A stretch of DNA of 30,661 bases from Candidatus Magasanikiibacteriota bacterium (GTDB taxonomy: Bacteria; Patescibacteriota; Patescibacteriia; Magasanikbacterales; UBA922), in NCBI GenBank assembly GCA_023246565.1, contig JAHFIE010000001.1, positions 1 to 30,661 on the forward strand, in the 5' to 3' direction. Below are positions 1-30,661 of this stretch, piece by piece. The position numbers and the translations under genes were made by a program. Each line of letters starts with the position of its first letter. Within the stretch, counting starts at the first letter, position 1. Under the pieces are notes generated by a model. The model had not been told where the DNA came from. It saw only the letters and a list, made by a program, of their open reading frames with translations, and searched no databases.

Positions 1-72
1 CTTGCCGCGATTGAGTATATCAATCGTTGGAGTGAATAAATAAAAAAGTGTATTATCAAAATAAAGATGGAC

Positions 73-98
73 TCCCGACTTTCGTCGGGATAAACTCC
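73..98 (-). repeat. Copy of 26-bp palindromic submodule GGAGTTTATCCCGAyGAAArTCGGGA (also inside the 96-bp elements)
   Basis: tcccgactttcgtcgggataaactcc; its reverse complement matches 14452-14477, 18574-18599 and degenerate 18628-18653. Confidence 0.75.
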
Positions 99-181
99 TA
101 AAACTTTCTAAGTCCGATATTTATGAGGATCTTAGAAAAATTTTTGCAGGGAATCTTTATTTTGATTTCCTCAGTGTATTT

Positions 182-1732
182 ATGAATTTTATTTCAAAAT
201 ATCGTTATATTTTAATTTTAATTGGTCTTTTTTTACTTCAATTTTTGATAGTATCCCCCGTTGGAGAATTTCCCTTGAATGATGACTGGGTCCATGCTGA
301 AATGGTACACCATTGGGCCGAAACCGGGTCATTCCGCCTCAATCCCTACACCGGTCCCATGTTACATCTACTCATTGCGTTTGGTACTGGGCTAGTGAAA
401 ATCTTTGGATTTTCTTTTTTTATTTTACGTCTCAGTACGCTTGTTTTTACTCTTGGTATAATGATACTATTCTATCTTCTCCTCCATCATCTCACGAAAA
501 AATCTCTCTTAAGTTTTCTTGTAACACTCACCCTCTGGCTCAATCCTATTGTCTACAATCTTTCTTTTACCTTCATGACCGATATTCCGGCTTTATTTTT
601 TTTAATAGCTGGAATATACGTTGGAGTGGTTGCTTTTGAAAAAAATGATTCTCATTATGTTTTTCTCGCCGCAGTACTATCGGTTACTGGATTTTTTATC
701 CGTCAAACAAATATTCTTCTCCTACCAGCCATTGGTTTACCCATTCTTTTCTACAAACAATACCGATCCTGGCCCAATTTTATTGCTCTTGCCGTCCCCT
801 CTTTTGTATGGACCATAGTGTATTTCTATTTCCGACAAAAAAATCTTCTTCCTGGTGGACAAAGTCTTCATATCATCACCAATAAGTCCGAACTTCTGCG
901 ACATGCTTTTTGGTGGCTCTACTACACGATTATGTATGTCGGTCTTTTTACTCTACCCATCACCATAGGCATCAAAAAAATTAATAAAAAAACATTGTGT
1001 TTCATTGCTTTACTGCTTTGCATAGCAGCGGCTGTTTATTATTCGCGACAAGAATATTTCCCCTATGTTTCAAACATGGTTAACCGTTTTGGTCTTGGGC
1101 CTTTGAACGATGTACTCCAAGGAACTTATGTACCCCTCTTTCGTACCCGAATTTGGCTCGTAGTGACTGCACTCGCGGCCATAGGCAGCGGTCTCTTGTT
1201 TGCTACACTCAAAAAAAGTAAACCAGACTATGTATTCTTGTGGCTTTTTGTACTTTTTTTCATGATTCCCATTCTCGTATTCACCAGTTTTGATCGTTAT
1301 TTTTTACCATTGGCTGCTACATTCTTGATAGTCATAACAGCCAGCCTTAGCGAAACACCTTTACGATATTACCCAGGCTTTATTGTGCTCGGAATAATGG
1401 CCTTCTACAGTATGAGTCAAACACAATTTTATATGGAATGGAATAAAACTCGATGGGAGCTGGCTGAACGAGCGGTAAAGGGTTATGATTTAAAAACGAA
1501 TCAAGTGGAAGCTGGTTATGAATGGGATGGATGGCATGAATATTGGAACGCCCAGTCAAACCGTGCTCATCGTGGTCCTATTGGATCACCATGGTGGAAC
1601 AAATCATTGATTCCCAATAATACCCTTGAATACATAGTAAGTGCTTCCCCGCTCCCCGGATATGCCATCGTGGATCATCGCATTGTACTGGGCCGGAATC
1701 CAAACCAAAATTTATATTTACTCAAAAAATGA
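182..1732 (+). CDS. Integral membrane glycosyltransferase, GT39/ArnT/PMT_2-like (GT-C fold)
   Basis: 516 aa, many TM segments; N-terminal loop FPLNDDWVHA with acidic DD pair; MTDIPALFF motif typical of GT-C enzymes. Confidence 0.7.
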   Translation: MNFISKYRYILILIGLFLLQFLIVSPVGEFPLNDDWVHAEMVHHWAETGSFRLNPYTGPMLHLLIAFGTGLVKIFGFSFFILRLSTLVFTLGIMILFYLLLHHLTKKSLLSFLVTLTLWLNPIVYNLSFTFMTDIPALFFLIAGIYVGVVAFEKNDSHYVFLAAVLSVTGFFIRQTNILLLPAIGLPILFYKQYRSWPNFIALAVPSFVWTIVYFYFRQKNLLPGGQSLHIITNKSELLRHAFWWLYYTIMYVGLFTLPITIGIKKINKKTLCFIALLLCIAAAVYYSRQEYFPYVSNMVNRFGLGPLNDVLQGTYVPLFRTRIWLVVTALAAIGSGLLFATLKKSKPDYVFLWLFVLFFMIPILVFTSFDRYFLPLAATFLIVITASLSETPLRYYPGFIVLGIMAFYSMSQTQFYMEWNKTRWELAERAVKGYDLKTNQVEAGYEWDGWHEYWNAQSNRAHRGPIGSPWWNKSLIPNNTLEYIVSASPLPGYAIVDHRIVLGRNPNQNLYLLKK

Positions 1733-2055
1733 TATACTTATCGTATATGCTCCTCGAAAAAATCCTTCCCTACCTCCCGGTTTCAATAACTGAAACTCTG
1801 GTTTATGTAGCCGCAATGAGTGGTTGTATTCTTCTTACCTATGGAATTTTTTTAGAAGTGGAACGCCGTCAAGATTTGGTTATTATGATCGGTGCTGCTT
1901 GTTTGTTTGTCTATGCACTTTTTATTCATAATATAATTTTTATGCTGGCCATGGGTGGTGTGGGAATCGCTTCAGTCATTGAATTTATTGAAATTTACAC
2001 TGGCCTCCACAAACACAGCCCCGAAGATCTGGCCCGCTATAAAAAACTTCGTTAA
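1729..2055 (+). CDS. Small multi-pass membrane protein, unknown function (start may be 1747)
   Basis: About 3-4 hydrophobic helices; ATGA overlap with upstream gene; 2 nt from next gene. Confidence 0.7.
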   Translation: MIYLSYMLLEKILPYLPVSITETLVYVAAMSGCILLTYGIFLEVERRQDLVIMIGAACLFVYALFIHNIIFMLAMGGVGIASVIEFIEIYTGLHKHSPEDLARYKKLR

Positions 2056-2057
2056 TT

Positions 2058-3038
2058 ATGAATAACACTTTTACCATCACCACCATTGGCGACGCAACAC
2101 TGGATACTTTTTTAGATATTCACGAGGCAAGTGTGCACTGTGATGTTAATAAAAAGAAATGTCAGCTTTGTTTTAATTACGCGGACAAAATTCCCATTCA
2201 CGATGCTCGACAATCTATTGGTGGTGACGCGGCAAATGTAGCTGCGGGGTTAAAAAAACTGGATCAAACAACAGCCATAGTTACTGAATTGGGGAATGAT
2301 GTTAATGGTAATTATATCGCAGAAGAACTGGATGAAGCAGGAGTAAACACTGATTATATAAGAATGGTTCAGGGCGCAATCACCCGCTATTCAGTCGTGC
2401 TAACGTACCAAGGCGAACGCACGATTCTTGCGTATCATCCCAAGCAAAAATATACAACATTCACCATACCAAAAAGTACGGCATGGATTTATTTTACATC
2501 GCTCGGTCAAGGATCAGAAAAAATTCAAGATGCAGTTTCGAAGTATGTTAAAAAAAATCCAAAAACAATGCTTGCTACCAATCCTGGTAGTTATCAATTA
2601 CGCGATGGTTTATCCTATTATAAAAAAATTATTCCCCAATCAGAAGTAATTTTTCTTAATCGCGAAGAAGCAGAAATAATCGTGGGGAAAAATAATAATA
2701 CAAAAAAATTAATCAAAACAGTAGGAGCACTCGGTCCTAAGATTGTTGTGATAACCGATGGCGAACGCGGTTCTTACGCGTTCGATGGCACACACGTTTA
2801 TCATCATAACAATTATCCGGTACAGGTTGTTTCAAAAACCGGAGCCGGCGACGCGTATGCTTCAGGATTTCTTGGTGCTGTGATAGCAAAAAAAGACGTT
2901 CCTACTGCCATGCAATGGGGTACAGCAAATGCTGCCGGTGTTATCCAAAAATACGGCGCGCAAGCAGGACTCCTCAATCCAACTGCAATAAAGAAAATGA
3001 TCCAACATTATTCTTCTATCAAATCAGAAATAATATAG
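2058..3038 (+). CDS. PfkB/ribokinase-family carbohydrate kinase
   Basis: N-terminal GGDAANVAAGL and C-terminal KTGAGDAYASGF PfkB signatures. Confidence 0.9.
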   Translation: MNNTFTITTIGDATLDTFLDIHEASVHCDVNKKKCQLCFNYADKIPIHDARQSIGGDAANVAAGLKKLDQTTAIVTELGNDVNGNYIAEELDEAGVNTDYIRMVQGAITRYSVVLTYQGERTILAYHPKQKYTTFTIPKSTAWIYFTSLGQGSEKIQDAVSKYVKKNPKTMLATNPGSYQLRDGLSYYKKIIPQSEVIFLNREEAEIIVGKNNNTKKLIKTVGALGPKIVVITDGERGSYAFDGTHVYHHNNYPVQVVSKTGAGDAYASGFLGAVIAKKDVPTAMQWGTANAAGVIQKYGAQAGLLNPTAIKKMIQHYSSIKSEII

Positions 3039-3042
3039 AATA

Positions 3043-3062
3043 ACCCCCATTTAATTGGGGGT
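3043..3062. terminator. Intrinsic terminator-like hairpin after the pfkB operon
   Basis: accccca-tttaat-tgggggt directly after stop at 3038. Confidence 0.6.
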
Positions 3063-3071
3063 AGTTTATCC

Positions 3072-3100
3072 TTGACACTGTCATACAACTGTATTACAGT
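3072..3100 (+). promoter_or_regulatory. Sigma70 promoter of TA operon overlapped by an inverted-repeat operator
   Basis: TTGACA (3072-3077), 17 bp, TACAGT (3095-3100); inverted repeat actgtcataca-ac-tgtattacagt (3077-3100, 1 mismatch). Confidence 0.75.
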
Positions 3101-3129
3101 TATCGTATAATCCTCATCAATATAATTGT

Positions 3130-3357
3130 ATGCGTCAAGTCATTAGTCTTTCACTCCCGTCGCAAGACGTAAAACGATTAAAATCAACCGTCAAAAAACG
3201 TGGTTATGATTCAATAAGTTCGTATATTAAAACGTTATTCCAGGCAGACGAACAATTAATTTCTGAAACTGAATTACTCAAAACTGTAAAGCACGCAGAG
3301 CGAGAATATAAGCAAGGTAAATCAATTAAGGCACGGTCAATCGCAGATCTAGTATGA
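3130..3357 (+). CDS. Ribbon-helix-helix (CopG-like) antitoxin, type II TA
   Basis: 75 aa; QVISLSLP beta-strand followed by helices (SISSYIKTL); ATGA overlap with downstream toxin. Confidence 0.75.
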   Translation: MRQVISLSLPSQDVKRLKSTVKKRGYDSISSYIKTLFQADEQLISETELLKTVKHAEREYKQGKSIKARSIADLV

Positions 3358-3626
3358 TCGTTACCACAATTCTTTATTCTTCCCAATTTGCGAAAGAGCT
3401 TCGCGTACTCCCCAAAGAAATTATTCTTCTAGCCATTAAAAAAGAACAACTTTTCCGAGACAATCCGCTCCATCCTTCACTTCGTCTTCACGCCCTCAAG
3501 GGGAAACTTGTTGGCCTATGGTCAATTTCTATCAGTGGAAACTACCGTCTCATTTTTAATCGTCAAAAAAATGGTACAATTCTTTTTATTTCTATTGGGA
3601 AGCACGATATATATAAAAATTTATAA
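3354..3626 (+). CDS. RelE/ParE-superfamily (YafQ/YoeB-like) mRNA interferase toxin
   Basis: 90 aa basic protein; HPSLRLHALKGKLVGLWSISISGNYRLIF and C-terminal IGKHDIY typical of RelE-like toxins. Confidence 0.85.
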   Translation: MIVTTILYSSQFAKELRVLPKEIILLAIKKEQLFRDNPLHPSLRLHALKGKLVGLWSISISGNYRLIFNRQKNGTILFISIGKHDIYKNL

Positions 3627-3662
3627 AATCCTTATTCATTCACTATATTTTGCAAATAAAAC

Positions 3663-3733
3663 AAAAACGACCCGTATCTCCTTACTGAATCTCCAAAATA
3701 ATTTAGAAATTCAGTATGGTTCGGGTCGTTTTT
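3663..3733. terminator. Long imperfect hairpin between convergent genes; possible bidirectional terminator
   Basis: aaaaacgacccg (3663-3674) / cgggtcgttttt (3722-3733) plus inner tactgaat (3683-3690) / attcagta (3709-3716). Confidence 0.65.
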
Positions 3734-3761
3734 GGTGGGAATGAACGGTTGGTACGGGGTG

Positions 3762-4433
3762 CTACCGCGAGATCGGGTCGCACACCCAGACGTTGTTGGG
3801 GAGCAGGCGGGCTCGAGAGTCGAAGTCGACCGACGACCAATACAGACAGTCGGGTCGGTAGCCGGCCATCCACATGGCCGCCTTCTCCTCCTTGGTGAAG
3901 GATGCTTCGATAGTTGTTCCCTGCGGAACTACGACATCGAACCCGCCTCTTACGAAGGACTGACGATCTTCCCCACAATGAGTGACCTTCGAAGGGACCG
4001 GGGTGATCCACTTGATGCCCTCGGGGATGTGCCAGGTCGTGCTCCGCACCTGGTCGAAGTGAGGGATCGAGATCGTCTCGGTCGGGATGCAGTTCTCGTC
4101 AATGCCGTCGACGTGGTTGTTGTCCTTGCCGTCGCACAGCTCGGGGGCGCCCGGGAAGACGGTTGAGTCGTAGTCGTCGCAGTCGCCGACCTCGAGAGCC
4201 GTCGGCGGAAGCTCGATAGCATCGACACACCGACTGAACTCTTCCTTAGAAGAGGCGTGGAAGAGCTTGCAGAGGTCGATCTGTCTCTCGAAGTTCTCCC
4301 AGTAGTCGAGGTCAGGTGAGGAAGCCGGAGCAGCCGCAGTGTTATCCTTCTTGTCGTTGACGAAGTAGCTGACGAGGTACACGAAGGCGAGGAGAATGAC
4401 GAGGCTACGCTGAATGAAAGCAATGGACTTCAT
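3762..4433 (-). CDS. GC-rich membrane-anchored exported protein with one putative metal-binding (MopE-like) motif
   Basis: ATG with AAGGAG RBS; N-terminal hydrophobic helix; DCDDYDSTVFPGAPELCDGKDNN..DGIDE; sampled line 4081-4140 is 36/60 GC. Confidence 0.7.
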   Translation of the reverse strand: MKSIAFIQRSLVILLAFVYLVSYFVNDKKDNTAAAPASSPDLDYWENFERQIDLCKLFHASSKEEFSRCVDAIELPPTALEVGDCDDYDSTVFPGAPELCDGKDNNHVDGIDENCIPTETISIPHFDQVRSTTWHIPEGIKWITPVPSKVTHCGEDRQSFVRGGFDVVVPQGTTIEASFTKEEKAAMWMAGYRPDCLYWSSVDFDSRARLLPNNVWVCDPISR

Positions 4434-4549
4434 GAGAAACTCCTTGTTCCGTGCTCGAATTTTAGGTCCTTGTGACCCTCAATCCAGCTTCTCTACCGGT
4501 ACATAGTACCGACACAAAAACTAAATTGATTATTTAAGAATGATTTTTC

Positions 4550-4607
4550 CAGACGGCAGATCTCGAGCGTTGCACGGTCACGTGCTTCGCGAGGTCTCTG
4601 CCGTCTG
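4550..4607. repeat. 58-bp bulged GC-rich hairpin 10 nt downstream of ORF 4618-4968
   Basis: cagacggcaga (4550-4560) / tctgccgtctg (4597-4607); inner gcacg-gtca-cgtgc; no U-tract in the gene direction. Confidence 0.75.
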
Positions 4608-4617
4608 AGGGAAGAGA

Positions 4618-4968
4618 TCACCAGCGGTGAATATAGACGTGGTGGAAGAGGAGTCCGCTGAAGAAGAAGAGGAGCCCGATGAGCAGATAGGTGATCCCTG
4701 CGACCACCCGGTACCCCACCGACTGACGTGGGGCTTCATCCATGAGGCCTGGGAATGCCGTCACCAGACCATAGAAGAGAAACCAGATTCCGGTCATCGC
4801 GAGAGAGATGCTCACGCCCCCCCTCATCGAACCAGTCCGGCCACCCTCGGAGGACTGGATGATCGGTCCCGGAAGACTGAGGAGAAAACCGAAGAGCAGA
4901 AACAAGGACCAGATCCCCATGACCACACTGAATTGCTTCAGCAGATCCCTTCCCAACTGGCGAAACAT
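4618..4968 (-). CDS. GC-rich small membrane protein (3 TM), unknown function
   Basis: 116 aa; GGAGG RBS before ATG; own consensus promoter at 5087-5115. Confidence 0.7.
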   Translation of the reverse strand: MFRQLGRDLLKQFSVVMGIWSLFLLFGFLLSLPGPIIQSSEGGRTGSMRGGVSISLAMTGIWFLFYGLVTAFPGLMDEAPRQSVGYRVVAGITYLLIGLLFFFSGLLFHHVYIHRW

Positions 4969-5086
4969 AGATCCTCCTTCCCTTTTTCAGGGATCAGCTC
5001 GCTTTCCAGGAATAATCCTAGATAATGAGCTAATCCCTTGTGCAGATGTAAAGAACCACAATTTCATGATCACTTAATAACAAAAG

Positions 5087-5115
5087 AGTATACCACAAAG
5101 TATACCCTTTGTCAA
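5087..5115 (-). promoter_or_regulatory. Consensus sigma70 promoter for ORF 4618-4968
   Basis: Minus strand TTGACA-aagggtatactttgtgg(17)-TATACT. Confidence 0.8.
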
Positions 5116-5127
5116 GAGATAAACGCA

Positions 5128-5155
5128 ATAAAACCGCTAATTTAAGCGGTTTTAT
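5128..5155. terminator. Intrinsic terminator ending the trmH-like operon
   Basis: ataaaaccgct-aattta-agcggttttat, 11-bp perfect stem with A/T tails. Confidence 0.8.
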
Positions 5156-5173
5156 ACTCTTTTAGGAAGACGC

Positions 5174-5536
5174 CTAAACAGTCCTTTGACCTCTTTTTTT
5201 CTTTTTAAAAAATCGTAAATCCATTTCCAGCTCTAAAATCTCTTTTTTTAGACCAGCTCTCCTTTCGATCTCATCAAGATGTAGGGAATCCAGAAGACTG
5301 TATCGAGTATCTAATTTTCTCTCAATTACTGCCATTTCCTCATCTGGATCCAATAATTCCCGATCTTTCTGACGTGATGATCCTGGTATGTCTTCTTCCA
5401 GGGCAAGCAAATCTGCCCGCAATTGTTCATTTACGACTTTTTTGTCATTTCCAAATCCTGATGCCCTCTCTGTATCTATTGGTAAAATTGGCTCCTTACC
5501 GGGCTGATTTTTTCTCCCCTGTTCTTCACCCATCAT
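5174..5536 (-). CDS. Hypothetical charged/coiled-coil protein
   Basis: 120 aa ORF with 4-nt overlap to upstream gene; ends at terminator. Confidence 0.6.
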   Translation of the reverse strand: MMGEEQGRKNQPGKEPILPIDTERASGFGNDKKVVNEQLRADLLALEEDIPGSSRQKDRELLDPDEEMAVIERKLDTRYSLLDSLHLDEIERRAGLKKEILELEMDLRFFKKKKRGQRTV

Positions 5537-6237
5537 ACTCTTATTTTTAAATCCCGCTTTCGCCCCTGAAAATGTTCATGGGCGCGGCAAAGGGCATCAT
5601 AATCAAATTGTGGTCCTAATTTCACTAACCCTAATTCAAAACCACGAATTTGTCCTTGAATTTCACTGGCAAGGGTAGGTTCATCAGTTTCACTTTCAGC
5701 CAATTCACGCAAATGTTGTAATTCACTAGAAATCCGTCCAGATAATTCATGATAATGCGCCACCCGTTCCTCGTACCATGTTCGATCATTAATTAAAGCT
5801 GCCTGGCGCGCGAATGTTCGAACATCACAATGAATATCAACCAATATCTGATGGAGTTCAATCCGTTCTTCAGCAGTAAACAAAGGAGCAATAGCTCCTG
5901 TGTACAATGCTCTCCACGTACCACCGGTTTGTACATAGTGCTCATACGTTCGCCGGAGTCCGTACGAGGCTTTTTGACGCAATAATTTTTCTCCGAGTTC
6001 AGCTTCATAACGGCCACACAATTCTTCAAACGCTTGGGTGTAAGGCCACAACAATTTTCCAAAGGTAATAATTAAATCTTCAATATCAAGCGCTGATCGA
6101 TTATGATCAACCGTAAGATCATTCAAGGTAGTTTGTAATTCTGCTACTACATTACGAGGAACAAGGGGAGGTATATTAAAATACATTCTTTCCAGAAGTT
6201 TCGTTGTGTATTCATTTGTGGCATGAACATAATCCAT
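5533..6237 (-). CDS. Hypothetical helical protein
   Basis: 234 aa ORF in operon context; no recognised motif. Confidence 0.7.
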   Translation of the reverse strand: MDYVHATNEYTTKLLERMYFNIPPLVPRNVVAELQTTLNDLTVDHNRSALDIEDLIITFGKLLWPYTQAFEELCGRYEAELGEKLLRQKASYGLRRTYEHYVQTGGTWRALYTGAIAPLFTAEERIELHQILVDIHCDVRTFARQAALINDRTWYEERVAHYHELSGRISSELQHLRELAESETDEPTLASEIQGQIRGFELGLVKLGPQFDYDALCRAHEHFQGRKRDLKIRV

Positions 6238-6267
6238 ATAATGGAAGTATACAGCAATTCCAGACTC

Positions 6268-6753
6268 TTAAAAAGTTTTTTTGGTAGATAGTGCTTTCCC
6301 AATCACATACAACGCAATACCCGCAGCCACACTCACATTCAAACTTTCCTTTTTACCTCGCATAGGAATATGCACCACATGATCACATAATGATAAAATA
6401 TCCGTTGCCACACCATCAACTTCATTACCCACAATGAGAGCCAGAGGAAAATCAAAAGAAACATTCCCAATTTCTTCACTTGTTTCTGTTTTTTCAAGAG
6501 CAACCAGATATACACCTTGCTTTTTAAGCCGTTTAATCAAACGTTCTGTATCTTGGTAGTGTTTCCATGGCATCCATTGTTCTGCTCCAAGGGAAACTTT
6601 ATCAATCTGTGGTTTGGGTGGTGTTGCTGTGTAACCAGTCAAATATATTTGCCCAACACCGCAAGCATCAGCAGTCCGAAACATCGCACCCACATTGTGG
6701 CACGAACGAATATCAGGAAGAATAAGAGAAAAATTTGGGATGATGCGTACCAT
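6268..6753 (-). CDS. SpoU/TrmH-family RNA 2'-O-methyltransferase (SPOUT)
   Basis: HNVGAMFRTADA, VGNEVDG and IPMRGKKESLNVSVAAGIALY motifs. Confidence 0.92.
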   Translation of the reverse strand: MVRIIPNFSLILPDIRSCHNVGAMFRTADACGVGQIYLTGYTATPPKPQIDKVSLGAEQWMPWKHYQDTERLIKRLKKQGVYLVALEKTETSEEIGNVSFDFPLALIVGNEVDGVATDILSLCDHVVHIPMRGKKESLNVSVAAGIALYVIGKALSTKKTF

Positions 6754-6866
6754 AAGAATATAAAGTACATAACCTTATCATTCTACTCATACCACAATAA
6801 ATTGCAAATCAACACTTGCCCTTTTAGAACTTGTGTCGTACAATACTATCGTTCCTTATTTCACCT

Positions 6867-7862
6867 ATGAAAAGTCTCAATCAATTTGTTCGAGAATTTC
6901 TTGAACACTTAGAAATTGAAAAAAATAGAAGCCTGCAAACCATCCGTAATTATGAATTTTACCTTGGTCGCTTTGTTGAATGGTTTGGAGATAAAAATCC
7001 GAGTTCAATCAGCGCGGATAAAGTCCGAGAATACCGTTTGTGGCTCAATCGTCTCATTGATGTTCATGGTGATCCTCTGAAAAAAAATACTCAGAATTAT
7101 CATCTCATTGCACTGCGATCATTTTTAAAATATTTAGGTAAACGTGATATTGAAACCTTGTCAGCGGAAAAAATTGAACTCATGAAAATGCCAGATCGAG
7201 AAGTATCGTTTCTTGAAGGCACGGATTTGAGTAGAATTCTGGAAGCCCCCCTACAAATACAGACCCATACAAAAGAATCAGACAACAATCAACTACTCAA
7301 CAATGAAACAAAAATAAAATATCGTGATAAAGCAATCTTAGAAATGTTATTTTCCACAGGCCTCCGCGTATCCGAACTTATTAATTTAAGACGTGATTTA
7401 GTGAATCTTAAAAAAGAAGAATTCACGGTCATGGGGAAAGGGCGCAAATCACGTATTGTATTTGTGTCTGACCAAGCCAGGTATTGGCTCAAAAAATATC
7501 TGGACACACGGGGTGATCTTAATCCATTTCTTTTTATTTCATACGACAAACGCACGAGTAAAAATACTACGGCAAAAAAAGGAACATTGGAGATTGATGA
7601 ACAACCACTAACGCCGCGTTCAATTCAAAGAATTGTGCAAAAATACGCCAAGGTCGCGGGTATTACCAAATCAGTCACGCCACACACGCTCAGACATTCT
7701 TATGCCACTGACCTTTTGCAAGGTGGGGCAGATATTCGTAGTGTGCAAGCAATGCTTGGCCATTCTTCCATCACCACCACACAAATTTATACGCACATTA
7801 CGGACAAAGAATTACGCACGATTCATAAAAAATTTCATGGAAAAAAACGTGGCACTGATTGA
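6867..7862 (+). CDS. Xer-family tyrosine recombinase (XerC/XerD-like)
   Basis: SAM-like N-domain; catalytic R (TGLRVSE), K (VMGKGRK), HxxR (HTLRHS), H (LGH), Y (TTQIY); ATG 6867 preferred over track start 6831; upstream TTGCCC-17-TACAAT. Confidence 0.9.
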   Translation: MKSLNQFVREFLEHLEIEKNRSLQTIRNYEFYLGRFVEWFGDKNPSSISADKVREYRLWLNRLIDVHGDPLKKNTQNYHLIALRSFLKYLGKRDIETLSAEKIELMKMPDREVSFLEGTDLSRILEAPLQIQTHTKESDNNQLLNNETKIKYRDKAILEMLFSTGLRVSELINLRRDLVNLKKEEFTVMGKGRKSRIVFVSDQARYWLKKYLDTRGDLNPFLFISYDKRTSKNTTAKKGTLEIDEQPLTPRSIQRIVQKYAKVAGITKSVTPHTLRHSYATDLLQGGADIRSVQAMLGHSSITTTQIYTHITDKELRTIHKKFHGKKRGTD

Positions 7863-7928
7863 CAAAAAGTATTATTCAAGTACAATAAAAATTCAAAATT
7901 AGAATCTTTTATAGTTAACAATATCCAT

Positions 7929-8003
7929 GTCCCTGTAGTTCAATGGATAGAACGAGAGCCTTCTAAGCTTTAGATCGTGGTTCGATTCCACGCGGGGACA
8001 CCA
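7929..8003 (+). tRNA. tRNA-Arg(UCU)
   Basis: Acceptor gtccctg/cggggac, anticodon loop cttctaa, T-loop ttcgatt, encoded CCA. Confidence 0.95.
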
Positions 8004-8032
8004 GATGAAATTTACTCTTAAACTACTGTCAT

Positions 8033-8767
8033 ATGCCTACACTGATTGCTGTCATCGTCATCATCATTCTCGCCAGTATCCGTCAGGTGAATCAGTATCA
8101 ACGCGGGGTAAAATTTCAACTCGGAAAATTTATTACTGTTGTTGAACCCGGTTGGCGATTGATTTTTCCTATTTTTCAGAGTATGACCAAAGTGGACATG
8201 CGAGTAAAAGCTGTTGATGTTCCCTACCAAGAAGCCATTACGCGTGACAATGTTTCAGCAAAAATCAATGCAGTAATTTATTACCAAGTCAGTGAGGCGA
8301 GCAAAGCAATTCTAGAAGTGGAAAATTTTTGGTCCGCAGTGAATCAAATGGCGCAAACTACGATGCGCAATGTTATTGGCGAACTTGAACTTGATGAACT
8401 TTTGGCCAACCGCGAACAAGCTGCAAAACGAATCAAAGAAATTGTTGATGTTACCACAGAAACATGGGGAATAAAAGTGTTGAGTGTTGAACTCAAAGAT
8501 ATTGTTTTACCCGATGACATGCAGAGAGTCATTGCTCGACAAGCCGAAGCTGAACGTCAAAAACGAGCAGTAATTATTGAATCAAGTGGTGAAGTAATCG
8601 CGGCTGAAAATCTAGCAAAAGCAGCCAGTATTTTATCTTCTGCACCGGGAGCCCTTCATCTTCGTACATTAAACAGTATTAATGATATTAGTTCTGACCA
8701 ATCAAATACTATTGTTTTCGCGGTTCCTTTGGAAATATTGCGCGCGTTTGAGCGGAAGGAATCATAA
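8033..8767 (+). CDS. SPFH/band-7 (stomatin/slipin-like) membrane protein
   Basis: N-terminal TM; EAITRDNVSAKINAVIYY, AQTTMRNVIGELELDELL, MQRVIARQAEAERQKRA motifs. Confidence 0.92.
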   Translation: MPTLIAVIVIIILASIRQVNQYQRGVKFQLGKFITVVEPGWRLIFPIFQSMTKVDMRVKAVDVPYQEAITRDNVSAKINAVIYYQVSEASKAILEVENFWSAVNQMAQTTMRNVIGELELDELLANREQAAKRIKEIVDVTTETWGIKVLSVELKDIVLPDDMQRVIARQAEAERQKRAVIIESSGEVIAAENLAKAASILSSAPGALHLRTLNSINDISSDQSNTIVFAVPLEILRAFERKES

Positions 8768-8788
8768 ATATTCAAAACACTAATTATA

Positions 8789-8812
8789 AAGCCGTCCTGA
8801 TGAGGGGCGGTT
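8789..8812 (+). terminator. Intrinsic terminator after SPFH gene
   Basis: aagccgtcc-tgatga-ggggcggtt followed by T-run. Confidence 0.6.
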
Positions 8813-8815
8813 TTA

Positions 8816-8845
8816 TTGACATATCTGATCATAAATTGCTACTGT
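8816..8845 (+). promoter_or_regulatory. Probable sigma70 promoter of the MFS gene
   Basis: TTGACA (8816-8821), 18 bp, TACTGT; GGAGG RBS before ATG 8885. Confidence 0.5.
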
Positions 8846-8884
8846 AGACCAAATTCAGCACAGGCTGCTGACGGAGGGATAGCA

Positions 8885-10314
8885 ATGGATTACTCGCACA
8901 CGCCGGCATTTCGCTGGCGTCGGATGTGGAATTGGCTCCCCATGGGGATCGCGTATGCGCTCCTGTACATGGGGCGATACAACCTCAACGTCGCCCAGAG
9001 CGCGCTCGGCGACAAGCTCATGACCAAGGCTCAGTTCGGCACGATCTTCGCGGTCGGAGCCTGGGTCTACGCGCTGTCGTTCCTCGTGAACGGCCCGCTC
9101 ACTGACAAGGTTGGTGGACGTCGAACCATGTTGATCGGTGTCATGGGCGCGCTCATCGTGAATTTCGCGATGGGACTCGTCCTGTACGGCAACACCCGAC
9201 TCGGCTGGGACATGCCGATCATCTCGACCTTCACCGTCCTCTTTGCTCTCAACATGTACTTCCAGAGCTTCGGCGCAGTTTCGATTGTGACCGTGAAGGC
9301 GCCCTGGTTCCATGTGCGTGAGCGGGGCACGTTCTCCACCATCTCGGCATCCTCATCTCCGCAGGCATTTTCTTTGCCTTTGACTGGGGATTCGCCATCG
9401 TGAACGCGAGTCGCGCGACTCCGAAGGAAGACCTTGGCTTCTGGGCAGCGGTCTTCAAGTCGGTGTTCGGACTCGGCGCGAGCGGAGACGACGAGAACTG
9501 GGCCATCTTCTTCATCCCTGCCATCCTTCTCTCTGTCTTCTGGATCTTGATGTTCGCCTGGCTGCGCAACACCCCGGCTGAAGCTGGCTTCAAGAACTTC
9601 AAGACTGGTGAGGCCATGCTCTCGGCGAGTGGTGAGCGTGAACCGATCAAGACCGTGTTCTGGAAGATCCTCACGCATCCGGTCCTGCAGGTGGTCTGCA
9701 TCGTGGAGTTCGCGAGCGGCTTCCTTCGGAATGGGATCATGCAGTGGTACCCCAAGTTCGCGAAAGAGGTTGGGTTCTCCAAGGACTTCTGGATCAGCGA
9801 CAACTGGGGTCTTGCTCTGTTCATCTGCGGTGTTGCCGGCTCCTTTGCCACGGGCTGGATCTCGGATCGGTTCTTCCGATCTCGGCGGGCTCCCATGGCT
9901 GTCATCCTCTACATCTTCATGTTCGTTGCGCTCGTGTTCATGGGCGGTACTCTGACCGGGAACTTGTGGCTCGCGGGTAGCGCCGTCCTCATCGTTTCCT
10001 TCAGCGTCATTGGTGTGCACGGAATCTTCTCCGGCACTGCGACCGCTGACTTCGCAGGGACGAAGAACACGGGCGCGACCGTCGGGATCGTCGACGGCCT
10101 GGTCTACCTTGGAACCGGGCTCCAGTCGGTTCTCATCGGCTGGTACGCTCCCACTGGCCCTGCGGCCAAGGATCCGTCGAACTGGATGGGGTGGCCTATG
10201 CTCCTGATTCCGTTCGCGCTCATGGGTTGTTTCTTTGCGAACCGGATCTGGAACGCCAACCCCATTCCGGCCACGGTTGATGAACCCTACCAGAAGTACG
10301 ACCTCCGACGCTAG
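8885..10314 (+). pseudogene. GC-rich MFS transporter, organophosphate:Pi antiporter (GlpT/UhpC-like) family, split by a 1-nt deletion near 9344
   Basis: N-half ...YALLYMGRYNLNVAQ...LTDKVGGRR...WFHVRERGTFST; adding one T to atc-tc-ggc gives TIFGILISAGIFFAFDWGFAIVNAS, joining ORF 9400-10314 (GWISDRFFRSRRAP, GATVGIVDGLVYLG). Confidence 0.85.
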
Positions 10315-10407
10315 ACCATTGTTCTTTTCTCGTGCAGGACACATCAACTGCACCTTCGGACCATTTATTTCTTCAATTGAAGGAAAAAATAGACGGAGCA
10401 CATTTGA

Positions 10408-10436
10408 TTGACACAAGGCCTTTTTTTCTTTATACT
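10408..10436 (+). promoter_or_regulatory. Consensus sigma70 promoter for tRNA-His
   Basis: TTGACA-caaggcctttttttctt(17)-TATACT. Confidence 0.8.
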
Positions 10437-10462
10437 TTCACCGCGATCAAGACCCCCAGAGG

Positions 10463-10535
10463 GGTGGCCTTAGTGAAATGGTTATCACGCGAGTTTGTGG
10501 CACTCGCAGTACGGGTTCAATTCCCGTAGGCCACC
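10463..10535 (+). tRNA. tRNA-His(GUG), encoded G-1 and C73, CCA not encoded
   Basis: gtggcct/aggccac acceptor, anticodon arm cgagt-ttgtggc-actcg, T-loop ttcaatt. Confidence 0.93.
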
Positions 10536-10567
10536 CCTTTGCTGGGGTCTTTTCGTTTTTAATACAT

Positions 10568-11671
10568 ATGCCCAATGTTCTTATTTTAACCGCAGCCATG
10601 GGCGGTGGACATAATGCCGCGGCGCGCGCGCTGGCCGAGGCAAGTTCGCACTACAAAGATCTTTCGGTTCTGGTCTTGAATGTAAATGATGCGGCAGGTA
10701 AAACCGGTAAAAAACTTCTGGTTTCTTCATATCATGTCTTGGCCGGAAAATTACCACGAGTGTGGAAATTTTTATATAAAAATACCAACAATGCTCTGGC
10801 GCAGAATATTTTTGCCAATATCAGTGCCGTTCTCTCCGGGATATCCGCAAAACAAATTATAGAACAAGCAAAAAAATTTAAGCCTGACTATATTTTGGGA
10901 ACTCATTTTTTTGCTCCTTACTTTTTGAGCAAAACTCCACTCGCAAAAATACCCTGGGGTATGGTGGTAACTGATTATGCTTGGCATGAAATGTGGTACC
11001 ACCCTATGATTCATAATCATTTTGTTGCCAACAAAATGATTAAAAATAAAAGCAAAACTTTTCAAAGAAACTCAGCTCATTTCTCTATCACTGGTATCCC
11101 CGTGAATCCGGAATTTTATATAACAAAAAATCCTGAGACACTGCGAGAAAAATATTCTATTCCACTCGATCAACCATGTATCCTTCTCCTATCTGGTGGT
11201 GATGGTTTCACTCATGTTGCTGATAGTATTCCTTATTTTAAAAAAATCAAAAAACCCATCACGATTATTGCTATTGCGGGAAAAAATGTAGGATTAGAAC
11301 AAAAATTTGAAAAACAACCATGGCCCAAAGACAGTATTCATCAAGTAGTCGGCTGGACCAATACCATGGATGAATACATGCGTATGGCTGATATTATTGT
11401 GAGTAAACCTGGTGGATTAACAGTAAGTGAATGCCAGGCACTTGGCAAATATATGATCATGGTTTCTCCGATCCCTGGCCAGGAAGAAGCGAATGCTCAG
11501 TACGTCGAGTCCCATGATTTTGGTAAAATAGCACAAGATAATAACGAAGTTATTGATTTGATTAATCAATTTTTAGAAAATCCAAAAAAGTTAATGACCA
11601 AAAAAAATCTGCCAGCAACGGATGCTATCTGGCAGACCATTATCAAAGAATTACAACAAAAATCTAGTTAG
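10568..11671 (+). CDS. GT-B glycosyltransferase, MGDG-synthase/UgtP-like (GT28)
   Basis: AMGGGHNAAA, VVTDY, GIPVNPEF, ADIIVSKPGGLTVSE, SPIPGQEEANA motifs; real start ATG 10568 (track ORF begins inside the tRNA). Confidence 0.85.
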   Translation: MPNVLILTAAMGGGHNAAARALAEASSHYKDLSVLVLNVNDAAGKTGKKLLVSSYHVLAGKLPRVWKFLYKNTNNALAQNIFANISAVLSGISAKQIIEQAKKFKPDYILGTHFFAPYFLSKTPLAKIPWGMVVTDYAWHEMWYHPMIHNHFVANKMIKNKSKTFQRNSAHFSITGIPVNPEFYITKNPETLREKYSIPLDQPCILLLSGGDGFTHVADSIPYFKKIKKPITIIAIAGKNVGLEQKFEKQPWPKDSIHQVVGWTNTMDEYMRMADIIVSKPGGLTVSECQALGKYMIMVSPIPGQEEANAQYVESHDFGKIAQDNNEVIDLINQFLENPKKLMTKKNLPATDAIWQTIIKELQQKSS

Positions 11672-12134
11672 GTATGGCTGTATTCTGTTGCAGTGGATCT
11701 TTGTTATAAAAATCACTATCTGGTTTAACATAAAAATCAGCTTTTTCTTGATAGGGATCTTCTTGAGATTTTCCCCACATAACTGTAAAAAACTTGGCAA
11801 TGCCATAAGAACTCAAAACCACCATAATACCAATCGCGCCTGTGGTAATAATGCTTTTTGCTCGAGTGATTTTGTCACTGTCTCCGGCTGAAGTGAAAAT
11901 AAGATAACCACCAAAAAAAGTCCAGGCAGTAAACATAGTACCGACGACCGTAAGGAATACTTTAATAATTTGAGCTGTCAAAAGACGTGGATCAACTTCT
12001 TTGAGATTCGCACCCTTTTCTCCGGCCAAGGCTTGATTCTGTTTTTGAATATCAGCCAAAAGATCTTGGGCAAAAACCGGTTGGTATCCAAGAAAAAAAA
12101 TAAATGAGCATGTAAGGAGTAAAACAAATTTCAT
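11664..12134 (-). CDS. TrbC/VirB2-like (T4SS_pilin-type) pilin 1
   Basis: Signal peptide; two hydrophobic helices around TSAGDSDKITRAKSII. Confidence 0.8.
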   Translation of the reverse strand: MKFVLLLTCSFIFFLGYQPVFAQDLLADIQKQNQALAGEKGANLKEVDPRLLTAQIIKVFLTVVGTMFTAWTFFGGYLIFTSAGDSDKITRAKSIITTGAIGIMVVLSSYGIAKFFTVMWGKSQEDPYQEKADFYVKPDSDFYNKDPLQQNTAIPN

Positions 12135-12154
12135 AATTTCAACAAATTCAAATA

Positions 12155-12586
12155 TTACTGTTCACTCGAAAATCCTGTTTGTGGTGAAGCTTTTTTTATT
12201 GATTCATTCACTCGATTACCTACAAACGTAGTAATGCTGTAGGCCATGAGAATAATCACCAATCCAACCGCGGCTTTTTCAATTGTTTCCTTGGCCTGAT
12301 CAATTTTACTTGAATCACCATCAGATTTGATCAGTCGAAAACCACCGGTAATAATGAGGGCAACAAATAATGTTCCCAAAAGTTTGAGAATAAAACCAAT
12401 AATTTCCGCAGCCAAAACTCTTGGGTCAGTTGGATTCGCCGCAGAACTGGTTGTGGTTAAACCAGCACCAACTCCTCCGGCTTGAAGCTGACTATCATAA
12501 ATACCCGTAGTAATTTGAGCTTGTGTTACTATTGGCATCACAAGACCGCTCAATACTATTAATGTGGCTATTATATTCATTTTCAT
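12155..12586 (-). CDS. TrbC/VirB2-like pilin 2
   Basis: Signal peptide; DPRVLAAEII...KSDGDSSKIDQAKETI...AYSIT. Confidence 0.8.
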   Translation of the reverse strand: MKMNIIATLIVLSGLVMPIVTQAQITTGIYDSQLQAGGVGAGLTTTSSAANPTDPRVLAAEIIGFILKLLGTLFVALIITGGFRLIKSDGDSSKIDQAKETIEKAAVGLVIILMAYSITTFVGNRVNESIKKASPQTGFSSEQ

Positions 12587-12606
12587 AATAAAATTAATTG
12601 CCTACT

Positions 12607-13077
12607 CTAGGGGATTTGACCACCAACATCAGCCCCAGCTCCTCCCGCCCCAATTCCACCAGCTCCAGCACCAACTCCACTTGCTGCGGGTGGTGTAACT
12701 GCCTTAGCAGCAATATTTTTCATGACAAAACTGGTTATTCCATACGAAGCCAAAGCAATAATTAAACCAACAATACTCGTCTCAATAATTGATTTTGCTT
12801 TTTCAACATTTCCTTCATCACCACGCGCAGTCATCCAAAGATACCCTGCATAAAAAATAAGAGCAGTAAAAACTATACCTGTCACGGACAAAACTGCTTT
12901 TATAATAGTACCAATATTTTGAGCAAACGTTGTTTCGGTCGTATTTGCCGCATCATAACCAGCTTTACCTGCAGCGTCTTTGGCTAAACCAAGACCAAGG
13001 TCAATAGCCATGGTTGATTGGGTTGTAGCAATCAATATCGTGGTTATAAATACAAAACTAAAAAATATTTTTTTCAT
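12607..13077 (-). CDS. TrbC/VirB2-like pilin 3 with Gly/Ala-rich tail
   Basis: WMTARGDEGNVEKAKSII; C-terminal GVGAGAGGIGAGGAG. Confidence 0.85.
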   Translation of the reverse strand: MKKIFFSFVFITTILIATTQSTMAIDLGLGLAKDAAGKAGYDAANTTETTFAQNIGTIIKAVLSVTGIVFTALIFYAGYLWMTARGDEGNVEKAKSIIETSIVGLIIALASYGITSFVMKNIAAKAVTPPAASGVGAGAGGIGAGGAGADVGGQIP

Positions 13078-13085
13078 AGCAAACC

Positions 13086-13460
13086 TTATGGACCACTCGA
13101 AAAACGAGTAGTCACAAACACGGTAATCGCGTACGCACTTACCGTGACAAATAAACCAATGATCGCTGCTTCAATAATATCTCGAGCTTTTTCTACCTTA
13201 CCCTCGTCACCACGGGCTGTCATCCACATAATGCCAGCATATACCATTAAAATCAAAAAAATCAAACCAATAATACTTAAAATTGCTTTAATCGTTGTCC
13301 CCACTAGGTCTTGCGCATTTGACTGGCCCGATACACCAGCTTTATTGGCAATAGAATTAAGCATTGCCTGATCTTTAATCCCTTGAGCAAAAACAAATGA
13401 TGGAACAGTGAGTATCATCAATACCAGACTTAAAAAAAATTTTTGTATGGTTTTTTTCAT
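13086..13460 (-). CDS. TrbC/VirB2-like pilin 4 (minimal form)
   Basis: MKKTIQ signal peptide (ATG 13460); WMTARGDEGKVEKARDII. Confidence 0.85.
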   Translation of the reverse strand: MKKTIQKFFLSLVLMILTVPSFVFAQGIKDQAMLNSIANKAGVSGQSNAQDLVGTTIKAILSIIGLIFLILMVYAGIMWMTARGDEGKVEKARDIIEAAIIGLFVTVSAYAITVFVTTRFSSGP

Positions 13461-13464
13461 AGTA

Positions 13465-14349
13465 TTAAACTCCAGCCTGACCAGAACCAAAAGGGTTAGA
13501 ATCATTATTTTCTTGTGCCTTCAAACCATCATTACATTGATTTTGTGTACTAAAGAGCTGACCAGGACAAGGACTACCACTTCCTGATACGCAGTTACCC
13601 TCAGGGGTGAGGCACCAGCTTTCTTTTTCTTGTCCCGAACCTAAGTCTGACTTTGTCAGTACATTATTCAGACACTGCAAAGTACTACCAGAACTTGTCC
13701 AACAAGAAAGTATGTCCGAACAAGCTGCAGTGCCTACTCCGGGATACATATTCCATTTGCCGTCAGTACCCTTTTTTGAACCATAATCATCTCCCACCGT
13801 TTCTTTTGCTTTGGCTTCACAATCTTGCTCTGTACCAATCATCATGGTTTTTTGTGAGAAAAGATTACTTGTGGCTGGTGTGATACAGCAGACTAAGGTA
13901 CCTCCACCACCAATCACGTTTGGTGCGTCACCAGTTCCATCCAAACTTCCACCACCTGATTTATCCAAAATTATTTTTTGTACGACCAAATTCGTAATCG
14001 CGTATGAACCTACAACAATGACCAGTCCAATAACCGCGGCAATGATGGTTTCTCGCGCCTTGGTTACTTTGTCTTCTTCACCACGAGCCAACATCCAGGT
14101 AAATCCAGCATAAAACATAAGAATAAAAAAGACCAAGCCGATTGCTCCTAAAATTCCTTTGACTGCGGTGCCAGCAATGGTCGCTGTATCTGTTTTTTCA
14201 ATTCCTGTTGGAGCCACTACTGCATCAAGAGCACTGGATGCATCACCAAGAGTTTGTTTTGCTAGGGCAGTGAATGGTTGTAAAGAAAATACTAAACCAA
14301 AAAAAAGTAAACTGAACCAAATAACACGTTTTTTTTGACTTAATACCAT
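13465..14349 (-). CDS. TrbC/VirB2-like pilin 5 with C-terminal Cys-rich extension
   Basis: WMLARGEEDKVTKARETII, Gly linker, then Cys-rich domain. Confidence 0.85.
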   Translation of the reverse strand: MVLSQKKRVIWFSLLFFGLVFSLQPFTALAKQTLGDASSALDAVVAPTGIEKTDTATIAGTAVKGILGAIGLVFFILMFYAGFTWMLARGEEDKVTKARETIIAAVIGLVIVVGSYAITNLVVQKIILDKSGGGSLDGTGDAPNVIGGGGTLVCCITPATSNLFSQKTMMIGTEQDCEAKAKETVGDDYGSKKGTDGKWNMYPGVGTAACSDILSCWTSSGSTLQCLNNVLTKSDLGSGQEKESWCLTPEGNCVSGSGSPCPGQLFSTQNQCNDGLKAQENNDSNPFGSGQAGV

Positions 14350-14392
14350 ATCCTGACCCGTAAAAAATTTGAGCGTTACTTATATGGTTACC

Positions 14393-14488
14393 TGTCATTC
14401 TGGCGAAAGCCAGAATCTAGTATTTATTTAATCCAATTCTGGATTCTGGCTGGAGTTTATCCCGATGAAAATCGGGACCAGAATGACA
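14393..14488. mobile_element. 96-bp MITE/NIME-like palindromic element, copy 1
   Basis: 11-bp terminal inverted repeats tgtcattctgg/ccagaatgaca; ATTCTG-N8-CAGAAT unit; internal cccgat-gaaa-atcggg hairpin; same length and near-identical to 18515-18610. Confidence 0.8.
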
Positions 14489-14522
14489 TTATCCAATACT
14501 GGATACTGACTCTGGTTTATCC

Positions 14523-15167
14523 TTATTTCTTCGAACAACAAACTTTTGGACCTGCTCCACACAAACCACTTATAAAACTATTCCCTTTAACATAAGTCCC
14601 TTTTCCAACAGTACTCACATAGGCATCTAACTCATCTTTTGTTCCTTGAGTTTCATCACATTCAGTTTTAACATAACAACCAAGAGCAGGGTATTCGTCT
14701 TCACAAGGTAATTTAGTTGGAGCCTGGGGTGCTGCTGGCGCTGGTTTTACCCCTCCACCCCCTGCACTACCAGTCCCAACACTCTTAAAGACAAAATTAG
14801 TTAGAGCATATGATCCGAGCACAATTACCAAACCAATCGCGGCCGCGATAATCGTATCAAGTGCTTTGTGAGCTTCGTCTTCATTCCCACGGGCCAACAT
14901 CCATCGTATACCAGCATAGAGCATGAGACCAAAAAACAAAACTGAGACAAGGGATAATCCTGTTCCAACCACATCACCAAGTACGGTCGTAATCGATTTT
15001 GAAGTTTGAATCCCTGCGGCTGTGGCTGTCTCCTCAAGGCCATAATCAGCCAAAGCTGGAGTTGCAAAAGTTACCAAAAAGGACATTATTATTCCAATAA
15101 AACCCAGAATCCAAAATTTTTTCAGAAAAAGAACATTTTTGAGAGCCAACGAAACAGGATAGTTCAT
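14523..15167 (-). CDS. TrbC/VirB2-like pilin 6 with C-terminal 6-Cys module
   Basis: WMLARGNEDEAHKALDTII; Pro/Ala linker; C-x8-C-x5-C-x32-C-x6-CC. Confidence 0.85.
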   Translation of the reverse strand: MNYPVSLALKNVLFLKKFWILGFIGIIMSFLVTFATPALADYGLEETATAAGIQTSKSITTVLGDVVGTGLSLVSVLFFGLMLYAGIRWMLARGNEDEAHKALDTIIAAAIGLVIVLGSYALTNFVFKSVGTGSAGGGGVKPAPAAPQAPTKLPCEDEYPALGCYVKTECDETQGTKDELDAYVSTVGKGTYVKGNSFISGLCGAGPKVCCSKK

Positions 15168-15247
15168 AAAAGAAGTCTACAGATTATTGAGACGCCCATA
15201 GTCCGATTGGACCAGGGGCGATATCCAGAATCCGTATGCAATGAAAC

Positions 15248-15661
15248 CTACGTTGCGCTCGGAGTATTGATAGCCTTGGTAGCACTTTTTATCACAAAGC
15301 TTGAAATTGAATATGCTGCCAAAATAATAACTAATCCAATGACTGCGGCTGACATAATGGTTTTAGCTTTGGTAACATTATCTTCATTTCCCGCAGCAGT
15401 CATCCAAAGAAAACCGGCGTAAAAAATTAAAACAGTGGCAATAGTACCAAGAACCCCAAGAACCACATTGATAATCCCTGTAGCAATAAGACGTGGATCA
15501 TTATTCGTCAGTTTTGAACCTTCAACACAATTAAGACCAAGGGGATCAGCAGGATCATTCCCACAAGGAGGTTCCGGATCAGCCATAGCTGCTGGCGCTA
15601 AAGTAAGAAGTCCAAGAACAAAAACACTCGTGAGAATACCTTTAAACCAATTTTTTTGCAT
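15248..15661 (-). CDS. TrbC/VirB2-like pilin 7
   Basis: DPRLIATGIINVVLG...WMTAAGNEDNVTKAKTIM. Confidence 0.87.
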   Translation of the reverse strand: MQKNWFKGILTSVFVLGLLTLAPAAMADPEPPCGNDPADPLGLNCVEGSKLTNNDPRLIATGIINVVLGVLGTIATVLIFYAGFLWMTAAGNEDNVTKAKTIMSAAVIGLVIILAAYSISSFVIKSATKAINTPSAT

Positions 15662-15696
15662 AGATTTAAAAATTATTATTGGAATAGATTATTACT

Positions 15697-16242
15697 TTAA
15701 AAATCCGTTGGGATATTGTCTTTATTACCACCAGTTGCAGTTGACAATTGATTGATCACAAAGAGAGAAATTGCCCAGGCAGAAAGGATAATAGCAAGAC
15801 CAATAATTCCGGAGAAGATCATCTTGCGAGCTTCACCGACTTTATCTTCATTACCACCAGCTGTCATCCATTTAAAGCCACCGGCAAGGACGATTACTAC
15901 AGCGATAAGACCAAGGAGACCGAGAAGAACGTTAATCAAGTTTGCTGCGGTTTCACGAAGATCTTGATTGCCGAGTTTACCTTTTACTTGATTACCAACC
16001 GGGTTGAGTCCAAAAAGATCTTTTTCACAAGTACCAGGAACATCTGGCTTCGTAGCGTCTTTTTTACAGGTTTCACCAGATTCACAGGCAAGTGAAGAAC
16101 AGCATGAACCAGCTACTGGTTTTCCATCAGCGCCCTTTACCGTAACACAAGCCGCCTGAGTTACTGCTGGCGCAGCAGCAAAAGCCAAAAAACCAAAGAC
16201 GGTGAAGCCAATGACAATGTTCTTTAGACTGAGTCTGGACAT
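15697..16242 (-). CDS. TrbC/VirB2-like pilin 8 (N-terminal Cys module; core identical to pilin 9)
   Basis: WMTAGGNEDKVGEARKMI; CCSSLACESGETC module. Confidence 0.88.
   Translation of the reverse strand: MSRLSLKNIVIGFTVFGFLAFAAAPAVTQAACVTVKGADGKPVAGSCCSSLACESGETCKKDATKPDVPGTCEKDLFGLNPVGNQVKGKLGNQDLRETAANLINVLLGLLGLIAVVIVLAGGFKWMTAGGNEDKVGEARKMIFSGIIGLAIILSAWAISLFVINQLSTATGGNKDNIPTDF
15740..15981. repeat. 242-bp direct repeat, copy 1 (matches 16395-16636)
   Basis: Offset 655 bp; no mismatch seen by eye; translations in the + strand shadow ORFs of both copies are identical. Confidence 0.88.
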
Positions 16243-16265
16243 AAGGCAAAAAATTAATAATCAAA

Positions 16266-16329
16266 TTATGAATTACGAATATAGACTGAGGACTTCGTAA
16301 CTCATAACTCGTCCCGAATGATTCGGGAC
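16266..16329. repeat. Two adjacent palindromes between pilins 8 and 9
   Basis: ttatgaattacgaa (16266-16279) / ttcgtaactcataa (16294-16307), 1 mismatch; gtcccgaat-g-attcgggac (16311-16329). Confidence 0.7.
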
Positions 16330-16351
16330 AGAGTCGACAAAAAATACATCC

Positions 16352-16864
16352 TTAAAAATCCGTTGGAATATTTTCTTTATTACCACCAGTTGCGGTTGAC
16401 AATTGATTGATCACAAAGAGAGAAATTGCCCAGGCAGAAAGGATAATAGCAAGACCAATAATTCCGGAGAAGATCATCTTGCGAGCTTCACCGACTTTAT
16501 CTTCATTACCACCAGCTGTCATCCATTTAAAGCCACCGGCAAGGACGATTACTACAGCGATAAGACCAAGGAGACCGAGAAGAACGTTAATCAAGTTTGC
16601 TGCGGTTTCACGAAGATCTTGATTGCCGAGTTTACCACTGACTTGGTTTCCAACCGGATTCAAGCCAAAGGTATCTTTTTCACATTTTCCATTGCCACCT
16701 GTCAGTTCATCGGCAGTGCCTTTACAGGTTTCGCCAGATGAACAATCAAGCGCGGTTTTACAACCAGCTAGGGTAGCTGAAGGTAATACCAAAAAACCAA
16801 AAAAGGCGGCAATTATAATGGCAAGGCTGACTTTTTTGTGCGTTAATGTAAGTGTTTGTAACAT
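16352..16864 (-). CDS. TrbC/VirB2-like pilin 9 (N-terminal Cys module; core identical to pilin 8)
   Basis: GCKTALDCSSGETC...GKCEK then the same core; GGAGG RBS upstream. Confidence 0.88.
   Translation of the reverse strand: MLQTLTLTHKKVSLAIIIAAFFGFLVLPSATLAGCKTALDCSSGETCKGTADELTGGNGKCEKDTFGLNPVGNQVSGKLGNQDLRETAANLINVLLGLLGLIAVVIVLAGGFKWMTAGGNEDKVGEARKMIFSGIIGLAIILSAWAISLFVINQLSTATGGNKENIPTDF
16395..16636. repeat. 242-bp direct repeat, copy 2
   Basis: See 15740-15981. Confidence 0.88.
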
Positions 16865-16911
16865 GGTATCACCTCCCTTCAGTTTAGGGTGAATAAATAT
16901 TTTTTTGAAAA

Positions 16912-17595
16912 CTAATTTTGTGGTGGAGAAAGAATTTTTTTACAACTTGCCTCATCAGGAAGTGGCGTACCACCATTTGCAAGACAATTTGTAGCTGGAT
17001 TTTCTTGACAAACACCATCTACAAAACACCAATTGAATGTTAGAGAATAATCACATGCTTCTTGACTGTCATACGGTATCCCAGCACAAGCATTCCCTGA
17101 CATTATAGCACACTGATTTGTTTTCATGTCCACACAATAAACTTGCAATGAATCAGCCGTCGTATTTCCCGCACCAATTCCTTTAAATACCAACTTCAGT
17201 ATAGCATAGCTCGAAAAAATAATACATATACCAATCACTGCCCACAGCATCGCATCACTACCTTGTTTAACTTTTTCCGCATTACCTGCTGCAGTAACCC
17301 ACATAAATCCACCGTACACAAATACGAGTAGAGCTAATGAGCCCAAAATACCCAATACATTCGCAATTGCTTTTCCAACGATTTGTTGTAAATTCGTTGT
17401 TCCTTTTATGGGATCTTCCCCTGATATTGGATTAATTAATTGGACAATAGTTTTATTTTTATCTTCTTTACCAGCATTGGCTGGTTTGGGTGGGATTGGT
17501 ACAGGCGCAGCTTCTTCTGCCAGAGCCAAAACTGGGGTAAGAAAAAAAATACTTATCCCGATCAAAATCATTATTTTTGATACAAATTTCATCAT
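16912..17595 (-). CDS. TrbC/VirB2-like pilin 10 with two C-terminal 4-Cys repeats
   Basis: WVTAAGNAEKVKQGSDAM; YC..C..C..C and WC..C..C..C modules; ATG 17595 preferred over TTG 17610. Confidence 0.83.
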   Translation of the reverse strand: MMKFVSKIMILIGISIFFLTPVLALAEEAAPVPIPPKPANAGKEDKNKTIVQLINPISGEDPIKGTTNLQQIVGKAIANVLGILGSLALLVFVYGGFMWVTAAGNAEKVKQGSDAMLWAVIGICIIFSSYAILKLVFKGIGAGNTTADSLQVYCVDMKTNQCAIMSGNACAGIPYDSQEACDYSLTFNWCFVDGVCQENPATNCLANGGTPLPDEASCKKILSPPQN

Positions 17596-17674
17596 ATCTT
17601 TTTGATCCAATTAATATGTTATCCAAACCAACTTTTCTATCATTTTCACAAAGTAGATTAGACCAATCTTGGAC

Positions 17675-17700
17675 TGTCATTCTGGCGAAAGCCAGAATCC
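17675..17700. repeat. Truncated half of the 96-bp element
   Basis: tgtcattctggcgaaagccagaatc matches the first 25 bp of the full copies. Confidence 0.8.
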
Positions 17701-17709
17701 AGAATCGTA

Positions 17710-18444
17710 TTACTTAATTGCCTTAAATTCATCCCCTACACCCAACGTGTTCAAGATAAACGCCACAATGAGATATGCTGAAAAAACAATAATGATTCCT
17801 ACAACCGCGGCCACCATAACATCACGTCCTTGTTTTACTTTGTCCGGACTCCCAAAGGAAAATACCATCAAAAATCCACCGTATACAAAAGCTGTCAAGG
17901 CAATCATGCCAATAATACCAAAGATAAGTTTACCCTGATTAATGAAAACTTGAACCAGGTCATTAACATCGCGACACGTACCAGAAAAAGCACACTTTGG
18001 AATTGGTCCTTGATAATTATCTAACGAAGGATCATTTTCATAATTATCTTTTATATACTGACACACAGCACCACACTCAGATGTTGAACTTGAAGAACCC
18101 CCAGCCCCTTTCGCACCACCAGCATCCTTTTTTTTCACACAACAAACTTGACCAGTCTGACAAATTCCCACAATAAAAGCTGCTTTTTTATCTTTATTTT
18201 GAGCTGTTAGTTCTTTATTATTTTCAATTAATGTTTGCGTCTGAGCCGCAACATCAGGATTACAATCACTTTTTGCAGTACACGCATAACCTAGGGCAGA
18301 AAAATCATCGCACTTAACCGCCCCAACGTTCTGTGTCATGCCAAATACACCGTATAAAAAAATAACGAACCAAAATCCGAAAAGAAAAGGGTTCTCTATT
18401 TTATGGTTGGTTTTCCCCAGTACTTTTTTTAAACTAAATACCAT
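17710..18444 (-). CDS. TrbC/VirB2-like pilin 11 with N-terminal 6-Cys module
   Basis: C-x9-C-x5-C-x33-C-x5-CC module; core VFSFGSPDKVKQGRDVMVAAVVG. Confidence 0.83.
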   Translation of the reverse strand: MVFSLKKVLGKTNHKIENPFLFGFWFVIFLYGVFGMTQNVGAVKCDDFSALGYACTAKSDCNPDVAAQTQTLIENNKELTAQNKDKKAAFIVGICQTGQVCCVKKKDAGGAKGAGGSSSSTSECGAVCQYIKDNYENDPSLDNYQGPIPKCAFSGTCRDVNDLVQVFINQGKLIFGIIGMIALTAFVYGGFLMVFSFGSPDKVKQGRDVMVAAVVGIIIVFSAYLIVAFILNTLGVGDEFKAIK

Positions 18445-18514
18445 AGTTTTCGGAAGATTGAGGTGGTCATTTTATTTATCTGTAGAAAATTTGAGCATTA
18501 TGTATATGGTTCTC

Positions 18515-18610
18515 TGTCATTCTGGCGAAAGCCAGAATCTAGTATTTATTGAATTCAACACTGGATTCTGGCTGGAGTTTATCCCGATGAAAATCGGGAC
18601 CAGAATGACA
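18515..18610. mobile_element. 96-bp MITE/NIME-like palindromic element, copy 2 (followed by degenerate partial copy to ~18660)
   Basis: Same TIRs and internal hairpin as 14393-14488; differences confined to the central spacer. Confidence 0.8.
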
Positions 18611-18717
18611 ATACTTGAATCACGCTTGGAGTTTATCCCCACGAAAGTCGAGATCAGAATAATAGGATTGAAATGTAAACAACGCTCGGATTTCTAACAT
18701 TTTAGTTTATATGCTTT

Positions 18718-20103
18718 TTATAATGTCTGACTAACAATTTGCGCTGCTCGCACAACAGCACTGGCATCTTTTTTATAAATATCCTGATCAGTCGTTTTTT
18801 CTTCATTGAGTGGTTGTAAAATAGCAGCGATCATTTCATCAAACGCATTTTCAGCCGAAATAATATCTCGACCATGATACCAATTTTTGGCAATCAAAAC
18901 TTGACTCGAAAATGGACCAATGACCGGATCAGCCTCTTGAGCTTTAATATGAACCCTGAGGGCTGAAGGTTGATGTACTGCATCAGCATAACCTTTGATT
19001 CTGTCAGGTTCAGACATAAACCGGATAAAATCCCAAGCTTCATTTTGATTTTTGGATTTTTTTACCACCGATTGCAACCAATAGCTAGCCACGTTAGCCT
19101 GTATATTTGGGTTTAATTGCGGTAAAGGCATGATTTCAATATTCAAATCTGGTGCGCGTGATTTAAGACGATCATAATCATAGGCAAAACCAAAATAAAA
19201 TCCTGTTTTACCTCGGACAAAAGCATCAAACGCACTATTTTGATCATCATTCCATGAATAGGCTTCTTTATTTGGCCGCGCAAAATCTGTGTAAAAATTA
19301 AGAGCCTGCAATGCTGGATGCGTCGCATTCGCTTTTTCAAAACCAGCTGAAAAAGTTATTCCTCCATATGAACCAGCCATGGTCACACCATTCTGGAGCA
19401 TAAGAGCCGAGACAATATCAAAAGCATTTTCAATATTTTTTCCTGTACCAAGAGACGCACCGGATTGAAGAATTTTTCTATCCTTATCAAGTTTAGTGAT
19501 GCGTTTAACCGCTTCGACGAATTCATTCCAATCTTTGGGTGGTTCTGGCAAGCCAGCCTTATCGAGTAAATCTTTATTGTAATAAACTGCCAAAGTATCC
19601 ACGGTAAGGGGTAAACCATACATTTGTTTGGCAATTACCGCGTCATCGGGTACGGTCGCAACATATGCTTTTTTAAGGCTCTCAAGCGTTGGCATGTTGA
19701 ACGTGTCGAACAAGACCGCGGTTTCTTTGGTAATGGTACTGGTCTGAACCAATTTTCCCATGGTTACGGTTGCTGGCATGGGTACCAAACGATTTTGATA
19801 CTTTCGTAACCATCGAACATGCATAGAAACCATGTCCGGCGCAACATCATCAGCAAGAGCATTGATAAAAAGCTTATCAAATTCATCATATCGTACTTGA
19901 CGAATGTTAATGGTAACATGGGGGTTTTCCCCTTTATACTGAGTCGCTAAATTTCTGAGCTGATCAACATTATCATAGACCGTCCAAAAATTAAGCGTCA
20001 CCGGACGAATCGCTGCTTGTTGGTCTTGGGATAATCCCTTGCAGCCAAAACCAGTGATGATCACGGTAATCGACAAACATGCAAGACGCAAAAAAATTTT
20101 CAT
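18718..20103 (-). CDS. Extracellular solute-binding lipoprotein (carbohydrate ABC SBP-like, cluster B/MalE type)
   Basis: Lipobox-like VIITGFGC; VTLNFW, YGLPLTVDTLAVYYNKDLL, PPKDWNEF, AWDFIRFM; ATG 20103 preferred. Confidence 0.85.
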   Translation of the reverse strand: MKIFLRLACLSITVIITGFGCKGLSQDQQAAIRPVTLNFWTVYDNVDQLRNLATQYKGENPHVTINIRQVRYDEFDKLFINALADDVAPDMVSMHVRWLRKYQNRLVPMPATVTMGKLVQTSTITKETAVLFDTFNMPTLESLKKAYVATVPDDAVIAKQMYGLPLTVDTLAVYYNKDLLDKAGLPEPPKDWNEFVEAVKRITKLDKDRKILQSGASLGTGKNIENAFDIVSALMLQNGVTMAGSYGGITFSAGFEKANATHPALQALNFYTDFARPNKEAYSWNDDQNSAFDAFVRGKTGFYFGFAYDYDRLKSRAPDLNIEIMPLPQLNPNIQANVASYWLQSVVKKSKNQNEAWDFIRFMSEPDRIKGYADAVHQPSALRVHIKAQEADPVIGPFSSQVLIAKNWYHGRDIISAENAFDEMIAAILQPLNEEKTTDQDIYKKDASAVVRAAQIVSQTL

Positions 20104-20104
20104 A

Positions 20105-21358
20105 CTACTTAAAAGCTTCAAAAACAATTTTGAGCAATGCATAACTTGCAAAAATCACGGCAAGTCCAAGGGCAGTCCAGACAATAATATGTTTTGCTTT
20201 TGTTTCACGTTCAGCATTTCCTAAATCAGTCATCCATAGTATACCACCATAAATAAACATCACCAAGGCAATACTTCCTAAAACTCCCATGAGTGTGGAA
20301 ATAATTCTGGCAGCGAGTATTCGTGGATCAACCGTATCGATTTTATTCAGACTGGCAGTGGAGGGAATGACAAATTCATTGATCTCTTCCTTTTTTTCTT
20401 CAGGAGGATTTTGTGCTTCGCACAATACACTCATAAGTTCTTCCCCCTCGTCTTTTTTTAAATCAGCAGGATTCATGTTGGGATGTTTGCCGGCCAGTGA
20501 CTGACAATATCCCACATCAACATTTACCGCGGCCGTTGGATCCAAATCAGTTGGTTTAAACTCAACAGTAGAAGTAGTTATTTGGTATACATTCAACTCT
20601 TTTTTAGCCAAATCAGAATTTTTTGGACCACTTGATTCTGTTTGTACACATGCACCCATGCTATCAGCATTATTCGCAGGCATTTCACATTTTCCTGAAA
20701 CACAATCAGCATTTACCTTGCAATTTTGCTGTCCCAATGGGCATTTGATCCCAAAATAAGCCGCGCAAAGACCACCACAAGGTTTGCTGTTACCAGCCAC
20801 TTGACGTATACCCGTTGCATGAACCACACTCGGATCTACTGTGGATTCATTACATTTGTCTTCTGTGATGATGGTATTGTCAGAATAAACATCATAACTA
20901 CTTTTGTGACCAATAGCACTGTCAGGATCACTTTCATCAACAAAAATACCTTCGACACAGAATCCGTATTCACAAATCAAATTTTGGTCATACTTATTTT
21001 TTCCACAGTCTTTATCATTATGGCATGTGCCATTAAAGGGACAAAAAAGTCCGATGCCGGTCGCGCAATGTCCACCACACATTTTTCCATTTAATTCACC
21101 GGTTGCAACCAAATTACCAAACGCCTTGAAATCAAGAGCACACTGGTCTTTTAGATCAGCATATCCAAATTTTGGCCCATCGGATGCTGGTACATCATTA
21201 ATGGAAGCATTACTAACAATTTTTTTATATACAAAACTACATTTACAGGTTGTATCAGCGTAAACAACATCAAACAAAAATAGTAGGCTGATAATTCCTA
21301 CAAAAAAACTGAATGCAATACTACTTAAACGCCCCAAATACCAATTGGAGAATGGCAT
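20105..21358 (-). CDS. Large TrbC/VirB2-like pilin 12 with Cys-rich, internally duplicated N-terminal region
   Basis: C-terminal DPRILAARIISTLMG...WMTDLGNAERETKAKHII; two CGGxCA...CP...C..DC repeats; start uncertain (21358 or 21367). Confidence 0.8.
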   Translation of the reverse strand: MPFSNWYLGRLSSIAFSFFVGIISLLFLFDVVYADTTCKCSFVYKKIVSNASINDVPASDGPKFGYADLKDQCALDFKAFGNLVATGELNGKMCGGHCATGIGLFCPFNGTCHNDKDCGKNKYDQNLICEYGFCVEGIFVDESDPDSAIGHKSSYDVYSDNTIITEDKCNESTVDPSVVHATGIRQVAGNSKPCGGLCAAYFGIKCPLGQQNCKVNADCVSGKCEMPANNADSMGACVQTESSGPKNSDLAKKELNVYQITTSTVEFKPTDLDPTAAVNVDVGYCQSLAGKHPNMNPADLKKDEGEELMSVLCEAQNPPEEKKEEINEFVIPSTASLNKIDTVDPRILAARIISTLMGVLGSIALVMFIYGGILWMTDLGNAERETKAKHIIVWTALGLAVIFASYALLKIVFEAFK

Positions 21359-22076
21359 AACTGGCAAAAATTACAGCCAGGCCCAGGGAACCCCAGACCA
21401 GGATATGCCGAGCTTTTTCTTCTTTTTCTGCTGCGCCAGACGAAGACATCCACAAAATACCACCATAAATAAACATCACCAGGGCGATGCTCCCTAAAAT
21501 CCCAATGAGTGTGCTAATAAGACGCGCAATGAGGACACGTGCGTCAACCGTATTGATTTTGTTAAAAGCATCATTGGTTTCTTTTTCAACTTGAAGTTTG
21601 ATTTCATCATTCATCCCACCTCCTGAAGTACTGGTAGCAGCAGTTTTTGACTTACTATCCTTTCCTGATTTATATACTGGGTCGGTTTTACCTTGAACAC
21701 TGACTATATTACAACTTATTGAATAGCTATAAATGGATTTTATTTCAATTGCGGATTTAAAAAAGCATTCTTGATCATCTTCATTAAGAGGTGATTTCAT
21801 AAGCGTAGCTTCATTGATCAAGTGACCATACGAATCACAGCTTGTGGAGAAAGGAATTTTATCAATAAGATCTTTAACCGTAGTAATTTTATCCAATTCA
21901 AAAGTAACTGATTTATTTATTTGGCATTTTTGATCTGTGGTAACAAAATCCTTAACCGTGACATTGCAATCACACCCAACTGCTGCGATTGCAGAATCAA
22001 TCGGATAACCAAACAAAACTGACAAATTTATGACAGAAATAAATACAACAGTAAAATATTTTCTGTAATGCTTCAT
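21321..22076 (-). CDS. TrbC/VirB2-like pilin 13 with N-terminal variable domain
   Basis: DARVLIARLISTLIG...WMSSSGAAEKEEKARHIL; core closely related to pilin 12. Confidence 0.82.
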   Translation of the reverse strand: MKHYRKYFTVVFISVINLSVLFGYPIDSAIAAVGCDCNVTVKDFVTTDQKCQINKSVTFELDKITTVKDLIDKIPFSTSCDSYGHLINEATLMKSPLNEDDQECFFKSAIEIKSIYSYSISCNIVSVQGKTDPVYKSGKDSKSKTAATSTSGGGMNDEIKLQVEKETNDAFNKINTVDARVLIARLISTLIGILGSIALVMFIYGGILWMSSSGAAEKEEKARHILVWGSLGLAVIFASYAILQLVFGAFK

Positions 22077-22954
22077 GCTGAACCAAAAAATTTTTCAATC
22101 TCACTTCTCATTTCTTTATCTTTCAACGCAAAATGAATCGCGGTCTTAAGAAGCGCTAATTTGTCTCCCGTATCAAAGTAAACGCCTTCATATTCATAGG
22201 CCAAGAATGGTTTTTTCTTGGCGAGTTGGTTTGCCGCGTCCGCAACCCAAACTTCATTATCCTTGCCTTGATTTTGTTTCTCAAGCACAGGCCAAATATC
22301 TTTGGTAAAAACATACCGCATACCACCAACAATCAATCCCTCGGGCGAAGTTTGATCTGTCGGAGGCTTTTCTCTAAACTCCTCCACGCGATACACTCGT
22401 TTCTCTTTTGTTGGTTTTGCGTAAACATTACCATATTTTGTCATGGCAACACGATCATGAATTTTTTGTACACCAATAATCGAAGACTGATGGTACTGAA
22501 AAACTTTCAATAACTGTTTTACAACAGGAATTTTCGCGTCAATAATACTATCACCATCAGAAAAAACAAATGGTTCATCACCCAAAAATTGCCGTGCGCA
22601 TAAGAGAGCATGACCATTACCCAAGGGTTCTGGCTGTCGGGTATAAAAAAAACGCACTTTTGATGATAGCTCAACCAATGAACTTAACTTTTCAAATTTT
22701 CCTTTCTGCTTCAAAAAATGCTCTAAGTCTCGATCCCGATCAAAATGATCTTCAATTGACCGTTTTTGCGAACTCGTGACAAAAATAATTTCAGTTATAC
22801 CACTCGCGACCATTTCTTCTACAATGTACTGAACCACAGGTTTATCCAAAACTGGTAACATTTCTTTAGGCATGGCTTTGGTCGCAGGTAAAAAACGAGT
22901 CCCCAAACCAGCGACAATAATTACTCCTTTGCGAACTGAATTTATTTTTGACAT
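22073..22954 (-). CDS. galU: UTP--glucose-1-phosphate uridylyltransferase
   Basis: VAGLGTRFLPATKAMPKEMLPVLDKPVVQYIVEE, QPEPLGNGHA, YFDTG motifs. Confidence 0.9.
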   Translation of the reverse strand: MSKINSVRKGVIIVAGLGTRFLPATKAMPKEMLPVLDKPVVQYIVEEMVASGITEIIFVTSSQKRSIEDHFDRDRDLEHFLKQKGKFEKLSSLVELSSKVRFFYTRQPEPLGNGHALLCARQFLGDEPFVFSDGDSIIDAKIPVVKQLLKVFQYHQSSIIGVQKIHDRVAMTKYGNVYAKPTKEKRVYRVEEFREKPPTDQTSPEGLIVGGMRYVFTKDIWPVLEKQNQGKDNEVWVADAANQLAKKKPFLAYEYEGVYFDTGDKLALLKTAIHFALKDKEMRSEIEKFFGSA

Positions 22955-23011
22955 ATTTTTTTATAATTTTGTATGTTCATTATAACAAATTCTCCTGAAA
23001 TATCCAATGTA

Positions 23012-23479
23012 TTATTTTTCGACTTCAGCCAAAATAGTATCTACTTTTTTCTGTGCTTCTTCGTGTAGTTTTTCTTCCAAAGCTAAGGGAAATTCTTGGC
23101 GGAGCAATCGAACTTGTTCAAGAATAAGTTCGTCTTTCATTTTTAATAATTCATCTCGATATGCCGCGATGCGACGTTGTAAATCTTCAACTCTTTTTTT
23201 ATCATGTTGCGTTGATGTTTCATCAGTACTTGAAGACGGTAATTGCAGCGCAGTCCGCAGATCACGAATAGCCTGGAGAACAGCCTGCATATGCAAAACA
23301 ATATTTTGTACTTGATTCTTACTTGTTTTAACTTCATGAACCAAATAATCTGCCCGTTCCATGGCTGCAGCAACTTTTAGTTCGGCATTATCTTCTACTT
23401 CTTTTGATTCTTTTTTCTCACGGCCAATCTCCCGTGCTTCACGAGAACGTCGGCCTGATTCAGTTTCGCGACTATCCAT
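23012..23479 (-). CDS. Hypothetical coiled-coil protein
   Basis: 155 aa charged helical ORF. Confidence 0.7.
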   Translation of the reverse strand: MDSRETESGRRSREAREIGREKKESKEVEDNAELKVAAAMERADYLVHEVKTSKNQVQNIVLHMQAVLQAIRDLRTALQLPSSSTDETSTQHDKKRVEDLQRRIAAYRDELLKMKDELILEQVRLLRQEFPLALEEKLHEEAQKKVDTILAEVEK

Positions 23480-23527
23480 AGTTATTGCTTTTAAGCCTTA
23501 ATAGTATACCAAACTTCTTTTAACAAA

Positions 23528-23552
23528 ACATCCTCGGTAGTACCGAGGATGT
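23528..23552. terminator. Hairpin downstream of rpsR (terminator-like)
   Basis: acatcctcggta-g-taccgaggatgt, 12-bp inverted repeat; T-run follows on the minus strand. Confidence 0.7.
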
Positions 23553-23570
23553 CAAGAAGATTGTTACTAT

Positions 23571-23801
23571 TTACCGTGATACAAAGGCCAAAAGTCCGGC
23601 AATACGTGCTTGTTTAATCGCCCTGGATACACTACGTTGATGTTTGGCACATAAGCCGCTGCGGTGACGCTTGGCGATTTTCATTTGCGAGGAAACAAAT
23701 CGACGAAGGACTTGCACATCCTTATAATCGATCATTTTTTTGTTGTTAATGCAAAAATAACAACGTTTTTCTCTTTTTTGGACTTTAGTATCAACTGGCA
23801 T
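23571..23801 (-). CDS. rpsR: 30S ribosomal protein S18 (Zn-binding Cys retained)
   Basis: CYFC...IDYKD...SGLCAKHQRSVSRAIKQARIAGLL. Confidence 0.95.
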   Translation of the reverse strand: MPVDTKVQKREKRCYFCINNKKMIDYKDVQVLRRFVSSQMKIAKRHRSGLCAKHQRSVSRAIKQARIAGLLAFVSR

Positions 23802-23832
23802 AATGGTACAAACTCATCAATCCGATAAATAA

Positions 23833-24273
23833 TTAAAAAGGAATATCTTCGACTTTTATTTCTTCTTCAATAACTGGTTGGTTGGCACTTGGTCGAGAAA
23901 CGTTTGTATCATTGGATGATTGTCCTGCCGGACTGGTTGCTCCGCGTGGGCCATCAAGCATAATCATATTTTCCACGACCACTTCTGTGCGATACCGTTT
24001 TACACCATCTTGCCCAGTCCAATCTCTGGTCTCAATTCTTCCTTCGACGTAAATTCGGCGTCCTTTGGTCAAATATTGTCCAGCAATTTCTGCTAATTTA
24101 CCCCAAAAAACACAATTATGAAATTCACTTTTTTCTTGTTTTACTCCAGCAGCATCAGTCCAAGCTCGATTCGTCGCAATTGATAATGTGGTAACTGATT
24201 GACCAGAAGTCGTAGTACGCACTTCTGGATCACGAGTAATTCTTCCCAAAATAGTAGCGCGATTTAAATCCAT
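23833..24273 (-). CDS. ssb: Single-stranded DNA-binding protein
   Basis: MDLNRATILGRITRDPEVR...YVEGRIETRDW...EDIPF. Confidence 0.96.
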   Translation of the reverse strand: MDLNRATILGRITRDPEVRTTTSGQSVTTLSIATNRAWTDAAGVKQEKSEFHNCVFWGKLAEIAGQYLTKGRRIYVEGRIETRDWTGQDGVKRYRTEVVVENMIMLDGPRGATSPAGQSSNDTNVSRPSANQPVIEEEIKVEDIPF

Positions 24274-24325
24274 ATAAGGTAAGGTTAATCTTGATTGCGC
24301 GCTCAATACCAATAATAAATCTTGT

Positions 24326-24847
24326 TTAAACTTTTTCCAGGTCTTTTTCTAAAATTTGATCTAATTTTTCTTCAATTTCTTCCATGCTTACTGTTGGTTC
24401 TGTCTTTTTTACAACATCTTCTCCAACCATTGGTTTCAAAATTGGTGTTTCTCGACGCACATGCGTATTCTCTGGCCGAGGAGTTGGTGCGACTTCCTCA
24501 GTCGAAACAACATTAGCGAGCGGTGTCAGTGATAATTTTGTAGCATCGACTGTTTGTGTACGGGGGTCATAAACTTTCACAACGAGACGAAGAATATTGT
24601 TAATCAATCGTGCACGATCAGAAACTTCTTTCATTTTTGCTGGTTCAGCACTACATTGGACAATATAAAAGTAGCCATAACGAATATGCTTGATTGGATA
24701 TGCCAAACGACTCTTGCCCATATCATGCGAAACAATCTCAGTCGCGCCATATTTTTCCAAAGTCTCCTGAAGCGTTTGCATGATTGGGGCAGCTTCATTT
24801 TCCATGATGGTCCCTGGCAAAACTACCAGCATCTCGTAATGTTGCAT
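24326..24847 (-). CDS. rpsF: 30S ribosomal protein S6 with long C-terminal extension
   Basis: MQHYEMLVVL...MGKSRLAYPIKH...ILR; rpsF-ssb-rpsR synteny. Confidence 0.92.
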   Translation of the reverse strand: MQHYEMLVVLPGTIMENEAAPIMQTLQETLEKYGATEIVSHDMGKSRLAYPIKHIRYGYFYIVQCSAEPAKMKEVSDRARLINNILRLVVKVYDPRTQTVDATKLSLTPLANVVSTEEVAPTPRPENTHVRRETPILKPMVGEDVVKKTEPTVSMEEIEEKLDQILEKDLEKV

Positions 24848-24893
24848 AGATACGTCAAAAACTAAAATAATATGACTAGTTTTAAGCGTCGCT

Positions 24894-24922
24894 ACTATAG
24901 CAATAGAGGCTTTTCTTGTCAA
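24894..24922 (-). promoter_or_regulatory. Sigma70 promoter of rpsF-ssb-rpsR
   Basis: TTGACA-17-TATAGT on the minus strand. Confidence 0.8.
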
Positions 24923-24962
24923 GAGAAATCCAGAGACCGGTCCGATACCCAGGTTTGATCAC

Positions 24963-25832
24963 CTAAAGGATGACACTCTCCTGAGAAATGGCTTGGGATT
25001 CTTGAGTGGGTAAAACGTACATATCATAACCAAAATCATCAACACCAACAAGTTCTGCCTGACCAGTTATGACTTTTTCCAAAGGAAGACAAAATTGACA
25101 GCCTCCTTTGGTACATTTAAGACGATCTAATTGTCGGGCCAATTTAATCTGTCGAGCAATATCCATAACATGATTTCTCGCTTCTTCCAAACTCGGCAAA
25201 GGACGTTCAACTGGTGCATCATCACGATCCAAATACCAATAACTTACTTTGCGCACCATTCTCTTTTGACAAGAATGTACCAAAAGGTGGTAAATAGGAA
25301 ATTGTAGAGAATCTGGGTTTTCATCATTTTTACCGGTTTTAAAATCAATAATATGAACCGCGTCTTCTTCTGGTAAATATTCCAACCAATCAATTTTGCC
25401 ACAAAGAATAATCCCCTCTTCTTCAGAAAGCCAGAAATAAGGCAAATCCTCTTTTATTTTTACGGCTGCTTCGCCAACTGGACCAGGATTTTCTAAAACG
25501 CGACGAATCATTGCCCGACCACGATTTTCAAATTGATATTCAGTGTCCCGATCAAAAAAACCACCCCGTTTCCCAGAAACTTTTGACCAAGCAGTTTCAT
25601 AACGATCCATGATTGGTTCCAAAAAACGAGTATTCTTAGGAATGACGGATAATGACTCCAATACTTCGTGGACTGCCTGACCAAGAGCCAGATACGGTGA
25701 CATTAATTTTATTTTGTGTCTCGTCCCAGGATCTCGGTACATGTGCCGCAAAAAATACGATCGAGGACAAGCTAAAAAATCACTCATTGAAGTATGCGAC
25801 ACCCAAAGAGCCCGATATTTATCAATTGCCAT
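24963..25832 (-). CDS. PD-(D/E)XK nuclease, RecB/AddB/Cas4-like with predicted Fe-S cysteines
   Basis: SHTSMSDFLACPRSYF, GKIDW, IIDFKTGK, QFPIY, C-x4-C-x2-C near the C-terminus. Confidence 0.8.
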   Translation of the reverse strand: MAIDKYRALWVSHTSMSDFLACPRSYFLRHMYRDPGTRHKIKLMSPYLALGQAVHEVLESLSVIPKNTRFLEPIMDRYETAWSKVSGKRGGFFDRDTEYQFENRGRAMIRRVLENPGPVGEAAVKIKEDLPYFWLSEEEGIILCGKIDWLEYLPEEDAVHIIDFKTGKNDENPDSLQFPIYHLLVHSCQKRMVRKVSYWYLDRDDAPVERPLPSLEEARNHVMDIARQIKLARQLDRLKCTKGGCQFCLPLEKVITGQAELVGVDDFGYDMYVLPTQESQAISQESVIL

Positions 25833-25934
25833 AAAAACTCATTAATCTCCGTGTAATTACATGATACCAGATTCTGGATTAAAACCAGATAAAATTCTTT
25901 TTATTTTATCCACAGGTATAAGACTACTCATTTA

Positions 25935-26351
25935 TTATCTTTTCTTTAAACCCTGCATTTCCCGTTCAATCTTTCTTAAGTGAAAAATTCTTTTTTTATA
26001 GTCCGGGATAGTCCGCCGAACCAATTGCCAGAATCGATGACTATGATTCATTTCCACCAAATGACAGAGTTCATGCACCACAATATAATCGAGGAGTTCG
26101 ATGGGTAAAAATAATAATTTATAATGAAAATTAAGATTTTTTCGTGCTGAACAACTCCCCCATCGTGATTTTAAATCCTTAATACTTATTCGGGCAAAAG
26201 TAAAATTATAGTCCTTGTTATAGATCTTCAATCGCTCTTGAATGATTTTTTTCGCCCGAGCTTTTGACCCATGATAATGCGTTTGAGTGATAACGCCTAA
26301 TTGGTCCATGTTTACATTCATATACACCATTGTAACCAATTCACCATACAT
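25935..26351 (-). CDS. YgjP-like/DUF45 zinc metallohydrolase (start uncertain)
   Basis: SRWGSCS, YIVVHELCHLVEMNHSHRFWQLV motifs. Confidence 0.85.
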   Translation of the reverse strand: MYGELVTMVYMNVNMDQLGVITQTHYHGSKARAKKIIQERLKIYNKDYNFTFARISIKDLKSRWGSCSARKNLNFHYKLLFLPIELLDYIVVHELCHLVEMNHSHRFWQLVRRTIPDYKKRIFHLRKIEREMQGLKKR

Positions 26352-26378
26352 TGTCAGGTATTCCTCCACCGAGTTTAA

Positions 26379-26407
26379 TTGACAGATCATGAATATAATC
26401 TTAAACT
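26379..26407 (+). promoter_or_regulatory. Probable sigma70 promoter for ORF 26436-26648
   Basis: TTGACA-gatcatgaatataatct(17)-TAAACT. Confidence 0.6.
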
Positions 26408-26435
26408 ATTTTTTACGCAGCCGAGGGGGTTGCGG

Positions 26436-26648
26436 ATGAGGAGGATCATTTTGAGTCGCCTTGAACAGAGAGTTCTTTCTTTGGCCCAGGCCTACGCCAC
26501 GACCGGGTCCGGTCGGCGGAACGCCCGTGGCGAGTTCGTCGAGTCGCATCACGAGGAGAAGCCCAGTCATGAGTTCGCCTTCACGGCGGCCATGTACATC
26601 GTGCTTCTCACGATCGCCATCGGATTCATCGTCCGAACCGGTACGTAG
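26436..26648 (+). CDS. GC-rich 70-aa protein with C-terminal TM helix
   Basis: GAGGGGG RBS-like run, ATG 26436; hydrophobic FAFTAAMYIVLLTIAIGFIV. Confidence 0.6.
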   Translation: MRRIILSRLEQRVLSLAQAYATTGSGRRNARGEFVESHHEEKPSHEFAFTAAMYIVLLTIAIGFIVRTGT

Positions 26649-26683
26649 ACCACCTCAACTACCCCCCAGAAGACCCCCCATCA

Positions 26684-26718
26684 CCGACGACGAAGCATCA
26701 GGGGAGCTTCGTCGTCGG
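26684..26718. repeat. 13-bp perfect GC-rich hairpin after ORF 26436-26648
   Basis: ccgacgacgaagc-atcagggga-gcttcgtcgtcgg; no U-tract. Confidence 0.8.
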
Positions 26719-26741
26719 CCCGCCTTCCCCTAATCCAATAT

Positions 26742-27869
26742 ATGCCCAATTATCTCTTTCAACTTGGCCATCAACCTCATATTTCACGAGCAGAAATTAT
26801 TTCCGTATTAGATTCAAAACAAATTGATTATCAATTAAAAAGTGCTGATACCAATTTCTTATTACTTTCTACCAGTATTCCCCTATTTGCGACCGAATTA
26901 AATTACCAACTCGGTGGTACGGTCAAAATTATGGAGGAGCTGTCCACCACCCAAAATATTGAAGCTGATTTAGGTAACTATCTAAATCGAATTGTTCCAA
27001 CAGGTAAAATTAATTTTTCCCTTTCCGGTCCTAATGCGACAAAGCACGCAATTGCCATTAAAAAAAATCTTAAACAGACCGGCCGTTTAGTTCGATATGT
27101 TGAACCAAAAAATACAGCCACGATTCTTCATAACAATTTAATTGAAACAGAAACTGATCTTAATATTGTTTATAATCGTGTATACATTACACGATCAATC
27201 CAACCACTTGAAGAATTTACTGAACGTGATTATAGTCGCCCAAAAATCGATGGCAAAAGTGGTATGCTGCCACCAAAACTGGCTCGGATTCTTCTTAATC
27301 TGGCATCATTATCAAAAAATAGCACTGTATTGGATCCATTCTGCGGTTCAGGAACCATTCTTCTTGAAGCCATGGATCTCGGTTTTTCTCATCTCATAGG
27401 AAGTGATATTTCATCAAAAGCAATTGATGATTCAAACAAAAATATAGACTGGTTTATACAAAAAAATAAAAACTCAGCAAAACCACAATTAATTCTTTCT
27501 GACGTACACACCCTTGGGCAAAAACTTCAGCCAAAAAGTATTGACGCCATTATTTCTGAACCGTACCTTGGAAATCCATTGCACGGCCATGAAACAAAAG
27601 AACAATTAAAGAAATCAATCCACGAACTGAAGACCCTTTACGAAGATTCATTCCAAATATTTTCTCGTATTCTTAGAAGGAATGGTGTAATCATATTTAT
27701 TATTCCTGAATTTTATCTAAATAATGATGTTATTGCGATTGATTGTTTGTCACGCATTCGTGCGTTGGGATTAAAAAGTGTAGCACTTGATCCAGAAAGC
27801 GATAGTCTTCTCTATCGTCGACCTGGACAATTTGTTGGACGTCGAATTTGGAAATTTGTTATTGCATAA
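26742..27869 (+). CDS. Trm11/TrmG10-like (UPF0020) SAM-dependent RNA methyltransferase
   Basis: GMLPPKLARILLNL, VLDPFCGSGTILLEA, IGSDI, IISEPYLG motifs. Confidence 0.85.
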   Translation: MPNYLFQLGHQPHISRAEIISVLDSKQIDYQLKSADTNFLLLSTSIPLFATELNYQLGGTVKIMEELSTTQNIEADLGNYLNRIVPTGKINFSLSGPNATKHAIAIKKNLKQTGRLVRYVEPKNTATILHNNLIETETDLNIVYNRVYITRSIQPLEEFTERDYSRPKIDGKSGMLPPKLARILLNLASLSKNSTVLDPFCGSGTILLEAMDLGFSHLIGSDISSKAIDDSNKNIDWFIQKNKNSAKPQLILSDVHTLGQKLQPKSIDAIISEPYLGNPLHGHETKEQLKKSIHELKTLYEDSFQIFSRILRRNGVIIFIIPEFYLNNDVIAIDCLSRIRALGLKSVALDPESDSLLYRRPGQFVGRRIWKFVIA

Positions 27870-27891
27870 AATAATTTTTTAAAGACTATAA

Positions 27892-27912
27892 AACCCCGTT
27901 TTACACGGGGTT
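27892..27912. terminator. Probable bidirectional terminator
   Basis: aaccccgt-tttac-acggggtt between convergent genes. Confidence 0.75.
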
Positions 27913-27918
27913 CTTTAA

Positions 27919-28029
27919 TTATGTTAAAGTAATGACTGCTACGAAGAGAAGTACACCAGTGAGTAAGTAATAAAAGGCATAAGAATACGGGGACTCGAGC
28001 GCAGTGCGCCCTCCGATTTGGTGCTTCAT
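27919..28029 (-). CDS. 36-aa single-pass membrane peptide absent from the ORF track: MKHQIGGRTALESPYSYAFYYLLTGVLLFVAVITLT
   Basis: Translated by hand; ATG 28029 to TAA 27919; consensus promoter upstream and terminator downstream. Confidence 0.6.
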   Translation of the reverse strand: MKHQIGGRTALESPYSYAFYYLLTGVLLFVAVITLT

Positions 28030-28094
28030 ACTATTGATATTTATTTTTGTTCCAAAAAGTTTATTTTTACTTTCCAGAACTTATTTATAAATAC

Positions 28095-28123
28095 AGTATA
28101 TCACAAAAAATCGGTTTTGTCAA
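28095..28123 (-). promoter_or_regulatory. Consensus sigma70 promoter for the small ORF
   Basis: TTGACA-aaaccgattttttgtga(17)-TATACT. Confidence 0.8.
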
Positions 28124-28162
28124 TGTTTTTTGATTACAATAGTGTATTCAAAATTTAAATTA

Positions 28163-28684
28163 TTACTTTTTATCACCAAAAAATAGATCATAGATAAAAC
28201 GAACCATTGGATCAACATCTGGACCATATGCTAGCGCGCCACCAAGCGCTCCGGTAATTGAAAGAAAGACAAATCCCAGGCCAGATAAGCAAAAAAGTAT
28301 AGATCGCTTCATAATAAACTCTCGAAGTTTATCAAACAATAACCAAATTTGTTTAAAATATGTTTTCTCAAGATATTTATTAATTTCCCATCGAAACCAG
28401 GTGAGTAAATAAGAAGCTGCTAATACCAAGTAAACCAGTGTAGTAGCTACAGCAAACCATGCATGTGTTTCCAGAAGGCGTGAAGCAAATTGATCTTCAA
28501 TAAGCTTTCCACTACCCAGGGCAGCAAATGTTCCGAGTGATCCAAAAATAACTAAAATAGCTTTTACATAAAACCAATAGGGGAGAGACTGCAATCGTTT
28601 TATGGAAATGATCTCTAAGAAGGAATATAAACTTAACAAACCAACAGGTGTGTGTACAATAAGAGGATGAATATTAAGCGGCAT
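28163..28684 (-). CDS. DUF2231-like 4-TM membrane protein
   Basis: NIHPLIVHTPVGL, ETHAWFA, ITGALGGALAYG motifs. Confidence 0.75.
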   Translation of the reverse strand: MPLNIHPLIVHTPVGLLSLYSFLEIISIKRLQSLPYWFYVKAILVIFGSLGTFAALGSGKLIEDQFASRLLETHAWFAVATTLVYLVLAASYLLTWFRWEINKYLEKTYFKQIWLLFDKLREFIMKRSILFCLSGLGFVFLSITGALGGALAYGPDVDPMVRFIYDLFFGDKK

Positions 28685-28756
28685 ACAATAAGATTACTGG
28701 CTAAGACAAACAAATTGACTGAAAATAAAGTGTCTATTTAAAAAATGACTGTTTCT

Positions 28757-29836
28757 CTAGGCTATATGAAAATATACAACATCGCCATCAGAAACAATGT
28801 ATTCTTTGCCTTCCAAACGCATTTTGCCACTCTCTTTTACACCAACCCAGCCATTACAAGCCACAAAATCTTCCCAGTTTGTGACATCAGCTTTGACATA
28901 TCCCTTAATAAAATCAGTATGAATAACTCCGGCTGCTTCCGGACCTTTGGTTCCACGTTTTACAGTCCATGCCCTGGTTTCAGGTTCTCCCGATGTTAAA
29001 AAAGTAACTAAATCCAATAATTTATAACCAGCTCGAATAATTTTGTCTAGACCACTCTCTACAATTCCTAAATCTTTCATATACTCCATCGCTTCACTTG
29101 GTGATAAATCAGCTAATTCAGCTTCTAAACGGGCACAGACATACACGTTGGGGATTCCAGGCTCAACTATAGTACCCTGTTCCTTATTATCTTTTATTTG
29201 CTCATCAACATTAACCACATACATCATCGGCTTCATGGTCAGAAGGTGGAGATCCCGGATTAGCAGCCTTTCATCCTCGTTATAATCCAAAGAACGGGCA
29301 GGCAAACCAGCCTCAAGGTGTTTATATACTTTTTCACACAAAGTTAATTGTGGTTCAAATTCCTTGACCATTACCCCTTTTGCTGATTTGCGGAGAGTTT
29401 CCAGACGTTTGGTAACGGTTTCTAAATCTGCAAGAACAAGTTCAAGATTAATAATATCTGCGTCTTCCTTAGGGTTAACACGATTATGAACATGAATGAT
29501 ATTATTATCCGCAAAAGAACGTACAATATGAGCAATCGCATCAACTTCACGAATATGTGATAAAAATTTGTTGCCCAAGCCCTCACCTTGCGAAGCGCCC
29601 TTTACTAAACCCGCAATGTCTACAAATTCAATTGCTGTTGGTATAATTTTGAGTGATTTTGATACTGCTGCTAATTTTTCTAGACGATTATCCGGTACTT
29701 GAACAATACCAACATTGGGTTCAATAGTACAAAAAGGATAATTTTGCGCTTCAGCCTGCTTACTTCGTGTTAGCGCATTGAAAAGAGTCGATTTTCCGAC
29801 ATTGGGAAGACCGACAATACCAATTTTAAGTGACAT
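28757..29836 (-). CDS. ychF: Obg-family ribosome-binding ATPase YchF
   Basis: [59 protein letters not shown]. Confidence 0.97.
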
Positions 29837-29838
29837 AA

Positions 29839-29912
29839 TGGTGGACCCACCGAGAGTCGAACTCGGGACTCATCCATGCCATGGATGCGTGTTACCACTA
29901 TACTATGGGCCC
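29839..29912 (-). tRNA. tRNA-Ala(GGC)
   Basis: gggccca/tgggtcc acceptor with G3:U70, A73, encoded CCA; anticodon loop atggcat (A32-U38). Confidence 0.92.
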
Positions 29913-29998
29913 GTAAGCAGAACCAGTATAACAGGGGATTTAAGTCAGGTCAATAACATATTAATCAATAACTACGAACAATAATCCACAGATATTTT

Positions 29999-30027
29999 TT
30001 GACAAAAAAAATATTAAGAAGTACTAT
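29999..30027 (+). promoter_or_regulatory. Sigma70 promoter of the riboswitch leader
   Basis: TTGACA-17-TACTAT. Confidence 0.7.
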
Positions 30028-30052
30028 TATTTTAGTTCATTTAAAAATTCAA

Positions 30053-30180
30053 TTATCAAGAAGAGACGAGGGATTTGGCCCGCTGACTCTCTACCAACCT
30101 ACTTGCCGAAAATTTTCTGAAATATTCAGAATGAATAAAGGTGTAAGGTGGTAACTCCAACCCAGACCAGGGAAAGATGC
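30053..30180 (+). ncRNA. SAM-I (S-box) riboswitch aptamer
   Basis: TTATCAAGAAGAG..GAGGGATTTGGCCC..TGA..CAACC..[long P3]..GGTG..AACTCC..GAAAGATG follows the SAM-I consensus order. Confidence 0.85.
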
Positions 30181-30216
30181 GTCCTAAGGCTTAATAGCCA
30201 AAGGAAATTATGTATT

Positions 30217-30246
30217 TCTTATCCTTGTTATGGGTAAGATTTTTTT
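30217..30246 (+). terminator. Riboswitch expression-platform terminator
   Basis: tcttatcc-ttgttat-gggtaaga (8 bp, one G-U) followed by T7. Confidence 0.75.
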
Positions 30247-30328
30247 GTTTTAGTTGTCTAGAGCAAAGAAATCTTACCCGTGCAGCACGGGTTGGCGTAA
30301 CCTTCATCCACGAAAGGAAAATCATATC

Positions 30329-30559
30329 ATGAAAAAGGGTATTTGTATTACGACTAGCCTCGGGAAGAGGCGTCAGTTCGATCTGGCCTGCGACGATGCA
30401 AGTGCTCCGGTCGTTCAGCCACACCGAGACGTCTACTTCTCCCTGTCTCCGTCTTGGCGCATCCTCTTCAATTCCCTCTCACAAAGGGAACGCGAGACCT
30501 TTGTGTACCTCCACCCAGCACGACGTCAGGCATTCATCTCCAGCCGCTTCTCTTCTTGA
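30329..30559 (+). CDS. GC-richer 76-aa protein of unknown function downstream of the SAM-I riboswitch
   Basis: AAAGGA RBS, ATG 30329, MKKGICITTSLG...SSRFSS. Confidence 0.6.
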   Translation: MKKGICITTSLGKRRQFDLACDDASAPVVQPHRDVYFSLSPSWRILFNSLSQRERETFVYLHPARRQAFISSRFSS

Positions 30560-30560
30560 C

Positions 30561-30613
30561 GACCAAGGGGCGATCGAGTCAGGCTCAACAAGCCATGATT
30601 CTCGCTCCTGGTC
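30561..30613. repeat. Long bulged GC-rich hairpin directly after the stop codon
   Basis: gacca/tggtc, ggggcga/tcgctcc, gagtc/gattc and ggct/agcc nested pairings. Confidence 0.7.
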
Positions 30614-30661
30614 AACCCCCTTTATATAATTGTACGACACTTGATTTTGTTTAAAATATAT

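Follow-up and report, generated by a model that had tools for sequence, protein, structure and literature searches.

The window analysed here, a 30.6-kb stretch that makes up a whole contig from an ultrasmall groundwater bacterium, harbored 13 co-oriented pilin genes on the minus strand (11664-22076). The features are listed below from the upstream end of the array.

22073-22954, minus strand: NTP_transferase gene (GalU-like, Pfam PF00483), directly upstream of pilin 13, its stop overlapping the pilin 13 start by 4 nt
21321-22076, minus strand: pilin 13, 251 aa, PF18895 at 27.6 bits; a 174-aa N-terminal region with 6 Cys (signal peptide counted in) precedes the core (175-251), hairpin C-terminal
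20105-21367, minus strand: pilin 12, 417-420 aa, PF18895 at 25.6-29.9 bits; a 343-aa N-terminal region with 20 Cys (signal peptide counted in) and two CGGxC modules precedes the core, hairpin C-terminal
18718-20151, minus strand: solute-binding protein (SBP; Pfam SBP_bac_1), 477 aa, lipoprotein-like, between pilins 12 and 11
17710-18444, minus strand: pilin 11, 244 aa, PF18895 at 35.3 bits; N-terminal 10-Cys domain including a 6-Cys module
16912-17610, minus strand: pilin 10, 232 aa; C-terminal extension of 84 aa with 8 Cys
16352-16864, minus strand: pilin 9, 170 aa; N-terminal 4-Cys domain; tandem duplicate of pilin 8
15697-16242, minus strand: pilin 8, 181 aa; N-terminal 6-Cys domain; tandem duplicate of pilin 9
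15740-15981, minus strand: conversion tract of about 242 nt over the hairpin core, identical to 16395-16636 in the DNA alignment
15248-15661, minus strand: pilin 7, 137 aa, PF18895 at 37.6 bits; near-minimal, 2 Cys
14523-15167, minus strand: pilin 6, 214 aa; C-terminal extension of 81 aa carrying a 6-Cys module
14360-14491, no strand assigned: REP-like compound palindromic intergenic element with hairpins, and with further copies at 18482-18613, 18627-18660 and 17674-17705
13465-14349, minus strand: pilin 5, 294 aa; C-terminal 10-Cys domain of 165 aa
13086-13460, minus strand: pilin 4, 124 aa from the ATG at 13460; minimal form
12607-13077, minus strand: pilin 3, 156 aa; C-terminal tail Gly/Ala-rich
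12155-12586, minus strand: pilin 2, 143 aa; minimal form
11664-12134, minus strand: pilin 1, 156 aa, the last gene of the array; PF18895 at 23.2-26.0 bits

All 13 ORFs matched PF18895 (T4SS_pilin) in the HMM search, and the gathering score of 26.6 bits was exceeded by 11 of them with hmmscan and by 12 in a six-frame genome search. Pilin 12 fell below this cut-off with hmmscan (25.6 bits) and scored 29.9 bits in the genome search. Pilin 1 was marginal in both (23.2 and 26.0 bits, respectively), but reached 99 bits against the core HMM built from the array itself and had clear orthologues. None of the array pilins attained the gathering score of PF04956 (TrbC, 27.9 bits), the best scoring 17.5 to 18 bits; weak matches were obtained for pilins 4 and 10 (E 0.003-0.005) and for a pilin encoded on another contig, C4 (E 1e-4). 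Hydropathy profiles displayed an N-terminal signal-peptide-like segment in all 13 proteins, followed by two hydrophobic helices separated by a short polar loop, and the AF2 model of pilin 7 (overall pLDDT 77.5) formed a hairpin (H56-88/H93-132) with pLDDT of 84 to 91; a hairpin was also seen in the AF2 model of pilin 11.

These results confirmed the description given by an earlier sequence-only reading of 13 co-oriented genes coding for a signal peptide and a two-helix core, with lengths of 124 to 420 aa (taking the ATG at 13460 as the start of pilin 4) and with extensions that are N-terminal in pilins 8, 9, 11, 12 and 13 and C-terminal in pilins 5, 6 and 10. The W-M-T-A-x-G-[ND]-E-x-[KN]-V-x-K-A-[KR]-type loop it described held as a loose consensus only, three Gly being the sole invariant residues in the alignment of the 13 pilins and the C4 pilin. 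Structure comparisons with the pilin 7 model, for which a hairpin is a poorly informative query, returned nothing at E <= 0.001 against the PDB with Foldseek and generic helical hairpins only with VIA-align wide; no relative emerged when the core profile was run against the sequences of solved structures. The generic fold matches and the sub-threshold PF04956 scores, together with the lack of any pilus reported for a Patescibacterium in the cited literature, count against a pilus.

Intergenic spacing within the array ranged from -38 to 273 nt, from which the GalU-like gene, pilins 13-12, the SBP gene and pilins 11-1 appear to form one operon. Scans for promoters and terminators yielded no more sites than shuffled controls; the best promoter-like site upstream of the array lay at 23006-22979.

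Mostly Cys-rich extensions were carried at the N- or C-terminus by 8 of the 13 pilins, and their length and Cys content differed strongly between species at the same array position. The C-terminal domain of pilin 5 aligned to its orthologues at 38-43% identity, and the N-terminal domain of pilin 13 could not be aligned to its own. In the orthologue alignment of pilin 11, the core-adjacent Cys pair was conserved and the C151/C157 segment invariant, while the distal part was hypervariable; the AF2 model built with 10 orthologues gave pLDDT below 50 for this N-terminal domain. For both the pilin 5 C-terminal domain, for which no homologue beyond the orthologues was found, and the pilin 12 N-terminal domain, k-mer searches retrieved the query itself only and the ESM Atlas gave no usable match. 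An exhaustive phmmer search of 1.84 billion representatives with the latter domain returned two weak distant relatives, one of them also hairpin-bearing. The extensions evolve fast, mainly in the two promoter-proximal genes, and it is these parts that truly vary from species to species.

The embedded gene was the only SBP_bac_1 gene of the genome. Its orthologues (48-68% identity) occupied the same array position in nine related loci, and no BPD_transp_1 permease was found in any of the seven genomes of the genus.

Array order and content, as well as the embedded SBP gene, were fixed across six species of the same genus and three additional relatives (two of which bear the label Ca. Magasanikbacteria), contrary to the variable arrays expected by the sequence-only reading. 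In these additional, deeper relatives (L017, L019 with a 14-gene array, and L021), GalU-like orthologues adjoined the arrays as well; in five congeners, GalU-like orthologues flanking the array were 73-78% identical. Positional orthology was displayed by reciprocal best matches and by a tree of 79 cores, in which each position formed one clade. Pilin arrays were usual in the order, with 9 to 30 PF18895 matches in 30 of 31 genomes. Since dS was saturated (>1) for nearly all orthologue pairs, only pN/pS contrasts could be used; core pN (0.05-0.24) was well below pS (0.45-0.84), and the cores appear to be under purifying selection, an outcome that the sequence-only reading had itself named as unfavorable to its proposal. 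About 11 paralogue lineages and their order predate the genus and reach family depth, and given this age, the paralogues are probably not redundant.

That proposal was a library of adhesins diversified by recombination, in which cassette exchange at junction repeats varies the displayed domains within a population. Several observations are consistent with it: the 242-nt conversion tract shared by pilins 8 and 9, the 72% identity of the pilin 12 and pilin 13 cores to each other (higher than to their orthologues), the sister position of cores G003.1 and G003.2 in the tree, a 6-Cys module found both C-terminally in pilin 6 and N-terminally in position-3 orthologues (E 1e-8), and the strong differences in extension length between species. 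However, the order and positional orthology are kept to family depth, and the converted tract, although real, homogenises the conserved core rather than diversifying it, as displayed by a dS of 0.017 in the core against about 1.0 in the extensions of the pilin 8/9 pair, a lineage-specific tandem duplication. Unitigs broke at this tract, and a strain contig (X6 record 27) bridged pilins 8 and 9. The shuffling of modules stood for the 6-Cys module, but 66 of 72 extension matches fell at the same position and on the same side. All 13 genes were complete, each with its own start codon, signal peptide and full core, and no truncated silent cassette was found among them.

The junction repeats did not prove to be a feature of the array. 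They corresponded to the REP-like element, which gave 65 blastn matches on 25 contigs of the genome, one of them just upstream of virB4 on contig C21, and no locus-specific recombination sequence was found at the array. A candidate 5' module shared by pilins 5 and 11 was rejected, as it consisted of the REP-like element plus about 35 nt, with similarity fading before the start codons. Contigs from the probable source sample (X1) and from the same study (X2) differed by 1-2 letters, in a comparison of assembled contigs where rare variants would not appear, and strains from other studies (X5, X6) were colinear where covered. Divergence between strains was similar in pilin genes (3-8%) and flanking genes (3-7%), and contig joints were seen only at REP copies or with short sides. 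The sole recombinase gene among the larger ORFs of the window, of the phage-integrase family (6831-7862), lay about 3.8 kb from the array. The genome encoded a diversity-generating retroelement (DGR) on C4 (VR 18124-18259, TR 18636-18771, and an RT-like ORF read by eye at 19172-20167), with 19 of 20 VR-TR differences at template A; targeting of the array by this element was rejected, the template matching only C4 and nothing on C84. A diversified library is thus very unlikely, and the array is a stable, vertically inherited gene set, apparently an operon, with no programmed recombination system.

No type IV secretion system (T4SS) genes were found on the array contig. The absence of T4SS machinery claimed from the sequence was thus true of the window, but not of the genome, which harbored VirB4 (P-loop_TraG, 107 bits), PrgI/VirB3 and a weak VirB6-/TrbL-like protein of 1768 aa on C21, a coupling protein on C31, and an ICE-like T4SS on C4 that includes a PF18895 pilin, encoded between the relaxase gene and PrgI/VirB4. 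The genes of C21 and C31 qualify as a VirB4 T4SS of the Patescibacteria type. The array and virB4 were located on different contigs in near-complete relatives; this separation, with the T4SS-free array contig, speaks against use of the array by a T4SS. VirB4 was detected in 29 of 31 genomes of the order (66-92% identity) and in 145 of 151 high-quality genomes of the class (full-length matches at 64-78%). Five class-level genomes kept 4 to 14 PF18895 matches with VirB4 found by neither protein nor PF19044 searches, an observation that speaks against the need for a T4SS; four of these were at least 98% complete by markers, and all were MAGs of 10-50 contigs. In one genome (G017), both VirB4 and the array were missing and the GalU-like gene lay about 190 nt from a contig end, which points to an assembly gap.

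The hairpin was also found elsewhere in the genome, fused to a 4207-aa Big_5/Laminin_G_3/TIG/LVIVD protein, a 746-aa Big_5 protein, an Exo_endo_phos-hairpin-Amidase_2 protein (nuclease and amidase) and a GDSL-lipase protein. Such adhesin-like and lytic proteins are hard to picture as bulk subunits, and they raise the possibility, which we regard as real but doubtful, that the PF18895 hairpin mainly serves as a two-helix membrane anchor for Cys-rich, adhesive or lytic ectodomains, with no pilus built and no T4SS needed. The lack of linkage between the array and virB4, and the persistence of arrays in the five genomes where VirB4 was not found, would fit such surface proteins, but VirB4 is near-universal in the class and these five cases may therefore be assembly gaps. 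Moreover, the five minimal paralogues (1-4 and 7) lack a folded ectodomain that would need an anchor, the C4 ICE-like T4SS has a PF18895 pilin of its own, 1135 of 1948 assemblies have pilin genes in the vicinity of virB4 (a proximity that is not obligatory; PMC12102498), and the S. epibionticum T4SS cluster contains essential pilin genes (PMC10633639; PMC12857230). It is rather improbable, though compatible with the same fusions, that the hairpin is a general T4SS-dependent display module, in which about 11 fixed paralogues build one composite, armed feeding pilus or conduit whose outer face carries Cys-rich modules, giant Ig/lectin adhesins and lytic enzymes (nuclease, amidase, lipase), the permease-less SBP capturing nutrients released from the host.

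The locus is a chromosomal VirB2-like (PF18895) paralogue array of the kind published for Patescibacteria, in a groundwater relative of Ca. Magasanikbacteria, and the explanation we favor, as probably correct, is a fixed operon contributing to a mixed T4SS pilus or surface conduit that varies slowly. VirB2/TraA-type pilins have both termini facing outward. The array pilins would likewise pass through Sec, undergo cleavage and enter the membrane as hairpins whose two ends lie outside, and the chromosomal MPF-FATA-like T4SS on C21 would use them to build the mixed pilus or conduit. Short paralogues (1-4 and 7) may act as bulk subunits, and decorated paralogues as minor or distal subunits contacting the host cell. 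Variation would arise slowly, as domains are gained or lost, with a single tandem duplication specific to the lineage and gene conversion from time to time. Display for host attachment, the other half of the sequence-only proposal, is plausible given extensions at both hairpin termini and the adhesin-like and lytic fusions, its recombination-diversified part having largely failed. Helical packing in a mixed pilus may not accommodate extensions of 160-340 aa.

Patescibacteria account for a substantial part of bacterial diversity, apparently living on other cells, and in the only tractable species neither the T4SS nor the pilin genes are dispensable. In the Magasanikbacteria lineage the paralogue set is ancient and fixed, unlike a variable store of cassettes, and this favors a structure of several subunits that divide the labour. 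The likeliest host-specific parts are the promoter-proximal, fast-changing N-terminal domains and the embedded SBP, which provide narrower targets for proteomics, imaging and genetics.

Tandem VirB2-like arrays are published for Patescibacteria (Quinonero-Coronel et al. 2025, PMC12102498; Wang et al. 2023, PMC10633639), in line with the sequence-only statement that CPR genomes carry many such pilin genes: 441 arrays of 2-11 genes in 383 assemblies (PMC12102498) and a six-gene essential array in Southlakia epibionticum ML1 (Wang et al. 2023). Together with the Sec-secreted array of N. lyticus TM7x, these are among the closest known systems. They share with the present array PF18895 hairpins and signal peptides, low paralogue identity, a chromosomal location in a monoderm with an MPF-FATA-like T4SS, an already hypothesised role in host adaptation, and a layout of at least two pilin genes in tandem or with one non-pilin gene between (here 13 genes and one SBP gene). 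Unlike them, the array counted 13 genes (14 in L019) and was unlinked to virB4. Two pairs here, at 72% and 100% core identity, exceeded the published maximum of 54%, and the core mean was 35% against a published average of 25%, identities being measured differently. The Cys-rich extensions, the SBP for which no permease was found and the family-deep positional orthology are not mentioned in the cited Patescibacteria literature; the fixed order at family depth, the embedded SBP without a permease found, and the hairpin fusions to giant adhesin-like and lytic-enzyme proteins are possibly new.

Bartonella and Anaplasma phagocytophilum (cited in PMC12102498) also carry tandem divergent virB2 copies, thought to broaden host-surface interaction or the antigenic repertoire, but these are diderm animal pathogens with short pilins lacking fused domains, whereas the paralogues here are far more numerous, were fixed long ago and carry decorations. 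Neisseria pilE/pilS similarly clusters pilin-related sequences with repeats and gene conversion, in an unrelated (type IV) pilin family with one expressed gene, cassettes that are truncated and lack promoters, and a recombination initiator specific to the locus; here, in contrast, all copies were complete, the order fixed, the repeats genome-wide and the contigs of the source population near-invariant. With TraA (F), VirB2 (Ti) and TrbC (RP4) of PF04956, the array pilins have in common a long signal peptide and two hydrophobic helices around a short charged loop, and they differ by sub-threshold PF04956 matches, a monoderm host and many copies with large extensions.

The window carried 13 minus-strand open reading frames (ORFs) of 124 to 420 aa within 11664-22076, numbered pilins 1 to 13 along the window, pilin 13 being promoter-proximal and pilin 1 the final gene of the array. 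All 13 matched PF18895 (T4SS_pilin), 11 over the gathering score and two slightly under it in hmmscan (12 of 13 over it in a six-frame search of the genome), and every protein displayed a signal-peptide-like N-terminal segment and two hydrophobic helices with a short polar loop between them. AF2 modelled pilin 7 as a helical hairpin (pLDDT 84-91 across residues 61-130) and gave a confident hairpin for pilin 11 as well, in agreement with the co-oriented set of signal-peptide, two-helix genes described in the sequence-only reading. The loop motif proposed there held as a loose consensus but not as a strict motif, three glycines being the only invariant residues among the 13 window pilins and a pilin of contig C4. 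Extensions were present in eight of the 13 genes, mostly Cys-rich and on the sides first described (N-terminal in pilins 8, 9, 11, 12 and 13, C-terminal in 5, 6 and 10), and neither searches nor AF2 allowed a known fold to be assigned to any of them. Gene spacing was operon-like (-38 to 273 nt), and a GalU-like NTP_transferase gene upstream of the array overlapped the pilin 13 start by 4 nt.

VirB2-like pilin arrays have already been published for Patescibacteria, and the array described here therefore belongs to a known kind. Across 383 Patescibacteria assemblies, 441 VirB2 arrays of 2-11 pilin genes each were reported, in tandem or interrupted by one non-pilin gene, with a mean identity of 25% (maximum 54%) and a proposed role in host-strain adaptation (Quinonero-Coronel et al. 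2025, PMC12102498); with 13 genes, the present array is a little larger. In Southlakia epibionticum, pilin genes within the T4SS cluster were essential (Wang et al. 2023, PMC10633639), which a 2025 review restated while noting that a pilus has so far not been demonstrated (PMC12857230). Features not reported in the published work searched were the family-deep fixed order, the Cys-rich terminal extensions, the embedded solute-binding protein (SBP) for which no permease was found, and the fusions of hairpins to cargo domains.

Pilin arrays are the norm within the order, with 9 to 30 PF18895 matches per genome in 30 of its 31 genomes. Congeneric species shared the same gene pair flanking the array, and their arrays, where recovered in full, comprised 11-13 pilin genes with a gap of about 1.4 kb following gene 1 or 2; that of genome G001 was divided at contig ends, leaving 9 pilin genes visible. 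Paralogues clustered by position, with one member per genome (reciprocal best hits; IQ-TREE tree of 79 cores), and three more distant loci (L017, L019 with 14 pilins, and L021), two of them labelled Ca. Magasanikbacteria like the named relatives of this genome, were also colinear with the array. The roughly 11 lineages of paralogues, along with their order, are therefore older than the genus and extend to family depth. Two exceptions were found: pilins 8 and 9 stem from a tandem duplication specific to this lineage, and the cores at positions 1 and 2 (pilins 13 and 12) were more similar within than between genomes (72% here; G003.1 and G003.2, from another genome, were sisters in the core tree).

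The only non-pilin gene inside the array, between pilins 12 and 11 (18718-20151), encodes a 477-aa SBP_bac_1 protein, the sole one of the genome. Its orthologue (48-68% identity) occupied the 1.4-kb gap of the congeneric arrays, and its position was kept across nine related loci. No BPD_transp_1 permease, the one permease family searched, was found in any of the genus's seven genomes, of which one is 100% and another 98% complete. The SBP probably partners pilin products instead of an ABC importer.

Variation was concentrated in the extensions. Cores showed pN of 0.05-0.24 against pS of 0.45-0.84 and extensions changed faster (pN 0.12-0.58), contrasts that are limited to pN/pS and carry no inference on positive selection because dS was saturated. 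The side of the extension was mostly kept at each position, length and Cys count were not: 229-521 residues with 8-32 Cys preceded the core at position 2, and extension length ranged from 78 to 317 residues at position 3 (pilin 11) and from 2 to 242 at position 9. Position-3 proteins kept, family-wide, a core-adjacent segment with an invariant Cys pair, while the distal part was hypervariable with large indels. The N-terminal domains of pilins 12 and 13 could not be aligned to those of their orthologues, and for the pilin 12 domain an exhaustive search covering 1.84 billion representatives recovered just two relatives, both weak, of which one is also hairpin-bearing.

The sequence-only reading had taken the array for a display library diversified by recombination, with shuffled modules, a converted tract and junction repeats. 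Among congeners and the three distant loci, order and content were fixed rather than shuffled, and 66 of 72 extension-domain matches fell at the same position and side; the clearest of the six cross-position matches was a 6-Cys module shared by the pilin 6 C-terminus and the position-3 N-termini of two congeners (E 1e-8). Contigs from the probable source sample and from a second sample of the same study differed from the window by 1-2 letters, and two strains from other studies were colinear with it where covered, one of them (X5) diverging by 3-8% in pilin-gene pieces and 3-7% in flanking and SBP gene pieces. Joints in sample contigs occurred solely at repeat copies or with short sides; array variation within the population was not seen in these assembled contigs, in which rare variants are invisible. 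The supposed junction repeats (14360-14491, 18482-18613 and 17674-17705) belong to a compound, intergenic, REP-like palindromic element built of two hairpin units (window copies 14360-14491, 17674-17705 and 18482-18660), which occurs genome-wide (65 blastn hits on 25 contigs) and is thus not particular to the array. The converted tract is real (about 242 identical nt in pilins 8 and 9, terminating at the stop codon), but it homogenises the conserved core while the variable N-terminal domains stay distinct (dS 0.017 in the core vs about 1.0 in the extensions). A typical diversity-generating retroelement (DGR) was found on C4 (17713-20167), with VR 18124-18259 and TR 18636-18771 85% identical, all but one of their 20 differences (19) falling at template A, a GC-rich target ORF and an RT-like ORF (19172-20167, identified by eye) coming after; it had no match on the array contig, and its action on the array was rejected. 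Because of the order, selection, population, repeat, conversion and DGR results together, programmed recombinational diversification of the array is not supported.

The genome (954 kb, 87 contigs, 93.8% complete, from groundwater metagenomes) does encode T4SS components. None was found among the larger ORFs scanned in the window, which is an entire contig (C84), so that the claimed lack of T4SS machinery stands for the window but not for the genome. Contig C21 carried genes for a 622-aa VirB4 (P-loop_TraG, 107 bits), a homologue of PrgI/VirB3 and a protein of 1768 aa that matched TrbL weakly, and C31 one for a coupling protein. An ICE-like cluster of Gram-positive type on C4 (217-10899) encoded a 916-aa VirD4-like protein, a Replic_Relax relaxase, a 122-aa PF18895 pilin, PrgI, a 799-aa VirB4 and a Peptidase_M23 protein. 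Across the class VirB4 was near-universal, occurring in 145 of 151 high-quality genomes with 64-78% identity for full-length matches.

VirB2/TraA-type pilins are exported by Sec with cleavage of the signal peptide, inserted in the membrane so that the two termini lie outside and the loop lies inside, then extracted and polymerised in a VirB4-dependent manner, with termini on the outer face. By analogy, the array proteins would be exported via Sec and lose their signal peptide, their hairpins would sit in the membrane in the same orientation, and VirB4 would extract and polymerise them; termini, and hence extensions, would then face outward. The short paralogues (1-4 and 7) may form the bulk subunits of a mixed assembly and the decorated ones minor or distal subunits contacting the host, genes 13 and 12, promoter-proximal and quickest-changing, being the likeliest specificity determinants. 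A DsbA-like thioredoxin gene adjoining a 238-aa PF18895 protein on C82 (1-1501) fits disulfide formation in Cys-rich ectodomains.

The main rival is that the PF18895 hairpin is merely a membrane anchor. It is favoured by hairpins fused to other domains in this genome, in a 746-aa protein with Big_5 (C15, 7200-9440), a 4207-aa protein with Big_5, Laminin_G_3, TIG and LVIVD (C15, 9488-22111), and, on C22 (1-1705 and 1707-3884), a 568-aa GDSL-lipase hairpin protein and a 725-aa Exo_endo_phos-hairpin-Amidase_2 protein. Nor is the array linked to virB4, and five class-level genomes retained arrays while VirB4 was not found, possibly through assembly gaps. A display role for the array proteins is plausible, separately from the recombination proposed with it.

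Several minor observations were made. The chromosomal VirB4 (C21, 11849-13717) was unusually conserved (66-92% identity within the order; about 40-80% for pilin orthologues within the genus), and a copy of the REP-like element lay directly upstream of its gene. Many genomes of the order held open frames of about 2300-4700 aa with an N-terminal PF18895 match, several beside a PF18895 frame of 650-800 aa. On C4, a 1525-aa helicase/REase_MTES_1575 protein came after the T4SS cluster, and the final 120 nt were the reverse complement of the initial 120 nt. The window also contained the following RNA features:

7929-8000, tRNA gene
10464-10535, tRNA gene
29842-29912, tRNA gene
30050-30183, SAM-I riboswitch

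Because the second tRNA gene overlaps the 5' end of a long MGDG-synthase-like ORF (10478-11671), the start of that gene probably lies further downstream. Two stretches of the window (3762-4433 and 9067-10416) were GC-rich (0.56-0.59 vs about 0.39 elsewhere), one coding for a Cu-binding_MopE-motif protein and the other overlapped, on its opposite strand, by an MFS_1 fragment.

What the first reader, a model, noticed from the sequence alone, without database searches (positions are those of the whole stretch)
30053..30559. SAM-I riboswitch controlling a 76-aa orphan ORF
Seen: full SAM-I core. The usual GGCAACC...GGUGCC pairing is replaced by ACCAACC...GGUGGU, a double compensatory change. P3 is enlarged with an extra ttctgaa-ata-ttcagaa hairpin. 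A terminator is at 30217-30246, and the 3' P1 region ggaaaga (30171-30177) can pair with tctt(a)tcc as an antiterminator. Established: SAM-I regulates Met/SAM/sulfur genes such as metK. The first gene here has no recognisable motif and is GC-richer, so it is either a new SAM-related protein or a cassette captured behind the switch.
Basis: partly seen in the sequence, partly recalled or inferred. Interest (0 to 1): 0.65.

Follow-up and report, generated by a model that had tools for sequence, protein, structure and literature searches.

The report
SAM riboswitch gating a small protein
A genuine SAM-sensing RNA switch in an ultrasmall (Magasanikbacteria, CPR) bacterium turns off a 76-residue protein that is not an orphan: it belongs to a rare, undescribed small-protein family that sits behind this type of switch wherever its upstream DNA could be read, so it is probably part of the response to SAM shortage.

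Summary
Rfam RF00162 (SAM-I) matches 30050-30183 at 50.6 bits (cut-off 44.4).
- the ACCAACC/GGUGGU compensatory pairs;
- the extra 7-bp hairpin in P3;
- the terminator at 30217-30246;
- the antiterminator pairing.

The ORF (30329-30559, 76 aa) is a real gene. It has a Shine-Dalgarno site, pN below pS, GC3 above GC2, and no excess RNA structure.

It belongs to a family of about a dozen small proteins with the core motif EP[FWYH]RS.YL.LS.E.Q..[FYW]D.LS[PQ]..R. No Pfam, PDB or fold match was found. All ten members with enough upstream DNA carry a SAM-I aptamer, in differing genomic contexts.

The family is confined to one Magasanikbacteria family: 5 of 240 genomes of the order. It is patchy even within the window's genus. 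metK lies elsewhere in this genome and has no riboswitch.

In related genera the same leader drives unrelated GC-rich genes, including pre-ATP-grasp proteins and metK. A conserved 25-bp hairpin (30229-30282) joins the terminator's 3' half to a downstream complement.

The protein's function is unknown. This scan has already noted similar SAM-I plus orphan-gene units in other Patescibacteria genomes.

The parts
29999..30027 (+). Sigma-70-like promoter: TTGACA, 17-nt spacer, TACTAT
   Evidence: 10 of 12 consensus matches. It lies 22 nt upstream of the aptamer and points away from tRNA-Ala and ychF.
30050..30183 (+). SAM-I (S-box) aptamer with a 4-bp P1 and a 37-nt insertion in P3
   Evidence: RF00162, 50.6 bits (gathering score 44.4), E 5.6e-9; the only copy in the genome.
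30093..30153 (+). Base of P3: ACCAACC (30093-30099) paired with GGUGGU (30148-30153). Two base pairs are changed on both sides relative to the consensus.
   Evidence: alignment. C-G in 10 of 11 related aptamers, G-C in one.
30115..30131 (+). Extra 7-bp hairpin inside the P3 loop
   Evidence: Read from the sequence and predicted in the fold.
30168..30227 (+). Antiterminator: the 3' strand of P1 and J4/1 pair with the 5' half of the terminator
   Evidence: minimum-energy fold of 30160-30345.
30217..30246 (+). Intrinsic terminator: 8-bp stem, 7-nt loop, seven U
30229..30282 (+). 25-bp hairpin: the terminator's 3' half and U tract pair with a downstream complement. It can form only in read-through RNA.
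   Evidence: z = -6.0; across 10 loci, 90% of cells are paired against about 50% for slid controls; 8 pairs change on both sides; 0 of 500 shuffles reach the observed values.
30276..30292 (+). Small GC hairpin ACCCGUG-CAG-CACGGGU. It overlaps the 3' strand of the long hairpin, so the two are mutually exclusive.
   Evidence: listed on the minus strand. Relatives have an equivalent hairpin with changed stem bases.
30313..30319 (+). Shine-Dalgarno-like AAAGGAA about 10 nt before the ATG
   Evidence: Relatives have GGAG/AGGAG 6-8 nt before their starts.
30329..30559 (+). Gene for a 76-aa protein: disordered N-terminus and a helical C-terminal domain. It is a member of an undescribed family linked to SAM-I.
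   Evidence: family; GC by codon position; pN below pS; no excess RNA structure; AF2 model.
30561..30613 (+). GC-rich 3' hairpin directly after the stop codon, followed by a weak U-rich tail
   Evidence: z = -4.05. Relatives have GC-rich hairpins or terminators in the same place.

Best explanation
**What the unit is.** Positions 29999-30613 form a self-contained transcription unit that SAM represses. A sigma-70-type promoter fires into a SAM-I aptamer.

**SAM abundant.** The 4-bp P1 closes, the terminator at 30217-30246 forms, and transcription stops before the gene.

**SAM scarce.** The 3' strand of P1 pairs with the 5' half of the terminator (the antiterminator), and the polymerase reads through. 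The freed 3' half of the terminator and its U tract then zip up with a downstream complement into a 25-bp hairpin. The single gene at 30329-30559 is translated.

**The product.** It is a real 76-residue cytoplasmic protein with about 30 disordered residues followed by four short helices. It belongs to an undescribed small-protein family restricted to Magasanikbacteria. Because that family is found behind SAM-I wherever upstream DNA is available, it is most likely a factor made specifically under SAM or methionine shortage.

**Shown versus inferred.**
- Shown here: the aptamer match, the alternative pairings, the coding signals, and the gene-switch linkage.
- Inferred from established S-box biology: the OFF-switch logic.
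- Inferred only: the biochemical role. My best guess is a small adaptor that binds a partner protein or nucleic acid to spare or restore SAM.
- Speculative: the long hairpin as an RNase III processing or stabilising site.
For: **Aptamer and expression platform**
- RF00162 at 50.6 bits, above the 44.4 cut-off.
- Promoter and terminator.
- Antiterminator and 25-bp hairpin in the minimum-energy fold, z -6.0.
- Hairpin conserved with compensatory changes in 10 loci.

**The ORF is a real gene**
- The amino-acid motif is conserved across highly diverged DNA.
- A profile search of 1.84 billion representative proteins finds 11 small relatives.
- pN is below pS in every pair.
- GC3 exceeds GC2 in all members.
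- All members have Shine-Dalgarno sites.
- The ORF RNA has no excess structure, z -0.29.

**Linkage to the switch**
- SAM-I lies upstream of the window gene and of its relatives in G003, G071, G089, G101, L068, L069, L070, L071 and L074. That is 10 of 10 with at least about 190 nt of upstream DNA; nine score over the gathering cut-off, and G003 scores 37.5 bits because of an insertion in P2.
- A further member, on contig L072, starts inside the homologous terminator.
- The contexts differ: ychF-tRNA; GT2 plus an RRM protein; a PIN operon; an antiporter.

**Other points**
- metK is on contig C12 without a riboswitch.
- One member has an N-terminal transmembrane helix followed by RKRR, which places the conserved domain in the cytoplasm.
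- RNase III is encoded in this genome.
Against: - Ligand binding and termination have not been tested experimentally.
- P1 is only 4 bp.
- The protein matches no family, solved structure or fold, so its link to SAM rests on gene-switch association alone.
- The window's copy is the most divergent member. Its motif is partly degenerate and its GC3 is lowest, at 0.61.
- The same leader type carries unrelated cargo in other genera, so being behind the switch does not by itself show a role in SAM metabolism.
- The contig ends 102 nt after the stop codon. rmuC and rpsT, which lie downstream in relatives, are missing from this assembly, so co-transcribed genes cannot be excluded in this genome.
Confidence: 0.8

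Rival explanations
1. Captured cassette. The SAM-I leader marks a variable expression slot in Magasanikbacteria, into which compositionally foreign mini-genes are swapped. On this reading the 76-aa gene is simply the current occupant and has no SAM-specific role.
For: - In the same family of genomes, each genome with SAM-I has a single copy, and it precedes unrelated genes. These include pre-ATP-grasp proteins (G058, G060, G066, G093), metK (G068), a MetE-like fusion (G096), and unique ORFs of 60-310 aa.
- The cargo is GC-rich (0.55-0.68) in genomes of about 0.36-0.45 GC.
- G004, a complete genome of the same genus, has ychF-tRNA, a 1.1-kb spacer, then rmuC-rpsT, with no switch and no ORF.
- Leader conservation stops right after the palindromic hairpins.
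Against: - The small-protein family is found behind SAM-I in several different genomic contexts, so the association follows the gene and not the locus.
- No integrase or mobile-element gene was seen next to the unit.
- No phage relatives were found.
Confidence: 0.2
2. The ORF is spurious. The GC-rich stretch would then be a non-coding or structured RNA, or the real regulated gene would lie beyond the contig end.
For: - The stretch is GC-rich in an AT-rich genome.
- The contig ends 102 nt after the stop codon.
- The hairpin after the ORF in the window lacks a strong U tract.
Against: - The peptide motif is conserved while the nucleotides have diverged.
- pN is below pS in every pair.
- GC3 exceeds GC1 and GC2.
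- Strong Shine-Dalgarno sites are present.
- Folding z is -0.29.
- No Rfam hit falls in the region.
- In G101, L067, L069 and L070 a terminator directly follows the small ORF.
Confidence: 0.04
3. A trigger that senses SAM depletion. A fall in SAM, for example from a phage SAM-degrading enzyme or loss of the host cell, would switch on a small toxic or defensive effector.
For: Only circumstantial: patchy, accessory distribution; variable cargo in the same slot; foreign composition.
Against: - No PADLOC or PHROGs hit for this protein or the alternative cargos.
- No toxin-like features were seen.
- metK and MetE-like genes behind the same leader type point to ordinary SAM homeostasis.
Confidence: 0.06

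Closest known systems
SAM-I / S-box riboswitch (Rfam RF00162), for example the Bacillus subtilis metK, yitJ and metE leaders and the Thermoanaerobacter tengcongensis metF aptamer
   Same: - Full four-helix aptamer, scoring above the curated threshold.
- Conserved core sequence blocks.
- Terminator and antiterminator expression platform, which gives an OFF switch.
- Relatives of this leader in sister families sit directly before metK.
   Different: - P1 is only 4 bp.
- Two P3 base pairs are flipped (A-U and C-G).
- P3 carries a 37-nt insertion with its own hairpin.
- A conserved 25-bp hairpin links the terminator's 3' half to a downstream complement.
- The regulated gene is an uncharacterised small protein, not a methionine, cysteine or SAM enzyme or transporter.
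LSPEQR-type helical repeat proteins: DUF3106 (PF11304) and the LTXXQ/CpxP-Spy family (PF07813)
   Same: Tandem short helices carrying an L-S/T-x-E-Q-R-x-x-aromatic unit. Large repeat proteins of this type turn up as weak hits to the family profile.
   Different: No member of the family reaches Pfam significance (best E 0.22). The known families are periplasmic, whereas the topology of the membrane-anchored member argues that this domain is cytoplasmic. The resemblance is at motif level only.
Earlier notes of this scan on SAM-I riboswitches before orphan, GC-rich small genes in Patescibacteria and Magasanikbacteria
   Same: Same organism group. A genuine SAM-I with a terminator stands before a fast-evolving, GC-rich small gene, and related species carry different cargo in the same slot.
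   Different: No sequence look-alike of this ORF or of a relative was in the index. Here the cargo is a defined family with complete switch linkage, and a conserved long hairpin in the platform is described.

Membership tests
SAM-I riboswitch (RF00162) | Covariance-model score at or above the curated gathering score | tested here: met
   50.6 bits against 44.4, E 5.6e-9, model positions 1-108.
SAM-I riboswitch (RF00162) | Four helices P1-P4 around a junction, with canonical pairing | tested here: met
   The Infernal alignment pairs P2, P3 and P4. P1 is reduced to 4 bp (UAUC/GAUG), with non-canonical flags at its outer positions. P1, the base of P3, and P4 are kept in 11 related leaders.
SAM-I riboswitch (RF00162) | Conserved core nucleotides: AUC-AGA, GAGGGA...GGCCC...UGA, CAACC, GGUG, and the tandem A-U/U-A pairs of P1 that face the sulfonium | tested here: met
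   All are present in the alignment to the consensus. That these residues contact SAM comes from the published structures and is recalled, not tested here.
SAM-I riboswitch (RF00162) | Binds SAM selectively | not testable with these tools
   Needs in-line probing, ITC or equilibrium dialysis.
SAM-I riboswitch (RF00162) | Expression platform in which P1 formation and an antiterminator are mutually exclusive | tested here: met
   Terminator at 30217-30246. The antiterminator pairs 30168-30185 with 30202-30227.
Undescribed SAM-I-linked small-protein family (this report) | Profile match and the core motif EP[FWYH]RS.YL.LS.E.Q..[FYW]D.LS[PQ]..R | tested here: met
   The window ORF scores E 6.9e-21 against the 12-member profile, which includes it. 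It shares 19-32% identity with other members. Its motif is partly degenerate (QPHRDVYFSLSPSWRILFNSLSQRER).
Undescribed SAM-I-linked small-protein family (this report) | A SAM-I leader directly upstream on the same strand | tested here: met
   10 of 10 members with enough upstream DNA.
DUF3106 (PF11304) and LTXXQ (PF07813) | Pfam profile match at or above the gathering score | tested here: not met
   LTXXQ matches only one of the 12 members (best E 0.22), and DUF3106 does not match the family itself.
Known anti-phage defence or phage protein families | Match to PADLOC or PHROGs profiles | tested here: not met
   No hits. No tblastn hit in 50,697 phage records.

The most novel reading that the evidence does not exclude
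The SAM-I leader, its conserved palindromic junction (the 25-bp hairpin plus the small GC hairpin) and the GC-rich 3' hairpins together define a riboswitch-gated expression slot in Magasanikbacteria. Foreign mini-genes would be exchanged in this slot, a functional analogue of an integron expression site but gated by SAM. The small-protein family would be its commonest cargo and a new effector of the SAM-starvation or SAM-depletion response, possibly including a response to SAM loss during phage attack.
Probability: 0.1. Interest if true: 0.75.

Novelty: new variant of a known kind. Interest (0 to 1): 0.45.

Why it matters
Genes that follow a riboswitch are among the few unknown genes for which the physiological signal is known in advance.

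This case adds an undescribed small-protein family to the SAM regulon of ultrasmall, host-dependent bacteria. These bacteria cannot make methionine and must manage SAM tightly. The family is therefore a concrete target for learning how they cope with SAM shortage.

The conserved 25-bp hairpin also suggests an extra, untested layer in the expression platform of a textbook riboswitch, such as RNA processing, stabilisation, or locking of the ON state.

The effect is limited. The family is rare and narrowly distributed, and similar riboswitch-plus-orphan units have already been noted by this scan.

Tried and rejected
**Function and fold of the protein**
- Word-index homologue search with the 76-aa ORF: no candidates.
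- Pfam on the ORF and on all 12 family members: nothing significant.
- PDB sequence profile: best hit is OphA peptide N-methyltransferase at E 0.03 over 16 residues, treated as chance.
- AF2 model (pLDDT 74) against Foldseek PDB: no hit with E at or below 0.001.
- Same model against the ESM Atlas: TM at or below 0.34.
- Same model with VIA-align wide: best Z 3.0.
- Atlas look-up of P0006: TM below 0.5, uninformative.
- PADLOC, PHROGs and phage tblastn: no hits.

**Finding more members**
- The search for related loci with the 5-member alignment failed because no stretch was conserved enough.
- With a tighter alignment it found only the G071 record (Candidatus Magasanikbacteria GW2011_GWA2_56_11) in genomes, and three metagenome loci.

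**What lies beyond the contig end**
- Homologues of rmuC and rpsT, which are downstream in relatives, are absent from the own assembly.

**Literature**
- Searches on SAM riboswitches in CPR, Patescibacteria and Magasanikbacteria returned nothing relevant. The one paper opened mentions riboswitches only as engineering tools.

**Other**
- RNAalifold on the aptamers mis-predicts P2 and adds little covariation because the sequences are highly conserved.
- The large multi-repeat proteins among the profile hits (P0005 and others) were judged to be motif-level look-alikes, not relatives.
- I did not run complex prediction. No binding claim is made, and a pass would not have been decisive.

Full report
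**Observation**

The window is a complete 30,661-bp contig (C84) of a 954-kb, 87-contig genome with GC 0.40. A cmscan of the whole window finds RF00162 (SAM-I) at 30050-30183 on the plus strand. It scores 50.6 bits against a gathering score of 44.4, E 5.6e-9, covers the whole model, and has a 37-nt insertion in the P3 loop. It is the only SAM-I match in the genome.

- ACCAACC (30093-30099) pairs with GGUGGU (30148-30153). This turns the consensus g-c and G-C pairs into A-U and C-G with no mispair flag. Ten of 11 related aptamers share the C-G and one keeps G-C.
- The P3 insertion contains a perfect 7-bp hairpin at 30115-30131.
- A TTGACA-17-TACTAT promoter lies at 29999-30027.
- An 8-bp terminator stem followed by seven T lies at 30217-30246.

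P1 is short, at 4 bp.

**An extra element in the platform**

The same fold shows a 25-bp hairpin at 30229-30282. In it the terminator's 3' half, its U tract and the following GUUUUAG pair with a downstream complement (z -6.0).

The hairpin's 3' strand overlaps a small GC hairpin at 30276-30292. This means the two cannot form together.

The arrangement recurs in ten related leaders. There, 90% of cells are paired against about 50% in slid controls, eight pairs change on both sides, and none of 500 shuffles reaches the observed values. The sequences are related, so the shuffle counts are not probabilities.

The hairpin can form only in read-through RNA. Its role is not established. RNase III is encoded in the genome, so processing is feasible, but that is only an inference.

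**The ORF is a real gene and not an orphan**

The ORF is 30329-30559, with AAAGGAA about 10 nt upstream of the ATG.

Searching relatives for RF00162 found a weaker aptamer in the same-genus genome G003 (37.5 bits, with an insertion in P2). It is followed by the same terminator and hairpins and by a 70-aa ORF.

Three-way and five-way protein alignments revealed a shared core. A six-frame profile search of the family's genomes added G071, G089 and G101.

An exhaustive hmmsearch of 1.84 billion representative proteins returned 11 small proteins of 64-87 aa with the core motif EP[FWYH]RS.YL.LS.E.Q..[FYW]D.LS[PQ]..R. It also returned large repeat proteins, which I take to be motif-level look-alikes.

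Coding signals:
- pN is below pS in every pair.
- GC3 is 0.61-0.84, above GC2 at 0.40-0.58.
- All members have strong Shine-Dalgarno sites.
- The window ORF shows no excess RNA structure, z -0.29.

AlphaFold2 with the 12-member alignment gives about 30 disordered residues and then four short helices at 32-74, with pLDDT about 87 in the helical part. No Pfam, PDB-sequence, Foldseek, Atlas or VIA match is meaningful.

One member has an N-terminal transmembrane helix followed by RKRR. By the positive-inside rule this places the conserved domain in the cytoplasm.

**Linkage to the switch**

Every member with enough upstream DNA has a SAM-I aptamer on the same strand: the window, G003, G071, G089, G101, L068, L069, L070, L071 and L074. 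A further member, on the truncated contig L072, begins inside the homologous terminator and hairpin. One member (P0028) had no DNA available.

The neighbours differ:
- ychF-tRNA here and in G003;
- a glycosyltransferase plus an RRM protein;
- a PIN-containing operon;
- a cation antiporter.

The association therefore follows the gene and not one locus. In several relatives a terminator-like hairpin follows the small ORF directly. The window has a GC-rich hairpin at 30561-30613 (z -4.05), but only a weak U tail follows it.

**Taxonomy and distribution**

G071 is Candidatus Magasanikbacteria bacterium GW2011_GWA2_56_11, which fixes the clade.

The protein family occurs in 5 of 240 species genomes of the order, in four genera, all within one family. 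It is patchy within the window's genus. G004, which is 100% complete, has ychF-tRNA, about 1.1 kb of AT-rich spacer, then rmuC-rpsT, with neither the switch nor the ORF.

**What SAM-I controls in this clade**

Eighteen of 107 genomes in the family have a single SAM-I. The genes behind it are:
- this small-protein family (five genomes);
- metK (G068);
- pre-ATP-grasp proteins (G058, G060, G066, G093);
- an NTP-transferase fused to a MetE-like domain (G096);
- several unique GC-rich ORFs.

In sister families of the order the riboswitch sits directly before metK. In the window's genome metK is on contig C12 and has no riboswitch.

This variety keeps the 'cassette slot' reading alive as a partial rival. 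No integrase, phage relative or defence-family match was found.

**Mechanism**

The OFF-switch logic follows from established S-box biology and from the mutually exclusive helices shown here. SAM closes P1, the terminator forms, and transcription stops. The protein is therefore made when SAM is scarce.

Its biochemical role is unknown. My best guess is a small cytoplasmic helical adaptor in the SAM-shortage response, and I hold that guess with low confidence.

**Comparison and novelty**

The RNA is a member of SAM-I. Its clade-specific features are a short P1, flipped P3 pairs, the P3 insertion and the extra long hairpin. The protein family is not described in Pfam or in the literature searched.

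This scan has already recorded similar SAM-I plus orphan small-gene units in other Patescibacteria genomes, although none shares sequence with this ORF.

**Verdict**

The finding is of moderate interest.

Noticed in passing
L086 (G096, minus strand), about 130-250 nt after its SAM-I aptamer: After the SAM-I terminator comes a mini-ORF that encodes MMMAMMMSFKRRPD. Its 3' part is complementary to the 5' arm of a second terminator. A 443-aa (contig-truncated) NTP-transferase fused to a MetE-like (Meth_synt_2) domain follows. This looks like a SAM riboswitch in tandem with a Met-codon leader-peptide attenuator.
   Followed up: partly
L046 (G058), L094 (G066), L099 (G060), L089 (G093): GC-rich proteins of about 256-440 aa with a Pre-ATP-grasp domain recur directly behind the same type of SAM-I leader in four genera. 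The best score is 36.2 bits against a cut-off of 27.5. They are a second uncharacterised member of the SAM regulon.
   Followed up: partly
L019 (G034), L020 (G025) and L048 (G122): In sister families a conserved protein of 265-270 aa with no Pfam match follows a SAM-I aptamer that has a P2 insertion. In G122 the leader scores best as SAM-I/IV (RF01725, 45.6 bits). It precedes a 310-aa protein with a weak hit to the C-terminal domain of SAM hydroxide adenosyltransferase, E 0.0034.
   Followed up: partly
window 30561-30613: A GC-rich hairpin starts 2 nt after the stop codon (z -4.05). AAGGGG in its 5' arm could alternatively pair with CCCCCUU just downstream. Earlier notes of this scan describe pseudoknot-capped terminators after GC-rich accessory genes in Magasanikbacteria. 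I did not test whether this is one of them.
   Followed up: partly
L082 (G004, same genus), between tRNA and rmuC: The syntenic site in a complete same-genus genome holds about 1.1 kb of AT-rich non-coding DNA with a long inverted repeat (gaattttaaatatatgaaaatat ... atattttcatatatttaaaattc) in place of the riboswitch unit.
   Followed up: no
own genome G000: rmuC and rpsT lie downstream of this locus in relatives but have no tblastn match in the own assembly, which is 93.8% complete. The region beyond the contig end is probably unassembled.
   Followed up: partly
window 29836-29912 (minus strand): tRNA-Ala(GGC) at 29842-29912 lies only 5 nt upstream of the ychF start at 29836 on the same strand. 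The ychF-tRNA pair is conserved next to the riboswitch in several genera.
   Followed up: no
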